Part shown: positions 1 through 61,825 of the stretch, piece by piece
How positions within the stretch are numbered: the stretch's first letter is position 1
Layout: each line of letters starts with the position of its first letter
Origin: a virus
Taxonomy: Duplodnaviria; Caudoviricetes
Strand: one strand, 5' to 3'
IMG/VR virus record: IMGVR_UViG_3300010397_000010
Coordinates: 1-61,825 of that record
DNA length: 61,825 nucleotides
Program-made: the position numbers and the translations under genes
Notes under the pieces: generated by a model
Databases searched by the model: none
Told to the model about the DNA's origin: nothing
Seen by the model: the letters and a program-made list of their open reading frames with translations, nothing else

Positions 1-123
1 ATTCGATGGATGGAATCCCATCCAGAGCTATTCAGAAGCTAGATTGTCCGGAGCTGGATCATTCCTCTACCCCGGATTGATTGCGACCCGGAAAGCAGCG
101 ATGGAATTCCTCGCCGCTCCCGG
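1..123. repeat. Terminal direct repeat (copy 1), circular assembly overlap
   Basis: Identical to 61703-61825; an ORF starting at 61542 reads through the join to a stop at 220. Confidence 0.95.
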
Positions 124-220
124 AGTGCACCAAGTCTCGATTCGCACCAATCAGGATAAGAAAGTCTATCGTTACTTTAAGCATGAAGATGGTTCGATTT
201 CCGGCTATGGAGGTGAGTAA
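1..220 (+). CDS. 3' part of junction-spanning hypothetical protein (starts 61542)
   Basis: Frame continues FDGWNPIQSYSEARL...SGYGGE*; TAA 218-220. Confidence 0.8.
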   Translation, partial: FDGWNPIQSYSEARLSGAGSFLYPGLIATRKAAMEFLAAPGVHQVSIRTNQDKKVYRYFKHEDGSISGYGGE

Positions 221-221
221 G

Positions 222-365
222 ATGACTAATTCAATCGATCCATCCCAGATGCTTTACTCAATCACTCAAATCGGCTCAACAGTCAGCGCAATGATTGTTA
301 TTGCGTTTGGATCATGCTTCGTTATGTCTATCTATAAGGCATTCTATGCCATTAGGGAGAAATAA
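222..365 (+). CDS. Small membrane protein
   Basis: GGAGGT SD, ATG 222, MTNSIDPS..., one hydrophobic stretch. Confidence 0.6.
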   Translation: MTNSIDPSQMLYSITQIGSTVSAMIVIAFGSCFVMSIYKAFYAIREK

Positions 366-368
366 CCC

Positions 369-713
369 ATGTTCACTAAGAAATATATGGTTGAGGATTA
401 CCCTAGACTCCGCAAGCACTCAGATCTGCTTGACCTCTATTTGTACGATACTCAAATGGGCCATGCGCCAGATGCTACCGAGACCTACAAAGATAGCGAC
501 GGATGGAATCGCGTGCAGTTATGGCGCGCATCATCAGCATCGGGCGGATATGTCGTCATCAAGGAATCGCTCCCGAATATCTGGACTCTGGATGATGCCA
601 TGGAAATGTATCGGGATAATCCCTCACAGCACGTTCTGGAATTAAAATGCGCCCTGGAACGTCTGACCATTCGGCGGAATAAGATTACAGACGCATCGAT
701 GCAGATAGCTTAA
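369..713 (+). CDS. Hypothetical early protein
   Basis: AGGGAG SD, tightly packed ORF. Confidence 0.7.
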   Translation: MFTKKYMVEDYPRLRKHSDLLDLYLYDTQMGHAPDATETYKDSDGWNRVQLWRASSASGGYVVIKESLPNIWTLDDAMEMYRDNPSQHVLELKCALERLTIRRNKITDASMQIA

Positions 714-753
714 ATTAGGAAAGATAATAATCAAAAAGGATTGAAATTCCCTA

Positions 754-782
754 TTGACATTCTTTCTTTACTAAAGTAGATT
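754..782 (+). promoter_or_regulatory. Sigma70-type early promoter
   Basis: TTGACA-17 nt-TAGATT, A-rich upstream; CTATTGACATTCTTTCT is shared with the 61214 promoter. Confidence 0.75.
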
Positions 783-825
783 ATCAATATCAACTTTGAA
801 CTAAAGCCCGTGGGAGGGTAACGAT

Positions 826-1398
826 ATGGAGCTACAAGATTTGAAAGGCTACGCAGAAGATAGGCTATCGGAGATGGTTTCCGATGAAATCAAAGGCTTT
901 ATGGATGTTTCCGATGCGGTGAGCGAAATTGAAGGATTCGAACCTGACTTTGATGGCGACTCCTATTGTCCGTACTACTCGCAGCAGGATGAAGTAATCA
1001 GCCGCTACGAGTCTAACTTTGGTTCTGAGGCGGAGGACATTTGTGACGGCGGGCAGACGTACAAAGCCAGCGAATACCAGCAGGCTGCAACCGCTTACGC
1101 TTATGCCATTGCATATTGCGGATTCAATTCCTACTTCCAGCAGTCCAAAGAGGAGTTAATCGAGGCTCTGGAGGACTTCGAATCCGACGCAACCCGCGAA
1201 TTGGCGGCCGATGATGATGTGCAGGTGCAGATTACCTCGCAATGTCCTCATGGATGGGCTGCGCATGATCGTGAATTGGAGGACGGCACGATGGTTTGGG
1301 AGTCGGGCCAGCTTGACGGCTGCAACGGTATAGCGCGTGAGATCGGCGGAGTTTGGATCTCCTGCTGCATCTCGCCCTCGGTAAAATCCGAGGACTAG
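826..1398 (+). CDS. Highly acidic early protein, possible Ocr-like DNA mimic
   Basis: Very D/E-rich with few K/R; DSYCPYYSQQDEVI loosely resembles T7 Ocr DNAVPHYYADIF; first gene after a strong promoter. Confidence 0.45.
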   Translation: MELQDLKGYAEDRLSEMVSDEIKGFMDVSDAVSEIEGFEPDFDGDSYCPYYSQQDEVISRYESNFGSEAEDICDGGQTYKASEYQQAATAYAYAIAYCGFNSYFQQSKEELIEALEDFESDATRELAADDDVQVQITSQCPHGWAAHDRELEDGTMVWESGQLDGCNGIAREIGGVWISCCISPSVKSED

Positions 1399-1495
1399 CT
1401 CCTCCCCACGGGAGCCGAGGGGCGCGACTCGGAAGCGGATAACGCGCATTTCTTTTAGGGGCTTTGCATTCCGACTGCATAAAGGAGAATGATCC

Positions 1496-1804
1496 ATGCC
1501 GAATGATCGATTGATCCATCCCGCCCAAGCGGAGGAGTTAGAAATGCTCTACAAGCTGCCATTGATATATATCTGCGCTCGCTGCAATACCTATTTGAGC
1601 GGGCATGGGGAAGAGATTGCCTATTCTCTTTGCTCTGAGTGTGCATGGAATCAATCTTCCTCCATTCCATCTCAAGCGCTCAAGAAGGATTGGAGAGAGC
1701 TGGCATTCTGGATCGTTGCAGGGTTAGTGTCCGCCGCTGGATTGCTCGCAATCATCGCATCGGTAGTGGTTATTGGCGAGTGGATTTTCTTACTCAATAA
1801 ATAA
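1496..1804 (+). CDS. Zn-finger membrane protein
   Basis: CARC...CSEC plus C-terminal hydrophobic helix; AAGGAG SD. Confidence 0.65.
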   Translation: MPNDRLIHPAQAEELEMLYKLPLIYICARCNTYLSGHGEEIAYSLCSECAWNQSSSIPSQALKKDWRELAFWIVAGLVSAAGLLAIIASVVVIGEWIFLLNK

Positions 1805-1832
1805 TCGATCTAACTTGAAAGGATTAAAGGAA

Positions 1833-2150
1833 ATGAAAACTGAAACGACAAAGCACACTCCGGGGCCGTGGATTGTTGGCGACATGGGACATGACACGTC
1901 GATTGAGGCGCAAGTTCAGCAGCTACAAGAAGGTGAAGGAACAGACCGCGAATGGACAGCGGTAGGAATCTGCGACGAGGATGGATTTGCCGAAGTGGTC
2001 GCTCTCACTCACCCATCTAATGCACCTCTGGTTGCTGCCGCGCCGGATTTGCTGAATGCCCTACGAGCAGTTAAGGAGCGTCGGATATGCTGGCCCAAAG
2101 AAATTGAGGAGCAGGTTAATTCTGCTATCGCCAAAGCTGAGGGTCGCTAG
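1833..2150 (+). CDS. Conserved phage hypothetical (HTPGPW...AAAPDLL type)
   Basis: KHTPGPW and NAPLVAAAPDLL motifs common in phage early genes. Confidence 0.8.
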   Translation: MKTETTKHTPGPWIVGDMGHDTSIEAQVQQLQEGEGTDREWTAVGICDEDGFAEVVALTHPSNAPLVAAAPDLLNALRAVKERRICWPKEIEEQVNSAIAKAEGR

Positions 2151-2152
2151 CA

Positions 2153-2332
2153 ATGACAATCTCAACCATTATTCGGGAATTGATTGGATGCGCTCACCGA
2201 AAAACTACCCTTCCCATAACCCTCAAAGATAAGGATGGCAAGCAGAAGCCTTGTTATATCGCCTGCTTGGAGTGTGGAGTTGAGATTCCATATTCATGGG
2301 AGAGGATGGAAAGGATTTCCCAAGAGGATTAA
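2153..2332 (+). CDS. 59-aa Cys/His protein (GCxHxxTT...CLECG), absent from ORF track
   Basis: MTISTIIRELIGCAHRKTTLPITLKDKDGKQKPCYIACLECGVEIPYSWERMERISQED*. Confidence 0.75.
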   Translation: MTISTIIRELIGCAHRKTTLPITLKDKDGKQKPCYIACLECGVEIPYSWERMERISQED

Positions 2333-2336
2333 ATCA

Positions 2337-2519
2337 ATGACAGCCGATGCCGAATACTGGGAAGCTCTCCGCAAAGCGGAGGATATGGTGGTCGAGTGCG
2401 ATTGCTGCTCCTGCTATCACCCGAAGGACTTCTGGGGCGATTGCCGAGATGATGCGAATAGGTTCGCTTCGCCAGAGGATTATATGGAGCGGACGATGGG
2501 GATTAGGAGTAGAGAGTAG
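2337..2519 (+). CDS. Small Cys-rich hypothetical
   Basis: AGGATTAA before ATG; ECDCCSCYHP...DCRDD. Confidence 0.7.
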   Translation: MTADAEYWEALRKAEDMVVECDCCSCYHPKDFWGDCRDDANRFASPEDYMERTMGIRSRE

Positions 2520-2580
2520 CCCTTAACTTAGAATGGAAAGGATTAAGCATAATGACTAATCCCACGAGGGATATAAGCGA

Positions 2581-2862
2581 ATGAGAACTAATCCCCCTAA
2601 TGAACCCGGAAAATATAGCTGCGACAGATGTAAGCAGCCATCGCCAAAGGGAGTTATGACCGGCTATCCGGGATTCCCTCACATCTGCCTATGGTGCGAG
2701 GCGCAGGCGAGGAAGATTCTAAAGCACCATAAGCCATTTCAGGCCCTCCCGGAAGAGTGGATGACCCCTAGCCCCACCGAGGTCGCGGAAAGGGCTGAAA
2801 TGGGGCTACATGTTCGCAAGGTGTGGCAATCCAGAAGGGAAGGGGAAAAGGGAAATGACTAA
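2581..2862 (+). CDS. Zn-finger hypothetical
   Basis: CDRC...CLWC. Confidence 0.6.
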   Translation: MRTNPPNEPGKYSCDRCKQPSPKGVMTGYPGFPHICLWCEAQARKILKHHKPFQALPEEWMTPSPTEVAERAEMGLHVRKVWQSRREGEKGND

Positions 2863-3169
2863 AGCAATGCTTCAACAGAGAGTGCAGGAATTAGAGGCTA
2901 CGGTTGTCCGGCTCAATAACCTACTCTATGAGGCCAAGCAGACGATGAGTGAGGATGAGAGGTTAAAGGAGCTACAAGAGGCCAAGGCAGAGGCCATAGA
3001 AGCTCGCGCTAAGGCCGACGAAGCGGAAGAAGATAAGAAGATCGCAGAAGCCGCCTTAGATGCGCTCCAAGGCGCTCTAATGGGCATTGCAGATGATCTG
3101 GCTGACCGTGGACTGATCCACTCCACTCCCCACGCGAAGAGGGAATGGATCGAGAGACTTAGTAATTAG
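2855..3169 (+). CDS. Coiled-coil hypothetical
   Basis: Heptad E/A/K-rich sequence; SD AAGGGA. Confidence 0.7.
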   Translation: MTKAMLQQRVQELEATVVRLNNLLYEAKQTMSEDERLKELQEAKAEAIEARAKADEAEEDKKIAEAALDALQGALMGIADDLADRGLIHSTPHAKREWIERLSN

Positions 3170-3197
3170 AAAAGGATTAAGGAGAGGATTAAAGAGA

Positions 3198-3332
3198 ATG
3201 AACAATATCATCATCGCCTGGATAATCGTAGGAGTAATCGTCGGCCAAGCCATCGCGGGACTTCTGTTAGTTGGAATGGATGTGCTGGAGTTGGTCGAAG
3301 AGTGGCGAGAGCAGGAGGTTAAGGGAGAATGA
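3198..3332 (+). CDS. 44-aa single-TM protein (absent from ORF track)
   Basis: MNNIIIAWIIVGVIVGQAIAGLLLVG..., tandem AGGATTAA upstream. Confidence 0.65.
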   Translation: MNNIIIAWIIVGVIVGQAIAGLLLVGMDVLELVEEWREQEVKGE

Positions 3333-3421
3333 TCCTTTACCGCCTAGCCATCGCACTCTTTAGGGAGTTGACAATAATTGTCATCCATTTACTGTTCCGA
3401 GATTAAGAGAGGATTAAGGAT

Positions 3422-3736
3422 ATGGCAAAGCATCCGAAAATTAAAGTCTCTATTTTAATTAGCGGGGGAAAGAAAGAAGTAGCGGGATTCTCTACCGTTT
3501 GCCCTTATTTAGCAGTGACTCCCTCAGCAGATACCAGCCCTTACTACACCATCACCCATATTCCAACTGGAATGGCGGTGGTGCGCTACATCAAGCAGCG
3601 CAAGGCGTTCAAGTTAGCCGGAGCTATATCAGGGATATTTGACTGGCAAGAATCGACGGACGAGGCGTTTACGACTCAATTTGAGGCGCTCCCCTTGATA
3701 ATTCAAAGATGGCTAAAGGAATTACAATACAGCTAA
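3422..3736 (+). CDS. Hypothetical protein
   Basis: YTITHIPTG motif; AGAGAGGATTAAGGATATG start context. Confidence 0.75.
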   Translation: MAKHPKIKVSILISGGKKEVAGFSTVCPYLAVTPSADTSPYYTITHIPTGMAVVRYIKQRKAFKLAGAISGIFDWQESTDEAFTTQFEALPLIIQRWLKELQYS

Positions 3737-3754
3737 AAAGAGAGGATTAAGGAT

Positions 3755-3976
3755 ATGACTAAGAATTTCAAGCTGCTAATCGTCCTCCCCATCCTCCTGC
3801 TGATCGTTATGGTAGGAGTGGGATGGGCCTTCCCCACAATAATCACCTGCCCCATCGATGGCGATTTGATGACCTTCGACCATATCGTGCCGGGGTATGA
3901 GGGGAATTTCTGCTGGTATTCCCATTTAGCTGCTCATGGGGAGCGACATACGGCCTACATTCCGTGTGAGAATTGA
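3755..3976 (+). CDS. Small exported Cys/His protein
   Basis: Signal-peptide-like N-terminus ending GWA; CPID...CWYSH...H..YIPC. Confidence 0.7.
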   Translation: MTKNFKLLIVLPILLLIVMVGVGWAFPTIITCPIDGDLMTFDHIVPGYEGNFCWYSHLAAHGERHTAYIPCEN

Positions 3977-4082
3977 CCTTCTAAAGAGATCACCTAGAAT
4001 CTCTCAGCCCTAAACCTCTTGAATAATGGACACTCTTCAAGAAGGGAGAGTGTCCGATTTTCCCCCTAAAGGACTAAAGAAT

Positions 4083-4511
4083 ATGAGCGGAAAACTTCTC
4101 TCCCCAGATGCAATTCGAGCGTATATCGAAGGTGGCAATGCTACCGTAACCATTCGAGACATTGAGGAAGATATTCGCTATACCTATAAAATTAAACAAG
4201 TTAAGGGCGAAGATGAGAAATTCTTCATCGCCCTCCTGAAAGGGCCGGACAATGAATCCGACTTCACCTACATCGGAATGATGGTCGATGGATGGTTCAG
4301 ATCGACTCGGAGCAGTAAGCTATCGATTGACTCTCTTCCGTCTAAGTTATTCATTCAATTGCTAGATGGACTCCATGAGGGGCAATTGCCCGTATCGCTC
4401 GAAGTAGGGCACGAGGGGAAGTGCGCAAGATGCGGAAGGAAGTTGACCGTTCCCGAGTCAATCGAAAGCGGCTTCGGGCCTGAATGCGCGAGTTTGAGGA
4501 GATATTGCTAG
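4083..4511 (+). CDS. DUF6011 domain protein
   Basis: CARCGRKLTVPESIESGFGPECA signature. Confidence 0.8.
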   Translation: MSGKLLSPDAIRAYIEGGNATVTIRDIEEDIRYTYKIKQVKGEDEKFFIALLKGPDNESDFTYIGMMVDGWFRSTRSSKLSIDSLPSKLFIQLLDGLHEGQLPVSLEVGHEGKCARCGRKLTVPESIESGFGPECASLRRYC

Positions 4512-4720
4512 TCCTCCACAATCCTTTCCATAAGATGCAACCTATTCATTTCAGTAGTGCAGCCCACACTAAAGCCATCAGAACACTTCCCCGCGAACAT
4601 CGAGCCATCCTCGTAAAGCAGAACAAGGATATCGGGAAGATCGTCGGGCTGTTCAATGTCTTGGATCATTGCGAATTGAACAACTCTTCCCTGCATCGGT
4701 ACAAGAGAAATCTTCGGCAA
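4508..4720 (-). CDS. Hypothetical protein
   Basis: AAGGAG SD, TTG start, convergent with the DUF6011 gene. Confidence 0.5.
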   Translation of the reverse strand: MPKISLVPMQGRVVQFAMIQDIEQPDDLPDILVLLYEDGSMFAGKCSDGFSVGCTTEMNRLHLMERIVED

Positions 4721-4750
4721 TTTAACTCTCCTTTTGTTTTCAACAATTTA

Positions 4751-5042
4751 ACTTCTGTCTCAACTTCTGTCTCAAGTCTCAACTTTAAAACAGGAAACTT
4801 CTACCTGAGATAAATCAGTGCATTTCTTACACGATTTACCCTCTTTCCTTTATTTATATATTTCTTCTTCTTCTTCTTGAGACTTGAGACAGATATATAG
4901 AAGTATAAGAAAATACTGGATTTAGGCTGTCTCAACTTCTGTCTCAACTTTGTTTTCGTTCTTGAGACCAACGACTCTTGAGACACTCCACGTCCTCATT
5001 TGTCTCAACTTTCACGATAGAGTGAAGACGTAATTTGAGACA
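4751..5042. repeat. Iteron cluster, probable replication origin
   Basis: About 11 copies of (T)GTCTCAA/TTGAGAC(A) in both orientations around an AT-rich and (TTC)n tract, overlapping the helicase 3' end. Confidence 0.75.
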
Positions 5043-6389
5043 GTCGCCTAGCCGGATCTGAACTCCCCCATTCACTTGCGTTCCCATTTCATTCAGCCTT
5101 CTAGTCATCACTGTTGGGCCAATACGAACAGAAGGATACTGAGCGCAGAAGATGGCGTAGAGTTCTTTTGAAGTAAATAAGGTGCGATGATCGTCAGGGC
5201 CGAGAATAGACTCAGGGCATTCCAGAAGCTCCTTAATCCAAGCCTCTACATCGTCGTATCCAGCTTCTATGACATCCTGGCGAGACTTGGAAAGCGGAGC
5301 TGCCGCGCCGGGGGAAAATGGAGCGGGCTCGGAGGAATAAGGATCTCCTCCTACAATGGGCTTTAGGAGGTCAACCTTTAAAAGCCAATGGTGAATGGCC
5401 GAGAATCCTCCTGCCTTGAGCCAAGGATCTAATTTGCGGCGAAAGAACTCCTCAGGGAGCTTATTTGAGCCTACGTTATGAATGAAGAATCTGCGATCAT
5501 TCGGATCGAGGTAGAGAGATTCGAGATGATTCGAGGTGTAGTAGTAGTTAATGGTATCGCGTATCTCATATCTATTTTGATACTTCAGATCAACCGGAAT
5601 TGTATGGCGAGTAGTGTAGGATTTGAGAATTTCCGCCCTCTGCCTAGCCCGCGATCCTCCGGGCATTTCATCCACCTCAACAAACACCTTCCCCACGGCC
5701 CATCCATTATAAGAAGCCGTAAAATCGGCTTCCCTTAGCAGGGAGCAATTGTGTTGGCCATAGATTTCTTTGAGGATGTAGGCGAGGGTGGATTTACCTG
5801 TTCCGGTCTGCGATGACCAAAACACACACGCTGTATGGAGCTTTGTGCCGGGATTTTGAATAGGGTAGGCGATCCATCGAATGAACCAATCTCGATGCGT
5901 TGCATCTGAGGCAAAGAGATGATCGAGATATTCCAGCCACGGCGAGACATCTCCTTCAGCGGGGATATTGAGCGACCTAAACCAAGTGTTAAGGTTTCCA
6001 TCCTTCGTTATGCGCGGCTGACCAGGCTCGTAGACTGTTCGATTGACCTTATGACGTTGAGGCCATTTCATCCACTCTGAGGCTAGATAAATCCTTTTCT
6101 TCTTTCCATTTCCATCATTTACATCGATGAATCGATCACAATAATCTGCACACTTGAAATCATGAGGAGACATAAACTTAAGCCGAGTCTCTCCCGCTGG
6201 TGGGTAAAGTTCTGCAATCTCACTCGTTGCCCTTACATAGACGATTTCCTTATTAAGCTGATAGAGGGCAGAGCTAAGAGTTGCGGAAAGTTCTAAAGAT
6301 TTTGGCGTGGAGCCATTTGGAGGGACTATCGAGGGGATTAAGGTTGGTTTGGGGGATTGAGCAGGCTGTGCTAAGATTTCGGTGTCCAT
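4944..6389 (-). CDS. SF3/D5-like (DUF5906-type) replicative helicase, no primase domain evident
   Basis: Walker A QTGTGKST, Walker B VEVDE, motif C YYTSN, DRRFF arginine finger. Confidence 0.85.
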   Translation of the reverse strand: MDTEILAQPAQSPKPTLIPSIVPPNGSTPKSLELSATLSSALYQLNKEIVYVRATSEIAELYPPAGETRLKFMSPHDFKCADYCDRFIDVNDGNGKKKRIYLASEWMKWPQRHKVNRTVYEPGQPRITKDGNLNTWFRSLNIPAEGDVSPWLEYLDHLFASDATHRDWFIRWIAYPIQNPGTKLHTACVFWSSQTGTGKSTLAYILKEIYGQHNCSLLREADFTASYNGWAVGKVFVEVDEMPGGSRARQRAEILKSYTTRHTIPVDLKYQNRYEIRDTINYYYTSNHLESLYLDPNDRRFFIHNVGSNKLPEEFFRRKLDPWLKAGGFSAIHHWLLKVDLLKPIVGGDPYSSEPAPFSPGAAAPLSKSRQDVIEAGYDDVEAWIKELLECPESILGPDDHRTLFTSKELYAIFCAQYPSVRIGPTVMTRRLNEMGTQVNGGVQIRLGDCLKLRLHSIVKVETNEDVECLKSRWSQERKQS

Positions 6390-6622
6390 CAGTTCCTTCC
6401 GAGCAGGAATTGGTAGGCTCCGGCAGTTCAGGCCCCTTCCATTGGCGATGGAGGGGGCTTTTCACGCAAGGAGTCTAAACGGCTGACGAGGATTATACTC
6501 CTTTCCCGATTGAGTAAAGGGGATAATTTCAGGGCCATTTCTACGGGATTCAGCTTAGGTTGGATTAGATTATTGACCTAAGAAGAGATCACGAAGATGA
6601 TGATTGAGCGCCTTAGAGATGC

Positions 6623-7048
6623 TTAACCTTTCCTCTTCTTCCTCTTGACAATTTCTTTCAGATCCCCGAACGCACTGACATGACGAGAATATGTCGTCAA
6701 AAGGGAATTGACGGAGAAATTGATCCCACTCCTTCTCAAAGGAGCGCTCATCAGCACGTAAAGGGGATGAGCTGAATTCCCCGGCACATCCCTTAGGACG
6801 AATAAATAGGCATCAATCCCCTTTTCGGTCAACTTCCCATGCACATGAAGATTGGCGATCCATTGCCCCTTCGATGAAGAGGATGCGAATTTAATGCTCA
6901 CTCTCGCCCCATCTACCATCAACACAGTCGGTCGACCTTCGTCACGATAGACTTTAGAAAATCCTTCATAATAGAGCCTATCTCGAACCTTGGCGAGTTC
7001 AGGGGAGATCGAGGGAGTTTCCACAGAAGAGATATTAACCATTTTCAA
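6623..7048 (-). CDS. Hypothetical, possibly degenerate restriction-like fold
   Basis: VSIKFAS and DAYLFVL pattern; weak. Confidence 0.5.
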   Translation of the reverse strand: MKMVNISSVETPSISPELAKVRDRLYYEGFSKVYRDEGRPTVLMVDGARVSIKFASSSSKGQWIANLHVHGKLTEKGIDAYLFVLRDVPGNSAHPLYVLMSAPLRRSGINFSVNSLLTTYSRHVSAFGDLKEIVKRKKRKG

Positions 7049-7175
7049 ATCCCACTAGTATCAAGTAAATTGTCATAGCCGCTGCCCATCCGTAGAGATG
7101 AAAATGGACTAATATTCCTATGGGAGCTGCTGCAAGTAGCCTTCCGATAGCCTTAAAGAGTTTGTCGTTATTCAT
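7035..7175 (-). CDS. Small 2-TM membrane protein
   Basis: MNNDKLFKAIGRLLAAAPIGILVHFHLYGWAAAMTIYLILVGF. Confidence 0.5.
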   Translation of the reverse strand: MNNDKLFKAIGRLLAAAPIGILVHFHLYGWAAAMTIYLILVGFENG

Positions 7176-7246
7176 GGTAAAGATTATATTCCAATCCCCC
7201 CTAAGATGACAAGTGAAATAAAATGGAGATAAATTGAATTTTCCCC

Positions 7247-7275
7247 TTGACACCCTTCGCAGGGGCGATTAGAGT
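7247..7275 (+). promoter_or_regulatory. Sigma70-type promoter of modification/polymerase operon
   Basis: TTGACA-17 nt-TAGAGT. Confidence 0.7.
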
Positions 7276-7314
7276 GAATCAGGATTAATTGACTGATTGA
7301 AAGGATTATCTCAA

Positions 7315-7734
7315 ATGACCCAAGAAGAATGCCTCCACCTCGCTCTCCAGCTATTCCCTCCCGAAGATCGCCCCTTTGTCGCCGTCGAGCGCGAGCGGAG
7401 GATTGGGGCTAAGGCGAAGAATGAATATTACCTCTGGTTTTTTCAAAAGGAAGGATTCGACGCAAGATTCCTCATCAGCTCCGATAGCGGGTGGGATGAG
7501 CTGCTCCAGCGGACGAAGGATAGGTTGAATCCTCCCCAGGATGGGCCGTTTGATGACGAATCCGCCAGCCAGAGCAAACAAATTCAATCGGTGCCTAATC
7601 TTGGCCCCGACTACGGAATAGCATTCAATCAGTCTACAGGAGACATTGACGCTATATTTTGCTCTCCACGCAAGCCGACCGAGGGTGGGTCTCAAATGAC
7701 TCCCGCCGAAGAGGATGCCTTAAAGGAGCGTTAG
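7315..7734 (+). CDS. Hypothetical protein
   Basis: AAGGA SD, ATG 7315. Confidence 0.7.
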   Translation: MTQEECLHLALQLFPPEDRPFVAVERERRIGAKAKNEYYLWFFQKEGFDARFLISSDSGWDELLQRTKDRLNPPQDGPFDDESASQSKQIQSVPNLGPDYGIAFNQSTGDIDAIFCSPRKPTEGGSQMTPAEEDALKER

Positions 7735-7736
7735 AA

Positions 7737-8087
7737 ATGAAGATTATCAAAGACACTCTTGAACCAATCATCGAGACTTGGGACGATCCGGGTGACTATC
7801 CCTCTGGTGCTGGCGGTGGGCCGCTTCCTTCCTACAAATATATTGATGGTTGCGAAGGGGAGTTAGTGATTGAGTTAGCTCCAGCAGAAATTCTCCAAAT
7901 GATCGACGATCAGGAGGGATTGGATGGATGCTTAGACACCTCCCATCGGATAAGGGTAAAGAAATGGATCGTCAAGAAAATGGAGATCGTTAATGGAAAT
8001 CTTCAAGTAGCATTCAATGTGGATGAGTGTGAGGGGGAGGTTGAGGAGGATGATCCAAGAGAATATGAAAGGGACGAGGATTGCTAA
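7737..8087 (+). CDS. Acidic hypothetical protein
   Basis: AAGGAG SD; WDDPGDYPSGAG motif; acidic tail. Confidence 0.7.
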   Translation: MKIIKDTLEPIIETWDDPGDYPSGAGGGPLPSYKYIDGCEGELVIELAPAEILQMIDDQEGLDGCLDTSHRIRVKKWIVKKMEIVNGNLQVAFNVDECEGEVEEDDPREYERDEDC

Positions 8088-8088
8088 A

Positions 8089-8262
8089 ATGACTCCCATT
8101 GAACATAAGTGCGACAACTGTGGCGCTTCTCCCGCGCCATACGAGAAGGAGAATCGAGATATCTGCCCCACGGATCGCGGCAATGAGGTAAGAGAGTATC
8201 GGGAGCATTTCTGCCACGAATGCGTTGAGGAGTTTGGATTGCTTGAGAAGGAGTCTAAGTAA
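8089..8262 (+). CDS. Small Zn-finger protein
   Basis: CDNC...CHEC. Confidence 0.6.
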   Translation: MTPIEHKCDNCGASPAPYEKENRDICPTDRGNEVREYREHFCHECVEEFGLLEKESK

Positions 8263-8264
8263 TC

Positions 8265-9371
8265 ATGCGCCGATATTGCCCCATCTGTGAATCCGGCTGG
8301 AGAGATACTCTCCATCAATTCGACTACTCCACCGGAGAGAGACAGATTCTCTCTTCCTGTAATCAATGTGGAATGGTTTATGCAAGCGAGACTCCTTCCG
8401 CAGATTATGGGAACCAGTCCAAGTATGCTTCCCCCGGCGCGAGTGGATCGGGGGAGAATGCCCAGGAGCTTAAGCGGCTAGATGAGCTGGTGACCATCCT
8501 CAGCGCCCACGTTCTGGATGAGCGCGCAAGGATTCTCGATATCGGCTGCGCCCGAGGGGGGTTGCTGCAAGCGCTCCGAAGGGCGGGCTTCGTTAATGCA
8601 GAAGGAATCGATCCCTCTAGGGGATGTGTGGAAGCGTGTCGAGTGAAGAGATTGATTGCTCATCAAGCGGACTTTACCGACCTAAATTCGATGAAGAATA
8701 AATGGGATTGCATAATCCTCTCCCATGTCCTAGAGCATGTGGAGGATGTGAAAGGAGCGCTTGAGAGCATTCATGAGGCGCTCGCGCCGGAAGGGATTCT
8801 GTATGTGGAGACTCCGAATGCTCTCCGATACTCGGCCAATGTCCCTTTCATGGAGACTAATCGAGAGCATATCAATCACTTTGATCTTGGACATTTAATG
8901 AAGGTTATTGATGAAATGGGATTCTCGGTCGAGAGTTGTGGGAGAAGAGATTTTGTTAGATTCCAAACTCCCATTCCCTCGATCTATGTGATCGCCAGTC
9001 GGACGGGGGATTGCCTTTCCGCCTCAGTGAGTAGATATCTTGAGGACTCAGAGGAGGAGTTGATAAAGCTAGAGAGATCGCTAAGGGAGGATCTAGAAGA
9101 GGTAAAGGAGATCGTGTTGTGGGGCTTTGGGGAATTTGCGCAGACTCTATTGAGGACGAAGATTCTCCAACAAATAAAGATTATCCAGATAATCGATTCG
9201 GATAAGGGAAAACATGGAGATAGGGTCGGGGGATTGATTGTCGAGTCCCCCGAGGGATTGTCGGATGGCCTTCCGATATTGATTGGATCAATCGTCAATC
9301 GAGAGAACATTCTTAGGGATATTCAGAAGATGAAGTTGAAAAATAGAGTGATTATGATTGGAGAATCATAA
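8265..9371 (+). CDS. Class I SAM methyltransferase with NDP-sugar C-methyltransferase-like architecture
   Basis: N-terminal CPIC...CNQCG Zn domain; ILDIGCARG; SHVLEHV; EHINHF; C-terminal WGFGE...IIDSDKGKHG Rossmann-like domain. Confidence 0.85.
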   Translation: MRRYCPICESGWRDTLHQFDYSTGERQILSSCNQCGMVYASETPSADYGNQSKYASPGASGSGENAQELKRLDELVTILSAHVLDERARILDIGCARGGLLQALRRAGFVNAEGIDPSRGCVEACRVKRLIAHQADFTDLNSMKNKWDCIILSHVLEHVEDVKGALESIHEALAPEGILYVETPNALRYSANVPFMETNREHINHFDLGHLMKVIDEMGFSVESCGRRDFVRFQTPIPSIYVIASRTGDCLSASVSRYLEDSEEELIKLERSLREDLEEVKEIVLWGFGEFAQTLLRTKILQQIKIIQIIDSDKGKHGDRVGGLIVESPEGLSDGLPILIGSIVNRENILRDIQKMKLKNRVIMIGES

Positions 9372-9850
9372 TGAGCGCAAACGACCCATACTTCGGAAAA
9401 CGATATAAATGGCTCGTTGATGCAATAAAGAGCCATAAATCCGATAAGTGTTTACTTTGGCCCTTTACTCTGCGTAAAAATGGATATGGGCGAGTTAGAA
9501 TTCCATCCGGCCCTATCGTGGCTACGCATCGGTTGGCATATAAACTCGCAAAAGGTCGCTGGCCTATTCCATGCGCTTTGCCTACTTGCGACGTGCCAAG
9601 ATGTGTAAATCCAAAACACATAAAAGCGGGTACTAACTCCGAAAATACCAAAGATAGAGAGCGCAAAGGAAGAGGAGCGAAAGGGGAGAGAATTCACGGA
9701 GCTAAGTTAACTCCAGACTTGGTGCGAATAATAAGGAAAGAATACAAGCCATGCGAAAACGGATTTAAAAAGGTTGCCGACAAATATGGAGTTTCTTGGA
9801 TGGCTATTTATTACATCATCAATGGAAAAAACTGGAGGCATGTGAAATGA
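9371..9850 (+). CDS. HNH homing endonuclease
   Basis: CLLWPF, GYGR, THRLAY, CDVPRCVNPKHI, N..D; C-terminal HTH; AT-richer than flanks. Confidence 0.85.
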   Translation: MSANDPYFGKRYKWLVDAIKSHKSDKCLLWPFTLRKNGYGRVRIPSGPIVATHRLAYKLAKGRWPIPCALPTCDVPRCVNPKHIKAGTNSENTKDRERKGRGAKGERIHGAKLTPDLVRIIRKEYKPCENGFKKVADKYGVSWMAIYYIINGKNWRHVK

Positions 9851-10608
9851 GGCATCCAGTTTTGCTCACCATGTACAACAGAACGCCAAGCCAGCTCGAA
9901 CTATCCAAGCTCGCCCTCCAAAGTGTGCTTAATCAGGATTTGGAGGGAATGGAGCTAACGATTATCAATAATGGCTCAACAGACTCCACAAGGGAATGGT
10001 TAAGTAATTTACAGGAAGATGGCGAAGATTTTACAGTAAGAACTTATGAAAAAAATCAGCACATTCTGAAGTTGATGAATGACCAGTTAAAGGATGTCTT
10101 TCGCACCTCAGATCATGTCCTGCTGGTGCCGAATGATGTTATTTTGCCTCCCAACGCTTACCGAGAGATGCTGAAGTGGCCGAGAGGATTCGTGAGCGCC
10201 ACCCCAATCGAGCAGGATGAGCCATTCCAGCCTTTAGCGGGAGAGGTGAAGGCGATCTCCGAGAACACTCCATTCTGCGTCATTCTTATCCGAAGGTGGG
10301 CTTATCGGGCGATTGTGGAGCATTCTGGATGCTTCTTCGACGAGTCGTTCGAACACTATGGAAGTGATTGTGATATTGCGCTGAGGATATCTGCTTGCGG
10401 CATAAGGGGAGTTCAACTAGACATTCCTGTTTGGCATTACCGCAGCGCATCATGGAGATTAGCGCCCTCAGGCGAAGGGGAGAAAATGACCTATCGCGCC
10501 GACGTAGATCGCGCTCACTTCCGACGAAGGTATGGATTCGAGGCGGGATCGACGGAGTATGCGGCTGCGGCGAGGGATATTAATTTCCGGGCGGGATATG
10601 GAGAGTAA
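9847..10608 (+). CDS. Glycosyltransferase family 2 (GT-A)
   Basis: LTMYNR, IINNGSTD, PNDV, FDESFEHYGSDCDIALR; ATGA coupling to the HNH gene. Confidence 0.85.
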   Translation: MRHPVLLTMYNRTPSQLELSKLALQSVLNQDLEGMELTIINNGSTDSTREWLSNLQEDGEDFTVRTYEKNQHILKLMNDQLKDVFRTSDHVLLVPNDVILPPNAYREMLKWPRGFVSATPIEQDEPFQPLAGEVKAISENTPFCVILIRRWAYRAIVEHSGCFFDESFEHYGSDCDIALRISACGIRGVQLDIPVWHYRSASWRLAPSGEGEKMTYRADVDRAHFRRRYGFEAGSTEYAAAARDINFRAGYGE

Positions 10609-11772
10609 ATGAGCACCAAACCTTCCCTCTGCGCCGATTCAGGTTGTGCTCTCGCCCACTTAGGAAGCGGATTTACGGAGGTGGAGATTGGCTTACGATA
10701 TGAACAAACAAAATTGCTCATCATCGGAGAAGCAAGCGGAGAATCCGAAGCAAGAGAAAGTCTACCATTTCGCCCCTATGCTCAGTCTGGTTCTCTCCTC
10801 GCGGACGGAATGCGCGAAGTTAATATCTCGCGTTCCGAAGTGGCTATTACGAACATCATCCGCTGCCGACCGCCGAAGGATTACTTAGAGGGGGCGAGTT
10901 ATCAAGAGAACGCAATCTCTCATTGCACCCTTAACTATCTCTACAAGACTATTGATGAGCTAAAGCCGCGAGCTATCCTTGCCTTAGGAGGAACTGCGTA
11001 TCGCGCCTTAGTGGATGCACCAAGGGGGAAATATGGAACACTTGACTACAGTAGGGGATATGTCCAGAGTGGATCGGGAGCGGCTAGTGGAATTCCAGTC
11101 ATTAGTACGTATCATCCCGCTTTCATCCGAAGAGGAGCTGCACACCTTACGCCTCTCCTTCATCGAGACTTACGGAGAGCTTTTCTCCTGGCTACGGGAA
11201 GGCTTAGAGAGGGGATTCATTATGCTCTGGATATTTCCTCTCTAGGGCTTAGGTATCAAACGAGCCCGACTATTGAGGAGGCTTGGGAATATGCCGAGAA
11301 TGTCGATCCTTCCCTCCCTTTAGCTTTCGATATAGAAACACCCCTAAGCACAAGGAGCGATGAAGATGAACGAACCAGTTTTACTGATCGTGATATCAAG
11401 CTGTTCCAATGCACACAGAAACGAGGAGAAGGAATTGCTCTCCCATATAGAGACGAGTATATCGGAGCTATACGGAGAATCCTTTCATCTGCACAAATCA
11501 AAGTCGGCTTTAATAACTGGAACTTCGATGACCCTGTGCTTAGTGCGAACGGAATAGATGTCGGATTGACTGAAGATGCAATGGTGATGTTCCGAATGTA
11601 TTATAGCGACCTCCCAAGTAACCTCCAAGCGGCAGCGCAGATGTGTGGATGGAGTCATCCTTGGAAACATTACTCCGAGTCCGATCTCGCGTGGTATGGA
11701 GTAAGTGATGTGGATGCGACGTTGTGCGTGTATGAGTATATGACTCGATTGCTGGCGGGAGAGCAAATATGA
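10609..11772 (+). CDS. Family-4 uracil-DNA glycosylase fused to PolA 3'-5' exonuclease (N-terminal half of split polymerase)
   Basis: IGEASG, TNIIRCRPP, TYHPAF; ExoI FDIET, ExoII FNNWNFD, ExoIII YGVSDVD. Confidence 0.9.
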   Translation: MSTKPSLCADSGCALAHLGSGFTEVEIGLRYEQTKLLIIGEASGESEARESLPFRPYAQSGSLLADGMREVNISRSEVAITNIIRCRPPKDYLEGASYQENAISHCTLNYLYKTIDELKPRAILALGGTAYRALVDAPRGKYGTLDYSRGYVQSGSGAASGIPVISTYHPAFIRRGAAHLTPLLHRDLRRAFLLATGRLREGIHYALDISSLGLRYQTSPTIEEAWEYAENVDPSLPLAFDIETPLSTRSDEDERTSFTDRDIKLFQCTQKRGEGIALPYRDEYIGAIRRILSSAQIKVGFNNWNFDDPVLSANGIDVGLTEDAMVMFRMYYSDLPSNLQAAAQMCGWSHPWKHYSESDLAWYGVSDVDATLCVYEYMTRLLAGEQI

Positions 11773-12503
11773 TTCCTTCATTTCGGCACATGGGCGGGAA
11801 AGCTAGACTAAGGAAATGGCTGATTTCTCATTTTCCCGCACAAGCGGATATGTATTTAGAGCCTTTTTGCGGCAAAGGGAATGTATACTATGCTGCCTGC
11901 GATAGTTTATTTTGCTTTAATTGGATCTTAGCGGATATAGACGGGAGCTTTTTAACCGCTCTACAAACTGCTAACCTAAATGAGCTGCCCGAAACAGTAG
12001 AAAAGGCTGATTTTTCGTTTTGGCGCAATAGCTCGTCGCCAATAGCAACTCTGATTGAGCCGAGAATTACTTTCGCAGGAAAGGGATATAGATATGGATT
12101 CTCCGGCAGCTCAGGTACTCATGTTGGGTATAACGGAGCGCTGTATAAGAAAGTTTGCGAGCAAGCTAGAACTCTTTTAAAGAATGCTCTAATTATTACG
12201 GGAGATTGGGAAACAACCATCCAATATGCACAAAATGAGGCGTTTGTTTATCTTGATCCCCCTTATTACGCCACTGATGCTTGTTACCCAAACATAGACC
12301 ATTCCACTTTAATTGATTGTTTGAATGCCGCATCGTTCAAGTGGGCATTGAGCGGATATGATAATGAGCTTTACAGATCCAAACTAAAATTTAAGACCTG
12401 CCATAAGTATGAACGTAATTCAGAAATCAAGAGTTCCAACACTGGAATGCGAACGCCAGTTATTGAGTGCTTATGGACAAATTATTCTATCGAGGAAGAA
12501 TAA
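11769..12503 (+). CDS. Dam/DpnM-type (alpha class) DNA adenine methyltransferase
   Basis: GGKARL, YLEPFCGKG, YLDPPYY, ECLWTNY. Confidence 0.9.
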   Translation: MIPSFRHMGGKARLRKWLISHFPAQADMYLEPFCGKGNVYYAACDSLFCFNWILADIDGSFLTALQTANLNELPETVEKADFSFWRNSSSPIATLIEPRITFAGKGYRYGFSGSSGTHVGYNGALYKKVCEQARTLLKNALIITGDWETTIQYAQNEAFVYLDPPYYATDACYPNIDHSTLIDCLNAASFKWALSGYDNELYRSKLKFKTCHKYERNSEIKSSNTGMRTPVIECLWTNYSIEEE

Positions 12504-14203
12504 TGACATCCACAATGCTCATCAGCTATCAAACCTACTTTCGCGATCTCTGGCCTATCCTCCGCGACATGAGCACTAGGGGGATTCCGATTGATGCCGT
12601 AAAGAGGGAAGAGTTGAGGGAGTTAATCGAGCGTGAATCTCTCAGGGTCGATGATGAGATTAGGAAAATGGTTCCCCCCGAAGTGCTTCAGAGGAAGCCT
12701 AAGAATGGTTACAAACTTCCCCCGATCCTAAGCTGCGAAGATTGTGGATGGAAAGGGAGGACGGATCATTTATGCGTCTTTCGAGCGTCATCAGATGATG
12801 CTGAGTTGATGCAGGTTTCATATACCGTATTGGCTGAACTCGCTGGATTAGTCCAAAGAGAAGTCATCATTGAAGGAGATCAGGAGAAATGTCAGTGCCG
12901 CAAGAAGTCAAGAGAATCGTGCCGCGTTTGCTCCGGCACCGGGATTGTGCCTGCGGGCACTGTAGAGCTGAGATGGGCGAGCCCGCTTGCATTCAATCCC
13001 AACTCCCGCCCTCAGGTGATTCGATACATCAAATATCTCGGCCACCCTGTCCCGAAACACGCGAAGAGAACGGATGCTAATGGGGATGCTTCCGATACAA
13101 CAGAGGTGAGAGAGTTAGAGAGATTATTCGCTAAGACTCATCATCCAATTTATCCTCTCTTGATCCAAAAACGGCAGCTCACTAAAATGCTCGGAACTTA
13201 TGTCGATGGCTACCAACCGCATAAGGATGGGAAGTTACATTCGACTTATGGCTATGGAACGGCAACGTGGCAACTCACGTCGAAATCTCCAAATGTCCAG
13301 AACTCTCCTGCGAGGGGAAAGAGTCCATTCCAGAAATCACTCGTCGAGGCGTTCAATCGGATGATGACTTCTTCCGAAGGATGTACATTAGTTAATTTCG
13401 ACTATAAGAGTTTCCACGCCCAAACTACAGCGTGTGAGGCGGGATTACCCGATTACCTTAGGCTAGCGAAGATTGATCTTCATTCATTCACAACATGCCA
13501 TTTCATCAAGCATCCAGATCGGCATGGATTGCTCAAACTGCCTGATAATGAGTTGAAGCAATTCTTTAAGGCTCAAAAGAAAGATGATCGAATTTGGCAG
13601 AATGGGATGACCTTTCTCGACATCAGGAATGGAAAGGCGAAGAGTTGCGGCCTCGCGGTCGGGTTTGGGGCTAGGCATAAGAAGATTTATCAACTCTACA
13701 AAGAAGATTTCGATAGCCAGCATGAAGTGGAGGTGTTATGGAATCTAATTGTGCATGAACTTTTTCCGGGCCTCTACAAGTGGCAAGAATCGATTAAGGA
13801 AAAGGCTGCGGAAGATAAGAGGCTAGTGTCCCGATTTGGGGCAATCCGTCATTTCTTCGACGTTCGTCATTGGGATCGAAAGCAGCAGAAATGGGCCGGA
13901 GGGGAGCAAGCTGAGGCTGCGATTGCGTTCCTTCCTGCTTCGAACGCTTTTGGGATGATCCGCTTCGGGATGCTTGAGATGGAGAAAAAGGGATTGCTTT
14001 CCAAATATCGTCTCATCAACTCTACACATGATTCATTGAAGTTCGACTGTCCGAATGAGCTGGTTCAGGAGTGCATTCAGCAAATCGTCCCTATTGCTCA
14101 AGCTCCATGTCCGATGATGATTTATCCAGGAGTAACGGGGCCGGAGGGATTGAGCGTTGAGGTGGAATCTCAAGTTGGATCATCAAATTTAGATTTACAT
14201 TAA
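12503..14203 (+). CDS. Family A DNA polymerase domain (C-terminal half) with Zn-finger thumb insertion
   Basis: DMSTRGIPID, FNPNSRPQV, PNVQN, motif A FDY, motif B R..AK...FG, motif C HDS; TAATG coupling. Confidence 0.9.
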   Translation: MTSTMLISYQTYFRDLWPILRDMSTRGIPIDAVKREELRELIERESLRVDDEIRKMVPPEVLQRKPKNGYKLPPILSCEDCGWKGRTDHLCVFRASSDDAELMQVSYTVLAELAGLVQREVIIEGDQEKCQCRKKSRESCRVCSGTGIVPAGTVELRWASPLAFNPNSRPQVIRYIKYLGHPVPKHAKRTDANGDASDTTEVRELERLFAKTHHPIYPLLIQKRQLTKMLGTYVDGYQPHKDGKLHSTYGYGTATWQLTSKSPNVQNSPARGKSPFQKSLVEAFNRMMTSSEGCTLVNFDYKSFHAQTTACEAGLPDYLRLAKIDLHSFTTCHFIKHPDRHGLLKLPDNELKQFFKAQKKDDRIWQNGMTFLDIRNGKAKSCGLAVGFGARHKKIYQLYKEDFDSQHEVEVLWNLIVHELFPGLYKWQESIKEKAAEDKRLVSRFGAIRHFFDVRHWDRKQQKWAGGEQAEAAIAFLPASNAFGMIRFGMLEMEKKGLLSKYRLINSTHDSLKFDCPNELVQECIQQIVPIAQAPCPMMIYPGVTGPEGLSVEVESQVGSSNLDLH

Positions 14204-14210
14204 ATAAAAG

Positions 14211-14244
14211 TTGACATCCCTTAGAGGGAATGAGAAGATGTCAA
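14211..14244. promoter_or_regulatory. Inverted TTGACATC...GATGTCAA element, possible promoter/operator
   Basis: 8-bp inverted repeat containing TTGACA; the -10 match is poor. Confidence 0.4.
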
Positions 14245-14287
14245 TAGATTATTTCAAGCACTAACCATAGAAAGGATTAATCATCTG

Positions 14288-14989
14288 ATGCCTGAGCCGA
14301 AGCCGGAGAAGTTGAGAATATCCGCAATCGAGTGTCTAAGTTGTCACCGCATTGGATTAGCGGTCAACGATAAACGAATCACGCCTCACAAGTGCTTTGG
14401 ACAGTGGCACACGGTTATCGAAGCGGAGTACGCAGCGCGGATCGTGGAGGCGATGAACCGGGAACCATTGTTCCGGTGTGGTCTGTACACACTTCACAGT
14501 GGGGATACGTCCGAGTTCAAGATCGACTGTGACGCGCTAACAGATGCCGATCTCAATGTCGTCGCTCACGAATTAAGAAAGCGTCTACCGCCATTCTCTG
14601 CCGTTGTGGGCGTGCCGACCGGAGGAGAACGGATTGCTGAGAAACTGCGGCCCTACGGAAACACGAATGGCGCGAAGATCCTCATTGTAGATGACGTGCT
14701 GACTACTGGCGCTTCGATGGAAGAATGTCGCAACGGGCAGGATGTGATCGGCGCGGTGATCTTCGCACGGGGCAAGTGTCCCGAGTGGGTAACGCCGCTG
14801 TTTCAGATGGAAGCTGAACGAAACCCCGCGCCGCAGCCGGTTGAACTGACGGAGGCCGAAAAGTTGTTTCGGAATAAGGTGCCAAAGTTCTTAACATCAG
14901 AGATTGAATCTGCGAGTTGGCATACGTCGGCTGCGTACATAAACAGGTTGCTCGCCATCATCGACCGTTTAACGAAAGGACGCGGCTAA
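14288..14989 (+). CDS. Mosaic protein with orotate phosphoribosyltransferase-like domain
   Basis: LHSGDTSEFKID, GVPTGG, ILIVDDVLTTGAS PRPP loop. Confidence 0.8.
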   Translation: MPEPKPEKLRISAIECLSCHRIGLAVNDKRITPHKCFGQWHTVIEAEYAARIVEAMNREPLFRCGLYTLHSGDTSEFKIDCDALTDADLNVVAHELRKRLPPFSAVVGVPTGGERIAEKLRPYGNTNGAKILIVDDVLTTGASMEECRNGQDVIGAVIFARGKCPEWVTPLFQMEAERNPAPQPVELTEAEKLFRNKVPKFLTSEIESASWHTSAAYINRLLAIIDRLTKGRG

Positions 14990-15375
14990 TGCCTATTACC
15001 CCCTCAGAGGAAAAGTGGCTTGCCGAGGTGACGGAGCGCGTTCCGGCTGATCGTGACAATGGGCGCGGTGGGCAGTATTTCTATCCCTACTATCGCGGCG
15101 GCGAAGGCGAAGCGTGGAGGGATATCACTGGACTCCTCCAGCTCGTCGCCCGCCTCAAGGATGAGAATGACACTTTGCACGAATTGATTAAGCCCTTGCA
15201 AGAAGCGGCACAAGGCCGCGTCAAACCTCTTGAGTTAGTCGAGGCCGATATGAAGCGTGAGGAGCGCGTGCAGGAGTTGGTGAAGGCAGCGATTGAAAAA
15301 ACCTGGGACATCGAGAATGCTGCTGTGCGCGAAGAGATACAGGATGCGCTGGCGGAACTGGAGAACGAGCAATGA
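14989..15375 (+). CDS. Hypothetical coiled-coil protein
   Basis: TAATG coupling to the upstream gene. Confidence 0.65.
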   Translation: MPITPSEEKWLAEVTERVPADRDNGRGGQYFYPYYRGGEGEAWRDITGLLQLVARLKDENDTLHELIKPLQEAAQGRVKPLELVEADMKREERVQELVKAAIEKTWDIENAAVREEIQDALAELENEQ

Positions 15376-15608
15376 ATCAAGAAATGAAACTCGGAAAGTA
15401 CGGGCATCACCCCGATGCCGCGATTGATGCGGATGTAGAAATCGAGCGACTGAAAGGTCTGCTCGCAGAGGCGCACGGCGGATTGCTGCGTGCGCTGGAT
15501 TACAGAGCGGCCACACCTGAAGGTCTCTCTATCAAGTACGACGTTAGAGATGCGCTCATGCGTACCGGGTGTCCGCCTGAGAAGTGGGGAAGAAGTCGAG
15601 GACTGTGA
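15372..15608 (+). CDS. Hypothetical protein
   Basis: ATGA coupling; YGHHPDAAID motif. Confidence 0.65.
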   Translation: MNQEMKLGKYGHHPDAAIDADVEIERLKGLLAEAHGGLLRALDYRAATPEGLSIKYDVRDALMRTGCPPEKWGRSRGL

Positions 15609-15650
15609 CCTCCTGCTAGGAAGTAGCTGGTGGGAAAAGGAGATTATGGT

Positions 15651-15845
15651 ATGTGCGAATTGTGCGGACTTGATCCGAAGAAGCGCAGAGATCATTGCGA
15701 ACACATGATCGAAAAGCTACACCGACTGGCTGCGCTATACGCCCAAATAGGCTCAGGCCAGCTAAAACCGCACACTGACGACATGAAGCCTGTAGAGGGA
15801 TGCGCTACGGCCATCATCCGGGAGTTGGTCGCGGAATGGCTGTAG
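15651..15845 (+). CDS. Hypothetical protein
   Basis: AAGGAG SD; MCELCG. Confidence 0.6.
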   Translation: MCELCGLDPKKRRDHCEHMIEKLHRLAALYAQIGSGQLKPHTDDMKPVEGCATAIIRELVAEWL

Positions 15846-15873
15846 TGGCGGGTGGGGAAACAAGGAGAGAGCC

Positions 15874-17400
15874 GTGAGCAACTGTAAAGATTGTGATGAC
15901 TGTGCGCGTCATGCGTATTCTGACGCTACCACCCCAGGGTTCTTCTATGACAAATGCGAGAAGCACCGCCTGACTCCCGCTGCCCCGCCCTTCCTTCCAT
16001 CGAAGGGCGATGACTGCAAGCGCGGCTTCGTTATCCAGATCAATCAGCACACTCCCGTACTTGGTGAAGTGAGTCCTGAGGAAGTTCGGGAAGCAGTAGC
16101 AGAAGCCATCGAACAACTAGGGGTGAACATTCAGGAAGAGGTTGATTTCACGCTAGAGGTTAGCCGCATGTACTCAAACGCTCCCTCCCTTCCATCGGGC
16201 AAGCAGGACGAATACCCTGAGTGGATGGACGACGCTATTCTCATTTGCGGCAAGCACGCGGTTGTGTTCACCAAGGAATCCGATGAGTGCTTTGTATGCA
16301 CGAATCGCCAACCATCAGGCAAGCCGACCGAGGAGGAGGCGCGACAACTCGCACAAGCAGCGCGTGAGATGATCCGCGCCCATAACCCCTCAACTTCCGT
16401 TGCACAGACTGACAATCCCGCCGTGCGGCCATGTCCGTTCTGTAATGGCAAGAAAACCGCGATGGCCTGCGATTCCATTAACGGCAAAGGTGAAATGACC
16501 AATCCAAGAGAGGCCGTTTGCATGGTCTGTAAAGGAACCGGAGTAGAGCCACCCGAAGAAGATGGCACTGAGCATGGCACCCCGCTTTCTGTGCGAGAGA
16601 CAGTCGAGAATAAGCTAGTGGAAATACTCCGCACATATATCTACCATGATCGGCCTCGGACAGACCGCTGGATAAAACGGCGCAGCATCTATGATGCGAT
16701 TCTTCGCTTATGTGTCGAACCTGCTACCCACGTCACGGCGCAGCTCCGCGCTGAGAATGAGCAATTGAGGCGCGACTTGTACAAGGCCATCGAAACACAG
16801 AATGCTAACGCCGTAACTGCGTTGCTCGCGGCGAAGGAAGCAGGTTGGAGTGTGGCAAAACAGGAACACCTACTCGAAGGGAATCAAGACGCAGCAACAG
16901 TGATAACGGATCTCCGCGCCAAGCTCGCCACTGTGGAGCGCGATCTCGCAGAGAAAGAGAAGGAGATCAAGCCATTCACATTCATGCCAGAGCGTATCGC
17001 TACTATGCTGGCGTTTTGGGATGACGTATGTTCGCGATCGTTTAATCCAGAAGCATCTGATATGTGCGAGATCGTCCGGCAACTCCAGCACCAACTCTCC
17101 AAGGCCGAGCGTGCCCTCTCTGACCAAATCGCCATCACCGAGCGAGTCCGTTCCGGGAAGAATGATTACAAGGCGCTGGCGCAGCGGCGCGGGGAGGCAC
17201 TGAAACTGATTGTGGATTTAACCAGAGACGATGAATGCGATGAAGAGTGTCCGCATTGTATTGCGCGTGCTGCCCTCTCAGACGACGATGGCTGCGTGGC
17301 TCGGTGCGACCGTCCCGACAGGCACGAAGGGGGTCACGTAGACAGCGTTATTGCCATTGGCTGGCCCTCGCAGCCTTCAGGAGAAGGGAAAGAGAAATGA
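15874..17400 (+). CDS. Mosaic multi-domain accessory protein (Zn fingers and coiled coil)
   Basis: AAGGAG SD; CPFCNG..CMVCKGTG; Ead/Ea22-like mosaic style. Confidence 0.7.
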   Translation: MSNCKDCDDCARHAYSDATTPGFFYDKCEKHRLTPAAPPFLPSKGDDCKRGFVIQINQHTPVLGEVSPEEVREAVAEAIEQLGVNIQEEVDFTLEVSRMYSNAPSLPSGKQDEYPEWMDDAILICGKHAVVFTKESDECFVCTNRQPSGKPTEEEARQLAQAAREMIRAHNPSTSVAQTDNPAVRPCPFCNGKKTAMACDSINGKGEMTNPREAVCMVCKGTGVEPPEEDGTEHGTPLSVRETVENKLVEILRTYIYHDRPRTDRWIKRRSIYDAILRLCVEPATHVTAQLRAENEQLRRDLYKAIETQNANAVTALLAAKEAGWSVAKQEHLLEGNQDAATVITDLRAKLATVERDLAEKEKEIKPFTFMPERIATMLAFWDDVCSRSFNPEASDMCEIVRQLQHQLSKAERALSDQIAITERVRSGKNDYKALAQRRGEALKLIVDLTRDDECDEECPHCIARAALSDDDGCVARCDRPDRHEGGHVDSVIAIGWPSQPSGEGKEK

Positions 17401-17522
17401 ACGCACTCATAATCATAATCTCGCTCGATACCATAGCCATAATCATAATGCTTATCAGCATCAAGCAGGTGCTTGAGAGAATTGCAAAAGCTATGGAGAA
17501 AGGCCCCAATGACCGCCCTTAA
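17397..17522 (+). CDS. Small single-TM protein
   Basis: MNALIIIISLDTIAIIIML; ATGA coupling. Confidence 0.55.
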   Translation: MNALIIIISLDTIAIIIMLISIKQVLERIAKAMEKGPNDRP

Positions 17523-17574
17523 GCCGACCCCGAAGTTTGGGGGAATTAAAATGAAGAATAGTTGAAAATTTCTC

Positions 17575-17603
17575 TTGACCCCCTTCAGCCAAAAGGATAG
17601 TAT
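17575..17603 (+). promoter_or_regulatory. Sigma70-type promoter of recombination module
   Basis: TTGACC-17 nt-TAGTAT. Confidence 0.65.
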
Positions 17604-17646
17604 TTAGAAAGAATTAAACGAAGGATTTCAGAAGAGGATTAACTCA

Positions 17647-18981
17647 ATGAACACAGATCGTTCCCGCATCTTAGCCGCCCAAAGTTGTCCCCGATCCCGT
17701 TATCTAGCCTACCATATCCATGGCACAGGAATTCAAAAGAAGGCTAAGAGTTTACCCCTACAATTTGGGAGCGCTTTCCATATCGGATCTGAAATACTAC
17801 TTAACGGGCCTGATATTTCAGGAAGATCAATCGAAGAAACCTCTAAATTATGGGGAAAAAGTGTTATTGAGGTAGCTGTCGAAAAGGCCCGCCAATTCCT
17901 CGCCGATGAATTTGCCGCGCACCAGATCGGCTTCGACGGCGAGCCTTCGGAGGATATTCAGCGAGCGATGGAATATGGGCAAGAGGAACAAATGGCCCTT
18001 GCCGAGGGATTGCTGAGGGCTTGGTGGATTTACGAAGGTGAATCATTCCTTGAGAACTTTGAGATTATCGAAGTGGAAAAGGAAGGCCGCGTGAATCTCA
18101 CAAATGAGCCTCACGAGTGGCGCGATTTGGGAAATAAAGAGAAACAGTGTATTCATTGTGGAGCGATTGAGTGCAGTTCAGCGGGAGAGCGCTCTTGTAT
18201 GCGATCTCTTGTGCTCATGTTCCGCCCCGACGCTCTCGTTAGGGACAAGCAGAGTGGCGACTATTACATCATCTCTTGGAAAACTTGCTCAACATTCACT
18301 CAGCGGACGATTAATCAGGCGAGGGTGGATATGCAATCGATGTCCGAAGTGTTCGGGGTTGAGCAGAATCGGGGGATCAAGGTTGAAGGAGTCATCTATC
18401 GTTTCGTGGTAAAGGGCCAACGTCGCCTCGATAATTATGACAAGCTCTACAAGCAAGGATCACACTTAGCGTATGGATGGAAAAAACTCGGCAAGCCGGG
18501 AGATGAAGGAGTTGAGTGGAGTTGGACTTTCGCCTGGCCGAAGGAGGATGATTCGGGCGAATCTCGATTAGGGAAAGGATGGCAGAAGGTTCCCATCTGG
18601 AGAGATTATCCCGGTGGCGTGAAGCAATGGATTGAGGACTTGAGCAATAACCAAATCTTTCCTCGCCACATCGATGCGCTGGCGAATGTGTTTCCTCAGT
18701 CGCTTCCAGTTGAGCGGAGAAAGGATGAGGTTGAATCATGGAAGCGACAGGTGATCGCGCAAGAGACGGAAATAGAAAAGCGAGTTACACTGATGGCGGA
18801 CTCTGAAAAATGGGCCATTAAAGAGAATCTCGATGAGCTGTTTCCCCAACATACCCATTCATGTTGGAGTTATTCGGGCTGCCCTTTTATTCCAGTTTGT
18901 TGGGAAGGGATTGCGCCGGAGCCGGGGGAGCTATACCAGATTAGAACTCAGAATCATCCAGAAAAAGAATTGGAGGATTAG
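17647..18981 (+). CDS. Cas4/RecB-like PD-(D/E)XK exonuclease
   Basis: SCPRS, FGSAFH, VEKE, RPDAL, IISWKT, C-terminal CWSYSGCPFIPVC. Confidence 0.8.
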   Translation: MNTDRSRILAAQSCPRSRYLAYHIHGTGIQKKAKSLPLQFGSAFHIGSEILLNGPDISGRSIEETSKLWGKSVIEVAVEKARQFLADEFAAHQIGFDGEPSEDIQRAMEYGQEEQMALAEGLLRAWWIYEGESFLENFEIIEVEKEGRVNLTNEPHEWRDLGNKEKQCIHCGAIECSSAGERSCMRSLVLMFRPDALVRDKQSGDYYIISWKTCSTFTQRTINQARVDMQSMSEVFGVEQNRGIKVEGVIYRFVVKGQRRLDNYDKLYKQGSHLAYGWKKLGKPGDEGVEWSWTFAWPKEDDSGESRLGKGWQKVPIWRDYPGGVKQWIEDLSNNQIFPRHIDALANVFPQSLPVERRKDEVESWKRQVIAQETEIEKRVTLMADSEKWAIKENLDELFPQHTHSCWSYSGCPFIPVCWEGIAPEPGELYQIRTQNHPEKELED

Positions 18982-18983
18982 TC

Positions 18984-19196
18984 ATGACGATTATTGATGC
19001 TGCAAAGAAAATGAACGAAGGCTTTAAGGTTCAACGGAAGAGTTGGCCTTCCTCCTGCCATATCTACATGAGCGATGGAGATGGACAAGAGTTTCCATCT
19101 ATCGTAACGGAGGTTGAGGGAACGCCGATGTTTGACACAGAGGACATGCTTGCAGATGATTGGGAAATTTCGAGCCCATCTGGAGAGGAAAAGTGA
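18984..19196 (+). CDS. DUF2829 / Tad2-family anti-defence protein
   Basis: GFKVQRKSW and EDMLADDWEI match the family pattern G.KV.R..W...D.LA.DW. Confidence 0.7.
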   Translation: MTIIDAAKKMNEGFKVQRKSWPSSCHIYMSDGDGQEFPSIVTEVEGTPMFDTEDMLADDWEISSPSGEEK

Positions 19197-19378
19197 TGCC
19201 CCTCTACATTTGCCTTGACTATGTTAAGGATGGAAAGATCGCTGCTTGGGTCAGGCGATCCAATAACTATAATGATGTTTGGGGCGATGCCGAAGTGTCC
19301 GAGTTGACTACTAAAAAATGTCTTTACTCCCTCGCAAAGAAGATTGGATCGCTTGAGATTGATGAGGAGTCTAAATGA
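19196..19378 (+). CDS. Hypothetical protein
   Basis: TGATG coupling. Confidence 0.55.
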   Translation: MPLYICLDYVKDGKIAAWVRRSNNYNDVWGDAEVSELTTKKCLYSLAKKIGSLEIDEESK

Positions 19379-20340
19379 GCGCGATCACAAATAAAACTTC
19401 CCTCCTATGCTATGGAGCAAGTGATAGCGGCAAATCAACTCAAGCTCGATACATCGCAGAGTTTGTATGGGAGCGATATAAGAAAAAGACTCGCCTCATC
19501 GCCCTCGATAGGGGATCTCTATGGGCACCTTGCGCAGATCTCGTGGATGCGGGTATTGTGATTCCTCTCGAATTCCCTACGAGCTATGAATTCAATCCAA
19601 TGGCCATCATGCGGAAGTTGAGACGGGGCGAGTGGCCTAAGAATGGAGTGATCTTAAAGCCTTCTGCAAAGGAATCGAAGAAGGCGAATGGAGAGATTGA
19701 GATAAAATACACCACAAACACTCTATGGGAGCCTTGGGCTGACGCTACGACTGATGAGATCGGAGCGATAGTGATCGACTCTCTGACCTCCTTCGCAACT
19801 TCATTCATGTCCGATGTGAAGCAAAAGAATATCAGGATCGGACAAGACAGTGGAAATCCTCCGAGGAATGAAGAAGGTGAGCAGATTGGCTCGAATACAA
19901 TCTCTCATTATGCCGATACCCACACGGAGATCCTTGATGCGCTCCAAGCATTCCAATCCCTTCCAGTCCATATCACAATGTTCACCGCCCTTGAGGGATT
20001 AGGGGCGGATGATGACTCGGGAGTGAAGCGTCCAGCGTTAGGGCCGGAGACAGTCGGGAAGGCCATCAACGGCAAGCTCCCTTCGAGGGTGAATCATTGC
20101 TTCCATCTCGTCGCGGAAGGATTAGGGAGCAAGAAAATAGTTAAAGCATTTTATTGTAAGCACCCTTCTGAGCTTGGTGATAGATTAATGTGGCCGAGCA
20201 AAATTACACTTCCTCCAGCACTGTTGAAAGAATTTTGGGCCAAATACCCGAACGGCTATATGCAACTCTCACTAGAGAAGGGAATTGGGGAATTCTTAGA
20301 GTTCATCTCGAAGGAAAAGGAGCTTAAAGTTGCCCTCTAA
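19375..20340 (+). CDS. AAA_24/Sak4-like ATPase
   Basis: YGASDSGKST, IVIDSLT, GPETVGK; lies between exonuclease and SSB-like genes. Confidence 0.8.
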   Translation: MSAITNKTSLLCYGASDSGKSTQARYIAEFVWERYKKKTRLIALDRGSLWAPCADLVDAGIVIPLEFPTSYEFNPMAIMRKLRRGEWPKNGVILKPSAKESKKANGEIEIKYTTNTLWEPWADATTDEIGAIVIDSLTSFATSFMSDVKQKNIRIGQDSGNPPRNEEGEQIGSNTISHYADTHTEILDALQAFQSLPVHITMFTALEGLGADDDSGVKRPALGPETVGKAINGKLPSRVNHCFHLVAEGLGSKKIVKAFYCKHPSELGDRLMWPSKITLPPALLKEFWAKYPNGYMQLSLEKGIGEFLEFISKEKELKVAL

Positions 20341-20650
20341 ACAAACGTCGTTCAATCCTTCTGAGTTCGATATCTCAGATAACGCTGTATCTAACCTAAG
20401 TACACTCGTAAAGGAGATGTCTAAGAAAATGCCCAAAGTTAAATCCTCTCAAGAAGGAATCAAGAAAGTCACCGTTAGATTTACCGAACCCTCCGACCTC
20501 GCGCTCTATGACCGCCTTGTAGCTGAGGCTGAAGCTGACCGTCGAGAGTTGGGAACATACATCCTGATGCTCCTTCTGGATACCTACACTCCTCCCACGG
20601 TTGAAGAGGAAGCCGAACATCAGCCGATCACTCAGACGAAGGCTGCATAG
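20330..20650 (+). CDS. Ribbon-helix-helix DNA-binding protein
   Basis: KKVTVRF...LYDRLVAEAEADRRELGTYILMLL. Confidence 0.65.
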   Translation: MPSKQTSFNPSEFDISDNAVSNLSTLVKEMSKKMPKVKSSQEGIKKVTVRFTEPSDLALYDRLVAEAEADRRELGTYILMLLLDTYTPPTVEEEAEHQPITQTKAA

Positions 20651-20653
20651 GGA

Positions 20654-20803
20654 ATGAAGAAGCATCCGACATTCCGAGCTGAGCTAGTGCTCAAAATGAT
20701 CCCCTCCGAGGGATTGAATGAGCGAGTTTTGAAGAATAAACTAAAGGCCCTTTTGGATAAGTTGAAGGGGAAAGTTTCCACCATTCACGTAAAAGAAGTC
20801 TAA
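20654..20803 (+). CDS. Small basic protein (49 aa)
   Basis: MKKHPTFRAEL...HVKEV* fills the gap. Confidence 0.5.
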   Translation: MKKHPTFRAELVLKMIPSEGLNERVLKNKLKALLDKLKGKVSTIHVKEV

Positions 20804-20831
20804 TCACTAAAGAAAAGAGGATTAACAAGAA

Positions 20832-21527
20832 ATGGCAAACGAAGTAGAGTACCGACCGGAATTGATGGACACATTGGAAGAAGATCAGACTTTGCTCCCT
20901 GCCGAGTTCGATCCCGATGCCGATTATGCAGCACCCGCACCGCCTCTCCCTGATGGCTGGTATCAGGCCATTTTGACCTGTCAGGGAGTGAAGGATGAGA
21001 ACGGAGCGCTAGTCCCCTTCAGGAAGCGTCCTTGGGGCACCATCCCCTCCACCTTCCACACTTCGATCCAGGCGAAGATTGTCGATCCCTCTGGATTGCA
21101 AGATGGAAAGTACGCCACCGATAACACAGTCACGACTCACTCCGATCCGAAGCGACACAATACCTCGAAGGTGGCGACTTATTATCGCGCCTTAACTGGA
21201 AAGCCGATTCCCGGTGTGTCTGAGGGGCAGCACATGAAGGCCCTTTTGAGCGAGCTTCAGTCGGCTCCGATGGTTTGGATCAAGACGCAGCTTGAAGGTC
21301 AGGCATCGGACGCATCGAAGGCGTTCTCCGAGGCCAAGAAGTTCAACAATGGCAAGGCTCCGGAGGGAATGAAGGCTCCTCGCACGTTCAGAGGGGAGAA
21401 GAATTTCTTTGAGAATGGCAAGCTAACGGGAAGGGTATTCGATGATGCTGCTGGAGAGTGGGTAGTCGGGCGTCCGGTGATTGCGGACATCAAGCATATC
21501 TCGTTCGAGCCGCCCACGAAGAAATAG
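20832..21527 (+). CDS. Putative ssDNA-binding protein
   Basis: PLPDGWYQAIL OB-type start; position after Sak4-like gene. Confidence 0.55.
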   Translation: MANEVEYRPELMDTLEEDQTLLPAEFDPDADYAAPAPPLPDGWYQAILTCQGVKDENGALVPFRKRPWGTIPSTFHTSIQAKIVDPSGLQDGKYATDNTVTTHSDPKRHNTSKVATYYRALTGKPIPGVSEGQHMKALLSELQSAPMVWIKTQLEGQASDASKAFSEAKKFNNGKAPEGMKAPRTFRGEKNFFENGKLTGRVFDDAAGEWVVGRPVIADIKHISFEPPTKK

Positions 21528-21553
21528 CTAAGACTCAAATTGAGGCAATAGAG

Positions 21554-21590
21554 AAGCCCCTCTTCATCGGAGGGGCTTTCTTTCTTCCTT
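21554..21590. terminator. Intrinsic terminator between convergent blocks
   Basis: AAGCCCCTC-loop-GAGGGGCTT followed by a T-rich run. Confidence 0.75.
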
Positions 21591-21600
21591 TCGAATTGAT

Positions 21601-21936
21601 CTACTGCGCGGGCGTATTTGCAACAACCGCCGCAGCAAGGGAATCAGCGGAATTCTTCAACTGATCCTGAAGGGCCTGCAACTTCGCGGGATCAGTGCCC
21701 GCAGCCGCCAACTGTGCCGCAATGCCTTGGATAAGGGTGACTGCGGAAGCCTCAACATCCGTATTCGCCTGAACCTGCGTAGAGAGAGCGTCGAGAGATG
21801 CCATTTCTTTCCTCACTATCTCCAGGATTTGCTCCTGGATCTGGAGAACCTTGTCAATCTTCCGCTCAAGGTTCTTGGTTGACGGGAAGGGCCATATTTT
21901 CTGGCCCTTAGGAGGAGATGGAGATTTCTTAACCAT
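21601..21936 (-). CDS. Coiled-coil protein at end of lysis block
   Basis: LDALSTQVQANTDVEASAVTLIQGIAAQL, a common phage family. Confidence 0.75.
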   Translation of the reverse strand: MVKKSPSPPKGQKIWPFPSTKNLERKIDKVLQIQEQILEIVRKEMASLDALSTQVQANTDVEASAVTLIQGIAAQLAAAGTDPAKLQALQDQLKNSADSLAAAVVANTPAQ

Positions 21937-21954
21937 TCTAAATCTCCTTTACAT

Positions 21955-22752
21955 TCATTTCCAGGGAGCCCCGAGGTGACCTACCCACCCATCGCAGGTA
22001 TCATTCCCCCCGGCTGCCTTGAAGTAATCATAAGGGATAAGAAGGTTTCCCGAAAGGCCCCATTTATCACCCCACGAATTGCGAACTTTAAATGCTCCCT
22101 TTTTCAATCGATCATCATACCCATAAACGAGCATCTCATGTCCTCCCACAGGGGATTCATTCGGATGGGGAATCGGGAGCATTCCATCCTTAGCCACCTT
22201 TTCACCTTCGATGGCTTGATAGACTGGAACTCCGATAGTGCAACAATATCCACTCGCCAACACAGACTTCATCGTATACATCCCTTGATCGATCAGAATG
22301 CGATGATACGCCCCAATTTTGAACGATTCCCCATTCAAGATCATCTCATCTGAAGGGGGAGAGGTGATGAGAGTATCTGAGAATGGATTGATTGAATCGA
22401 GACAGATTCCGATTTGATTCAACACCCTGAAGATGGTGCGGGAGTCTGATCCATCGTCAGCCGGAAAGGAGCCATCCTTCATCCTCTCTTCAGCGTAAAG
22501 GAAGAGAGCAGAGAAGAAGGGATCACTCAAGTCCTTAATCGGAAAGTATTGAGCGAACTCCCGATAAAGCCAATCCATGAATCCCGCCCCCGCTTGACCT
22601 GTACAGGAGCCTGATTGCCCTTGATCCCTCACCGGCCCGAGCTTCGACAAGAGGTTAATGGAAGCCGGTAGTTTTCTCAGCGACCTTAGGGCGAGGTGAT
22701 CCCTTTTGTCCTCCACATCCTTTTTGACATTAAACACTCTCTTAATGGGCAT
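21955..22752 (-). CDS. Papain-like (C1A) cysteine peptidase
   Basis: DQGQSGSCTG, GGHEMLVYGYDD, VRNSWGDKWG: intact Q/C/H/N. Confidence 0.92.
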   Translation of the reverse strand: MPIKRVFNVKKDVEDKRDHLALRSLRKLPASINLLSKLGPVRDQGQSGSCTGQAGAGFMDWLYREFAQYFPIKDLSDPFFSALFLYAEERMKDGSFPADDGSDSRTIFRVLNQIGICLDSINPFSDTLITSPPSDEMILNGESFKIGAYHRILIDQGMYTMKSVLASGYCCTIGVPVYQAIEGEKVAKDGMLPIPHPNESPVGGHEMLVYGYDDRLKKGAFKVRNSWGDKWGLSGNLLIPYDYFKAAGGNDTCDGWVGHLGAPWK

Positions 22753-22755
22753 TTA

Positions 22756-23292
22756 CTAAATCTCCGCCTTCGGCAATCCGATACGCTTCGCTGTGTTATT
22801 CCATTGGGCCTTATAGGCTCCTTGGGCTGATTGGAGCAGATGGGGCTTCCTCAGCTTCGCCTGACCCTTATAAGGATTCCAATCAAGGTGAGCGGATAGC
22901 CTTTGAGTTTGCGCAGTAGGTTTCATGGCTGAGATCACCGCCGAGAGTGCGGCTACCAGGATGGCAATCAGCGGAGAGTAGATGGATGTCTGAGGGATCA
23001 CAGCCAACACCGCTTGAAGAGTATCAATGGCGCTCAGGACGATATCCACAGTCGATCCATTACTCCACTTCGCCTCTGCCGCCTGAAGGGCCGCGATAGC
23101 GTTTGAGAGGGAAGGGAGCCATTGAGCATTCGAGTCAGCTACCTTCAAAATGGCTAACGCTGAATCAATAGCTGTGTTAAGGAGAGCCTTAGCGTTCACC
23201 GCGCATCCTTCCTCCATCAACATCGAGGGTACGAGGAGAGTCAGAGTAGCTCCCTTTAGGGCAGTAAGCGTGAAATCGCGTCGAGTTATCAT
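22756..23292 (-). CDS. Tat-signal, probable lipoprotein or membrane protein
   Basis: MITRRDFT twin-arginine, h-region, EGC; later hydrophobic helix; GAGGT SD and TAATG coupling. Confidence 0.7.
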   Translation of the reverse strand: MITRRDFTLTALKGATLTLLVPSMLMEEGCAVNAKALLNTAIDSALAILKVADSNAQWLPSLSNAIAALQAAEAKWSNGSTVDIVLSAIDTLQAVLAVIPQTSIYSPLIAILVAALSAVISAMKPTAQTQRLSAHLDWNPYKGQAKLRKPHLLQSAQGAYKAQWNNTAKRIGLPKAEI

Positions 23293-23495
23293 TACCTCAC
23301 CCTTGGCATGTTGAGAGATTGCCCGCCGCTGCCAACAAAGCTCATTAGGATCCAAATGAGAAATATAGCAGCTATCACCACCAATACAACGGTAGCGACT
23401 TTTCTCATCGGCTCTGGTAAGAGGTTGTTGATGATGTAGTAGAGGGCACCTAAGACGATGCACGCCACAAGAGTGTATATGAGTATGCTAACCAT
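23292..23495 (-). CDS. 2-TM protein, holin candidate
   Basis: Two hydrophobic helices joined by LPEP. Confidence 0.6.
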   Translation of the reverse strand: MVSILIYTLVACIVLGALYYIINNLLPEPMRKVATVVLVVIAAIFLIWILMSFVGSGGQSLNMPRVR

Positions 23496-23507
23496 TTTGA
23501 ATCTCCC

Positions 23508-23864
23508 TCACGACTTTTGGATCGTGGATAATGCGAATAGTTTACTCCCCTTTGAGATAATCAGATCGACGCACTGCTCAGAAAAAACGCCATAAATGGC
23601 CGCGCTGAACGGCCCTATGGGGCCGGAAAGGTGAGCATGGATTCCAACCCATGCGAGCACGTCGTTCAGAGGCGTGGTGTCTCGCCAAATCCAAAGGAAC
23701 AGCCCGAGCGATACGACAAAGTTTATGATTGCATCCCCCGCATGACCCATCAGGTAGCTATACACGCTGTTCCAGGGCGTGTACCTATTGTCTGCCGAGA
23801 GAGTTGCTCTCTTAGTCAACGACCCTAAACCGCCGATAAGGTAGAAGATGAGCAGAGTGGTCAT
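23508..23864 (-). CDS. Multi-TM protein, holin candidate
   Basis: About 3 hydrophobic segments, directly after the endolysin. Confidence 0.55.
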   Translation of the reverse strand: MTTLLIFYLIGGLGSLTKRATLSADNRYTPWNSVYSYLMGHAGDAIINFVVSLGLFLWIWRDTTPLNDVLAWVGIHAHLSGPIGPFSAAIYGVFSEQCVDLIISKGSKLFALSTIQKS

Positions 23865-24352
23865 GCAGGTATGTCTCTCGCTCGATTGAGTAATCCTTCG
23901 AGTGGATATGTCCTACCTTCCGAAGCTGCGAATGCAGCGGCCCTTTTGTAATGTTCAATCTGAGCGTGGCATATTGCATCTATGAGGATATCTGGATTAC
24001 ATGAATTCATGCGTTCTATGGTAAGAGGGCCGATATTGCCATCCTGTCTAACGTTGACGAGCTTTTGGATGTCCTTGGCAAATCCCCTTCCGATATTCAC
24101 CAAACAATCCATCGCTTTCGACGCGACCTCTTGGGAGGTTAATTGGTCGAGCTTAAAAGGAAGCCAATATTCGGTGAAATAAATCTCCTTCGCCCCTTTA
24201 AGTGTCAAATGTTCAACATCAACATGAGGGTGATAGCGTTGAGAGATGCCCCATTTAGTCAGCCTTCCTCCTCTATCCCAAGTAACTTTGCCGGATAAAG
24301 TGGAATCCTCATGCTTCATGACGAACTTGAATGCGGGCTCAAACTCAGCCAT
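23861..24352 (-). CDS. Endolysin, glycoside hydrolase family 108
   Basis: HE...DRGG.LTKWGIS, AKEIYFTEYW, VNIG, DGNIGPLT, GLLNR. Confidence 0.88.
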   Translation of the reverse strand: MAEFEPAFKFVMKHEDSTLSGKVTWDRGGRLTKWGISQRYHPHVDVEHLTLKGAKEIYFTEYWLPFKLDQLTSQEVASKAMDCLVNIGRGFAKDIQKLVNVRQDGNIGPLTIERMNSCNPDILIDAICHAQIEHYKRAAAFAASEGRTYPLEGLLNRARDIPA

Positions 24353-24354
24353 TC

Positions 24355-24558
24355 TCAATCCCCCTTCACCATCACCCCGAGTTCATGGAACTCAGCCGAA
24401 TCCTTCTCAGTCAACAGCTTATCGAATGGGATTTCAGGGTCAAGCGGGATACAGGTTCTAGGGAGAGTAATCGGCCCATCACACCTTAAACGATGTCCGG
24501 CCCATATGGCAGCACTCCAGAACACATCCCCACAAGCCGCGCACTTAACTCTTTGCAT
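24355..24558 (-). CDS. Small Zn-finger protein
   Basis: AGGAG SD; CAACG...H..RC. Confidence 0.55.
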   Translation of the reverse strand: MQRVKCAACGDVFWSAAIWAGHRLRCDGPITLPRTCIPLDPEIPFDKLLTEKDSAEFHELGVMVKGD

Positions 24559-24568
24559 CGCTATACTC

Positions 24569-24780
24569 CTACTTCGCAACCCTAACCTTCCCAAAGATGG
24601 CTCCCCTGATCTCATCATCGCTTATGCACCCGCTTTCTACAATCTGGTCGGGCGTCATTACCGTTCGCAGGACTTCATAAGGCATCTTGATAAGGGTTCC
24701 GATCAAATCCCAGTGCCGCTCACACAGGGATGAAGTCACCCCGGTTCAGCCTTATCCCCACAAATGTCGCAAGGGCGCAT
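24569..24780 (-). pseudogene. Zn-finger ORF interrupted by a 1-nt frame break
   Basis: MRPCDICGDKAEPG* continues in the -1 frame as VTSSLCERHWDL...VAK*. Confidence 0.45.
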
Positions 24781-24782
24781 AC

Positions 24783-25028
24783 CTAGTCCGAATCTTTATT
24801 GAGATCGCTATACCTACGTTGGGCCATTCGCTTTTCCATCTCGTCAATCTTGTCCCATAGTCGAGTAATCAACTCTTGTAACGATTTCAACTGTGTCGAG
24901 TAGACCGCGTTTTGATTTGCGATGGCCGTCATCAAATCTTCTTTGCTGACGGAGTGAGTTGCCCAGGCTCCAATTAGGGTTATAACCACTCCCCCTAGAA
25001 ACGCCGAAATCGTAATCCATACATCCAC
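24783..25028 (-). CDS. TM plus coiled-coil protein (holin/hemolysin-like)
   Basis: N-terminal TM, heptads, RRYSD tail. Confidence 0.6.
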   Translation of the reverse strand: MDVWITISAFLGGVVITLIGAWATHSVSKEDLMTAIANQNAVYSTQLKSLQELITRLWDKIDEMEKRMAQRRYSDLNKDSD

Positions 25029-25052
25029 GTTCTACCTACCTGTCTAGGCCCA

Positions 25053-25385
25053 CTAAATTTTGTTCGCGCTGTTAACTTTTGGCGGCACATCGTCTCCGCA
25101 CGTCACCCACCTGCCGTCAACATAAAGCCCATCGCCACCAGAGAGTTCACATTCAGCTTCATAGTCCATCAGAGGAAAGGGCTCATTCGTCACCGTTTCC
25201 GCGCATTCCTCCGAACACTTAGGACAGTCGCAAATCCATGTGGTGTAGCCAGGACACACTATCTCGCGACACTTATCATTGGCGTTGTTCGTACCGTCTG
25301 CGTAAGTTGTGGTGCCATGATCGACTCCAGCGTTGAGCAATGGTGGTGCGAGCACGAAGATGAGAAACAGAACAAATGGTTTCAT
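25053..25385 (-). CDS. Secreted Cys-rich protein
   Basis: MKPFVLFLIFVLAPPLLNA signal peptide; 8 Cys; ATGA coupling. Confidence 0.7.
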   Translation of the reverse strand: MKPFVLFLIFVLAPPLLNAGVDHGTTTYADGTNNANDKCREIVCPGYTTWICDCPKCSEECAETVTNEPFPLMDYEAECELSGGDGLYVDGRWVTCGDDVPPKVNSANKI

Positions 25386-26908
25386 CGACGTGCCCTTTTC
25401 TTCGCCTTCACATGGCGATGGGTTCTCATGGCTGCTCCACTGCAATTGCTCATCATTAAGACTCTCATCTTATTCCAAGGGATGACATTTAATGCTCCAT
25501 AAGCATTAGAATCGTAAGGTACGCCAACGGATGACCATTTCGGCACGCCTGCGTTCTGATCCGTTACCCCATACACCACCACAACGCCTGAGAAATCCCG
25601 ATTATACGCACCATAAGTTTGGAGGGCTTTAGCGATAATCTTGATCCACTGCGGCCAGTTCTGCGCGTCCACATTGAATGAAGGATCGAGTTGAATTCTA
25701 GCTCCCTGCGGAAGCGCGGAGGTGCTCCCTGCAATCTCATCGTGATGAGTAGCGGGGCAAGCGAAATATCCTCCCGTCCTATTGTAAGGAGTCGCGATAG
25801 CTAAGGCGTGGTCGATATGACCTGCGGCAATCTCCTCTGGCCTAACCGCTCCACCAAGGCCGCTGAATCCCGCCGCGACGTTGCTCAGACAATGCTGACC
25901 ACTTGGGCAAGCCGCACCCCATCCTTTGAGGTCATTAATATAAGCTCCTGCGGCTGACCATGAGCCATTCGAATATGAGGCTTCCCACATATCCAGCTCC
26001 TTCCCTGCGTAAGGGGAACCATCTTGCGCCATGTAGGCCACGACTAAATGATGATCGCTCCCGGTAGCGGGGACAGTTCCAGAAGGAATCGGGAAATTAA
26101 GCGTCATCCCTACAGGCCCATTACAATACTGAGTACACTTGACGGAGTAAATCGGATCTCCCGCCTTCGCATAAGCGAGGGCCATCCCATATCCCCCATT
26201 AGAGAAGGTGATATTCTTCGAGAGCTGATTCAGAATGCTCTGTTGGATCATCGTCGAAGAGTTAGGATCGATGGATGGATTCGGAGGGATAGGGGTATTC
26301 CAAAAGCTAGTCGGAGAGTAGATTCCAGAGGTATTCGGAGGAGGAGTAGGAGTTGATCCATTGTTGATGGTGAAGGTGGCGGTATCAACCTCACCTGAGG
26401 GAGACACTTTCTGCGTAATGGTGTGCTGACCATTTCCTACTTTAGTGGTGTCCCAAGGATTAGCGATTGAGGTTGATGCTGAAGTGGCATAGTCATACGG
26501 CGCTAATGTCTCACAATGCGTCGCCGTTCCGCTCATCGATGGATTATCGAGCCAATAACACACACCACTGATTCCGACTGGGTTAGGATTCGATGGATTT
26601 CCCGAAGGAGCGGTGAATATGTAGGCGTTCCCTCCAATCGTCAATCCATTCAGCCCAATCCCCCCACTCCGATTAGCCTGACCGCTTTCCGCTAGCGTAT
26701 AAGTGGCGGTGGGCGAGGGAATGGGAGTCGAGGTAATCGTGCACGTTGACAAAGAAGTGCATGAGCATGAGCAATTCGCCCCCGCTATTGAGCATGAACA
26801 AGATGGAGCGATAGCCCTAAGAATACGATCTATGGGAGAATGATGCTTTTTTGCCGCTACTCCGCTCATTGTGAGCAATAAAATTGTAATCGCAATCTTA
26901 ATCTTCAT
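25382..26908 (-). CDS. Secreted protein: Cys-rich tip, Ig-like domain, uncharacterised C-terminal domain
   Basis: Signal peptide; CSCS..CSCSC; WDTTKVGNGQHTIT; SFWNTPI...DHHL...EEIAAGHIDHALA. Confidence 0.8.
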   Translation of the reverse strand: MKIKIAITILLLTMSGVAAKKHHSPIDRILRAIAPSCSCSIAGANCSCSCTSLSTCTITSTPIPSPTATYTLAESGQANRSGGIGLNGLTIGGNAYIFTAPSGNPSNPNPVGISGVCYWLDNPSMSGTATHCETLAPYDYATSASTSIANPWDTTKVGNGQHTITQKVSPSGEVDTATFTINNGSTPTPPPNTSGIYSPTSFWNTPIPPNPSIDPNSSTMIQQSILNQLSKNITFSNGGYGMALAYAKAGDPIYSVKCTQYCNGPVGMTLNFPIPSGTVPATGSDHHLVVAYMAQDGSPYAGKELDMWEASYSNGSWSAAGAYINDLKGWGAACPSGQHCLSNVAAGFSGLGGAVRPEEIAAGHIDHALAIATPYNRTGGYFACPATHHDEIAGSTSALPQGARIQLDPSFNVDAQNWPQWIKIIAKALQTYGAYNRDFSGVVVVYGVTDQNAGVPKWSSVGVPYDSNAYGALNVIPWNKMRVLMMSNCSGAAMRTHRHVKAKKRARR

Positions 26909-26917
26909 CTTTATTCC

Positions 26918-27139
26918 TCAACTTTCTTTATTCCTCAGAAACTCTGCCAGCTTGTTCGCTAACTCCCTGCTGAGGGAGTAATCAGGGTCATCGTGGAGTT
27001 TGCACGTTATCTCCCCAGTGTGATCCCCCGCGCCATCCGTAAGCAAAACCGATGCAGGGGCAATGGCGATCATCTTTCCATCTACCAACTCTTCGGGTTG
27101 GTAGACGGGGAACTTAGGTTTCATTATCGGAATCTTCAT
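26918..27139 (-). CDS. Hypothetical protein
   Basis: GAGGGA SD. Confidence 0.6.
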   Translation of the reverse strand: MKIPIMKPKFPVYQPEELVDGKMIAIAPASVLLTDGAGDHTGEITCKLHDDPDYSLSRELANKLAEFLRNKES

Positions 27140-27151
27140 TCTTTCCCTCTC

Positions 27152-28396
27152 TCATTGCCATTGCGTCTTTCCGCTCCACCGCGTCTTGCCGCTGATCTGC
27201 GTGATTGGCGGAAAGATTGAATACTGGCAACTTGTCACCGCGCTTTGACTCCATCCAGAAGTGGTCGCCGCTGATCTCAAATAGCCAGTTGCGCTAACCG
27301 TCACCGGAACGCTATAGCTCGTCGTCGGGGTGCAGGTGTTAATTGTGTCTTGACAATAAACGATGGTCGGACTGGGTGAAGTGCTCGCCAGCGCGGATGT
27401 GAACGTATAGTGGGCCGAGGTGCCCCCTACAGGAGTGCAGGTAGGAGCTACCGTCACCAGAGTATAAGTGGCACTCACTACTGAACTATTGGTGTCTCCT
27501 GCAAGCGTTCCGAGAGCTTTAATGGTCTCGCTCACGCTAACGCTTACCGGAGTGCTATAGGTAGAGCCAGCCGAGCAAGTGCCTGGAGTCGCTGCTGCCG
27601 GAGTGCTCCCATCCGTGGTGTAGCAAATCGTCGCCCCACCTGTTGTGGTGCTGATGGTCACAGATTGAGCGGCATTATAGCTACCAGCGACGGGCGAGAA
27701 TGTTGGATCATCTACGGGCGGTGCGCCTTTTAAAGTGACGATCACGCATCCGTAAAATCTTGCGTTGCTGGATGATGCCGTGGCCGCGTAAGCTCCGGTA
27801 GAAGATACGTTGCGATCTTCCAGAATCATCAGCGGAGGGCCACCGCTTAGGTTCCCCTGCCTAGACGTATAATTGGTACCTGCGGTGATGGTGGAAACAC
27901 TCCCATTGGAGTAGCAGCCGCCTACCAGCAACTCAGTGGCTGCTGTGGTGGTTGCGGTGTTCGAGGTAGTCCAGCTTGTAGTTGATGTGCTATCGGTAGA
28001 GATCGCGCTTTTGTCAACATTGACGAACCCACCGGAATACTGCTCTGCAGCACATCCAAGATTGCCTGAGGTAGCGTTGCAGGTGATTACTTCACTGGCA
28101 TTGGTGGTTCCGAAGGTGGCACAGTAGAGCCAAACTTTTGCGTTGTTTCCACCATTGACCGGCCCTCCGCACACGCTGAACGTGTCGCTATTAGTGTCTG
28201 TGACGGAGGATGTTGAGCTGCTGCCTGCGCTCGTTCCAACCATCACCACAACGTTGTTGCCAGCCGTGGCACTGATCGCAGGGATATTGCAAGTGGCGCT
28301 GCTCGTGCCAGAGCACTTGTTTCCGTTGACGGGGGTCTGCGCCAGCGCGAGCGCAGATAGCCACAAGAGAGCCACGACAATCGGCGCAATCCGCAT
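27152..28396 (-). CDS. Secreted Ser/Thr-rich protein with Fn3-associated (chitobiase C-terminal-like) repeats
   Basis: MRIAPIVVALLWLSALALA/Q; PTFSPVAGSY...ICYTTDGSTP; TAATG coupling. Confidence 0.82.
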   Translation of the reverse strand: MRIAPIVVALLWLSALALAQTPVNGNKCSGTSSATCNIPAISATAGNNVVVMVGTSAGSSSTSSVTDTNSDTFSVCGGPVNGGNNAKVWLYCATFGTTNASEVITCNATSGNLGCAAEQYSGGFVNVDKSAISTDSTSTTSWTTSNTATTTAATELLVGGCYSNGSVSTITAGTNYTSRQGNLSGGPPLMILEDRNVSSTGAYAATASSSNARFYGCVIVTLKGAPPVDDPTFSPVAGSYNAAQSVTISTTTGGATICYTTDGSTPAAATPGTCSAGSTYSTPVSVSVSETIKALGTLAGDTNSSVVSATYTLVTVAPTCTPVGGTSAHYTFTSALASTSPSPTIVYCQDTINTCTPTTSYSVPVTVSATGYLRSAATTSGWSQSAVTSCQYSIFPPITQISGKTRWSGKTQWQ

Positions 28397-31300
28397 TAGT
28401 TCACCACCTGATAGCTGAAGCACTCTGGATTAGTGATAGGGGCTACTCCAATTGTGAGTGTAAAACTAGTAGCTGCCGTCCTCGCCGTAACCTGCCAAGG
28501 AGCACTCAGGAGTGCAGTATTACAGGTTACGCCAAGTGCGGTGCCCAAGGTTGCATCATTATTTATCAGAATGACGCTATTGGCCGTCACTGCTGTAGTG
28601 TTCACTGTGATACTGGTTGATCCCGCCGGAACATTAAACATCCCCACTGGAGCCGATCCACACACCGCTGGAGATGCAGACGAGGCGCATTTCGTCCCAA
28701 ACACGAGATGATTAGTGTCGAAGATCGTGTTCCCCGTTGCGCTGCTATTCAGGCTGAGTGGTGTGGTGATGCTCGTCGGATCAATGTTATTTCCGTCGAT
28801 CGTATTGTTGTTGCTGGTTGAATCGACGGCAACTCCCGTAGTGGCCGCACCATATAGCTTGTTGCTTGAAATGATATTCCTTGTCGAAGCAATCAGATCA
28901 ACCAAGGTGGACGCATTGCCTGACTTACCGTAAACCATGTTCCCAGTTACAAGGTTGTTCGATGTGGTGTCCAGAACAATCGTTTTTTGATTGCTGCCGA
29001 TGGTGGTGTTGCGAATGCTATTTCCACTCCCTGTGTGAACATAGAATATGTCTGAGGTCGTGGCACCCTTCTGCCCGATCAGTCCATCGAACCCGATACC
29101 CGTACTCCCTTCAATGTCGATGACATGAGAAGAGCTGCCCGTATTCGATGTCCACCCTCCAAGGAATTCTATGTTATACGCTTGGCTTGAAGATCCTCCG
29201 GTGACGTTATTCACATAAATACAAGCCACACCACAGCCATCCAACACATAGTTCGTAATGTGAATGTCGTCGCACGCAAATGATGTCCCGGTGCAGTTCG
29301 TCGGGTTGATGTAGACGCCATAATCCGTTGTAGCTGTCTCTAAACCATCAATGAAAATGTCATTGATCGCCGTCCCGTAGAGATAAAACCCCTTCATGTG
29401 ATTAGCCGATGAAGCGCCGTTATCGGCCACGAAGTCGTGAGTGAAAAACGTCGAGTTACTTGGTAAACCGCTCGTCGTATCCACACAGAACCCACACGTT
29501 GGCGTGGTACCAACAGTGTCGTTTTGTGCGACATTATCAATTACATTCGCGTTCACCGCGCTGTAGAAGTAAAAGTTCTGCACATGGCGATCAGACTCCA
29601 CTCCGCGAATTTCACCGAACATCGTGTATGTGAACGAGACGCCGGTTGCTGTACCCGTAGGCGCTACAGTCCTAATCGCCGTAAAGTCTTTGAGATAAGG
29701 GCCAAAGAGTGTAGTTCCAGAGGTTCCCGCAACCGATACAATCGTGCTGGTTGCACTATTTGACACGATCCGTGACGAGCCAGAATAGGCCCACCGTGCT
29801 CCAGTCCAGCCTGATTTCGCAGTTCCCTCAATGCCCACAAAGTTAGGGTTGCCATTCGACACAGAGATAGTGAGCGTCGAAGAACCGATGAGATAGTCTC
29901 TATCCAGAAGCTTTAAATGGCCACCTAAACTCAATGCGTTGATGGCGTTCTGCAAAGCCACATGGTCATCGGTGCCGGTTGTGCCGTTCCAATCTCCTTT
30001 CGCGTTCCACCACTCTCCAAACACTTCATTAGTCGCTGTGCCGAACTTGATCGCTCCCGTTCCACTCAGGCTGAACACTTGAGACATCGGAGCAGAGAAT
30101 CCTCCATTGATTGTGACCGTGGTGGAGGTTGGGACAACGAAGAATCCGCCCTCCATGATGACTGGAACAGAGAAGGTCAGGTTCGAGGCGATCTTGTATC
30201 CGCTCCCACTAACCTGAGTGAAGATAATTCCGCCAGTACAGGTCGATTGTGCTGTGTTCAATAAGGCTCGATTATCAGTGGTGCCATCATCCAACGCCCC
30301 AAGGGCCGCAGCGGAGCATTTCAATCCCGATGGAGCGCACGAGCCTTGCGTCGATCCGAGGTAACAGTGTGAACTTCCATCCCCACCGATCCACTGCGAA
30401 GCGTCGTAGCCACTGGGAAGAAGCACATTCCAGTAAGTTGCGTTCGGAGGAGCATTGCCAGTGGTCGAGGCGATAGCGATGTAATGAACGCCGCTGGAAG
30501 TGACCGCATCGTTGATAGCATAGGCCGTCGCTCCGTTGTATGCGCCCTTGCCGCTTGGAGTGCCCCACGTCTGCTTCGTCATATCCAGTCGGGTGAGCGA
30601 CCCGTCGTTGACTTGGAAAGGCTCGCTGCTGGTCACGACTCCCGCCGTGGTTATTCCGTCGTCAATATGCGAAGTAGAAGAGAGAGTCGAACTTGATGCC
30701 CACGTCGTCAGATAGCCGGTTGTGCCGGAGCCGGTGACTTTACCGTTGAGCTGCGTCTGGATGCTGCTGGTTGCATCGTTATAGGCCATTACGGTTGGCG
30801 TTACTCCATCCACTGTTTTGCCCGTCAGGGTGGATGGAATGTCCGCATCCGTAAGGGATTGATACCCCGGCGCGGCGGTTGAGCCGGTGTTATTTCCCCA
30901 AAACTTATGCGCGCCAGCGGTGGCGAGAGTGGCTGTCACTGCTCCAGTCGAACTGCTATTACTCAAAAGTGATCCATCGCCACTGAAGCTGCTCACGCCG
31001 CCAGAAGTTCCGTTGCTTGCTGCCGTGATCCTGCCCTTGGCATCTACGGTCAGATTCGTATTCGTGTAGCTTCCTGGCGACACGGCGGTATCGTTTAACG
31101 AGATGTTCGGAGTTGCTCCACCGCTTGAAGCAATCGGAGCGGTCGCAGTGACGTTCGTAACGCTTCCCGCGCTCGCTGCGTGCCATACTCCATCTGCGCC
31201 GCAATACTGAGTAGAGCTTCCCCCTGTAGGACAGGTCACAACCTGGGAGTTGGCGCTGCTCGCGCTGGTGATCGGTGTCCCGCCATTGATTGCGATTGAT

Positions 31301-32730
31301 GGCGCGGTCACTGCTCCTCCAAAGCTAACTTTTCCTGTTCCCGTCTTGATAGCGTAGTCCGTCGATCCCGCTCCCTGATCGTCGATCAACAGAGCATCGG
31401 ATTCCGTCGATCCACCATGAACATCCCCGATCTGGATTCCTTTTAAGGTCTGCCCATGAATCGCCCCTCCCATCTCATTTCGAATATCAATCCCTCTTAC
31501 ATCGCCACTCCCGAAGCCAGTGTTCAAGCCCATTTTTAGGCCAATGGTGTCAATGCCTGCGCCGGTTGCGGGATTATAGGCGTCGATAGCGACTGGGTTT
31601 ACATCCAAACTTAGGGCCGTTGTATTGTCGCTACGGAAGCCAGTCACCCCTCCATTAGAAAAGTTGTTACTCTGGTAATCCCCGCCCAAACTTATGATCC
31701 CGTCATTGTTGTGAACAATAAAAGGAATCGCCGCCCCAGTAGAGAAGATGTTCACCTGCGTCTCATGATGAGTTGGGAGAGGGCAAGACGCGCCGCACTT
31801 GAATACAGTTTGCCCACCTTCCACCTTGAGCGCGAAGTCGGTCGAGCCTGCTCCCTGATCGAGAATATGCAATGCATCCGATTCCGTCGAAGCTCCGCTA
31901 ACATCTCCAATCTCAGCCCCCACCTTATTGACCGCAAGATCAGGCATACTCTCCACAAGGACGCCATACAAGTCTTGCGGAGTTCCCGAATACTTCTTCG
32001 CCTGAACATCAACTCCGATAGCGGATTTCCCATCCACCGCCTCTGCCTCGACGATTAAAGGAGTCGAGTCTGATGTGGGATTGTCCGTGTCCCGCGTAAG
32101 GATTGATAAGCCATCTCCCGAGGTAGATGTAAGGTTCGCGCTCGATCCATCCGTTATGAACAAATCTCCATTGACGTTATCCACCACGAGGGAGCCGCCA
32201 CTATCGGCTCCAACCTCTAACCTTCCGCTTACGCGACCGAAAATAGCATCCCCACTCCCCCCAAATGTCCCAAGGGGATCGTTGAATTGGAGAGAGAATT
32301 GAGGGACTCCGGGTGTCGCTCCCCCACCTCCACCCCCGCTGCTCAAGGCTACTTTGATCGTCACCGGATTTAGGTATACATTAGGAGCAATCCCCCCACT
32401 CAGCACGACATCATAAGTTTGCCCGATGGCTGCATAAGCGAGCCAATATCCAGGTTGAGTCGATGAAGAGTTGTTAGCTGTGAATGGATTCCCGAGATGA
32501 GTGCCAATTGCGTCAGAATAGAGAGTAGCCTTAGTCAGAGTGCCCGTTAGGTAGATTGTCACTGAGCAGGAAGGGATGACTCCATCCAGATAGTTCGAGC
32601 TACTCAATCCCGACACTACAGCCTTAGTAGCTCCCTTTTGGCACCACCCATTAAGGGGCGCTACTTGGGCCATTCCCATAAGAGAAAAAGTCATTATGCC
32701 TAACAGGACTAATATCGCCTTCTTCATCAA
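28396..32730 (-). CDS. Tailspike-like protein with pectate-lyase-type beta-helix and N-terminal signal peptide
   Basis: TIYLTGTLTKATLYSD...NPFTA anchor-like domain; PGSYTNTNLTVDAKGRITAA fibre motif; AKGD..GTDDHVALQNAI beta-helix start; N-rich repeats. Confidence 0.8.
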   Translation of the reverse strand: MMKKAILVLLGIMTFSLMGMAQVAPLNGWCQKGATKAVVSGLSSSNYLDGVIPSCSVTIYLTGTLTKATLYSDAIGTHLGNPFTANNSSSTQPGYWLAYAAIGQTYDVVLSGGIAPNVYLNPVTIKVALSSGGGGGGATPGVPQFSLQFNDPLGTFGGSGDAIFGRVSGRLEVGADSGGSLVVDNVNGDLFITDGSSANLTSTSGDGLSILTRDTDNPTSDSTPLIVEAEAVDGKSAIGVDVQAKKYSGTPQDLYGVLVESMPDLAVNKVGAEIGDVSGASTESDALHILDQGAGSTDFALKVEGGQTVFKCGASCPLPTHHETQVNIFSTGAAIPFIVHNNDGIISLGGDYQSNNFSNGGVTGFRSDNTTALSLDVNPVAIDAYNPATGAGIDTIGLKMGLNTGFGSGDVRGIDIRNEMGGAIHGQTLKGIQIGDVHGGSTESDALLIDDQGAGSTDYAIKTGTGKVSFGGAVTAPSIAINGGTPITSASSANSQVVTCPTGGSSTQYCGADGVWHAASAGSVTNVTATAPIASSGGATPNISLNDTAVSPGSYTNTNLTVDAKGRITAASNGTSGGVSSFSGDGSLLSNSSSTGAVTATLATAGAHKFWGNNTGSTAAPGYQSLTDADIPSTLTGKTVDGVTPTVMAYNDATSSIQTQLNGKVTGSGTTGYLTTWASSSTLSSTSHIDDGITTAGVVTSSEPFQVNDGSLTRLDMTKQTWGTPSGKGAYNGATAYAINDAVTSSGVHYIAIASTTGNAPPNATYWNVLLPSGYDASQWIGGDGSSHCYLGSTQGSCAPSGLKCSAAALGALDDGTTDNRALLNTAQSTCTGGIIFTQVSGSGYKIASNLTFSVPVIMEGGFFVVPTSTTVTINGGFSAPMSQVFSLSGTGAIKFGTATNEVFGEWWNAKGDWNGTTGTDDHVALQNAINALSLGGHLKLLDRDYLIGSSTLTISVSNGNPNFVGIEGTAKSGWTGARWAYSGSSRIVSNSATSTIVSVAGTSGTTLFGPYLKDFTAIRTVAPTGTATGVSFTYTMFGEIRGVESDRHVQNFYFYSAVNANVIDNVAQNDTVGTTPTCGFCVDTTSGLPSNSTFFTHDFVADNGASSANHMKGFYLYGTAINDIFIDGLETATTDYGVYINPTNCTGTSFACDDIHITNYVLDGCGVACIYVNNVTGGSSSQAYNIEFLGGWTSNTGSSSHVIDIEGSTGIGFDGLIGQKGATTSDIFYVHTGSGNSIRNTTIGSNQKTIVLDTTSNNLVTGNMVYGKSGNASTLVDLIASTRNIISSNKLYGAATTGVAVDSTSNNNTIDGNNIDPTSITTPLSLNSSATGNTIFDTNHLVFGTKCASSASPAVCGSAPVGMFNVPAGSTSITVNTTAVTANSVILINNDATLGTALGVTCNTALLSAPWQVTARTAATSFTLTIGVAPITNPECFSYQVVN

Positions 32731-32744
32731 AACTCCCTCACCAT

Positions 32745-32782
32745 AAAAAATGGCCTTTAGAGACTTAAATCTCTAAGGCCAT
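32745..32782 (-). terminator. Hairpin plus T-run directly ahead of the tailspike SD
   Basis: ATGGCCTTAGAGA...TCTCTAAAGGCCATTTTTT on - strand. Confidence 0.55.
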
Positions 32783-32847
32783 GCGCTTTAGCCCTCGAAA
32801 GGGAAGCGTCAGAATCCATCCGCAATGTGCGCTTATTCTACTCCACT

Positions 32848-33795
32848 TTAAGGAGAAATAGTCGAGCTAAGGGGCCCTCCCACCATAGAGGATGCAACAC
32901 TTTTCCCTTTCCTCCTCTCCCATCCCACTTCAGAAGGAGTTATCGAGGTTGGGTGATGGCATATTTTGGCAAAGGGACAGGGGGAGTAATGGAAGCAGGC
33001 TGACCTTCTCATTGAGAGCGATTTCTTCTCAATCTCATCCGCAATCTGAGTCATTTCGGCTAATATCTCCCCCCTCTTAGGCGGAGAGTAGTCCACATTG
33101 ATCGTATGCACTATCCCCTCGAATGCGTTATCGGACTGCATCAGTTTGAGCCATTCCAAGGCGCTCAGATCAGTCTGCTCCCTATATCGTCGCTGCCACC
33201 TCGGGCCGAATTTCTTTACATGAATCGGCTGGATTCTCATCCCTCCAGTCTCAGGATGAGTGAAGGAGGTTGTCCACGGGGATGGACGATAACCCTTCCT
33301 AAGCTGCCCAATTTCGATAATGTTGATAAACATAGGAAGTTTCATCGAGTAAATATCGCCTATAGTGCGCCATGACGATAATTCCTCCTGCTCCCTCAAG
33401 GGAGTCCAATTCGCCGTCAATACCACTCTTCGAAGGCGATTATCAGGCAGAATGAATGACAATGGCTGGTAGCTGAATCCACTAACCTTCGTCCACGGAC
33501 ATAGCTTCCACGCTCCCGTCGCGCCCACCAAATAAGCACAAATAGTCTCGATTAAGTTGGCGTGATGAGTCGCTTGGGCATAGATGTCCCATCCATTGAT
33601 ATCGAGCCCCGGATTGGCTGCGAGAGAGATGAAGTGTTCTCTCGCTCCAGTAGGGGAGTTGGTTAGCAATCCCACCCTAAGGGACTCATTGAGCGCGGAA
33701 TGGAGGGGGATGCGAGGAAGCTCGAATTTAGATGACCAAGTTTGCTTCCTTGGGCATTGATCGAACCTCATCAGATCGTCTGAATCGAGCATCAT
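32848..33795 (-). CDS. Cas4-like protein with Fe-S-type cysteines, catalytic motif apparently lost
   Basis: FDQCPRK and CFHYSPCPFAKIC mirror 17647-18981; no PD..D/ExK found. Confidence 0.6.
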   Translation of the reverse strand: MMLDSDDLMRFDQCPRKQTWSSKFELPRIPLHSALNESLRVGLLTNSPTGAREHFISLAANPGLDINGWDIYAQATHHANLIETICAYLVGATGAWKLCPWTKVSGFSYQPLSFILPDNRLRRVVLTANWTPLREQEELSSWRTIGDIYSMKLPMFINIIEIGQLRKGYRPSPWTTSFTHPETGGMRIQPIHVKKFGPRWQRRYREQTDLSALEWLKLMQSDNAFEGIVHTINVDYSPPKRGEILAEMTQIADEIEKKSLSMRRSACFHYSPCPFAKICHHPTSITPSEVGWERRKGKSVASSMVGGPLSSTISP

Positions 33796-35210
33796 TGCAA
33801 TAATGACTGAATCGCATGACCCGTAGGGAGCGAAGGAGTGTGGCTCGCTTCAGGTTCCATGTCAGGCATGAAGAGATATCGAATAGGGAGTGAATTGATA
33901 GTCTGACTTCCTAATGCGCCCGAGATAGCCTCTCTCGCCGTCCGTTCTCCCTGAGTAAGTTGGGAAGGAAATCCCATTCCAATCTTCTGATTAGCGGTCG
34001 CAAGGGGGTCGATAAATTTAGTCGGGCTCGCCCCGAGAGTAGCTCCTGCGCTTGCCCTCATTGGATGCAGATATTCTCCAATATGGAGCTTTTCTCTCAA
34101 CAGCGCCCCTTTAGACTTCGCGGATTGAGCGATAAGTCTATCCTTCTCCTTCTGGACATTATCAGCTACATCATAGAGGATAGATTGCTTTCTCTTTAAG
34201 TCCTGAAAATATCCAGCAGGCTTTCCCGCTTGCTGATCTGCCGTTGAGTAGAGCATTCCATTCAACGACTCATTAGCAGCTTGATCTGCCGCGAGTTCAG
34301 CATCCAGCTTGATCTTCGCCGCTGCGCTCGACGGAGCTGCGTTGCGATATCCTCTGATTTTCTTCGCCAGCATTGAGCGCTGTTCGTCGAGAGTGCCTAT
34401 TGTCCACCCTTCCTTCTCAAATTCCGCCGCCCTCTTACGAAGCGAATTAGCCGTAGCCCTTCCTTCAGCAGTCAATTCCATTGCGGGGGTGATTTTGGCT
34501 CGAATCGCATTTCCTACTGCGTTAGCCGCAACAGGTTGATTAGCGATTGGAAATAGCGCTTTCCCATACTCATCCTGCAAGCGGCCATTCGTGTCATTAA
34601 CCACTTTCTCAAATTCTCCAATAGTCTTAGGCGACTGGCCCCCACTTGCGGCGACCGTTTTATCGAAGTCGGGAATCAAATTAGCTACTGCGCTCTCTCC
34701 CGCCTCAATACCCGCCCCCGAACTCAATCTAGCTGCCCTTGAAGCAGGCCGGAGCCATGAGGCGACCTTGGCGATCCCCAATCCTCCGAGTTGATAAGCT
34801 CCCTGCTCTAGTCCCGAGAGAGTAATATCCTTCGCCGCCTTCGATGAAGGCTGGTTGCCGTATTTCTCAGGCTCCAGAAGCCGCTGCATTGACCTTCCTG
34901 CCGATCCCCCGAGCGCAGCCATCCCAACTCCGGCAGCAGGGCCAGCAGCCTCACCTACCGCCCCGAACGCAGTTCCCATCGTCATTGGGAGATTCTCGGT
35001 CTGGTATCCACTCAGCGCATCTCCAATGGCCTTCCGTCCCTCCCACGCTCCCTTTAGAGCGCCCATTAAGGTTGGGTGGTCAGTAGGCAATGAAGATTGA
35101 GCCTGTTGAGGGGGGAATTTAGCTCGCAGCACATTCTTAATGGAATCATCATCCATCGAGTCGGGAAACTCGCCAATGGTGCCGTCAGGAAGTTTAATCT
35201 GCTTGGGCAT
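33792..35210 (-). CDS. Internal virion / ejection protein
   Basis: IKLPDGTIGEFPDSM N-terminal motif; Gly/Ala-rich hydrophobic segment. Confidence 0.65.
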   Translation of the reverse strand: MPKQIKLPDGTIGEFPDSMDDDSIKNVLRAKFPPQQAQSSLPTDHPTLMGALKGAWEGRKAIGDALSGYQTENLPMTMGTAFGAVGEAAGPAAGVGMAALGGSAGRSMQRLLEPEKYGNQPSSKAAKDITLSGLEQGAYQLGGLGIAKVASWLRPASRAARLSSGAGIEAGESAVANLIPDFDKTVAASGGQSPKTIGEFEKVVNDTNGRLQDEYGKALFPIANQPVAANAVGNAIRAKITPAMELTAEGRATANSLRKRAAEFEKEGWTIGTLDEQRSMLAKKIRGYRNAAPSSAAAKIKLDAELAADQAANESLNGMLYSTADQQAGKPAGYFQDLKRKQSILYDVADNVQKEKDRLIAQSAKSKGALLREKLHIGEYLHPMRASAGATLGASPTKFIDPLATANQKIGMGFPSQLTQGERTAREAISGALGSQTINSLPIRYLFMPDMEPEASHTPSLPTGHAIQSLLQ

Positions 35211-37570
35211 TACTCAAAGTTTCCAGTCTGAGGATTGTATTTCCTGATCGTTCCCGCCTTAGCAGGAGCTTTAGGAGCGCTAGTTGAAGTCGGAATCCCC
35301 TTCGCCTGCCTCGCCCCTTCGCGCCACCAATCGAGATACTTCTTGCTGATCTCAGGATATCCCGACATTGCCGCTGATGCAGTGTTTAGGGTAGCCGAGA
35401 GTTGATCCCTGAAGTTCTTCGAACTCGCTACGTTATAGATTGGAGCCGCCCTTACGAGGGTCTGGATTGAACTCTGTGCCGCTGAGCCCTTTGTGGCCGA
35501 GCGAAGGGCGGATAAGTCCTCTTGGAATCCCTGAAGTCTAGCCAATAGCTCCATCCCCTCATCTCCCCCAAGACGAGCGACTTCATTTCTTGCGTCCACA
35601 TTGGCGTTCCTAATGCGTTCCTGAGACCATCCAGTGACTCCGATGGCCGTTCCGAGGGTCTGCATAAAGCTCGGATTAGGCTCGGTGCCGGGAATTGCGA
35701 GCGAATTCAACGTGAGCGCCTTATTGAGCGCAGTCGCTAACTCGGGATTGTCGTACATATGGGCATATTCCCATATCGGCTTGTCCCCATTCTGCCCGAA
35801 CACCTGAGCCGCTACAGTATCCATCGCCGCCACAACGGGCTTTGTCGTCTTGCCTTGAGATTGGAATGTCCCTGATGCGAATGGCGAGGGCTGAGGGGGC
35901 ATCTGCCCCCTTTGAACAGGAGTGAAGGATTGAGCAGGGACAGTAGGAGTAGGAGAAGCCTTCTGAATCGCTTTCGCAGGAGCCCTCCCTCCGCTCGCGG
36001 GGAGCGCCGCAGGAGCTACTGAAGGAGCCACTGAAGGCGCACTCTTCGCAGAAGGAGAAGTCATCCCCACCGTCGCCGGAGTGCTCGTACCTGTCATCTT
36101 GAGCTTCTCGCCCGGATTCATCCCAGGGACTTCGTGAGTGCTAACGGTGCCTACCTTTGCTTGCCCCAAAGGAGTCGCCGTTACGGGAGAAATCTCTCCA
36201 ATCTCAGGCACTTGGTAGACTTCATTTCCAATAGTGGCCTGTCTCGTTTTCTGATCCACTAGGAGATGATAAGTATTCGACCCCTGACGGATCGTTTCTA
36301 ATTTGGTCGAAGGAGGGGCACTCTGGAGCATCTCCTTCGTAATATCGTGCCCCTGCATATCCTTGTAGGAAGTGCCGGGAATTAAGTCCATCACCTTGAT
36401 CGCATTCGCAGGATCAGTCGAGCCGAGAACATAAGTCCTCCCCGTAGTTCCCTGCTCGATAGCATGATAACCGGGAGGGATATTGTCTATATCCGTAATG
36501 TTCATCCATTGAACATCCCCAGTGGAGTCATTCTTCATCTGCTTCCATACAGGAGTTGGAGGCTTTACTGGCAATCCTGCTTCATGCAGGGCGAGATTCT
36601 TCAGGACATGCTTTTCATCCTCAGGATCTAACTTGAGGGCCTTAATGCGCTGAACATTTGCCGCATGAAGCGCGGTCGCTTGGACTTGGGATCGGGCAAA
36701 TTTCTGCTGCGCTTCCGAAGGAGTTAGGGCGATTGCTTCAGCCGCTCCTGAGGGCATCCCCCCCGAGGGCGCAATAGGATGAGCCATCACCCCTAGCCGC
36801 TTTGCCACTCTCGGCAGAAGTCCCGCCTTCCCTTGATTGGCCGCGATTTGAGCATTCGTCGCCGCTAAGGGAGCCGTGGAGGGCATTTGAGGCGAGTTGG
36901 CTGACACTGGAGCGCTAGGAGCTGCATCAGGAGTCGCATCAGGAGTCGCAATAGGCGCTGTTCCCCCCGAAGGCATGGAAGGGGCATTAGAGGAAATCGG
37001 CCCGCTCGGGGCCGATACCGGAGCATTCGACGTTGCTGCTGGCGGTGGAGGGAGCGCCGATAGATTCGACTTCTGCAATTGCTGCGAGAGCGAGTTAATC
37101 TGTCCCGAAGCATAGTCGAGATCGGGATGCTCCGCAGTCGAGAATGGATGGACACTAGGGGGCGCGGAAGCGGTAGGAGATGGAGAAGGCGCTCCACTCG
37201 CCGCAGCAGGGGATGATGGGAGAACTCCATCGGGAGGCGCAGTGATAGCGTTCTGAGCGTCCTTTTGCTTTCCCGTTATCAAGCCATGAATCGCGTCGAT
37301 AAAGTTGGCATGATGCTCCGGAGCGTAAACTTTCTGCTGTTGTTCAACGGCCCATTTCTTCCGCGCAAATGCTTTCTCGAAATCGGGATTATTGACCGAT
37401 TGCCCATTTTCATCGGTAATCTTCTCAGGAGGAAGCTCTTGATTGGCAACACTCTCCAACTGACTAGCGAGAAATTTCCGCTGAAGCCCATGAAGCGCCG
37501 TAGCTTCCTGCTGCTTGCGCTGCATCCGCTCCGCTGATTGCTGTTCGAGGAATTGAGCCGGACTCGCCAT
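35210..37570 (-). CDS. Internal virion / ejection protein (Pro/Ala-rich)
   Basis: Position in a three-gene ejection block; low-complexity linkers. Confidence 0.6.
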   Translation of the reverse strand: MASPAQFLEQQSAERMQRKQQEATALHGLQRKFLASQLESVANQELPPEKITDENGQSVNNPDFEKAFARKKWAVEQQQKVYAPEHHANFIDAIHGLITGKQKDAQNAITAPPDGVLPSSPAAASGAPSPSPTASAPPSVHPFSTAEHPDLDYASGQINSLSQQLQKSNLSALPPPPAATSNAPVSAPSGPISSNAPSMPSGGTAPIATPDATPDAAPSAPVSANSPQMPSTAPLAATNAQIAANQGKAGLLPRVAKRLGVMAHPIAPSGGMPSGAAEAIALTPSEAQQKFARSQVQATALHAANVQRIKALKLDPEDEKHVLKNLALHEAGLPVKPPTPVWKQMKNDSTGDVQWMNITDIDNIPPGYHAIEQGTTGRTYVLGSTDPANAIKVMDLIPGTSYKDMQGHDITKEMLQSAPPSTKLETIRQGSNTYHLLVDQKTRQATIGNEVYQVPEIGEISPVTATPLGQAKVGTVSTHEVPGMNPGEKLKMTGTSTPATVGMTSPSAKSAPSVAPSVAPAALPASGGRAPAKAIQKASPTPTVPAQSFTPVQRGQMPPQPSPFASGTFQSQGKTTKPVVAAMDTVAAQVFGQNGDKPIWEYAHMYDNPELATALNKALTLNSLAIPGTEPNPSFMQTLGTAIGVTGWSQERIRNANVDARNEVARLGGDEGMELLARLQGFQEDLSALRSATKGSAAQSSIQTLVRAAPIYNVASSKNFRDQLSATLNTASAAMSGYPEISKKYLDWWREGARQAKGIPTSTSAPKAPAKAGTIRKYNPQTGNFE

Positions 37571-37572
37571 AT

Positions 37573-38070
37573 TTATATCCCAATCGCTTTCATTCCCGCG
37601 TTCACTCCACTCGTAACAGCTCCTCCGAGAATGGAGTTCATCAAATCCTGATATTGCTGCTCCGTTGTCTGCGTCTGAGAGTTGATATCACTCGCGGCCA
37701 TCCCAAGGTTAGAGGTGCCTAGCCCTGCTGCCCCCTGAGCCGCATGAGTCTGAAGTCCTCCCACCTCCTTCAGAATATCTCCCCTTCCCGCTGCCTCCGC
37801 GCCCGCAGTAGCTGCTGTGTTGCCGCCTGAGCGGGTTCCAAACTGAGCATTCTTATTGGCCGCTTGCTGAATCTGAGTCTGTTGGGCTGAGATTTCAGGC
37901 GCGAGGGATTGAGCAATCCGGGTAGGGTCGCCCGAGAGGATATCAGTATAGAACTTCGACGCAGCCGTAGTGTCGCGCTCACCGACTCCGGTGGAGTATC
38001 CCGCCAAGGAGCCTAACTGGTTAATTTGTTTCGAAAGGTCAGGTCCCCCGAAGAGGTCGAAGAATCCCAT
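37573..38070 (-). CDS. Internal virion / pilot-like protein
   Basis: MGFFDLFGG start; Gly/Ala/Gln-rich. Confidence 0.6.
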   Translation of the reverse strand: MGFFDLFGGPDLSKQINQLGSLAGYSTGVGERDTTAASKFYTDILSGDPTRIAQSLAPEISAQQTQIQQAANKNAQFGTRSGGNTAATAGAEAAGRGDILKEVGGLQTHAAQGAAGLGTSNLGMAASDINSQTQTTEQQYQDLMNSILGGAVTSGVNAGMKAIGI

Positions 38071-38131
38071 CTCATGCGCTCCTTAACATTAGCATTCTAC
38101 CTTTAAGTGCCTAACTTTTCGAGCAGTTTCG

Positions 38132-39769
38132 CTAACGATCCTCTGAAAATGAGAGCTGCCCATACATCGTCCCACTTCCGGTCTGAGTCTGCCCACACAA
38201 CGAGTAGACATCCTGAGTCGTTCCTGCGATATCAAGACTGAAGGGGATCGACAACAAATTAAGCCCCGTTAGTATTCCAATCCCTCCCCCTAAGTTTTGA
38301 GGCTGAATATACCCACTAGCCACAACCACTCCCCCCGAGATAGCCGTTGCAGAGGTATCGGCCTGCATTCCTGAGTAGGTAGTATTCACATCAGCAAACG
38401 ATGCTCCCGTGAGGGTGCCATTGTAGACTAATGCCCATCTCGCAGCATTATTGGAAGCATTAAGGATGGTTCCCGAGAGTAAGTTGTAAACAACTCTATT
38501 CGTAATGCTATTTATAGTCAGCCTCGGACGAATAGACAGCATTGGCTTTAGCGTTGTAGTGGCCGAGAGCCCAGTTATTCCCTGATCTGCACTAAAGATG
38601 AGGATATTGGGAGAATCTTCTCCCCCTTCCGAGATAATCGACCCGCAAATGGCGAGCATTGTTGATGTTCCAGCGGGAGCAGAAGATGGATCATTCGCAA
38701 TCTGCCATCTTATCGGCAGCACGGCTGAGTTAGCGTAAGGAGTCGAGATTGTGTTCGCGTTCTGGAATTGATGGCAATAATACAAGAGTCCATTTACTAC
38801 GAAGCCAAATCTAACTCTCCCCACCCCGAGCCATTGAAGATCAATCGCAAATATCTGAGTTTTGGTGAAATCTAAAGTGATCCCACTTACCCCAGTCCCA
38901 TCCATCTTGTCGATATTCCACGATGATTGGAGAGCGAAAGTATCGACTGGAGAGCCTGATATGGATGATCTCTGCACCACCGCAGGCAATCCAGTCGCCC
39001 CACCTGCGTTCGGCCCCGATGTGAAGCCATTCATCGAGAAAAACATCCCATCGTTCGCATCGAAGTAGCCAATCTGCTTGCGAACGAATTGAGTGTATGC
39101 CCCAAGCGCCCCCGTCATATTGATGAGCTGAGACTTTCCAGGCTCATATCGATAATATCCATGAGATTGGACTATCGTCCCCGCGTTCGCTCCAGTTCCC
39201 CCCGTCGATAGCGTTAAGGAGGATTGATTGGATGTCTTAGTCGCGGTGCCAGTGCCGGTGTTGGATATCTGAACTGTTAAAGGATTCTGATCGTAAATAA
39301 AGTTAGTAGTGAATAGGAGGGTAGGAGTGCTAACTCTCCCCCTGCCGAAAGCATCCGCCGCTCCAGGGCCGAAATTAACTAGAGCATTCTTGGTCGAGTC
39401 AAGATTCATCGGCCCGGAGTCGATCACCGCATGAAGATTAGTTCCCGTTGATTGCTGAACCGTTACAGGATTCGTAACTGAAGTTAAGGTGCCTGAGTCG
39501 AGAACTGAGTGAAGATTAGCCCCCGTCCCCTGCACCACAGTTACATTACCCGTAACGGCTGTAGTTGAGCCCGAATCGGTTACGGTATGCAGATTTGTTC
39601 CGGTAGTCTGAACCGCCGTTACATTCCCCGTTACAGCAGTCGTTGAGCCTGTTTGGGCAACTACCTTTTGATTTCCCTTATTATCCAACTCAACCGGGGA
39701 GATATCCCCATCGCTCAGCGTAGGAGGAGTGGTTTGGAATATGCCTTGATTAAAGGGGCTAAATGCCAT
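38132..39769 (-). CDS. Virion fibre / structural protein
   Basis: Three GTNLH..DSG shaft repeats; DAFGR.RVS, YEPGKSQ, QWLGVGRVRFGF motifs seen in phage structural proteins. Confidence 0.7.
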   Translation of the reverse strand: MAFSPFNQGIFQTTPPTLSDGDISPVELDNKGNQKVVAQTGSTTAVTGNVTAVQTTGTNLHTVTDSGSTTAVTGNVTVVQGTGANLHSVLDSGTLTSVTNPVTVQQSTGTNLHAVIDSGPMNLDSTKNALVNFGPGAADAFGRGRVSTPTLLFTTNFIYDQNPLTVQISNTGTGTATKTSNQSSLTLSTGGTGANAGTIVQSHGYYRYEPGKSQLINMTGALGAYTQFVRKQIGYFDANDGMFFSMNGFTSGPNAGGATGLPAVVQRSSISGSPVDTFALQSSWNIDKMDGTGVSGITLDFTKTQIFAIDLQWLGVGRVRFGFVVNGLLYYCHQFQNANTISTPYANSAVLPIRWQIANDPSSAPAGTSTMLAICGSIISEGGEDSPNILIFSADQGITGLSATTTLKPMLSIRPRLTINSITNRVVYNLLSGTILNASNNAARWALVYNGTLTGASFADVNTTYSGMQADTSATAISGGVVVASGYIQPQNLGGGIGILTGLNLLSIPFSLDIAGTTQDVYSLCGQTQTGSGTMYGQLSFSEDR

Positions 39770-40291
39770 CTATACCATCTCCCACGCAAAGCCGCCATCA
39801 GCAATAAAGGTTAGGGATGCGTTATGAAGGACAATACTAACTGAAGCTAGACCATCAATGAAGTTAGCCGTTGGCGTAGACTGAGCCAACACTACTAATG
39901 GCGTGAGATCGTTCGAAATCTTCTTCACAATAATCGGAATGGCTCCATTCGAACTTGATAGAGGGAGCGTGACGGTGAACGCTCCAGAGGTCATATCACA
40001 TAACACAATATCCCACCCACTCACATTCACATTCCCTCCCACCGCAATAGTTGAATCCACTAAGAGGATTGAATAAGGAGTCGCAAAAGTCGATGATCCC
40101 GATGATGCTGCGGGAATAGTTGTGATCGTGGTGACGGTTGATTGGAGTGAGCCAATCTTAGCGGTGAGGGCTGCGATTGCTTGTTGAATATCCTGAATAG
40201 CGTTGAACGAGAATATATGCGCCTGCTGAACATTTTCAGGTTGCCCTTGCAGCGCGAACGGGAAGCGAAAAGTGGGGGCATTAACCGCCAT
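39770..40291 (-). CDS. Tail-associated structural protein
   Basis: Coiled coil then DMTSGAFTVTLP...IIVKK trimeric-type domain. Confidence 0.6.
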   Translation of the reverse strand: MAVNAPTFRFPFALQGQPENVQQAHIFSFNAIQDIQQAIAALTAKIGSLQSTVTTITTIPAASSGSSTFATPYSILLVDSTIAVGGNVNVSGWDIVLCDMTSGAFTVTLPLSSSNGAIPIIVKKISNDLTPLVVLAQSTPTANFIDGLASVSIVLHNASLTFIADGGFAWEMV

Positions 40292-43200
40292 TATTTCTCA
40301 GCCCCCTCTCCTCCTCCACCGACAAAAGGAGCCATCGTCTGATACTCCCCCTCCGCATATCCCCACGCCTTAGCCTCAATAGCGAATCCCGTCAGGAATA
40401 CCTTAAATGTCGGATCAGTCGAGCTAAACACAAACTGAAGCCATTTCCACTTATTCGGACTCAACTTAGTAGTGAGCTTCGTCGGATTCCCACTTGTAGA
40501 TGGAAGAGTGAACGCAGAAGGGCCATAGCTTCCATTACCGGAATCTGCCGCTACTCCGGTTACGCTAACCGTCGCGTTCGATTGATATTCAACCGTCATC
40601 TCGAATGCCTGCATCCACCCACTCCCACCGATGGCCGGAGTTACTACGGTAGCAGTCGCACTCTCGATCCCACTTCCGCTGGAGATCATCTGCCTCAGCG
40701 TGCCATCCGAGCATCCAACCAAGGTGCCTTGAATGGATTCCCCTTCATTATCCGCATGACAAGTTGCCGTGGGAGTATAGGTGTCGAGAATCCAAGCCAT
40801 CTTCTCAATATCAAACACTAAGGTTCGAGCGACATTAGTCGAGTCTCGATAATCGTAATAGAGATATCCCCCGATTATGCTGAACTGTTGCCCATTCGGA
40901 TTCGAATCATCCGGCGGATAGACCGTGATTCCATTCCTCACGATAGGAACAGGAGTTGATCCTTCATGCGCGAAGAGGGGATATAAAGAGTCATCAGTAA
41001 TCGACTTGGAACCCATCCCACCCGGAGAGAAATGGATTCCGTCCTTAACTCGAAAGAATATCGCCCCTCCGCCCTCGACTGCTAGACATCTAGGAATGAA
41101 TAATCCCCTATTGATGCTCGTAGCTTGAAGCGACCAAGTTGATCCACTGGTGCCAGTCACCGTTGCGAGCGCGTTGAAGAAATTGGGCATAATCACCCAA
41201 GCTCTCTCAATAGAGAATAAAACTCCCCTTCCTCCACTCATCGCGCCATTGACCAAAATCTCGTCTGGATCGGTAACATCAAGCTGATTAGTGTCGGGCC
41301 ATGAATCTAAATTGCTCCCCTTGCACCAATAAAGAGTTCCTGGGCGCAATGGATCGCCCACACCGAAAGTGAAGTTGATATTATCCGTCGGCCCAAATAG
41401 GTATGCTAAGGGTTGAGCAGCAATGATCGGCTCCGCGATATTGTAGACAAGATTAGTCCCATCTGGCACCTCGGGGATAGTCATCGATGTAGTCGATGTC
41501 GGCCTAGCGATTAGAGTGTACGCGAGTTGAGTCGGAGCACCAATCAGAATAACTGTCCCCGCCAACCATCGCACATTAAATGTATCCCCACTCACCCACG
41601 ATATAACTCCCCCTGACACATTCACCACTCCCCTCCGAGGGAGATCAATTGAGGGAACAGGTTCGAAGTCATCCAACTGCATCAACTGATTCGCCGCCGC
41701 ATCGAGGTCAGTTAGCGCGTCGACGATGGCCGTAGGGGGATTCGTATTCGGTCCCGTTGCGACATAGGTAAAGTTAGCGAGTCCTTGATCCTGCCTATAA
41801 TAATCAACCTTATCGACTTGAGGATCATTAGAATAAACAGGAGTTACAGTGTTCGCCAGCACTGGAGTAGTTTGAGGATCTGACACAGGAGAAGGATTAC
41901 TCTGCGCTCCCGTTAGGGATGAACGATACTTATAAGCATAACTTACGTTAGTCCGAACGCTCTGCGGGAGAGGGGGGATTACGACTGCTGCCGCACCGGG
42001 CGTGGGCGAAGCGGTCAGGATACACTTCCTCCCAGTGTGATACCAATAATCCCAATCAATCTCAACCTGATAAGCGCCCATCGCCGCGAAGGTGACTGCG
42101 GTAGTAGTGGTGCCTGAGTATCCCCCTCCATCATTCGGTTGAGTCAAAGGGACAAGAGGAAGTTGACTCACGACTGTCTCAGTCTGCCCCTTATCCCCTA
42201 TCGTCGTTCCCTTTCCCGTCCAAGTCGCCGCCCCTCCAATGCCCAACATACATCGATCTTTATTGCTCAACACGATATTGTATGTGCCCGGAGCGGGAAT
42301 CCACAGCGCCCCTACGATGCACGCGTTGAAGTTCTGATATCCATCCGCAGGAACGAAGGCAGGAGTGAAGAGGGGGATTGATCCTACCGTTGAGCCGGTG
42401 GAGTCTAAAGTGGCCCAATCCACCGGCACAGTGCCATTCTCCGGCGTCGAGTCGAAGTGCCATGAATTGTTCGTGCCCGTCGCAGGGGCTCCGGTGATGG
42501 TACGCGGAGTGCCCGAGCCCGAGTCATTCGAGTTCTTCCAAATATATTGCCCCACCGGGCCGCTATGGGGAGAGTCTCCCCACACATAAGCTGTGATATC
42601 CCCAAGGGTGGCGACATGAGTTGAGATAGCAGAAGTGGTGATTGTCCAGCTTACCGAGAAGGAGCCAGAGTTGGTCGAGAACGTATTATCGGCTGAGTCT
42701 ACTCCAATCTGAAGCTGAGTAGCTCCCGTTGGCACAATTAGACTCGCACTCGCACCGATATTCACCGTCCCTGATGGCGATGTCAGCACGACTCCCGATC
42801 CATTGGTAAACGCCCCCACGACAATCTTCGGCGTTGCGATGAAATTGCCGGGATAGGTCGAGCTAGTAGGGCCGCTATCCCCCGGCGCATGAGTCGCCCC
42901 ATTCACCGTCGCCGTTCCCGTCACCGTTAAGGCAATCACCGCTCCAGCTACTGGAGTGGCGATAATCACTGGAGACGTTCCATCCCCTCCCGATGAATGA
43001 CCATAATTGAATGTAGGATTAGCTCCCCCTACATTTGTCCAAGGGAAGGTGGTGGCGGGGAGGGATGCCGTTCCCGTGGTCGATGATGTCGATGTCCCAA
43101 TGGTAGGCGCGAGCTGAGGCTCCTTGATGCCCATTTTATAGCTCAAGCCATCCGACCTAACCTTCGTCATGCCTGCACAGGCAAAGGTCGTAGAGGAGTT

Positions 43201-43605
43201 ATCAATAGCGAACTTAGTGGTTAATGTGACCGCTCCCTGCGCTGCGCTATCTCCCACATATGCCCAAGGTTGGACTGAGGCATCCGGCCTGAAGGGGATG
43301 ATCGATAAAGGATGCCCACTGAGCCCCGCTGCGACTAAGGTTGAGTTGTTATAAAGCTTCCCATCCGTCGATCCCACGACAAATGTGTACCCTCCAACCG
43401 GCCCCGCTGGAGTGGTGTCGTTCAACCTAGCGAGAGAATTGATCGCAGCCGATACCGTGAGGATGGTTGCACTCAACAGCTTCCGAAGGGAGAATCCTCC
43501 GAACAAATAAGCTCTCACGTTCACTGCGAGCGCGACTTTGCCTGCCGAAAGTCTATTTATCGGACTGGTTAGATCAAGTCCCCCGAAGCTCGGCCCAACT
43601 CCCAT
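40291..43605 (-). CDS. Tail nozzle (tubular protein B-like) with lectin-like insertions
   Basis: FGGLDL N-terminus; LYWCKGSNLDSWP; position after adaptors. Confidence 0.65.
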   Translation of the reverse strand: MGVGPSFGGLDLTSPINRLSAGKVALAVNVRAYLFGGFSLRKLLSATILTVSAAINSLARLNDTTPAGPVGGYTFVVGSTDGKLYNNSTLVAAGLSGHPLSIIPFRPDASVQPWAYVGDSAAQGAVTLTTKFAIDNSSTTFACAGMTKVRSDGLSYKMGIKEPQLAPTIGTSTSSTTGTASLPATTFPWTNVGGANPTFNYGHSSGGDGTSPVIIATPVAGAVIALTVTGTATVNGATHAPGDSGPTSSTYPGNFIATPKIVVGAFTNGSGVVLTSPSGTVNIGASASLIVPTGATQLQIGVDSADNTFSTNSGSFSVSWTITTSAISTHVATLGDITAYVWGDSPHSGPVGQYIWKNSNDSGSGTPRTITGAPATGTNNSWHFDSTPENGTVPVDWATLDSTGSTVGSIPLFTPAFVPADGYQNFNACIVGALWIPAPGTYNIVLSNKDRCMLGIGGAATWTGKGTTIGDKGQTETVVSQLPLVPLTQPNDGGGYSGTTTTAVTFAAMGAYQVEIDWDYWYHTGRKCILTASPTPGAAAVVIPPLPQSVRTNVSYAYKYRSSLTGAQSNPSPVSDPQTTPVLANTVTPVYSNDPQVDKVDYYRQDQGLANFTYVATGPNTNPPTAIVDALTDLDAAANQLMQLDDFEPVPSIDLPRRGVVNVSGGVISWVSGDTFNVRWLAGTVILIGAPTQLAYTLIARPTSTTSMTIPEVPDGTNLVYNIAEPIIAAQPLAYLFGPTDNINFTFGVGDPLRPGTLYWCKGSNLDSWPDTNQLDVTDPDEILVNGAMSGGRGVLFSIERAWVIMPNFFNALATVTGTSGSTWSLQATSINRGLFIPRCLAVEGGGAIFFRVKDGIHFSPGGMGSKSITDDSLYPLFAHEGSTPVPIVRNGITVYPPDDSNPNGQQFSIIGGYLYYDYRDSTNVARTLVFDIEKMAWILDTYTPTATCHADNEGESIQGTLVGCSDGTLRQMISSGSGIESATATVVTPAIGGSGWMQAFEMTVEYQSNATVSVTGVAADSGNGSYGPSAFTLPSTSGNPTKLTTKLSPNKWKWLQFVFSSTDPTFKVFLTGFAIEAKAWGYAEGEYQTMAPFVGGGGEGAEK

Positions 43606-43615
43606 CCTTCATCCC

Positions 43616-43915
43616 CTATTGAGCGGTTTCGTAGAGAATATCCACTTTCTCGCCTGAAGTTCCAAGGATATACCACGAACTCAGAAGGGAGCCTCTGATA
43701 GTCTCGAAGTTGAGCACTAACGGTGTTCCGGGGGAGCCCGTAGCGAGGCCAATTCCCGTAGTCGAGGTTACCGAGGAGTCTCCAATCCTAATCGTATGCC
43801 CTGAGGCATTCCCAATTACAAGAAGGCTGACATAGATTTGCTCCGAAGATGTCGAGTTTAGGTTGGGGGAGATCGCCGTGGCTCCACTCCCAAGCGTAAG
43901 CTGAAGAATTCTCAT
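43616..43915 (-). CDS. Small structural protein
   Basis: IRIGDSSVTSTTGIGL beta-sandwich pattern. Confidence 0.6.
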   Translation of the reverse strand: MRILQLTLGSGATAISPNLNSTSSEQIYVSLLVIGNASGHTIRIGDSSVTSTTGIGLATGSPGTPLVLNFETIRGSLLSSWYILGTSGEKVDILYETAQ

Positions 43916-45279
43916 TAAGATTGCTCCTTTAACGCATACCGAGGATCTACCTCGGACTGTCTACTCACAGGCGGTCGGAGGGTGGTTGCGAATATCCCAC
44001 TCTCCCTCACCCTTCGATTCGAGTCCATCGCGGCTTGGATGAAGTTTTGATGCAGCGGAATCGAATGAAGGAACTCTTGCCCTCCATGCCTGAATTGGGC
44101 CAAGTGTTCCGCTTCATCCAATATCGCATTGATATTCTCTCGCGGAAGCTGAACATAATCTCCATCCGCTACCGGGACTGGCGCACTACCCACCAGAGAT
44201 AAGCTAACACTAACATTCCCACTAGGTTTGGGGGAGACAGCAAAGAGATCAATTCCCCCTCTAACAATTCCCATTTGAGCATCAGATCGAGATTCCCACC
44301 CCAAATCATACTGATCCATCTCCTCCACCGCAGGGGAGTCACAGGGGACATTATCAATCCTCGCCTGCATCAACCAAGGAAGCTCCATCATCAACCTTAT
44401 TCCTTCTTGGAACCTTTGTTCGGCATAACTCGCCCTCATTCTATCGTTCGATTCAGCTTCCTTGCTAAGGAGGTCGCTAATCATCCCCCACTTCATCACC
44501 CATGCCCAATCATCGGGGATAAGGAGTGGGGAAGGGGAGCTTACGGTGCTGCCGCCCAAGATGGCTAGAATATCGAGCGAATTCGGTTGATTCGCTAAGG
44601 TGTCGAACGTGATTGCCTGGGGAGGGGAGCCTAAAATTCCCCACGCCATCGGATCTCCGCTCTCCTGAGGAAAGTCGGGCGAGAAATATTCCATCGCCAA
44701 CGTGTCATCCCTGAAGAGAGTGATTGGATCTCCGCTCGCAGGGAGATATCTCACTCTTCGAATGTCCAATATCCCTAAGGAAGTCGAATCCGGAAGCTGA
44801 ACTCGATTAGTCCCCGGTACAATACTCAGAGAGGGCGAGAATAAGCCAACATTCGCAGCGGTTAGTTGAAGGATTTGATCCCTTCTCCTCTTGAATGATT
44901 GAGTTAGGTCGTTCAGCGAGAATTGATTCGTTCCCGTCCATGTTGCTCCCGTTGGAGGTTCCAAGAGGTGATATTCGATCAGAGTGTATAGATCGACATC
45001 ACTTAGCGTCTGATAGCGAGGACTCGACGAGTTGGCTCCCACTAAGGAATTCGCGCTATTAGCTAGGGACTGCCATTCCTTATCCGTTGAGCCGAACGTC
45101 TCCGTCCACTCCACCACATACCATTGAGTGATCGCGTTCCACGACCTTAGGGATTCCCCAAGGAGCACCTTAAGCTCCCCATCCGTCCAACACACATTTC
45201 CCACATCATTCAGCCTCAGCGCGAGGGCTTGCCGAAGCTGAATCCATGTGAGATAGCTATATGGGGCAGTGGGGGGCAT
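43915..45279 (-). CDS. Head-tail adaptor-like protein
   Basis: LRQALALRLND..WTDGEL; PLLIPDDW. Confidence 0.6.
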   Translation of the reverse strand: MPPTAPYSYLTWIQLRQALALRLNDVGNVCWTDGELKVLLGESLRSWNAITQWYVVEWTETFGSTDKEWQSLANSANSLVGANSSSPRYQTLSDVDLYTLIEYHLLEPPTGATWTGTNQFSLNDLTQSFKRRRDQILQLTAANVGLFSPSLSIVPGTNRVQLPDSTSLGILDIRRVRYLPASGDPITLFRDDTLAMEYFSPDFPQESGDPMAWGILGSPPQAITFDTLANQPNSLDILAILGGSTVSSPSPLLIPDDWAWVMKWGMISDLLSKEAESNDRMRASYAEQRFQEGIRLMMELPWLMQARIDNVPCDSPAVEEMDQYDLGWESRSDAQMGIVRGGIDLFAVSPKPSGNVSVSLSLVGSAPVPVADGDYVQLPRENINAILDEAEHLAQFRHGGQEFLHSIPLHQNFIQAAMDSNRRVRESGIFATTLRPPVSRQSEVDPRYALKEQS

Positions 45280-45286
45280 TCTCTCG

Positions 45287-45397
45287 TTAAGCCTTCTTTA
45301 GAATAGATTTCGTCGCCCCAACCTTCCCACCGGGGGCTTTCTTGTTAAGGAATTTCGATGGAGTAGACTTGAATGCTTTCAACTTTAGTTTGCTCAT
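45287..45397 (-). CDS. 36-aa Lys-rich peptide
   Basis: MSKLKLKAFKSTPSKFLNKKAPGGKVGATKSILKKA*; AAGGGG SD. Confidence 0.6.
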   Translation of the reverse strand: MSKLKLKAFKSTPSKFLNKKAPGGKVGATKSILKKA

Positions 45398-45400
45398 TTT

Positions 45401-45481
45401 CTATTTCCCCTTCTTAGGTGATTTGACTGGTGCTGGAGCTTTAGGGATAACATTCTTCCCCGACTTGAAGCAATCTTTCAT
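45401..45481 (-). CDS. 26-aa Lys-rich peptide
   Basis: MKDCFKSGKNVIPKAPAPVKSPKKGK*; GGAG SD, ATGA coupling. Confidence 0.5.
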   Translation of the reverse strand: MKDCFKSGKNVIPKAPAPVKSPKKGK

Positions 45482-45648
45482 TTCTTAGTCTCCATTTTCT
45501 TCTTTCCATTCTTTTCCGAATGCTTGACCTTATGCTCTTTGCCTGCCACTACAACATTCTTCGCATGAGTTGGGATACCGTGGATATGAGTATACGCACG
45601 ATATTTCCTATACTTCTCCGCGTTCTCGAAATGTTCGGTAGGAGGCAT
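45478..45648 (-). CDS. 56-aa Lys/His-rich peptide
   Basis: MPPTEHFENAEKYRKYRAYTHIHG...KKKMETKK*. Confidence 0.6.
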   Translation of the reverse strand: MPPTEHFENAEKYRKYRAYTHIHGIPTHAKNVVVAGKEHKVKHSEKNGKKKMETKK

Positions 45649-45650
45649 CC

Positions 45651-46001
45651 CTAGCCCCTCTTCCTCGCCATCTTGCGATCAGCCTTCTTCGTCTGCTTCA
45701 CCGTCAGAACGCGCTCTCCGCGATGTACCCGAGCAATTCCAGTCTTGCGAACCTTCCCGCCCTTTTTGTACGAATCAGGCTCAGCAGCAGTTTCATTCCT
45801 AAGTCTCGCCGTACTCCCACCGAATCCCTTAGTCTGCTTCAGCGCTGAAGTCTCCCTCTTCCCCTGCTCCGCGATATACTCGCGCTTCTTCTGAGGATTC
45901 GCTATCGAAGCTGCCTTCGTCCCGCGATACTTAGCCAAATCCGCTCTCTCCTTCTCGGCGCTTTCAGCCTTCTCTTCAGCAGAATCATCAGACATTTTCA
46001 A
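45651..46001 (-). CDS. Basic virion-associated protein
   Basis: YKKGGKVRKTGIARVHRGERVLT motif. Confidence 0.75.
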   Translation of the reverse strand: MKMSDDSAEEKAESAEKERADLAKYRGTKAASIANPQKKREYIAEQGKRETSALKQTKGFGGSTARLRNETAAEPDSYKKGGKVRKTGIARVHRGERVLTVKQTKKADRKMARKRG

Positions 46002-46011
46002 TTCTCCCTTA

Positions 46012-47004
46012 CTACATATTCCTTGAGCTAACCATTCCCGTGGCCGGGTCGAATGTGCTGACCGCTCTCACTCCCGATATGCGAGTCATTGTGGAGCGCC
46101 ACATATCCACTCTATCTCGATCCATCGACCTTATCTCTTTCAATTGTGATTGAGCTTGAGCCTGCGCTGCGCCAATGAGGAATCTGAAGTCTGCTCCATT
46201 CCCTCTCGGATTAGCGGAGTCCTTATTTCCTTCGCACCATTCGTAAGCACGAACTCTCGCCATCGCCTTTACCAAGCTCTCGGTGATCGGAAAGGGGAGA
46301 GTGTCAGAGGGATTCGTGAGATCAGGCCCCATTCGACTGAACCACGTCGAATAGACATACTGAGCTTGAGGTTGAGGATAGAGTTCCATCATCAATCGCC
46401 CAAATGTCGCTGATCCTGGTCGATCATCTATCCCATGAGGAATCACCATCAGAGGATTCGAGAATATCTGCCTTTGGGGATCACATCGATTGACATAATC
46501 CGTCGCCCCCCTTGCATTCGACACATTCAGATAGATGACGTTATTCGTGTCTAGCACATCTTCCCACGCCTCAAAGTCATCCACGGGGACAGGATAATAG
46601 CATTGATAGATGGAGTAATGAATCCCACTCCCTACGGTAAGATCAATATAAGGCCGATCAAGAGTAAGCTCTCCTGTTGTCCCATCCATAGCGATGATGT
46701 TATAAATAGTCCCCGCGCCGACCCTAAATTGGCGCTGAGTGATTAGCGATACCGGAGTGGATGCAGCAAGCCATAACGCCTGCGCGGTCGCATCAGACTG
46801 GACGAGATTGCTTCCAAGGGTAACGGTGCATGTTCCGCCATTGACTAAGGAAGGAGTGGCGAATCCCGATGAGCCTAATTGAAAACTCCATCCCCTCAGG
46901 TTGCGGATATCCACCCACGCCTCACGAACATGGGTGCGGGCAAGTAGGGCGCTATAAGCAGGAACGCAACCGCGTAACTCAGCCACCATAGTCGAGAGCG
47001 ACAT
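46012..47004 (-). CDS. Head-tail adaptor-like protein
   Basis: MVAELRGCVP..., MELYPQP; follows capsid genes. Confidence 0.6.
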   Translation of the reverse strand: MSLSTMVAELRGCVPAYSALLARTHVREAWVDIRNLRGWSFQLGSSGFATPSLVNGGTCTVTLGSNLVQSDATAQALWLAASTPVSLITQRQFRVGAGTIYNIIAMDGTTGELTLDRPYIDLTVGSGIHYSIYQCYYPVPVDDFEAWEDVLDTNNVIYLNVSNARGATDYVNRCDPQRQIFSNPLMVIPHGIDDRPGSATFGRLMMELYPQPQAQYVYSTWFSRMGPDLTNPSDTLPFPITESLVKAMARVRAYEWCEGNKDSANPRGNGADFRFLIGAAQAQAQSQLKEIRSMDRDRVDMWRSTMTRISGVRAVSTFDPATGMVSSRNM

Positions 47005-47016
47005 TTCTTGCCCTTC

Positions 47017-47052
47017 TAAACAAAATGGGCGAGGCGCTTGGCCCCGCCCGAA
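47017..47052 (-). terminator. Intrinsic terminator after capsid genes
   Basis: GGGCGGGG-loop-CCTCGCCC then ATTTTGTTT on - strand. Confidence 0.65.
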
Positions 47053-47076
47053 TGCGATGGAGATCGCTTTCCTAAG

Positions 47077-47427
47077 CTACCTTCCTACATAGCCAAGTTT
47101 AACCACTTCCGCACTGAGATCAACCGCACTCGATACTTGAGTAAGGGCTGGAACGCCTGCCGTGGCGGTGAACCACAGCAATTTCCACGTCTTACGCTCC
47201 CCTTTTCCCGTTGGCTGAGCGACTACCCAATAACTCCCACTCACCGACAGATTCCCACTCCCGAGAACATTATCAATAACCGCCAGCCCGAGCATCGAGA
47301 TGCCGGTCATTGCGTTATTTGAGCCGAGAGTCTCCCCTCCAGTCGTGTAGGACTTCGGCCCTGCGTGATCGACTGCCAAGAGCTTCCCTTGGCCGATAGT
47401 GAACGCACCTAACTGAGTGTCGGCCAT
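47077..47427 (-). CDS. Capsid-associated / decoration protein
   Basis: GPKSYTTGGE and AVDLSA motifs; follows capsid genes. Confidence 0.6.
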   Translation of the reverse strand: MADTQLGAFTIGQGKLLAVDHAGPKSYTTGGETLGSNNAMTGISMLGLAVIDNVLGSGNLSVSGSYWVVAQPTGKGERKTWKLLWFTATAGVPALTQVSSAVDLSAEVVKLGYVGR

Positions 47428-48041
47428 TAGAGATCAATCCTCGTTACCGGACGAGTGATCCGGATAAGGTTCCTCGCGCTCGCCGTTCCAGTGGTGACAA
47501 GGGAGTAGCCAATCGTGAGGCCATTCGTCGCGTTATTCGAAGCGCCCGTCTTGGTGACTGCGCCCTGAGTTCCGGTCGATAGGCTGATGACATCCGCGAA
47601 GGCACTCGCTGCCGTAGCGTCGAACAGTGGATTCGCCTTCCCATTGCACTGAATGAACGCATAGGGATGAGTTTTGCCAAAGTTCGAGTCAATCGAGATC
47701 CCCGCGAAGTCGGCATTCGTAGTCGAATTGAACGTAGTTACGGTAGCTTCGCCCGTTCCAGTGTCGTCGGATTGAAGCCACGATACCGCCGTACCGAGCG
47801 GAATCGGATCAGTCGTCACCGCAGGATCGAGCTTGACCCACATATAATTACCCTCATAGAGCGTGCCCCATGTCGAGTAACTATACTGCGCGGCTTCCTG
47901 ATTCGAGATCTCAAAGAACGCACCCGGATTCAATCCAGTCGCAATCTGAGTCCCCGTCAGTCCCTCCACCGCTCCCGTAGGAGAGGTCGAGGCCATGTTG
48001 TTGAGCCATTGCTGAATATAACCTACTGAAGTTCGAGACAT
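47427..48041 (-). CDS. Capsid cement / decoration protein
   Basis: Directly after the MCP; YMWVK...YAFIQCNG. Confidence 0.6.
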   Translation of the reverse strand: MSRTSVGYIQQWLNNMASTSPTGAVEGLTGTQIATGLNPGAFFEISNQEAAQYSYSTWGTLYEGNYMWVKLDPAVTTDPIPLGTAVSWLQSDDTGTGEATVTTFNSTTNADFAGISIDSNFGKTHPYAFIQCNGKANPLFDATAASAFADVISLSTGTQGAVTKTGASNNATNGLTIGYSLVTTGTASARNLIRITRPVTRIDL

Positions 48042-48083
48042 TTCCTTTAATTCCTCTCCATTAAGTTCTTTAGATTCAGCAAT

Positions 48084-49262
48084 TTAGCCATTAATCCCAT
48101 ACCCGTGAATACTCATCCTCGGACTCGGAGTATACATATTGAGCGCGAGATTGATGAGCAGGGCATCATTCGTGTTGTTGTTGTAGACTTCGTTCTGCCT
48201 ACGCCCGAACAGGAAATCCGGGTTGTCGGTCGGTCGATACTTCCACGCCGAGCCAGTGAGGGCGAAGATCGTCTCGCCAACCGTGATCGTGGTCGATGCA
48301 GGCAACTGAGATGGCGAAGTCGCTCCAGTCGCAGTCGAGTTCGATGTGAAAGTAGTCGTCTTGTTCGACGTGGAAATGTAGTTGGTCGGGAAATCCGCGC
48401 CCCACGCTGCTCCAGGGGTGAGGATATCGTCATAGATCACAGTGCCCATGAACGAGATTCCTTCGATATCCGGAACGCTCGAAAGGGATTTCATCGTCCA
48501 ATTAGTCGTAAATTGCTGCTGAGTCTGCAACGCTGAGAGGATGTAAGCCCAACCGTTAGGAGTGGTGATGGTGATTTCAGGGGTGCGGCCATCACAGAAC
48601 TTTCGAGCCCTGACGAGGAAGTTAATCAACCCTCTCACGCTGATCGCCGCTGCGGTGCCATCAGAGTTGCCGAAGAAATAGGGTATCGAGTTATTCGCTA
48701 CCGAGATGGCTCCATTCCTCACCTGCGACCCATAGTTCTGATATACGTTGCCATCCCAAGAGTTATTCAGGCCATCATTCAGCGCCTCAGCGAAGCCATT
48801 GATTCGAGTGGTTCCATTATCGCTAATGAGCCCTGATGCGCTCATTTGGCCGTGATGATACCCATCAACCTCAACGTTGGTCGAGATGGCCGCGACACCG
48901 TTGCGGAAATAGAGATCAATCAACTCAATCTTCGCATTCGGCCCTTTATTCTGCACCGACAGAGAGAACGTCTCCAGCATATCCCGCGAGGTGTAGAGCT
49001 TCGGGATGAACGCCAAATCAGCAAGCTGCTGAGTGTGCTCGATGGTGAAATTCGTTCCCGGACTCGCAGCCCCGGCAGCCGGGGAGCCCATAATGAAAGG
49101 CTCCCTCATCAACATGCCGCCGCCGAACGGGTCAACCGCGCCGATTGCTCTCATGTGCTGCTGAAGGGCAGTCTTGACGAAGAAATTGTCATAGGCGACA
49201 TCCGCCAATAAATCGTCAAGCGTCGAAGCCTGAAGATCAGAGTTATAAGTTGGATCGGGCAT
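48084..49262 (-). CDS. Major capsid protein
   Basis: DNFFVK, GGG..MREP, INGFAEAL, ITITT, ISFMGTVIYDD; follows portal and scaffold. Confidence 0.85.
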   Translation of the reverse strand: MPDPTYNSDLQASTLDDLLADVAYDNFFVKTALQQHMRAIGAVDPFGGGMLMREPFIMGSPAAGAASPGTNFTIEHTQQLADLAFIPKLYTSRDMLETFSLSVQNKGPNAKIELIDLYFRNGVAAISTNVEVDGYHHGQMSASGLISDNGTTRINGFAEALNDGLNNSWDGNVYQNYGSQVRNGAISVANNSIPYFFGNSDGTAAAISVRGLINFLVRARKFCDGRTPEITITTPNGWAYILSALQTQQQFTTNWTMKSLSSVPDIEGISFMGTVIYDDILTPGAAWGADFPTNYISTSNKTTTFTSNSTATGATSPSQLPASTTITVGETIFALTGSAWKYRPTDNPDFLFGRRQNEVYNNNTNDALLINLALNMYTPSPRMSIHGYGING

Positions 49263-49285
49263 CGCTAGTCAATCTCCTTAGTCAA

Positions 49286-50092
49286 CTATTGCTGAGTTCC
49301 TGAAGTATACTTCTCCAACCTATTCCTTGTTGCTTGATCCCTTCCTTGGGCAGTTTGCCACAGGGATTTCCGAGTATCATCAGTCACGATTCGATCAAAC
49401 TTGCTCGGTCTCGGAGAACGAGTCTCCCCATTCGCCCCATTGACCTTCTGATACTCCGCAATGGCTTCTTTCTTCGCTGCATCCCTAATCTCGTTCAACT
49501 CTTTCTCGCGCTTCTCCGTAGCTCGCTTAGTCTCAAGGCCCGCCATGTCATACTTCCTACCTACGTAATCCCTCAGAGTCTCACTCGGACGCTTATTCTT
49601 CCCAAAGTCCTCATACTCCGACTCCAGATCCAATTCCTGTCCGGTCAACTGGCGATATTTATTGGACATTGAGACAAGAGCCATATTGGTGCGGGCGATG
49701 TCCATTGCACGCTGATCGATATAGGTCGAGTCGATATTCGAGGAGGTAGGGGGCACAACTTTATCTGCTGATGGGGGAGGAGTGGCGAGATAGCTATCAG
49801 GCACTTCATAGCCTTGATCCTTTAGAGTTTTCAGGTAAGCCGCTTGCTGCGCGATTCGCGCTTCAGCCTCAGCTACCCTCTGATCCGCTTTCCTTACGTA
49901 AGGAATCACTTCGGTATCATTCCAAGTCTTGAGCTTATTTTCGATCTCCTGAGCATTCATCAGAGCAGTCTTGCCCTGCTCAGCTTCGTTAATGAATCCT
50001 TCGAGAACGCCACTGAAGGCAGGATTAGTCATCAAACTCTCAATGTTCTCATCGCTCAAGTTTCGTGCTTTCAGAATCGCTTTAATATCCAT
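49286..50092 (-). CDS. Scaffolding protein
   Basis: Helical, charged; upstream of the MCP. Confidence 0.65.
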   Translation of the reverse strand: MDIKAILKARNLSDENIESLMTNPAFSGVLEGFINEAEQGKTALMNAQEIENKLKTWNDTEVIPYVRKADQRVAEAEARIAQQAAYLKTLKDQGYEVPDSYLATPPPSADKVVPPTSSNIDSTYIDQRAMDIARTNMALVSMSNKYRQLTGQELDLESEYEDFGKNKRPSETLRDYVGRKYDMAGLETKRATEKREKELNEIRDAAKKEAIAEYQKVNGANGETRSPRPSKFDRIVTDDTRKSLWQTAQGRDQATRNRLEKYTSGTQQ

Positions 50093-50138
50093 AATCCCTC
50101 TCCCCTTTTCCTTCTCTATCCCCTTTTACATCTACAAC

Positions 50139-50426
50139 TTAAATCGGAGGCGCTTGCGGTTGCGCGGCGGATTGAGTCTCCGCAATCTTCGCTTGAGCCA
50201 TTTGAACTTGTTTCTGAATCTCCTGCGCCATCGGAGCGGCGGCGGGGAATGCTTGGCCGAGCATATTAGCGAGCTGACTAATTCCAGCCACAATCCTGAT
50301 AATTGCTGGCCCTTGAGATGGCCCCTGTGGTGAAACCCCCTGCCCGCCCGCAGGGGATGGGCCACCCTGAGGAGGTTGAGTAGCTTGAGTCGCGGGCTGA
50401 GCAGGGGAGACTACAGGGCTTGACAT
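50139..50426 (-). CDS. Pro/Gln/Ala-rich protein
   Basis: MSSPVVSPAQ...QAPPI. Confidence 0.65.
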   Translation of the reverse strand: MSSPVVSPAQPATQATQPPQGGPSPAGGQGVSPQGPSQGPAIIRIVAGISQLANMLGQAFPAAAPMAQEIQKQVQMAQAKIAETQSAAQPQAPPI

Positions 50427-50427
50427 G

Positions 50428-50541
50428 TTATTTCTTCTTCCCGCCCTTTTTGAACTCTGATGCCTTGAAGCCTCCCTTAATCTTGAGGCTTCCACCCTTA
50501 CCAAGCTTCGATCCGCTCATTTTGCTTACGATATTCTTCAT
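50428..50541 (-). CDS. 37-aa Lys/Gly-rich peptide
   Basis: MKNIVSKMSGSKLGKGGSLKIKGGFKASEFKKGGKKK*; GGGAG SD. Confidence 0.65.
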   Translation of the reverse strand: MKNIVSKMSGSKLGKGGSLKIKGGFKASEFKKGGKKK

Positions 50542-50697
50542 GCTCAGAATCTCCCTCTCTAAATAGAAATGGCCCAGAGCCATTTCGCTCTGAGCCATCT
50601 CATTTCGTTCCCACCGGGGGAATCCTGAGAGAATCTCGATTAATGAGTAAGATACACCACATCCCAGGTAAGGTGTCAAGTCTTTCGACTTAAATAG

Positions 50698-50940
50698 CTA
50701 AAGTTTCCCCTTTTCCCCATTTTCCTTGCCATTCTCGCTTGCCCTTCGGACTTCATCAAAGGCGATTTCGTTGATTCCCCCATTTCCGGGGTATTGCACC
50801 TCAAGTCGCCCTCTCCATTTTTCTTTTCGGAAGAACTCGAATAGCTTTACTAGGGTAGCTGGATCTTTTGGGCCTCGCCATATAGCCCGAGCCCTGCCTT
50901 GATACTGGACATCGAACTCAGGCTTGAACGGTTCGTCCAT
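50698..50940 (-). CDS. Hypothetical protein
   Basis: GGGAG SD. Confidence 0.65.
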   Translation of the reverse strand: MDEPFKPEFDVQYQGRARAIWRGPKDPATLVKLFEFFRKEKWRGRLEVQYPGNGGINEIAFDEVRRASENGKENGEKGKL

Positions 50941-50951
50941 TTCAACTCTCC

Positions 50952-51620
50952 CTAAGCAACGCAGGCGAATTCGCCATGATACTTCAATGCACCTTGCTCA
51001 TACAGAATCCTAGCTTCACCCAAAGTATCCACAATTCCAAGCTCAATCGACTTACCATCAATATAGATTCGAACTCTATATCGACCCCTCTGCAAAGATA
51101 TCCCCTTACACCCAAATTTATTGTTCTTGCCCGTGCCCCGATTGAACATCTGCTGCTGCCAAGTATTCGCTTTTCTGAGATTAGCCCTACGATTATCCAA
51201 GGGCAACCGATTTATATGATCTCCGGTACTCTCATCAGACGGCCCTAAACCTAAAATCTCTCTGTGCATCGAGATATAGATAACTTGACCCTTCTTGCGC
51301 TTTGACCGTTGAGCATAAAATCCATTTTCATGCTTCTTCGCCTGCCACTTCCATTGCATCAACCATTCATAATCAGACGCATCGACGATGGCAAATTGTC
51401 CCTGCGTTAGTGGAATCAATCGACAATAGACCCCTTCAATTTTGAAAGGTGCAACCTTCTCAATGATGGGATGCTGTTTAGCGTTATGCCCATTAACATA
51501 AAAAAGAGGTTCACCTTTCTTATTACCCCTCGAACCTCTAGTACGAGGGGAAATCAAAGTCTTTTCGCCGCAGCCGCAATGACAGTAGCCATAAGGTATA
51601 CTTGGATCTGAGGGGGTCAT
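50952..51620 (-). CDS. HNH-AP2 homing endonuclease
   Basis: CHCGCG; IPLTQGQFAIVD; MHREILG; DHINRLPLDNRRANLR; AP2 domain YHGEFA. Confidence 0.88.
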   Translation of the reverse strand: MTPSDPSIPYGYCHCGCGEKTLISPRTRGSRGNKKGEPLFYVNGHNAKQHPIIEKVAPFKIEGVYCRLIPLTQGQFAIVDASDYEWLMQWKWQAKKHENGFYAQRSKRKKGQVIYISMHREILGLGPSDESTGDHINRLPLDNRRANLRKANTWQQQMFNRGTGKNNKFGCKGISLQRGRYRVRIYIDGKSIELGIVDTLGEARILYEQGALKYHGEFACVA

Positions 51621-51683
51621 GATCGTGTCCTTTCACGATTAGGCTTTGCCGACGCTAGTAACGTCTGGCTCCCTTATTATACA

Positions 51684-53771
51684 TCAACCTGACTCGCTAA
51701 TGACGGCGCGGGGCCCGCTTGCGGACGCTTTTGTTTCCATGTGCGGAGGAAGCTGCCCCGTTGGGGGCCGCCCTGGAGCCGCCTTTGAGCCTCCTACGCC
51801 GATAGGTTCCGGCGGTGCTGACGGCCCCTGCTGAATAAGCGAAGTTTCTAGCTGCTTCATGCCGACAGCAAATTCCAACTTCTGCCGTTGCTCGCTGCAC
51901 CATTTTTCATATTCAGTATTTCCTTCAAGTGTTCCCCAATTTCCAAGATCCATCGCCTTTGCTACCGTCTCCGATGAAATCGGGAATCCACTCCGCTGAA
52001 GCTGCATCATCAATAGCTTCTGAGGAGTCTGAACAATTCCATGCAATGATCCCGGCGTGATCGTCGCATGAATGTTCTCAAGGAACATCTTCGTCCGTTC
52101 CATCTTGGTGAACGCCGATGGGCCATTCTCAGCATTCTCCCCTAACGCATGACTTGGAACAAGGGATGCAGGATCGAGGTCGAATGTCTCCACACTCACT
52201 CCATCAGGCCCGACATAGGCCATGATCCTTCCCGTCGGATAATACTGCATCACATCATAAAGAACCATCTCCATTATGTCGCCGGTAGGGGATTCCATTC
52301 CATGAGAGATATTCTTCACAATCGGCCCTGCTTCTTCCATCGCCTTTTCGAGCACATCCCCCGAGGCTGCCGAGATCTTCGCCCGCGCTAAATTATCCAG
52401 CGCATTGATCCCGAGCATATAGTCAGAAGCTTCCCCGAGCGTTTTATCCCACGCGAATCCCCACTCAGGGATCGTCAGAAGGTCTAGCGGTAAGAAGGGA
52501 CGGGCAATCTTCTCTGAGATTTCGCCATCCACCCCCAACCTAGCGCGTTCCTCATAAGGATCGAATGATTCCATAGTCTTTCTAGGAATCCCCGCATTCT
52601 TATCGTAAATAAGGGCGGGATCGAATCTCTGCTTCGCCGTTTGATCGAGGCCACGCATGAAGGATTGCCGAGTCTCCTCAAGAGAGATAATATCTCTCGC
52701 TAGTGAGTATCCCGGTTCCCAAGGCCACTCATCCGCCGAGAATCGAGCGAGGGGAAATTGCCCATGCCAATCAAACGCAGGGCCATCATACATGGGAGTA
52801 TCCATGCCCTTTTGCGATATCATTAGCCTTAGGTTAGGGTAGAGGTAACAATCCTCCTCGATTGCTTTCCTCATCACCCTAACGCCATTATTAAACTCTC
52901 CTGTCGGCAAGTCCATCCCAACGAAGGGAACAATATAACTCTCTAACGCTCCCGGCTGACCCATCGGCTTTGGGTGCTTCGTCTCATTTATGGAGAGATC
53001 TCTCACATAGGTATATCTGATCTCATCCATTTGGGCCGACCAATTCCCCTGTCCTCCAACAAGATCAGCATTAGCCGTGCGAAATCTCTCGGCGAGAGCA
53101 AGCCGATCTTTCGCCGCATTTCCTGAATATCTCCGTCTCGCAACGGGGCGAAGTTTTGATTGGAACTTGGGGAATTTGGCATGAGCCTCAAATTCAGGCA
53201 TAAATCTTACGAGGGTATGAGCATACGCGCCTTGGATCTCATTATCCTCGGGCATTTGAAAGGAGAGAACGTCATTGCAGGAGAAGGTATCGAAGTCGAT
53301 CCTCTTCGCAGACTTAGCCGAGAGCCTCATATTGCGATAGACAGGAGAAATGAATGAATACCCTCCCGCCGTAAACCACTGAACAGCTTTCTTAGCCGCA
53401 ATCGGGAATTTAGATTCGAAATAAACCGATTTCCAAATCTTGTTATACATCGCCAGGAAGGATTGATAGGCAGGATTCTCCGAGCTAAATCCATCAATAG
53501 CTCGAATATCAGCGATGTTAGCAATGACTTCTTGAAGGGCCCTCTTCCCTCGATTCACCGTCAGCGTTGAGCGCGACTGGTTAATCTTATTCTTCCCCGT
53601 TCGGCCTGAGATGAGGTCAATCGAAGCTCCGATATCCTTAGAGTTGATCGATGTTGAGTTAGCCTGCTCCCCAAACGACACAATGTCGTCGATCCACCCT
53701 TGACGAGTCTTAGCGTTATCTTTTCCGTTGTTTTCAGGGGGCTGCCAGTGGCGGTCGGGCTCAATTGCCAT
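51684..53771 (-). CDS. Portal protein
   Basis: 695 aa between terminase and scaffold; Pro-rich C-terminal tail typical of podoviral portals. Confidence 0.8.
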   Translation of the reverse strand: MAIEPDRHWQPPENNGKDNAKTRQGWIDDIVSFGEQANSTSINSKDIGASIDLISGRTGKNKINQSRSTLTVNRGKRALQEVIANIADIRAIDGFSSENPAYQSFLAMYNKIWKSVYFESKFPIAAKKAVQWFTAGGYSFISPVYRNMRLSAKSAKRIDFDTFSCNDVLSFQMPEDNEIQGAYAHTLVRFMPEFEAHAKFPKFQSKLRPVARRRYSGNAAKDRLALAERFRTANADLVGGQGNWSAQMDEIRYTYVRDLSINETKHPKPMGQPGALESYIVPFVGMDLPTGEFNNGVRVMRKAIEEDCYLYPNLRLMISQKGMDTPMYDGPAFDWHGQFPLARFSADEWPWEPGYSLARDIISLEETRQSFMRGLDQTAKQRFDPALIYDKNAGIPRKTMESFDPYEERARLGVDGEISEKIARPFLPLDLLTIPEWGFAWDKTLGEASDYMLGINALDNLARAKISAASGDVLEKAMEEAGPIVKNISHGMESPTGDIMEMVLYDVMQYYPTGRIMAYVGPDGVSVETFDLDPASLVPSHALGENAENGPSAFTKMERTKMFLENIHATITPGSLHGIVQTPQKLLMMQLQRSGFPISSETVAKAMDLGNWGTLEGNTEYEKWCSEQRQKLEFAVGMKQLETSLIQQGPSAPPEPIGVGGSKAAPGRPPTGQLPPHMETKASASGPRAVISESG

Positions 53772-53773
53772 CT

Positions 53774-54265
53774 CTATTTAGTCTCCATCGCTAATTGAGC
53801 CATCATCCCAACCTCCGAGTCAGCTAGTCCTCTCCGTTTGCCCTGCCATGCCGCAGCCCCAATCGGAGCTTCTTTGCGTTCAATCACTAGGGATGCTCGG
53901 GACAAATCAGGCTCCGTAGCGATCAATTGATACAATAACTTATCCTTCGCATCCAGCGACTCAAGGGTGCGCCGGGTGGCGGCTTCATCCGCAGGGCTAA
54001 TGCACCCCTTCGCCAATCTCAACTTGCAATTATCCCTCAAGCGCTCTCGACGAGCTAGGGAGCGAAGATGTTCCTCGACACGTTGAGAGCGATACCGTTC
54101 GAACTCTTGCCTAGCTAGTCTACGGGAGATTTGTTCGATCTCTGAAACCGTTTTAGCTTCGAATCTCATCCATCCTTGGAAGGGAGGCATGTTCGTCGCG
54201 GGTGCGAGCATAATCTCCCCCGCCATATTGCACCAATATACGACGCTCTCGCTGTCTCGAATCAT
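53774..54265 (-). CDS. Hypothetical protein
   Basis: ATGA-coupled to terminase. Confidence 0.7.
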   Translation of the reverse strand: MIRDSESVVYWCNMAGEIMLAPATNMPPFQGWMRFEAKTVSEIEQISRRLARQEFERYRSQRVEEHLRSLARRERLRDNCKLRLAKGCISPADEAATRRTLESLDAKDKLLYQLIATEPDLSRASLVIERKEAPIGAAAWQGKRRGLADSEVGMMAQLAMETK

Positions 54266-56409
54266 CCCTGCCGTCCCAACTCAGCGAAGAATTCTTCCGC
54301 TCCAGAGTTTACCACGACATTCCCTCTCCACGGACTGAGATCAACCATCCACCCTTCCCCCTCAGCCGGCGCGTTATACCTGACCTTCGCCCTTTCGGCC
54401 ATCACATCCATCGAGTGCAGGGAGAAATAACTCATCGCCGCCGCAAATATCCGATCATCATGTTTCCCCGACTGATGATCCATTCTTGACTTGCCTTCAG
54501 TCGTAAACTTCTGCTCCTGCCCTTCCAATTCCTCAATCAATCCCTTCGAGTTAGGAATAAACCATCCCCCCTCAATGGCAAACTTAAAGTAATTCAGAAG
54601 CATCGGCCTCGACCATGCGTTCGTAAACCATCCCTCTCTCGATTGCTCAGTTTGGCGAGGCTTTAGGGATTTTTTGTCGAATTCCCTCCATTGATGATGG
54701 TTGCGAAAGCCATGAAGTTTCAGCGCGTGATAGCACGAGTCGCCATACTTGCGTCGCTGCTCAATCACTATCTTCGGCTGCTGGCCCTCTTCCATAAACA
54801 TCCCATAATAGGCCGTGATTGCGGCTACCCACGCATACACTTCAACATTCGAGATGTCATCCGACGCAAACTCAGCCACTTGGACATCAGGGATGGCATC
54901 ATGCCCCGTCCGAGTTACGCAGATCACCGTCCTGTCCCCTCCCACCCCTGTCCCCGGATCGACTCCAATCGAATACATCGCTCCTTTTTCGGGATGCACA
55001 TAAATAAGGAGCTTCTTTAAGGGATCAAACGTGACCGACTCCCCATCTCCCACCAAGGGCATTAAGATCCACTGAAGATTAATCTCCCTTGGCGTGCGCC
55101 AATCAACAATAATCCTCGGTCGATCATAATCAACAAACGCAGGCGGAGGATCGTGCTTCTCCGCTATCCCTTCCCCAAGAATGCCATACACATCAACCGT
55201 CCTTTGGCGACCCTTCGAGATTACTTGAATCGTCTCCCACTCAAACACGGAGTCGTTATCCCCCACGAGGGCCTCAAAATCGTCGCATGGCATTTGACGG
55301 AGCCATGACTTCTCAGTCCTTCTTCTCTTGGAATCTTGATAGTTAAATTCCCAAAACCACTTCTGAGTATCTGGCAGCTTCCACCTTCCTCCGAGAATCC
55401 TTCTAATCATCTCCGTCGAATGAGCGTATGCCTCGCATTTATTGGTCATCGCCACTGTCTCAGGAGATGGCTTCCACGATTCGGGATAGGGGAATTTCTT
55501 GATCCAATTCTCCGTCGGATAAAGCTCAGGAGTCATATACCATGGCAGGAAGAGTGGAAGCAATCTCGCTCGACCTTGCCAATAGAACTCCTTATTATTC
55601 CTCCACTGATCCGCCCACCATCCGGTATTGCCGTTCCCCGTCGATTCGAGCACCATGAATATCTCCGGTGAAGAATGGACAGCTTTGAATAATCCCTCTT
55701 CAATCTGCATCACAGGATCGGTATAGTCACAAACCTCAGAGAGATGCACCTTGGTCGGAGTAGTTCCCTGTCCGATACCGCCTTTCATTGAACCTGATTG
55801 CACAACAATCGAAGTTCCCACATGCGAGAATTCTAAGAGAGCTTTACCCGACCTCTTATCCTTCGTCATGGCCGGAGGAAGCCACCAAGGGAGATTCTCA
55901 AGAATGAGATACATCATGGACATCATCACATAAGTTTTCTGATCGTCTGCTGAGCCAATCGAACACTTCGCCCCCGGCACAAATAGCGCACACCACGCCA
56001 TGATCGCTTCCACGAGTGTCGAGATACCTTGCTGGCGGGCCTTAAGGGTTTGGAGTTCTATTGATTGGCCTTTTTGTTCCAACTCTTGAATTACTTTATA
56101 GAAAGCACGCTGGCCTGAGCGGAAGTTGAAGCGGATAATCTGATTATCTGCGGAGATGAAAACATATCTTGTAAGGAAGTATTCGCAGCTCAAAGTACAC
56201 ATGGCTCTCTCGTTGAGAACCCATTGCTTCAGTCTAGGAGTCCACTTCGAATCGTCGAAATATTCGACTCCATTATTTCCTATTTGATATAAGGACTTAA
56301 AGAGTTCATTAACCTTTGTCACTTCCTCAATTGAATGCTCAATTGGAATCCATCCAAACTTTCGTTTGAACCTATCCATCTTCTCAAGTATCTTCGAGTC
56401 AGCGAACAT
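54262..56409 (-). CDS. terL: Terminase large subunit
   Basis: LKARQQGIST, VHLSE, ESTGNG, IGVDPGTGVGGD, HDDRIFA. Confidence 0.93.
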   Translation of the reverse strand: MFADSKILEKMDRFKRKFGWIPIEHSIEEVTKVNELFKSLYQIGNNGVEYFDDSKWTPRLKQWVLNERAMCTLSCEYFLTRYVFISADNQIIRFNFRSGQRAFYKVIQELEQKGQSIELQTLKARQQGISTLVEAIMAWCALFVPGAKCSIGSADDQKTYVMMSMMYLILENLPWWLPPAMTKDKRSGKALLEFSHVGTSIVVQSGSMKGGIGQGTTPTKVHLSEVCDYTDPVMQIEEGLFKAVHSSPEIFMVLESTGNGNTGWWADQWRNNKEFYWQGRARLLPLFLPWYMTPELYPTENWIKKFPYPESWKPSPETVAMTNKCEAYAHSTEMIRRILGGRWKLPDTQKWFWEFNYQDSKRRRTEKSWLRQMPCDDFEALVGDNDSVFEWETIQVISKGRQRTVDVYGILGEGIAEKHDPPPAFVDYDRPRIIVDWRTPREINLQWILMPLVGDGESVTFDPLKKLLIYVHPEKGAMYSIGVDPGTGVGGDRTVICVTRTGHDAIPDVQVAEFASDDISNVEVYAWVAAITAYYGMFMEEGQQPKIVIEQRRKYGDSCYHALKLHGFRNHHQWREFDKKSLKPRQTEQSREGWFTNAWSRPMLLNYFKFAIEGGWFIPNSKGLIEELEGQEQKFTTEGKSRMDHQSGKHDDRIFAAAMSYFSLHSMDVMAERAKVRYNAPAEGEGWMVDLSPWRGNVVVNSGAEEFFAELGRQG

Positions 56410-56411
56410 TC

Positions 56412-57248
56412 TTAATCCTCCTCCATATCCAGATACTCAATCTCAGGCGCTCCGATGGGATGAATGGTCGGCACACTCTCCACTCCCTGCGCCGCTTTCA
56501 ACTCCTTCGGCCTTACCACCTCATCATGAATCTCCCTCAAATAAGCATCCATTGATGGCGGAGGAGTACAAGATTCATCCCCCTCAGTAAGCGCAGCAGG
56601 AGTATTCGTAGCGTTAAGCTGTTGGAGGTTAATCGTCGTTTGGGCTCCCTTCGGAGTGGGAAGGAATCCCGTCGCCCGGTGGAACATATCCTGCGCCTTC
56701 ATATCCCCCCAAGTGTGGCCGACGATATCCCCATTACCATCTAGGATCGGAGTTTGCTCCGTAGCCGCCTTTATGGTAGCGCTAACCACCAAGGGCTGAT
56801 TAACCGCCACCAGCATTCGAGTTATATCCGACGCTTGCTGTAGGAGTGCCCCTGTTAGGCATTCAATAAATCTCCTCGTGCTAAGTCCGGAGGCAATCAC
56901 GAAATCCTCAATCCTCAACTTCTCCCGATCCGACGCGGAGATTGATTCATAAGCCTTAATGAATGCTCTCGCATCCACACTATCATCCCCCCGGAGGGCA
57001 CTCAACATCGCCGCTCTCGACCCGACTCCCTTCAGAATCTGCTCCGTTATCTCGGGAGCATTCTGCGAGTCCTCATCACTTATTCCCAACCTTTGTCTAG
57101 CTTGTTGAGTTCTAGTGAGGATTACCTTAGGAACTCCATTGCTAATTCTCTTTCTCTTTGAGAGAGGAGAGGAATTGTCTGAGTTCTCGTTCATCATCGG
57201 ATTGTCCATATTGAGCGGAGAAGAGTTCGGCTTCATTTCGGCTTCCAC
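56412..57248 (-). CDS. Putative terminase small subunit
   Basis: Directly upstream of terL; helical core with TTINLQQ strand. Confidence 0.55.
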   Translation of the reverse strand: MEAEMKPNSSPLNMDNPMMNENSDNSSPLSKRKRISNGVPKVILTRTQQARQRLGISDEDSQNAPEITEQILKGVGSRAAMLSALRGDDSVDARAFIKAYESISASDREKLRIEDFVIASGLSTRRFIECLTGALLQQASDITRMLVAVNQPLVVSATIKAATEQTPILDGNGDIVGHTWGDMKAQDMFHRATGFLPTPKGAQTTINLQQLNATNTPAALTEGDESCTPPPSMDAYLREIHDEVVRPKELKAAQGVESVPTIHPIGAPEIEYLDMEED

Positions 57249-57331
57249 TTATCTCCTCTCCTTCCTGACCATCATTAAATCTTTTCAGCTCTCTAGTGAG
57301 ATTCTCAATCGCACTCACTAAGGAATCAACC

Positions 57332-57733
57332 TTACTTCGAGACTTCTTTCTTTTCGATGGCTCTCTCAAAGTGTACTTTCCTTCTCTGCGGCCCCGAGGG
57401 AGTCGAGACCATCACCGGAATGGGGAGATCATGTTCCTGCCTCGCCACGTTGGGAGGGCCACTTTCATAGCTCGCCTTCACACTCTCTATGATCTCTTCC
57501 ATCTCCCCTTCAAGCGGCTTCTCTAGCTCCCCATCCACCTTGCCCCATACCAAAGTCGATGGCACAGAGGCTCTAGCATACTTAAGATTAATCTCAAATA
57601 TCATGCTGAAGGAAGGATAGCTCAAGTCGTCTTGAAGGGTGCAATCCTTATTCAGCGCATTCTCAATCCTCTGAAGGATGATCTTCTTTATCTCTGATCC
57701 TGATAATGGGTCATTGAGCGTTAGTTCGGCCAT
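57332..57733 (-). CDS. Hypothetical protein
   Basis: GGAGG SD. Confidence 0.7.
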   Translation of the reverse strand: MAELTLNDPLSGSEIKKIILQRIENALNKDCTLQDDLSYPSFSMIFEINLKYARASVPSTLVWGKVDGELEKPLEGEMEEIIESVKASYESGPPNVARQEHDLPIPVMVSTPSGPQRRKVHFERAIEKKEVSK

Positions 57734-57734
57734 T

Positions 57735-57926
57735 CTATTTAGCCTCCCTTATTCCTATTCTCAATCCCGTTCCAAAACAATCAGGACATCCCTCATCTCT
57801 AATCGGAATAGGTTCATTAGGAATAATTTTAGCTAGTTTGTCGAGATTGGCTATCACTCCCTGAGACATAAGAAGCCTTTTTATTTTCCCTGTTCCCATA
57901 CACGTTACACATCTATCCTCTGGCAT
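57735..57926 (-). CDS. DnaJ-type Zn-finger mini-protein
   Basis: CVTCMGTG...CPDCFGTG. Confidence 0.7.
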   Translation of the reverse strand: MPEDRCVTCMGTGKIKRLLMSQGVIANLDKLAKIIPNEPIPIRDEGCPDCFGTGLRIGIREAK

Positions 57927-58058
57927 TCTTTCTCCTCTCGATCATCTCGCGATAAATCTTCATCATCCACCTTCCCAACTCGGCTCGTTCAAGCTGAGGC
58001 CCTCTCTTTAACCTTCGCTGGAGATACCTTCTCTCCGCTGGAGTTAGAGAGGGCTCAT

Positions 58059-58529
58059 TTATATTACGTGCTTCCATAATTTTCTTGAGACTACGAGCAT
58101 TATAGTTCGCCCACAAACACCGTACTTTTCACCAAGCTTTCTATATTTCCCTCGTTCAGGAGCATACTCAGATCGAATCTGTCTCACTAAATCATCATTT
58201 AGCTTGGCTTCCCATTGCTGAGTCCCTCGTATGCTTCTTCCACGTTCCGCCTTCTCCTGTTGATTCTTCCTATTATCTCCCTCACTAATATGCTTAGGAT
58301 TGAAGCAAGAAGGATTGTCACAAGAATGAAGTCCATTGGGAACAGGCCAGTATCCATTGACGAACTTGAATGCAAGCCGATGTGCTGCTACTTTAATACG
58401 CTTTCCTGCAATCTCTAGCGGAATTCTTAATCTTCCATACCCATCCCTATCAACCTGATACGGCCAGATCAAGCATTCATCCGGCAAGGGCTCATTTACC
58501 TTTTGATAGAGATAATCGTAAGCAGTCAT
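58059..58529 (-). CDS. HNH homing endonuclease (paralogue of 9371-9850)
   Basis: CLIWPY, DGYGR, AHRLAF, LHSCDNPSCFNPKHI. Confidence 0.88.
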   Translation of the reverse strand: MTAYDYLYQKVNEPLPDECLIWPYQVDRDGYGRLRIPLEIAGKRIKVAAHRLAFKFVNGYWPVPNGLHSCDNPSCFNPKHISEGDNRKNQQEKAERGRSIRGTQQWEAKLNDDLVRQIRSEYAPERGKYRKLGEKYGVCGRTIMLVVSRKLWKHVI

Positions 58530-59761
58530 TGAATTGCGCTCCTTGTCAGAATAGTTGGAATCGGCTCATTTATTCCATCCAAGAACCACTTCTCAAATCT
58601 CGGCCAGAGATTATCCCAATTCAGTTCGGGAGGCAATACAGTTTCGTTAGGATTTCGCAAAGCTGTATTGATAGCCGTAACCCAACTAGCAGGCTCAAAT
58701 ACCGGGCGCATAAAGTTAAATGGGCCTTCGACTCTCATTATGTCCGGTTTAATTTTCATCCAGCAGGGAAGGAACTCTGCAGCTCCGCCATAATCACAGT
58801 GTATTACTGGAACTCCACAAGCTATAGACTCGAATATGGGATAGCCGAAACCCTCAGACATCCCAATTCCCAAGGTAATGTCCATCGCTGAGTAGAGTTG
58901 ACTCATCCTCTCATTCGAAAAGTTATGAGTCGTGACAGCAGTTCTATTGAGCAATCCTAAGTCCGAAAATAACTCTAAGATGCTCCATTCCCTCTTCAAA
59001 GCATCCGTGTGAGCCCACACAAACACTTCCCTTTCCTTCGCTATTTGGGCTATCACTTGTGCCGCTAGGCCCCAATCCTTCCTTCTTTGGTTAGTAGCTA
59101 CAATTCCTATTGCTAGGGCTTCAAGAGGGATTGAGATTGGCTTAGCGGATTCGATTAGTGATCCAAAATCTCTTTTGCAGATTCGGCGGTCATAAGCTGT
59201 GAACACCTCGGTATCAATCCCATGAGGAATACTCTCCACCTCAGCCTCTCCAAACTCGCTAAGGGAATCCTTCACTATCCTCTCGGCCCATTTGGTATAC
59301 ATCAATCTTCTATCGTATCCAGCGATAGTATGAGCTAATTGAGGAGTCAGTTTCCCATTCACCCCTACGGCATCAAGCGGGAAGTATCCCCACAACCTCA
59401 TCATCCCCGTATCGCGCATTTGCTTAACCCACTTCGATAAGGAGGGGATCTGTCCAAACTGAGGATCACTTAGCCAAAGCACTCGGGAAGGATCTTGAAT
59501 AGTAAGGAGTATTCCTGGCTCCCCTCTAGTGAAGTCATTCCATATCTCAGGTAGCTCGGGGATGTGGAAGTCATCCCTCATATTCCATGAATATTGAAAG
59601 AAGGGAAGCTCTATTGATCCCGGAGCGCCATACCCAATTGTCGCCACGAAGAATTGATCGCTCATCTTAGTTGCGATCCTCGTGGCAATATCCCTCGTGA
59701 TTCGAGCTAGTCCTGATTTGGCTGAAGGAGCATCGGAGAAGATCAATAAGGGGGTAGGCAT
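58526..59761 (-). CDS. Glycosyltransferase family 4 (GT-B)
   Basis: SDAPSAKSGLA, IPHGIDT, NQRRKD, SEGFGYPIFESIACGVP. Confidence 0.88.
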   Translation of the reverse strand: MPTPLLIFSDAPSAKSGLARITRDIATRIATKMSDQFFVATIGYGAPGSIELPFFQYSWNMRDDFHIPELPEIWNDFTRGEPGILLTIQDPSRVLWLSDPQFGQIPSLSKWVKQMRDTGMMRLWGYFPLDAVGVNGKLTPQLAHTIAGYDRRLMYTKWAERIVKDSLSEFGEAEVESIPHGIDTEVFTAYDRRICKRDFGSLIESAKPISIPLEALAIGIVATNQRRKDWGLAAQVIAQIAKEREVFVWAHTDALKREWSILELFSDLGLLNRTAVTTHNFSNERMSQLYSAMDITLGIGMSEGFGYPIFESIACGVPVIHCDYGGAAEFLPCWMKIKPDIMRVEGPFNFMRPVFEPASWVTAINTALRNPNETVLPPELNWDNLWPRFEKWFLDGINEPIPTILTRSAIQ

Positions 59762-60024
59762 TCTGTCCGTCGATTCCTTTCTCTTTCTATCCATCCATTT
59801 AGCCTAATTCTAGTTAACTTTGAAGGTCGGGAGCGCCCGGTTTCTATTCTCCAGAGCGTTGTTCGATTGATTCCTAGGATTTCCGCGAGTCGGATTTGAT
59901 CGACTCCGAATCCTTTACGGATTCCCTCAATCGATTCGCCCGCCAGGGATTCTTCTTTGGCTGCCACCAGTCCACCCTTGTACAGCGTGGGCAGCGGATT
60001 GGGTTCGGCTTGATAGCAGGCCAA
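59743..60024 (-). CDS. XRE/Cro-type HTH regulator (start uncertain)
   Basis: QIRLAEILGINRTTLWRIETG. Confidence 0.75.
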   Translation of the reverse strand: MACYQAEPNPLPTLYKGGLVAAKEESLAGESIEGIRKGFGVDQIRLAEILGINRTTLWRIETGRSRPSKLTRIRLNGWIERERNRRTECLPPY

Positions 60025-60056
60025 TCAGCGCCACATTGATTGCAATGTTTAATCAC
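59874..60056 (-). CDS. Zn-ribbon protein
   Basis: CNQCGADW...CPRCTRVDW. Confidence 0.65.
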   Translation of the reverse strand: MIKHCNQCGADWPAIKPNPIRCPRCTRVDWWQPKKNPWRANRLRESVKDSESIKSDSRKS

Positions 60057-60062
60057 TCGGAG

Positions 60063-60091
60063 AGGATAATGGTAGTTGGAATAAGATGCAA
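60063..60091 (-). promoter_or_regulatory. Sigma70-type leftward promoter
   Basis: TTGCAT-17 nt-TATCCT on - strand. Confidence 0.6.
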
Positions 60092-60788
60092 CACTTTTCT
60101 GCTTCTACTTATGTATATGATTCTAAAGAAGATTACTAATTTTCCAAAAAATTTCAAAATCCCAAAAAATTTTCGATAGCTGGAAAATGCGTCGAAGCCT
60201 CTCCCGCTCCCCTTAACGGACAACTAATCCAGGCCATCCAAGCGCCAGCAGCTATTGCTACTCCCTCGAGGCATCCCTAGCAAGAATAGTCTGAATTCTA
60301 GAATTGAGATCGAGCTGCAGCTGATCAGGAGCGAATATTGACTAATCAAGCTAACTAAGACAATCCCTCTTAACAAGACTAATCGTGTCAATTCTGACAC
60401 GGTAAATATTACCGTCTAAATCTTGACACAATGAATGTGAATAGAGGGATCGTATCCATCCAAGCCAATTCCCCTTAACAATCAATAGTCTATTAGCAAT
60501 CCTTATCATGATTACTCTAAGGATTATCAATAACTTATATCGTTCAATTGTCTGATTGCCTTGCAGAATAGATAGGGCCATTTCCCTCACCTCGGGCCCG
60601 TATGAGTGGCGGTTGAGCAGGGGTGATACCAGCCCGTTGCGCTCTCTTGTCTCCGCCGCTCGCTCCACTCATGGTATCACATCTGTCAAGCGATACCAGA
60701 TGGCCATTCGGCGACTCGCTTGCCGATAGATGTCGGAAGTCTCATTCCTTCTCATTGAAAATAAATCATCCATAGTCGGATTATTTTA

Positions 60789-60817
60789 TTGACATATTCT
60801 CTCTATATCACTACTCT
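60789..60817 (+). promoter_or_regulatory. Sigma70-type early promoter
   Basis: TTGACA-17 nt-TACTCT. Confidence 0.7.
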
Positions 60818-60841
60818 TTAAATACAGGAAAGCTATTCAAC

Positions 60842-61114
60842 ATGAAAGGAACACAAATGAGATACCCCACGATTCCGCAAGATTCACCTGTTGAAGTAAT
60901 TCGCAAGCAACTCCCACGCGGCACTGGCGATTGGCCGGGTTATGACGTGGTTTACCGCAAACTCTATGACGCGTGCATGCGCATGGCCCAAACGCAATAT
61001 GTCTACCTCTCCGATGAGCACGTTCGCGCTATGGCTATCCTCGGATGTGGCGACGAAGAGACCATGAAAGCCGAGCAGATGCGTCTTAGAAGTCGTGGAT
61101 TTCTAATCGACTAG
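60842..61114 (+). CDS. Hypothetical early protein
   Basis: ORF bracketed by a promoter and a terminator. Confidence 0.7.
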   Translation: MKGTQMRYPTIPQDSPVEVIRKQLPRGTGDWPGYDVVYRKLYDACMRMAQTQYVYLSDEHVRAMAILGCGDEETMKAEQMRLRSRGFLID

Positions 61115-61138
61115 CGGATCTGCACGCGCGTGACTCCA

Positions 61139-61167
61139 GGGCCCACGTCCAATCGTGGGCCTTTTTC
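61139..61167 (+). terminator. Intrinsic terminator
   Basis: GGCCCACG-loop-CGTGGGCC followed by TTTTT. Confidence 0.8.
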
Positions 61168-61213
61168 ACATTCCTTAGAGATAAAATAAATCATCATCTA
61201 TTGAACTATTCTA

Positions 61214-61242
61214 TTGACATTCTTTCTAGCTAGAGCTATTCT
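61214..61242 (+). promoter_or_regulatory. Sigma70-type early promoter
   Basis: TTGACA-17 nt-TATTCT. Confidence 0.7.
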
Positions 61243-61273
61243 CTCTTTAGATCAGACGAAAGGAATTGAGTCT

Positions 61274-61480
61274 ATGACCATCCGAGACGCATATTACACA
61301 ACTCCAGAGTTTACCGCATATCTTGCAGCACGTGAAGTCTGGATCACTGCACACAATGAATACTCCATGAGGAAATGCTCTGAGACTATTCATGCGTTGA
61401 ATTATGCGCAAGAATGCATGGATCATTACCTCCAGTGTGCAAGGGCAACTCGGGAACATCGAGAATTGTTTGGATGGTAG
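61274..61480 (+). CDS. Hypothetical early protein
   Basis: AAGGA SD; MTIRDAYY... Confidence 0.65.
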   Translation: MTIRDAYYTTPEFTAYLAAREVWITAHNEYSMRKCSETIHALNYAQECMDHYLQCARATREHRELFGW

Positions 61481-61541
61481 GTAACTAACTCAACTCAATA
61501 ACTCAGAATTACCCCTTAGGATTAAAAGGAGAATTATCACA

Positions 61542-61825
61542 ATGACCAATTCAATAAATGGATTCACCCGACTCCAATACGCCAAAGATGGCGAAGAGTG
61601 GCGTAGGCCGTATCGCATCCAAGTATTCGCATCCAAGTTTGCGCCCGTCCGCGATCGGATGCGCCCGCATCCACACACGGTGATTGAGTTAAAGCATATC
61701 GGATTCGATGGATGGAATCCCATCCAGAGCTATTCAGAAGCTAGATTGTCCGGAGCTGGATCATTCCTCTACCCCGGATTGATTGCGACCCGGAAAGCAG
61801 CGATGGAATTCCTCGCCGCTCCCGG
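61542..61825 (+). CDS. Junction-spanning hypothetical protein (ends at 220)
   Basis: AAGGAG SD; MTNSINGFTRLQY... open to the window end. Confidence 0.8.
   Translation, partial: MTNSINGFTRLQYAKDGEEWRRPYRIQVFASKFAPVRDRMRPHPHTVIELKHIGFDGWNPIQSYSEARLSGAGSFLYPGLIATRKAAMEFLAAP
61703..61825. repeat. Terminal direct repeat (copy 2)
   Basis: Identical to 1-123. Confidence 0.95.

What the first reader, a model, noticed from the sequence alone, without database searches (positions are those of the whole stretch)
13255..14040. Family-A DNA polymerase with a concertedly rewired active site
Seen, aligned by eye to E. coli Pol I numbering: TATGRLSS becomes TATWQLTS (G667W, R668Q). Motif A DYSQIELR becomes DYKSFHAQ (steric-gate E710H, R712Q). 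Helix O KAINFGLIYG becomes KSCGLAVGFG (F762L, Y766F). ERAAINAPMQG becomes AEAAIAFLPAS (R841E, N845A, Q849A). Motif C HDE becomes HDS. The equivalents of catalytic D705 and D882, R754, K758 and all exonuclease motifs are kept, which argues against decay. Established: R668, Q849, N845, E710 and Y766 form the minor-groove-reading and 2'-OH-excluding network and are nearly invariant. Inference: the enzyme may be adapted to a non-canonical substrate or template (minor-groove- or sugar-modified nucleotides, rNTPs) or may have a new activity such as self-priming, since no primase is evident. From memory, Z-genome DpoZ enzymes share some of these changes, but no PurZ or DatZ is visible here.
Basis: partly seen in the sequence, partly recalled or inferred. 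Interest (0 to 1): 0.85.

Follow-up and report, generated by a model that had tools for sequence, protein, structure and literature searches.

The report
Phage DNA polymerase with rewired active site
This phage's only DNA polymerase belongs to a large, uncultured and uncharacterised group in which two supposedly indispensable active-site residues are always replaced together, so these enzymes must copy DNA in a somewhat different way from all studied relatives.

Summary
Four alignment methods (phmmer to Taq, two MAFFT runs with E. coli Pol I and T7 gp5, hhalign profile-profile) give the same equivalences: TGR→TWQ (R668Q), steric-gate E710H, R712Q, F762L, Y766F, R841E, N845A, Q849A, E883S. Catalytic D705/D882, H881, K758 and an R754 equivalent (displaced by a one-residue insertion) are kept.

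It is not decay. The window is a complete 61.8-kb phage genome, and this split UDG-exo / pol enzyme is its only recognisable DNA polymerase. R668Q occurs in 247 of 250 and E710H in 252 of 260 aligned homologues. No homologue shows R with H or Q with E. The nearest canonical-type sister sequences keep R, E, Y and Q. Y766 and Q849 equivalents co-vary inside the clade.

Known UDG-fused PolAs (N4, SP-10, Lebethron-like) and φVC8 DpoZ keep TGR, Glu and Gln. F762L, Y766F and HDS are known variants. R→Q at this position abolishes human Pol γ activity.

No PurZ, ThyA, ThyX or DpdA-like gene was found in 5 of 5 complete genomes, and no modification gene is conserved beside the polymerase. The modified-substrate and self-priming ideas remain untested.

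Verdict: a new variant of family A polymerase, probably an ordinary replicase with a re-engineered active-site network. No biochemistry exists.

The parts
10609..11772 (+). Subunit 1 (387 aa): family-4 UDG-like domain (about aa 1-200) plus 3'-5' proofreading exonuclease domain (about aa 225-387).
   Evidence: Pfam UDG 2.9e-20 and DNA_pol_A_exo1 2.4e-4. Across 189 homologous N-terminal regions: four Cys at 86-96%, GEAxGxxE, H169/P170 at 95-98%, exo D241/E243, N302/D307, Y363/D367 at 96-100%. Homologue present in 48 of 51 related loci.
11769..12503 (+). Dam-like (D12 class, DPPY) N6-adenine DNA methyltransferase gene inserted between the two polymerase genes. Its start overlaps the exo stop (ATGA) and its TAA stop overlaps the pol ATG (TAATG).
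   Evidence: Pfam MethyltransfD12 2.1e-11; PHROG DNA methyltransferase 6.2e-29; DPPY motif and junctions read. Absent from 51 of 51 related loci. The closest relatives are split at the same site with no insert.
12503..14203 (+). Subunit 2 (566 aa from the ATG at 12503; the ORF is open from GTG 12467): family A polymerase domain (thumb, palm, fingers).
   Evidence: Pfam DNA_pol_A 5.5e-20; PHROG 17 4e-35. AlphaFold2 model has mean pLDDT 93.5. Foldseek top hits are KlenTaq and Bst Pol I, E about 1e-17 to 1e-18. hhalign to canonical PolAs gives probability 100%.
12674..12982 (+). Insertion of about 100 aa, beta-rich and Cys-containing, ahead of the FNPNS segment (thumb region). It has no counterpart in canonical PolAs and includes a CxC...CxxCxGxG knuckle.
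   Evidence: Gap in the canonical profile in hhalign; beta strands in the model; the knuckle is conserved in the 44-sequence consensus.
13259..13273 (+). TGR-motif equivalent T-A-T-W-Q (G667W, R668Q).
   Evidence: Q in 247 of 263 homologues (13 gaps, 3 S).
13400..13423 (+). Motif A, DYKSFHAQ: catalytic Asp kept, steric-gate Glu→His317, R712→Q.
   Evidence: D in 258 of 263, H in 252 of 263.
13625..13669 (+). Motif B / O-helix, R387-N-G-K-A-K392-S-C-G-L396-A-V-G-F400-G. R and K are invariant with one extra residue between them; F762→L and Y766→F.
   Evidence: R in 259 of 263, K in 259 of 263, L in 226, F in 205.
13913..13942 (+). Motif 6, E483-A-A-I-A487-F-L-P-A491-S (R841→E, N845→A, Q849→A).
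   Evidence: A491 in 193, S in 28, Q in 19 of 263. Co-varies with position 400.
14027..14035 (+). Motif C, H521-D522-S523: catalytic Asp and His kept, E883→S.
   Evidence: Ser or Ala here is common in other phage PolAs.
17647..18981 (+). PD-(D/E)XK (Cas4/RecB-like) exonuclease, part of the replication module conserved with the polymerase.
   Evidence: PHROG exonuclease 1.1e-12. Homologue in 31 of 51 loci.
19375..20340 (+). Sak4-like / AAA_24 ssDNA-annealing ATPase, part of the conserved module.
   Evidence: Pfam AAA_24; PHROG Sak4-like 5.5e-13. Homologue in 31 of 51 loci.
20832..21527 (+). DUF669-like protein. My recollection, not a call, is that such proteins act as SSBs. Part of the conserved module.
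   Evidence: ESM Atlas feature hits of 0.95 to clusters named DUF669 (a lead only). The gene cluster spans 26 sources, window included.
4944..6389 (-). DUF5906/VapE-like SF3 helicase. It matches only the C-terminal half of phage 'DNA primase' profiles; no primase catalytic domain was recognised.
   Evidence: Pfam; PHROG matches to profile positions about 450-810 only. Homologue in 5 of 51 loci.

Best explanation
Genes 10609-11772 and 12503-14203 encode the two halves of the phage's sole replicative DNA polymerase. Together they form a UDG-like + proofreading-exonuclease + family A polymerase enzyme.

The enzyme belongs to a large, monophyletic, uncultured phage clade. At the clade's origin the Arg of the TGR motif (R668) and the steric-gate Glu (E710) were replaced together by Gln and His. 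Loss of the third motif-C carboxylate (E883→S/A) and of R841 accompanies them across the clade. Later, the Tyr766/Gln849 pair was replaced in a coupled way by Phe/Ala.

My reading, which is inference, is that this remains a DNA-templated, dNTP-using, proofreading replicase:
- The canonical charged network Arg668-Glu710-His881-Asp882-Glu883 is replaced by a neutral Gln/His/Ser network.
- His317 acts as a planar steric gate under the sugar.
- Phe400 needs no hydroxyl, because its Glu partner is gone.
- Gln269 keeps one hydrogen bond to the primer terminus or sugar.
- The template-side minor-groove contacts (N845, Q849) are dropped in most members, so geometric checking on that side is relaxed. 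The intact exonuclease and the UDG-like domain would compensate.

Shown: homology, fold, conservation, coupling, and sole-polymerase status. Inferred: activity, substrate and the roles of individual residues.
For: - Complete genome: IMG/VR record with direct terminal repeats, CheckV 100%.
- No PolB or DnaE-type polymerase in 5 of 5 complete genomes carrying this enzyme. No other polymerase among the window's other 61 ORFs by PHROG.
- PolA fold at pLDDT 93.5, with top structural matches KlenTaq and Bst.
- Catalytic Asp, His881, the R754 and K758 equivalents and the exo motifs are invariant or nearly so.
- Q at 668 in 247 of 250 non-gap sequences and H at 710 in 252 of 260. In 56 further sequences: 42 Q+H, 10 R+E, 4 incomplete or misaligned, none R+H or Q+E.
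- Tree: canonical PolAs, then sister sequences P0311 and P0307/P0310 (R, E, Y, Q kept), then the clade (local support 0.916).
- Within-clade coupling: F400 goes with A, S or C at 491 in 205 of 205; L400 with Q in 13 of 14; Y400 with Q in 3 of 3.
- In Pol γ the equivalent Arg853 is reported to stabilise Asp890, Glu895, His1134, Asp1135 and Glu1136 as one network (passages of PMC11122685). This gives a physical rationale for joint replacement.
- The polymerase sits in a conserved replication module: PD-(D/E)XK exonuclease in 31 of 51 loci, Sak4-like in 31 of 51, a PIF1/Dda-like helicase family in 22 loci, and a DUF669-like protein. The module is of the same kind as phage N4's.
- Fused (37) and split or partial (15) forms coexist. 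The closest relatives share the window's split point.
Against: - No member has been assayed, so activity is not shown.
- R853Q, the same substitution in human Pol γ, gives no detectable synthesis, and R668 mutation lowers Klenow proficiency about 1300-fold (passages of PMC11122685). Activity here therefore requires compensation that I could not identify.
- The only further family-specific near-invariant positions I found are candidates, not demonstrated compensators: N518, E483, F433, L453.
- Ordinary substrate use is a default assumption. It rests on the absence of modification genes, which is weak negative evidence given how many ORFs have no annotation.
Confidence: 0.55

Rival explanations
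1. Lesion- and abasic-site-tolerant replicase coupled to its own UDG. The UDG-like domain excises uracil ahead of the polymerase. Loss of the minor-groove checks (R668, N845, Q849) lets the enzyme insert opposite abasic sites and extend past them, as described for SP15-like UDG-PolAs.
For: UDG motif residues and the four Cys are conserved in 86-98% of 189 sequences, unlike N4-like enzymes as described in the text of PMC10201439. YerA41 and phiLo UDG-PolAs excise dU ahead of the fork and bypass abasic sites with dA (abstract of PMC13697223). An RNA_ligase-family gene lies beside the polymerase in a gene family found in 4 loci.
Against: Other UDG-PolAs whose UDG is reported or inferred to be active (SP-10, and the Lebethron / MW202455 type) keep R668, E710, N845 and Q849, so UDG coupling does not require the rewiring. 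No PolX or AP endonuclease was looked for or seen. UDG activity is untested here, and the Pro of GEAPG is not conserved.
Confidence: 0.15
2. One reading: the active site is adapted to a non-canonical nucleotide or template (minor-groove- or sugar-modified, rNTP, Z-type), so the virion DNA is modified.
For: The replaced residues are those reported to contact the sugar O4' and the minor groove (passages of PMC11122685). Phe at B4 and Leu at B3 also occur in DpoZ. The window carries a GT2, a SAM methyltransferase, a Dam and a PRTase-like gene near the polymerase.
Against: Those four genes are in 0 of 51 related loci. PurZ-like, ThyA-like, ThyX and TGT/DpdA-like genes are in 0 of 5 complete genomes. 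tblastn with a ThyA and a dCMP deaminase from related-module phages found nothing in 53 loci plus the window. No nucleotide-metabolism PHROG turned up among the other 61 ORFs. DpoZ itself keeps R668, E710 and Q849. Y→F at B4 removes the hydroxyl; from recall, in T7 RNA polymerase that hydroxyl reads the 2'-OH, which argues against rNTP use.
Confidence: 0.15
3. The polymerase domain is catalytically dead or feeble. It is retained as a scaffold for the exonuclease and UDG activities or for replisome assembly, while a host polymerase copies the genome.
For: R→Q at this position gives no synthesis in Pol γ while exonuclease remains. No biochemical data exist for the clade.
Against: Both catalytic Asp, His881, the O-helix Arg/Lys and the replacement residues Q and H are themselves invariant over sequences down to about 30% identity. 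That pattern fits selection on an active site, not relaxation. The enzyme sits in a complete phage replication module with helicase, annealase and SSB-like genes.
Confidence: 0.08
4. Self-priming or primase-independent initiation by this polymerase.
For: No Prim-Pol, DnaG zinc-ribbon or Toprim_2 domain in 5 of 5 complete genomes. The window's 'primase' PHROG match covers only the helicase half of the profile.
Against: Only three primase Pfam families were searched. Many conserved ORFs have no annotation. The conserved exonuclease + Sak4-like pair is compatible with recombination-dependent initiation, and host primase is also possible. Nothing in the sequence points to de novo initiation.
Confidence: 0.04

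Closest known systems
UDG-fused family A polymerases with conserved UDG motifs: SPO1-like (Bacillus phage SP-10) and the approximately 44-kb Lebethron / MW202455 / vir526 type
   Same: N-terminal family-4 UDG-like domain, then 3'-5' exonuclease, then pol. UDG motif residues are conserved. In Lebethron and MW202455 the polymerase gene is followed by a PD-(D/E)XK exonuclease and a Sak4-like/AAA gene; in vir526 those two genes lie upstream of it. The window has the same genes near its polymerase. These records give the best hits for the window's N-terminal subunit.
   Different: They keep TGR, Glu710, Arg712, Tyr766, Asn845 and Gln849. Identity to the window is only 22-28%. Some carry thymidylate-synthase-like or dCMP deaminase genes beside the polymerase; the clade does not.
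N4-like PolA (cluster #17 of Czernecki et al. 2023)
   Same: UDG-exo-pol architecture. The replication module has a helicase, exonuclease, Sak4-like protein and SSB.
   Different: N4 gp39 has SGR, Glu, Phe at B3, Tyr, Asn, Gln and HDA. Its UDG catalytic residues are described as lost (text of PMC10201439), whereas the clade conserves them. N4 encodes a recognisable primase.
SP15-like UDG-PolAs (YerA41, phiLo; Missoury et al. 2026)
   Same: Fused UDG shown to be active, replicative role, weak similarity of the UDG part.
   Different: These are enzymes of about 1300 aa with two large inserts and a C-terminal domain, from T-hypermodified phages (section 15 of PMC13697223). The window's two subunits total 953 aa, and no hmU-pathway gene was found.
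φVC8-like DpoZ (2-aminoadenine phages)
   Same: Leu at B3, Phe at B4, HDS in motif C.
   Different: It keeps TGR, the steric-gate Glu and Q849, has no UDG domain, and shows no significant pairwise similarity (blastp E 0.066). It is linked to PurZ and DatZ, which are absent here.
T7-like PolAs with exo and pol in separate genes (Czernecki et al. 2023)
   Same: The exonuclease and polymerase domains are encoded by two adjacent genes.
   Different: A different subfamily. Here the upstream gene also carries the UDG-like domain, and in this window a methyltransferase gene sits in the split.
Human Pol γ R853Q / R853W disease alleles
   Same: The same position (Klenow R668) carries Gln. Trp, which in Pol γ replaces R853 itself, here sits one residue earlier (G667W).
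   Different: In Pol γ each change alone abolishes synthesis. Here Gln is the conserved wild type, in a background that also changes the E895, E1136 and Q1102 equivalents.

Membership tests
Family A DNA polymerase (Pfam PF00476; Klenow-type fold) | Sequence homology above the curated threshold, and the palm/fingers/thumb fold | tested here: met
   72.1 bits against a cut-off of 34.3. AF2 pLDDT 93.5. Foldseek probability 1.00 to KlenTaq and Bst. hhalign 100%.
Family A DNA polymerase | Catalytic carboxylates of motifs A and C (D705, D882) and the O-helix Arg/Lys | tested here: met
   D312, D522, R387 and K392 are invariant or nearly so. The R-K spacing is one residue longer than canonical.
Family A DNA polymerase | TGR-motif Arg (R668). 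This is a highly conserved hallmark, not used to define the family. | tested here: not met
   Gln in the window and in 247 of 250 homologues. By the paper's text, the only TGR exception noted among the 19 clusters is A-for-T in cluster #14 (Figure 3 and supplements not seen).
Family A DNA polymerase | Steric-gate Glu (E710, position A2). A conserved hallmark. | tested here: not met
   His in the window and in 252 of 260 homologues.
UDG-PolA, N4-like (cluster #17) | UDG domain with catalytic residues lost; Phe at B3 | tested here: not met
   The clade keeps GEAxG, HP and four Cys and has Leu at B3. N4 gp39 is canonical at all rewired positions.
UDG-PolA, SPO1-like | UDG with catalytic motifs fused to exo-pol, with a canonical pol active site | tested here: inconclusive
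   The architecture and UDG motifs are met. The canonical pol motifs are not. No clustering analysis against SPO1-like sequences was done beyond SP-10.
UDG-PolA, SP15-like | Inserts 1 and 2 and an approximately 80-aa C-terminal domain; co-occurring PolX and ligase; T-hypermodified genome | tested here: not met
   Total length is 953 aa and hhalign shows no C-terminal extension. ThyA-like is in 0 of 5 genomes. PolX was not searched.
DpoZ | Co-occurrence with PurZ (and DatZ); membership of the φVC8-like or Wayne-like cluster | tested here: not met
   Adenylosuccinate-synthetase family in 0 of 5 genomes. blastp to φVC8 DpoZ gives E 0.066. DatZ was not searched on its own.
Family-4 uracil-DNA glycosylase (active enzyme) | Motif A GE(A/G)PG, motif B HP(S/A), 4Fe-4S cysteines (motifs recalled, not from a call); uracil excision | tested here: inconclusive
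   Pfam UDG 2.9e-20. E41, G44, H169, P170 and four Cys are conserved, but the motif-A Pro is not. Activity is not testable here.

The most novel reading that the evidence does not exclude
This clade is a natural family A polymerase lineage whose sugar and minor-groove recognition works on a different chemical principle: a neutral Gln/His/Ser network in place of Arg/Glu/Glu, with no template-side minor-groove reading. As a result it has a substrate or template range that canonical PolAs lack. Examples would be efficient use of sugar- or minor-groove-modified nucleotides, RNA or damaged templates, or primase-independent initiation. That range would reflect an undiscovered DNA chemistry or replication mode in a widespread group of uncultured phages.
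Probability: 0.15. Interest if true: 0.9.

Novelty: new variant of a known kind. Interest (0 to 1): 0.68.

Why it matters
R668 and its partners are treated as near-immutable in family A polymerases. Mutating R668 costs Klenow about 1300-fold, and R853Q or R853W in human Pol γ is a null disease allele (passages of PMC11122685).

Here a whole phage lineage carries Gln at that site as the conserved wild type: 327 clusters at 50% identity with E ≤ 1e-30. It always comes with His at the steric gate. This is a natural experiment in how the active-site network can be rebuilt.

It offers three things. First, testable epistasis: Q↔R and H↔E swaps, both in this enzyme and in Klenow. Second, a possible source of polymerases with unusual sugar or minor-groove tolerance for XNA and sequencing uses. 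Third, a marker that separates this uncultured phage group from the 19 PolA clusters described so far.

If the enzyme turns out to be an ordinary dNTP replicase, the value is mechanistic. If not, it points to new phage DNA chemistry.

Tried and rejected
- **Alignment artefact: rejected.** Four methods agree.
- **Decay or pseudogene: rejected.** The ORFs are intact and the replacement residues are themselves invariant.
- **Z-genome / DpoZ: rejected.** No PurZ-like gene, and DpoZ keeps R, E and Q.
- **hmU or T-hypermodification of the SPO1/SP-15 type: no support.** No ThyA or ThyX, and no hit with a ThyA or a dCMP deaminase from related-module phages. In that same call the PD-(D/E)XK and ligase queries also found nothing, so tblastn sensitivity across these groups is low.
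- **7-deazaguanine: no support.** No TGT/DpdA-like gene.
- **Neighbouring Dam, GT2, SAM methyltransferase or PRTase-like genes as partners of the rewired site: rejected.** 0 of 51 loci each.
- **Lab-evolved KlenTaq reverse transcriptase for 2'-modified RNA as a parallel: no support.** One passage states that the TGR motif acquired no significant mutations.
- **Close cultured relatives.** None in the phage collection: 47 records, all below 60% identity, and the 30 listed are 21-27%. Only two MAG contigs in 185,579 species genomes.
- **The first IMG/VR scan with the single protein found nothing**. Repeating it with the alignment gave 51 loci.
- **In one search the outgroups fell out at my gap filter**, so that tree was unrooted. 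These are FastTree runs on 54 and 39 sequences, with no bootstrap and no alternative-topology test.
- **Nasko et al. 2018 (PMC6302109)** was searched for six terms on uracil, R668, E710 and the like, with no hits. I did not read it otherwise.
- **Not-in-print claim.** It rests on searches, and on passages of PMC10201439. Figure 3 and all supplements of that paper and of PMC13697223 were not visible and could show a cluster with Q or H.
- **ESM Atlas on the 508-aa ORF** gave nothing usable.
- **Model coordinates** were not exposed, so no superposition on a ternary complex was possible.
Full report
**What is there**

The window is a complete phage genome. It is an IMG/VR virus record of 61,825 bp with direct terminal repeats and a CheckV completeness of 100%.

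On the + strand, three translationally coupled genes lie at 10609-14203:
- a 387-aa protein with a family-4 UDG-like domain and a 3'-5' exonuclease domain;
- a Dam-like D12 methyltransferase with a DPPY motif;
- a 566-aa family A polymerase domain starting at the ATG at 12503.

The exo stop and the Dam start overlap (ATGA). The Dam TAA stop overlaps the pol ATG.

In homologues the first and third products are often one polypeptide of about 900-950 aa. Of 51 related IMG/VR loci plus the window, 37 are fused and 15 are split or partial. The closest relatives (L003-L006) are split at the same point with no gene in between. The Dam gene occurs in 0 of 51 related loci. The enzyme is therefore a two-subunit form of a UDG-exo-PolA, and the methyltransferase is a lineage-specific insertion.

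**Checking the observation**

phmmer against PDB sequences aligns TATWQLTS with Taq TATGRLSS and DYKSFHAQ with DYSQIELR at top posterior probability. MAFFT with E. coli Pol I (L001) and T7 gp5 (L002) gives the same result. So does hhalign of a 44-sequence family profile (A1) against nine canonical PolAs (A3), with probability 100% and E 3e-51.

The equivalences are:
- G667W and R668Q;
- D705 kept;
- S707K, I709F, E710H, R712Q;
- K758 kept;
- F762L, Y766F;
- R841E, N845A, Q849A;
- H881 and D882 kept;
- E883S.

Motif 6 was ambiguous by one residue between methods. Distant family members that still have Gln, and T7's LLQS, fix Q849 to A491 and N845 to A487.

One correction is needed for the O-helix. 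Its Arg (R387) is invariant but sits five residues, not four, before K392. This one-residue insertion is shared by the whole family.

An AlphaFold2 model of the pol subunit has mean pLDDT 93.5. Its best Foldseek matches are KlenTaq and Bst Pol I complexes, with E about 1e-17 to 1e-18 and probability 1.00.

**It is a clade signature, not decay**

An exhaustive profile-free search found 3,491 cluster representatives at E ≤ 1e-3 and 327 at E ≤ 1e-30. Counts over the 263 homologues I could retrieve:

| Position (E. coli equivalent) | Residues observed, of 263 |
|---|---|
| 668 | Q 247, S 3, gap 13 |
| 710 | H 252, F 7, Q 1, gap 3 |
| K758 | kept 259, gap 4 |
| 762 | L 226, H 14 |
| 766 | F 205, N 24, L 14, Y 3 |
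| 849 | A 193, S 28, Q 19 |
| 883 | S 167, A 46, D 15, E 12 |
| 667 | W 95, G 128 |

After filtering to 192 sequences below 80% identity, Q is in 192 of 192 and H in 187 of 192.

A second search seeded with a basal member reached the edge of the family. Of 56 new sequences, 42 are Q+H and 10 are R+E. The other 4 are incomplete or, in one case, misaligned; that one reads Q+H in the MAFFT alignment. None combines R with H or Q with E.

Three of the R+E sequences (P0307, P0310, P0311) are the nearest relatives. They keep R668, E710, Y766, Q849 and E883. They already have Val at 712, His at 762 and Ala or Ser at 845.

In a rooted FastTree (39 sequences, 426 columns) they branch immediately outside the clade, which has local support 0.916. 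Basal clade members have His at B3. A few retain Tyr766 with Gln849. Trp at 667 is confined to the window's subclade.

The order of events therefore looks stepwise:
1. Changes at 712, 762 and 845.
2. R668Q together with E710H. E883→S/A is seen across the clade as well, but Ser or Ala at this position is also common outside it, so it is not specific to this step.
3. Coupled changes at 766 and 849.
4. G667W.

Within the clade, positions 400 (Y766) and 491 (Q849) co-vary:
- F goes with A, S or C in 205 of 205.
- L goes with Q in 13 of 14.
- Y goes with Q in 3 of 3.

The L/Q state is scattered over the tree. No phylogeny-aware test was run.

**Comparison with known enzymes**

All cultured or described UDG-PolAs and other phage PolAs I aligned keep TGR, Glu710, Tyr766 and Gln849. 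These were N4 gp39, SP-10, Lebethron, MW202455, vir526, JP1, RHph_Y1_11 and Jojan60. Only Mel-JY34 is partly deviant, with TFR and Asp.

Motif C is HDS, HDA, HDD or HDQ in most of them, so HDE→HDS is unremarkable.

φVC8 DpoZ has Leu at B3, Phe at B4 and HDS, but it keeps TGR, Glu and Gln. This matches passages of PMC8599892 and PMC10201439.

The text of Czernecki et al. 2023 makes three relevant statements:
- The TGR motif is conserved even in single-subunit RNA polymerases.
- B3 is the most variable of the conserved positions.
- The only TGR exception among 19 clusters is Ala for Thr in cluster #14.

I could not see Figure 3 or the supplements.

No phage record in the INPHARED copy is closer than about 27% identity among the listed records. 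Only two MAG contigs in the species-genome collection encode a member. Literature searches found no description of a PolA group with Gln and His at these sites.

**Why the pair matters**

Passages of Park et al. 2024 (PMC11122685) report the following:
- Pol γ R853, equivalent to Klenow R668, hydrogen-bonds the dNTP sugar O4' and the primer end.
- It forms one interaction network with Asp890, Glu895, His1134, Asp1135 and Glu1136.
- R853A, R853Q and R853W give no synthesis.
- R668 mutation lowers Klenow proficiency about 1300-fold.

The phage clade changes three members of that network together: Arg→Gln, Glu→His and Glu→Ser/Ala. It keeps His-Asp. This is what one expects if the network was rebuilt rather than broken.

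**Context**

The polymerase is the only recognisable DNA polymerase. No PolB or DnaE-type domain occurs in 5 of 5 complete genomes, and no further polymerase appears among the window's other 61 ORFs.

Genes conserved beside it:
- a PD-(D/E)XK exonuclease (31 of 51 loci);
- a Sak4-like ATPase (31 of 51);
- a DUF669-like protein;
- a PIF1/Dda-like helicase family (22 loci; none recognised in the window).

This module is of the same kind as N4's.

The UDG-like domain keeps four Cys, GEAxGxxE and HP in 86-98% of 189 sequences. The exonuclease motifs are at 96-100%.

Nothing suggests pre-replicative base modification:
- PurZ-like, ThyA-like, ThyX and TGT/DpdA-like domains are absent from 5 of 5 complete genomes.
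- The window's GT2, SAM methyltransferase, Dam and PRTase-like genes are not conserved with the polymerase (0 of 51 each).

No Prim-Pol, DnaG zinc-ribbon or Toprim_2 domain was found in 5 of 5 genomes. The window's 'primase' PHROG match covers only the helicase half of the profile. That is weak evidence for self-priming.

**Interpretation**

Most likely (0.55), this is an active, proofreading, dNTP-using replicase with a rebuilt neutral active-site network and relaxed template-side minor-groove checking. The roles I assign to His317, Phe400 and Gln269 are inference.

Rivals:
- coupling to UDG-generated abasic sites (0.15);
- adaptation to a non-canonical nucleotide or template (0.15);
- a catalytically weak scaffold (0.08);
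- primase-independent initiation (0.04).

**Verdict**

The functional speculation is not supported by gene content, but it has not been tested. The finding is a new, widespread and uncharacterised variant of family A polymerase. It deserves biochemical attention.

Noticed in passing
window 11769-12503: A Dam-like DPPY methyltransferase gene is inserted exactly at the exo/pol split and overlaps both neighbours. None of 51 related loci has it. Other split relatives have gaps of 200-1700 bp at the same site that may hold other inserted genes.
   Followed up: partly
window 12674-12982: The pol subunit has an insertion of about 100 aa, beta-rich, before the FNPNS segment. It carries a conserved CxC...CxxCxGxG (DnaJ-like) zinc knuckle that is absent from canonical PolAs. 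The position is similar to the thumb insertions of T7 and phiKMV-like enzymes.
   Followed up: partly
whole window and complete genomes holding L010, L015, L017, L030: No primase catalytic domain (PF09250, PF01807, PF13155) in 5 of 5 complete genomes. The window's DUF5906/VapE protein (4944-6389, - strand) matches only the helicase half of phage primase profiles.
   Followed up: partly
proteins P0307, P0310, P0311 (metagenomic): The nearest canonical-type relatives carry His at position B3 (762), a residue not mentioned among the B3 variants (Phe, Tyr, Leu) in the text I read. Basal clade members also have His there.
   Followed up: partly
window 14288-14989: A PRTase-like protein sits just downstream of pol, with a PRPP-loop-like motif (Pfam below cut-off, E 1.5e-4) and N-terminal Cys pairs. 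It is unique to this phage (0 of 51 loci).
   Followed up: no
window 15874-17400: A 508-aa Cys-rich ORF with several CxxC motifs and a CxxCxGxG motif. It has no family match, the Atlas model is poor (pLDDT 0.48), and it is not conserved in related loci.
   Followed up: partly
window 8265-10608: A cluster of a SAM methyltransferase (Methyltransf_23), an HNH endonuclease and a GT2 glycosyltransferase lies directly upstream of the polymerase genes. PHROG glycosyltransferase families (phrog_2170, phrog_4356) were hit among the 61 remaining ORFs, which do not include this GT2; the tally does not say which ORF or whether it is one ORF or two. None is conserved with the polymerase.
   Followed up: no
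homologues P0121, P0133, P0143, P0162 and others (1100-1700 aa): Many family members are much longer and match the query in three separate stretches. This suggests inteins or inserted domains within the pol domain.
   Followed up: no
L003:11615-12088 and similar: HNH-AP2 homing-endonuclease-like genes sit immediately after the pol gene in close relatives. Several HNH families were also hit among the window's other ORFs.
   Followed up: no
window 21955-22752 (- strand): An ORF with a weak papain-family (Peptidase_C1) match over only its C-terminal 36 residues (E 3e-6).
   Followed up: no

What the first reader, a model, noticed from the sequence alone, without database searches (positions are those of the whole stretch)
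25053..32730. Operon of Sec-signal-bearing virion-type proteins, including the tailspike
Seen: four of five consecutive genes start with classic signal peptides (MKKAILVLLGIMTFSLMGMA/Q, MRIAPIVVALLWLSALALA/Q, MKIKIAITILLLTMSGVAA, MKPFVLFLIFVLAPPLLNA). All four carry many Cys, often paired, and the three large ones are Ser/Thr-rich. In the 1444-aa protein the signal is followed by what looks like a podoviral spike anchor domain, fibre motifs and a beta-helix depolymerase. The block has its own upstream regulatory region and runs into the lysis genes. Established: tailspikes normally fold and attach in the cytoplasm without signal peptides. Inference: this phage may export its receptor-binding appendages to the periplasm (disulfides, perhaps O-glycosylation) and attach them during or after lysis. 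Alternatively it may secrete depolymerase or adhesins for egress or superinfection exclusion.
Basis: partly seen in the sequence, partly recalled or inferred. Interest (0 to 1): 0.85.

Follow-up and report, generated by a model that had tools for sequence, protein, structure and literature searches.

The report
Phage tail spikes carrying export signals
A soil phage of Acidobacteria, and many of its relatives, put classic secretion signals and paired cysteines on their tail-spike-like proteins, which suggests that the host-recognition parts are made outside the cytoplasm where the rest of the virus particle is built.

Summary
The window is a whole 61.8-kb phage genome, distantly related to the Acidobacteriota podophages Tunturi 1/2.

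- **Signals:** four of five tightly coupled genes (25053-32727, minus strand) begin with Sec-type signal peptides. They are the only 4 of 59 ORFs >=100 aa that do.
- **Conservation:** the 1443-aa protein has a conserved N-domain with two co-varying cysteines. About 80 homologues share this domain but have variable enzymatic C-termini. Nearly all carry a signal that is conserved in character, not in sequence.
- **Export:** in related loci, 55 of 61 signal-bearing proteins have an even cysteine count in the mature part. Signal-less proteins split 102 even, 133 odd. This points to periplasmic disulfide folding.
- **Spike identity:** the N-domain resembles the anchor of solved podophage tail spikes (Pan3, Pam1) and the N-termini of many phage depolymerases. 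In relatives its gene sits next to adaptor-like tail genes.

My best reading (about 55%) is that these are exported, disulfide-bonded tail spikes that join cytoplasmic particles once holin opens the membrane. The main rival (about 30%) is secreted, non-virion envelope enzymes. I found no published report in three literature searches. Virion proteomics on Tunturi 1/2 would decide.

The parts
32745..32782 (-). Terminator-like hairpin (14 bp with one bulge) followed by U6. It lies between the Cas4-like gene (32848-33795) and gpA.
   Evidence: MFE -21.3 kcal/mol; 3 of 200 shuffles fold as well. The simple scan did not flag it, because of the bulge.
28396..32727 (-). gpA, 1443 aa. Layout: signal peptide (res 1-20), conserved anchor-type N-domain (about 21-125, Cys29 and Cys54), Gly linker, repeat and fibre region, CBM5/12-like segment (about 729-766), right-handed beta-helix-like region (about 1200-1340), C-terminal domain.
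32668..32727 (-). gpA signal peptide MKKAILVLLGIMTFSLMGMA, predicted cleavage before Gln21.
   Evidence: 44 of 49 family members are flagged by the heuristic, and the other 5 are explained by start calls (by eye).
27152..28396 (-). gpB, 414 aa. Signal peptide (res 1-19, ..ALA/Q), a Ser/Thr-rich domain, then CHB_HEX_C_1/Fn3_assoc beta-sandwich domain(s). 14 Cys.
   Evidence: PF13290 E 3.3e-13, res 235-307.
26918..27139 (-). gpC, 73 aa, acidic, no signal peptide, 1 Cys. No family found.
25382..26908 (-). gpD, 508 aa. Signal peptide (res 1-19), a Cys-rich stretch, a repeat-type beta domain (about 60-190), and a well-modelled C-domain (about 190-490) from a very large, unnamed, mostly bacterial extracellular family. 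The C-domain weakly resembles MltA/expansin (double-psi barrel) folds.
   Evidence: phrog_17388 'minor tail protein', E 1.5e-11; 3802 hits at E<=1e-3; (best Z 4.8).
25053..25385 (-). gpE, 110 aa. Signal peptide (res 1-19, ..LNA/G), 8 Cys in 91 mature residues. No family found.
23508..25028 (-). Lysis genes directly downstream: 81-aa Rz-like ORF (24783-25028), GH108 endolysin (23861-24358), holin-like membrane ORF (23508-23864).
   Evidence: PF05838 E 7e-13; phrog_315 E 1e-30; phrog_739 E 0.0017.
43915..47004 (-). Two adaptor-like tail genes (330 aa at 46012-47004; 454 aa at 43915-45279). In most relatives the gpA-family gene sits next to these.
   Evidence: PF24175 SU10_adaptor: E 2.4e-4, below cut-off; E 4e-7, above cut-off.

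Best explanation
The block encodes the phage's receptor-binding and envelope-active apparatus, made as exported proteins.

**Steps close to shown**
1. gpA, gpB, gpD and gpE are translated with cleavable Sec-type (SPase I) signal peptides and are translocated unfolded into the periplasm.
2. They fold there with disulfide bonds.

**Supported by homology and synteny**
3. gpA is a modular tail spike. A conserved N-terminal anchor domain of the podophage tail-spike type is followed by fibre segments and a beta-helix-like enzymatic or binding part.

**Inferred**
4. The cytoplasmic, spike-less particles meet the periplasmic spikes only when the holin opens the inner membrane, and the anchor domain then docks on the adaptor/nozzle.
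5. gpB, gpD and gpE either ride on gpA or act as free periplasmic helpers.
6. A plausible selective reason is that disulfide-stabilised spikes survive acidic, protease-rich soil, and such bonds can only be formed outside the reducing cytoplasm.
For: **Export**
- The four proteins are the only 4 of 59 ORFs >=100 aa with a signal score >=4.5.
- The gpA N-domain family has 51 database homologues and 33 distinct proteins in 46 IMG/VR loci.
- A signal is flagged in 44 of 49 homologues that carry the motif, and in 24 of 33 locus proteins by heuristic plus 8 more by eye.
- The signal region is unconserved in sequence but conserved in character. The alignment becomes conserved from the A-x-A/Q site onward.
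- Among distinct proteins >=200 aa in related loci, 55 of 61 signal-bearing ones have an even, non-zero Cys count in the mature part, 6 are odd and 0 have none (binomial p 5e-11). Signal-less proteins split 102 even, 133 odd, 59 none.
- The two N-domain Cys co-vary: both present in 45, both lost in 3, one lost in 1.

**Spike identity**
- The N-domain profile hits the Pan3 'Tail spike protein' (9vyg m/n/o, E 0.01).
- The Foldseek top hits are the Pan3 and Pam1 tail complexes.
- The wide search top hit is Pam1 7eeq_A (Z 7.3, rmsd 2.6, 80 residues). The P22 gp9 head-binding domain scores Z about 6.
- BFVD gives 11 hits at E<=1e-3, all large phage proteins; those that carry a name are pectate-lyase-superfamily proteins, a tail spike and a conserved phage protein, with an EPS depolymerase just below that cut-off.
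- Family C-termini vary (SGNH, Beta_helix, Pectate_lyase_3).
- The gene sits beside adaptor-like tail genes in relatives, or at the T7 gp17-like position here.
- N-domain distances track the adaptor-like protein (r 0.68, Mantel p 5e-4; partial r 0.65 given MCP; 15 genomes). This is suggestive only.
- The family is almost absent from 185,579 species genomes: 7 loci, and the 4 with a full gpA hit lie in phage contexts on Terriglobia or other MAG contigs.
- One natural variant (L022) has no signal and no Cys and starts 2 nt after the adaptor-like gene.

**Controls**
- Signal-bearing ORFs >=200 aa: HMO-2011 0 of 22; Tunturi 3 (same host strain as Tunturi 1/2) 0 of 26; Tunturi 4 2 of 24, neither a tail gene.
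- In the isolate Tunturi 2, gp12, gp13 ('tail fiber'), gp14 ('pectin lyase'), gp16 and gp17 ('virion structural protein', 34 Cys) all carry signals.
Against: - No tool here shows that any of these proteins is in a virion, and I know of no tailed phage with Sec-exported tail parts.
- Assembly after holin triggering would have to be fast or happen in a confined space.
- Fold scores for the N-domain are middling: no PDB Foldseek hit at E<=1e-3, and generic FN3/CnaB sandwiches score Z 6-6.8. The profile hit is marginal (E 0.01).
- The beta-helix is below Pfam cut-offs.
- Pantoea WceF shows that an exported tailspike-like enzyme can keep a head-binding-type N-domain without being part of a phage.
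- The signal block travels with the lysis cassette in both gene orders. This fits an egress role as well.
- gpB and gpD are built from domains common in bacterial secreted proteins.
- This phage also has a signal-less 545-aa 'virion structural protein' (38132-39769) with fibre-like composition. BLAST tagged it in none of the loci printed. It could be an ordinary receptor-binding protein.
- SignalP was not run; the signal calls rest on my own heuristic and on reading.
Confidence: 0.55

Rival explanations
1. The proteins are exported but never join the virion. They would be phage-encoded periplasmic or secreted envelope enzymes and binders made together with the lysis genes. They would cut or deacylate exopolysaccharide, O-antigen or peptidoglycan from within. 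This would free progeny from the thick acidobacterial matrix, destroy receptors on the dying cell and its debris, or exclude superinfecting phages. In this reading the conserved N-domain is an oligomerisation or cell-surface-binding module inherited from a tail spike.
For: - Export evidence as above.
- WceF precedent: a Tat-exported, trimeric, tailspike-like EPS hydrolase with a P22-type head domain (passages read).
- The signal block and the lysis cassette move together as a unit between the two gene orders.
- The gpD C-domain family is huge and mostly bacterial, with 53 of 150 representatives flagged as signal-bearing. It weakly resembles MltA-type lytic transglycosylases.
- The gpB CHB_HEX_C_1 domains are typical of secreted glycosidases.
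Against: - Relatives would then have no recognisable receptor-binding protein. The other large virion proteins are either highly conserved (1104-aa protein, 47-60% identity) or Cys-free ejection-type proteins.
- The N-domain family is confined to this phage group and is not found as a bacterial gene.
- Some relatives encode a 204-aa protein that is little more than signal plus N-domain, with no enzyme part (L033-L035).
- The N-domain tracks the adaptor-like protein.
- The block takes about 12% of the genome, which is a normal share for spikes and a large one for accessory enzymes.
Confidence: 0.3
2. The hydrophobic N-termini are not cleaved export signals during infection. They would act as membrane tethers or timing devices. 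They would hold spikes at the inner membrane until holin-induced depolarisation releases them for assembly, in the manner of a signal-arrest-release sequence.
For: - Phages do use N-terminal membrane segments as timing devices in SAR endolysins (established knowledge, recalled).
- The block is co-located with the lysis genes.
Against: - The h-regions are Leu/Ile/Val/Phe-rich, not Gly/Ala-rich.
- They are followed almost invariably by an A-x-A/Q-type site exactly where the conserved mature domain begins.
- A tether that left the body in the cytoplasm would not explain the even-cysteine parity.
Confidence: 0.08
3. Artefact: the true starts lie downstream of the hydrophobic stretches, so there are no signal peptides.
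For: ORF callers often extend to the longest start. Several database homologues have miscalled starts.
Against: - Each start has its own RBS or a stop/start overlap.
- There is no alternative start between the leader and the conserved domain, other than Met residues inside the h-region.
- The leader is present in frame in nearly all homologues, although its sequence is not conserved.
Confidence: 0.02

Closest known systems
Podophage tail spikes with an N-terminal particle-binding domain (cyanopodophage Pan3 tail spike, PDB 9vyg/9vyh; Pam1 tail machine 7eeq; P22 gp9)
   Same: - A small N-terminal beta-sandwich is followed by a long variable fibre or beta-helix.
- A shared sequence motif aligns with the Pan3 spike.
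- These entries are the best fold matches.
- Modular exchange of C-termini behind a conserved N-domain.
- The gene lies next to adaptor-like genes.
   Different: - The Pan3 motif starts at residue 21 of the 745-aa chain, so there is no room for a signal peptide, and it has no Cys at the two positions.
- The family here has about 20 residues of signal plus a disulfide-type Cys pair.
- No solved spike is known to me to be Sec-exported (recalled; searches found none).
Pantoea stewartii WceF, a bacterial exopolysaccharide hydrolase with a tailspike fold (PMC7949094, passages read)
   Same: An exported protein with a tailspike-type head domain, neck and trimeric beta-helix. It acts on the producer's own polysaccharide.
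   Different: - WceF uses a Tat signal (folded export), is chromosomal and sits in an EPS synthesis cluster.
- The proteins here have Sec-type signals without a twin-arginine motif.
- They are phage-encoded, sit in the virion/lysis module, and occur as a family with swapped C-termini.
Sec-exported phage proteins of tailed phages that are not virion parts (spanins, SAR endolysins, lipoproteins such as T5 Llp)
   Same: Phage genes with N-terminal export signals, expressed late or near the lysis genes.
   Different: Those are small lysis or exclusion factors (recalled knowledge). Here the exported products are 400-1443-aa, spike-like, enzyme-bearing proteins. Together they take about 7.4 kb of a 61.8-kb genome.
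Filamentous phage coat proteins (Ff pIII, pVIII)
   Same: Virion proteins made with cleavable Sec signals, with periplasmic disulfides in pIII (recalled knowledge).
   Different: Filamentous phages assemble at and through the membrane without lysis. This is a tailed, lytic podophage with terminase, portal and capsid assembly in the cytoplasm.
Tunturiibacter phages Tunturi 1/2 (PP887698, PP885685; Demina et al. 2025, PMC11924767)
   Same: - gp12 shares the signal plus N-domain (44% identity over 115 residues).
- gp12, 13, 14, 16 and 17 carry signals.
- Same virion gene set at 26-37% identity.
- Podovirus morphology.
   Different: - Distant relatives only.
- The block lies between the adaptor-like genes there, and after the Cas4-like gene here.
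- A term search of the paper's main text found no mention of signal peptides or virion mass spectrometry, and sections 18 and 19, read in full, do not mention them.

Membership tests
Sec-type (SPase I) signal peptide | Positively charged n-region, 8-15-residue uncharged hydrophobic h-region, small residues at -3/-1, polar mature start | tested here: met
   heuristic: gpA 5.1, gpB 6.5, gpD 5.9, gpE 5.4 (threshold 4.5). SignalP itself was not available.
Sec-type (SPase I) signal peptide | Conserved in character but not in sequence across homologues, ending where the conserved mature domain begins | tested here: met
   alignment; 44 of 49 flagged, the rest start-call problems by eye; 32 of 33, one true exception, L022.
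Sec-type (SPase I) signal peptide | Actual cleavage and periplasmic location | not testable with these tools
   Needs N-terminal proteomics or fractionation.
Twin-arginine (Tat) signal, as in WceF | S/T-R-R-x-F-L-K motif in the n-region | tested here: not met
   None of the four leaders has RR (and the translations). A different ORF in the lysis region does (see Noticed in passing).
Disulfide-bonded extracytoplasmic proteins | Bias to an even cysteine number in the exported part; co-varying Cys pairs | tested here: met
   20, 14, 14, 8; 55 even, 6 odd, against 102 even, 133 odd; both Cys 45, both lost 3, one lost 1.
Podophage tail spike / receptor-binding protein | N-terminal particle-binding domain of the Pan3/Pam1/P22 type | tested here: inconclusive
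   Profile E 0.01 to the Pan3 tail spike. Top fold hits are Pan3 and Pam1, but no PDB hit at E<=1e-3 and Z is 7.3 at best. BFVD gives 11 hits at E<=1e-3 to phage spike or depolymerase N-termini. Model pLDDT is 70.8.
Podophage tail spike / receptor-binding protein | Right-handed beta-helix or other receptor-binding/depolymerase body | tested here: inconclusive
   NosD E 7.5e-5 (22.7 bits, cut-off 23.6) and Beta_helix E 8.6e-4 (19.4 bits, cut-off 25.9) at about residues 1200-1340. No PDB sequence hit.
Podophage tail spike / receptor-binding protein | Presence in the virion and binding to adaptor/nozzle | not testable with these tools
   Complex prediction did not complete. Only indirect support exists: synteny and distance correlation.
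MltA-type lytic transglycosylase / double-psi beta-barrel glycan-active domain (for gpD) | Fold match and catalytic Asp | tested here: inconclusive
   The six best wide-search rows are all MltA-type, but Z is only 4.0-4.8. No Foldseek hit. Asp285 is invariant in 50 sequences, but its role is unassigned.
CHB_HEX_C_1 / Fn3_assoc beta-sandwich (for gpB) | Pfam match above the gathering score | tested here: met
   PF13290, 49.8 bits against cut-off 22; PF13287, 43.6 bits against cut-off 23.

The most novel reading that the evidence does not exclude
A whole lineage of lytic tailed phages of Acidobacteriota builds its host-recognition apparatus in a different cell compartment from the rest of the virion. 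Spikes and accessory enzymes would be Sec-exported and oxidatively folded by the host's periplasmic machinery. They would be mounted on cytoplasmic, spike-less particles only in the short interval after the holin breaches the inner membrane. If so, lysis would be an obligatory step of virion morphogenesis, and host Sec and disulfide-forming systems would be essential assembly factors.
Probability: 0.45. Interest if true: 0.92.

Novelty: new variant of a known kind. Interest (0 to 1): 0.8.

Why it matters
Tailed-phage assembly is taught as a wholly cytoplasmic pathway. If spikes are exported, several things follow.
- Lysis timing, Sec capacity and disulfide formation in the host become determinants of phage infectivity.
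- It would explain how soil phages obtain disulfide-stabilised adhesins for acidic, protease-rich habitats.
- It would warn annotators that a signal peptide does not exclude a virion protein, and the reverse.

If the rival holds, these phages devote about 12% of their genome to a secreted enzyme set. That would be a large, unrecognised viral input to polysaccharide turnover in Acidobacteria-rich soils.

Either way the question is directly testable, because Tunturi 1 and 2 are cultured isolates with the same feature.

Tried and rejected
**Searches that gave nothing**
- Sequence searches of gpA, gpB, gpD, the 330-, 454-, 545- and 1104-aa virion proteins against PDB chains gave nothing useful.
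- PHROGs and Pfam gave no family for gpA as a whole, or for gpC and gpE.
- Foldseek against PDB gave no hit at E<=1e-3 for either model.
- The ESM Atlas searches gave only weak leads, with scores 0.76-0.81 and TM about 0.5.
- No tRNA genes were found.
- The sigma-70 promoter scan found fewer sites than in shuffles and none upstream of gpA.

**Ideas tested and dropped**
- I considered that signals on tail proteins might be a general need of Acidobacteriota hosts. I rejected this: Tunturi 3 (same host strain) and Tunturi 4 have signal-less, Cys-poor tail fibres.
- I considered that the N-domain family might be an ordinary bacterial secreted family. I rejected this: only 7 loci in 185,579 species genomes, and the 4 with a full gpA hit have phage neighbours.

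**Complex prediction**
- I planned to test the N-domain with the two adaptor-like proteins. No verdict was obtained because the tool did not complete.

**Limits on what I could see**
- Three literature searches found no report of Sec-signal tail spikes, judged from listings and abstracts. This does not prove that none exists.
- I saw only the reference line of the Pan3 structure paper. The Pam1 paper was not read.
- Supplementary Table S3 of PMC11924767 (ORF annotations) may bear on this. It was closed.

Full report
**What the window is.** The 61,825-base window is a complete genome record. It has phage replication genes on the plus strand (primase, DNA polymerase, exonuclease). It has a long minus-strand late region with terminase, portal, capsid, tail and lysis genes. 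No tRNA genes were found. The nearest named relatives are the Acidobacteriota podophages Tunturi 1 and 2. They share the virion gene set at only 26-37% identity. Closer unnamed relatives exist among IMG/VR contigs, with TerL and MCP about 47-51% identical (L022, L025).

Five genes form a tightly coupled minus-strand operon.
- gpA: 1443 aa, ATG 32727, RBS GAGGGAG.
- gpB: 414 aa, start overlapping the gpA stop as TAATG.
- gpC: 73 aa.
- gpD: 508 aa.
- gpE: 110 aa, start overlapping the gpD stop as ATGA.

SignalP is not available here, so I wrote a simple heuristic. It checks charge, an uncharged hydrophobic core, the -3/-1 rule and a polar mature start. Of the 59 ORFs >=100 aa, only these four reach the working score. 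The only other ORF that reaches it is a 73-aa membrane-like protein at 3755-3976. The mature parts hold 20, 14, 14 and 8 cysteines, all even numbers and mostly in close pairs. The other virion proteins (33792-50504) hold 0-1.5% Cys, and several have none. Ser+Thr is 18.7-31.7% in the three large proteins, against a mean of 13.7% elsewhere. A 14-bp hairpin plus U6 lies in the 117-nt gap upstream of gpA. An Rz-like ORF, a GH108 endolysin and a holin-like ORF follow gpE.

**The leaders are real and conserved.** The first 140 residues of gpA find 51 proteins of 794-1756 aa. The matching DNA patterns find 46 viral contigs. Almost every homologue starts with a leader whose sequence is free but whose character is fixed. 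The alignment becomes conserved directly after an A-x-A/Q-type site. Of 49 sequences carrying the core motif, 44 are flagged by the heuristic. The other five have extended or truncated start calls, judged by eye. Of 33 distinct proteins in the viral loci, 24 are flagged and 8 more have a leader by eye. One protein, in L022, truly lacks a leader. It starts 2 nt after the adaptor-like gene and has no cysteine at all.

In relatives the neighbours of the gpA-family gene are often signal-bearing too: four in a row in L021 and L038, three in L020 and L039. In the cultured phage Tunturi 2, gp12, gp13 ('tail fiber protein'), gp14 ('pectin lyase'), gp16 and gp17 ('virion structural protein', 1280 aa, 34 Cys) all carry such leaders.

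**Export is strongly supported by cysteine statistics.** I compared distinct proteins >=200 aa in the related loci.
- The 61 signal-bearing proteins have, in their mature parts, an even non-zero Cys count in 55 cases, an odd count in 6 and none in 0 (p 5e-11).
- The 294 signal-less proteins split 102 even, 133 odd and 59 with none.

The two N-domain cysteines are either both present (45), both lost (3) or, once, singly lost. This is the pattern expected of structural disulfides. Disulfides form in the periplasm, not in the reducing cytoplasm.

**Controls argue against a host-wide or method artefact.**
- Podophage HMO-2011: 0 of 22 large ORFs flagged.
- Tunturi 3, which infects the same strain as Tunturi 1/2: 0 of 26, with signal-less, Cys-poor tail fibres.
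- Tunturi 4: 2 of 24, neither a tail gene.

**What the proteins are: gpA.** The gpA N-domain (residues 21-125) models as a beta-sandwich with pLDDT 70.8.
- Its profile gives a marginal hit to the 'Tail spike protein' chains of the cyanopodophage Pan3 tail complex (E 0.01). A shared motif aligns at residue 21 of the 745-aa Pan3 chain, which leaves no room for a leader, and Pan3 has no Cys there.
- Independently, Foldseek ranks the Pan3 and Pam1 tail complexes first (E 0.01-0.02).
- The Foldseek-free wide search ranks Pam1 7eeq_A first (Z 7.3), with the P22 gp9 head-binding domain at Z about 6. Generic FN3/CnaB sandwiches score nearly as well.
- Against predicted viral structures the domain matches large phage proteins at E down to 2e-5, 11 of them at E<=1e-3. 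Named ones among them are 'pectate lyase superfamily', 'tail spike' and a conserved phage protein, with 'EPS-depolymerase' at E 1.8e-3 just below that cut-off.

The family's C-termini vary: SGNH esterase, Beta_helix and Pectate_lyase_3 domains occur. In gpA itself, residues 701-777 match a Pelagibacter podophage tail fibre. Residues around 1200-1340 match NosD/Beta_helix just below the Pfam cut-offs.

**What the proteins are: gpB, gpC, gpD, gpE.**
- gpB carries CHB_HEX_C_1/Fn3_assoc domains.
- The gpD C-domain is well modelled and belongs to an unnamed family with 3802 hits. The family is mostly bacterial proteins joined to Ig-like or carbohydrate-binding modules, many with leaders. Its only fold leads are MltA-type lytic transglycosylases and expansin-like barrels at Z 4.0-4.8. 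That is a lead, not an assignment.
- gpC and gpE have no relatives that I could find.

**Context.** The 330-aa and 454-aa proteins match the SU10 adaptor family. The first falls below the Pfam cut-off and the second is above it. In most relatives the gpA-family gene lies directly after the 330-aa gene (plus a 130-aa gene), or directly after the 454-aa gene. In this window and some others it lies after the last virion-operon gene, a Cas4-like nuclease by its Cys motif (my reading). That position mirrors the T7 fibre gene after the internal core genes.

The signal block and the lysis cassette move together between these two arrangements. Examples are Tunturi 2 (gp12-17 then gp20-22), L019, L008 and L044.

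Pairwise distances of the N-domain correlate with those of the adaptor-like 330-aa protein (r 0.68, Mantel p 5e-4). This is stronger than the correlation with the capsid protein (r 0.55), and the partial r given the capsid is 0.65. There are only 15 genomes, and the adaptor and capsid distances are themselves collinear (r 0.96), so I treat this as suggestive.

In 185,579 species genomes the family appears at only 7 loci. The four with a full gpA hit have phage neighbours: L048, L050 and L052 lie on Terriglobia MAG contigs, and L049 lies on a contig binned with a Saccharibacteria MAG.

**How it most likely works.**
- Close to shown: Sec targeting, cleavage near A-x-A/Q, and periplasmic disulfide folding.
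- Supported by homology and synteny: gpA is the phage's tail spike, and its N-domain is the part that docks on the tail.
- Inferred: particles are completed only when the holin opens the inner membrane and the two compartments mix. gpB, gpD and gpE accompany gpA or act beside it.

I give this reading about 55%.

**Rivals.** The main rival (about 30%) is that the proteins are exported but never mounted. They would serve egress, receptor destruction or exclusion. Pantoea WceF is a precedent for an exported tailspike-like enzyme that keeps a head-binding-type domain, and the linkage to the lysis genes fits this reading.

Several points count against the rival. Relatives would be left without a recognisable receptor-binding protein. 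Some relatives have a 204-aa protein that is only signal plus N-domain. The family is restricted to phages. In this particular phage, however, a signal-less 545-aa 'virion structural protein' (38132-39769) could be a conventional receptor binder. It is shared with cyanophages and HMO-2011. BLAST tagged it in none of the loci printed.

A tether or timing role for uncleaved leaders (about 8%) and a start-codon artefact (about 2%) fit the data poorly.

**Novelty.** Three full-text searches found no report of Sec-signal-bearing tail spikes or fibres in tailed phages, judged from listings and abstracts. A term search of the Tunturi paper's main text found no mention of signal peptides or virion mass spectrometry. 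Sections 18 and 19, read in full, do not mention them either. The parts are of known kinds, but the combination is not. If the spike reading is right, the combination implies an assembly route that crosses a membrane.

Noticed in passing
window 22756-23292 (-), inside ORF 22756-23463: An internal start gives MITRRDFTLTALKG..., a twin-arginine (Tat)-like leader ending in ..MEEGC. A homologue in L037 (16022-16567) starts MNRRQFGKNAIGL...LLVEG/C, which looks like a Tat-type lipoprotein signal. The gene sits in the lysis region next to a papain-like peptidase. The pair recurs in L027 and L044.
   Followed up: partly
window 21955-22752 (-): A 265-aa protein with a partial Peptidase_C1 (papain family) match (E 3e-6) and a phrog 'peptidase' match. 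It lies at the end of the lysis region. Its role is unknown.
   Followed up: partly
window 38132-39769 (-): A 545-aa 'virion structural protein' (phrog_1645, E 7e-88). It is shared with T4-like cyanophages and Puniceispirillum phage HMO-2011. BLAST tagged it in none of the related loci printed. It has a fibre-like composition (23% Ser+Thr, 9% charged) and no signal. It may be an acquired conventional receptor-binding protein.
   Followed up: partly
window 32848-33795 (-): A 315-aa protein with an N-terminal Cys and a C-terminal C-x5-C-x5-C cluster, reminiscent of Cas4/RecB-type nucleases (my reading). Its Tunturi 2 counterpart by position is annotated as an exonuclease. It always precedes the spike block in the window-type gene order.
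   Followed up: no
L022 9965-11026: The one family member without a signal peptide also has no cysteine at all. It starts 2 nt after the adaptor-like gene. It looks like a natural cytoplasmic version of the anchor-domain protein, and the next gene (365 aa) does carry a signal.
   Followed up: partly
L033-L035, 10001-10615: A 204-aa protein consisting of little more than signal peptide plus N-domain. It lies directly after the 454-aa adaptor-like gene and is followed by a relative of the window's 116-aa protein (45651-46001).
   Followed up: no
window 58526-59794 (-); L013 8735-9886: A GT4-type glycosyltransferase. In L013 its homologue lies divergently next to the gpA-family gene.
   Followed up: no
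L056 36010-37209 (Tunturi 2 gp79, 'tail protein'): It starts MNTKILLLSLLLTGC..., a lipoprotein-type signal with a lipobox. It sits far from the virion module.
   Followed up: no
window 50952-51620 (-); L003-L005 7228-7914: An HNH endonuclease gene lies between the portal and capsid genes here. A homologue is inserted between the adaptor-like gene and the signal block in three relatives. It looks like a mobile homing-type insertion.
   Followed up: no
L038 8072-15090: Four consecutive signal-bearing proteins, including a gpA N-domain protein, lie next to a terminase that is only 23% identical to the window's. The module therefore also occurs in a more distant phage lineage.
   Followed up: no
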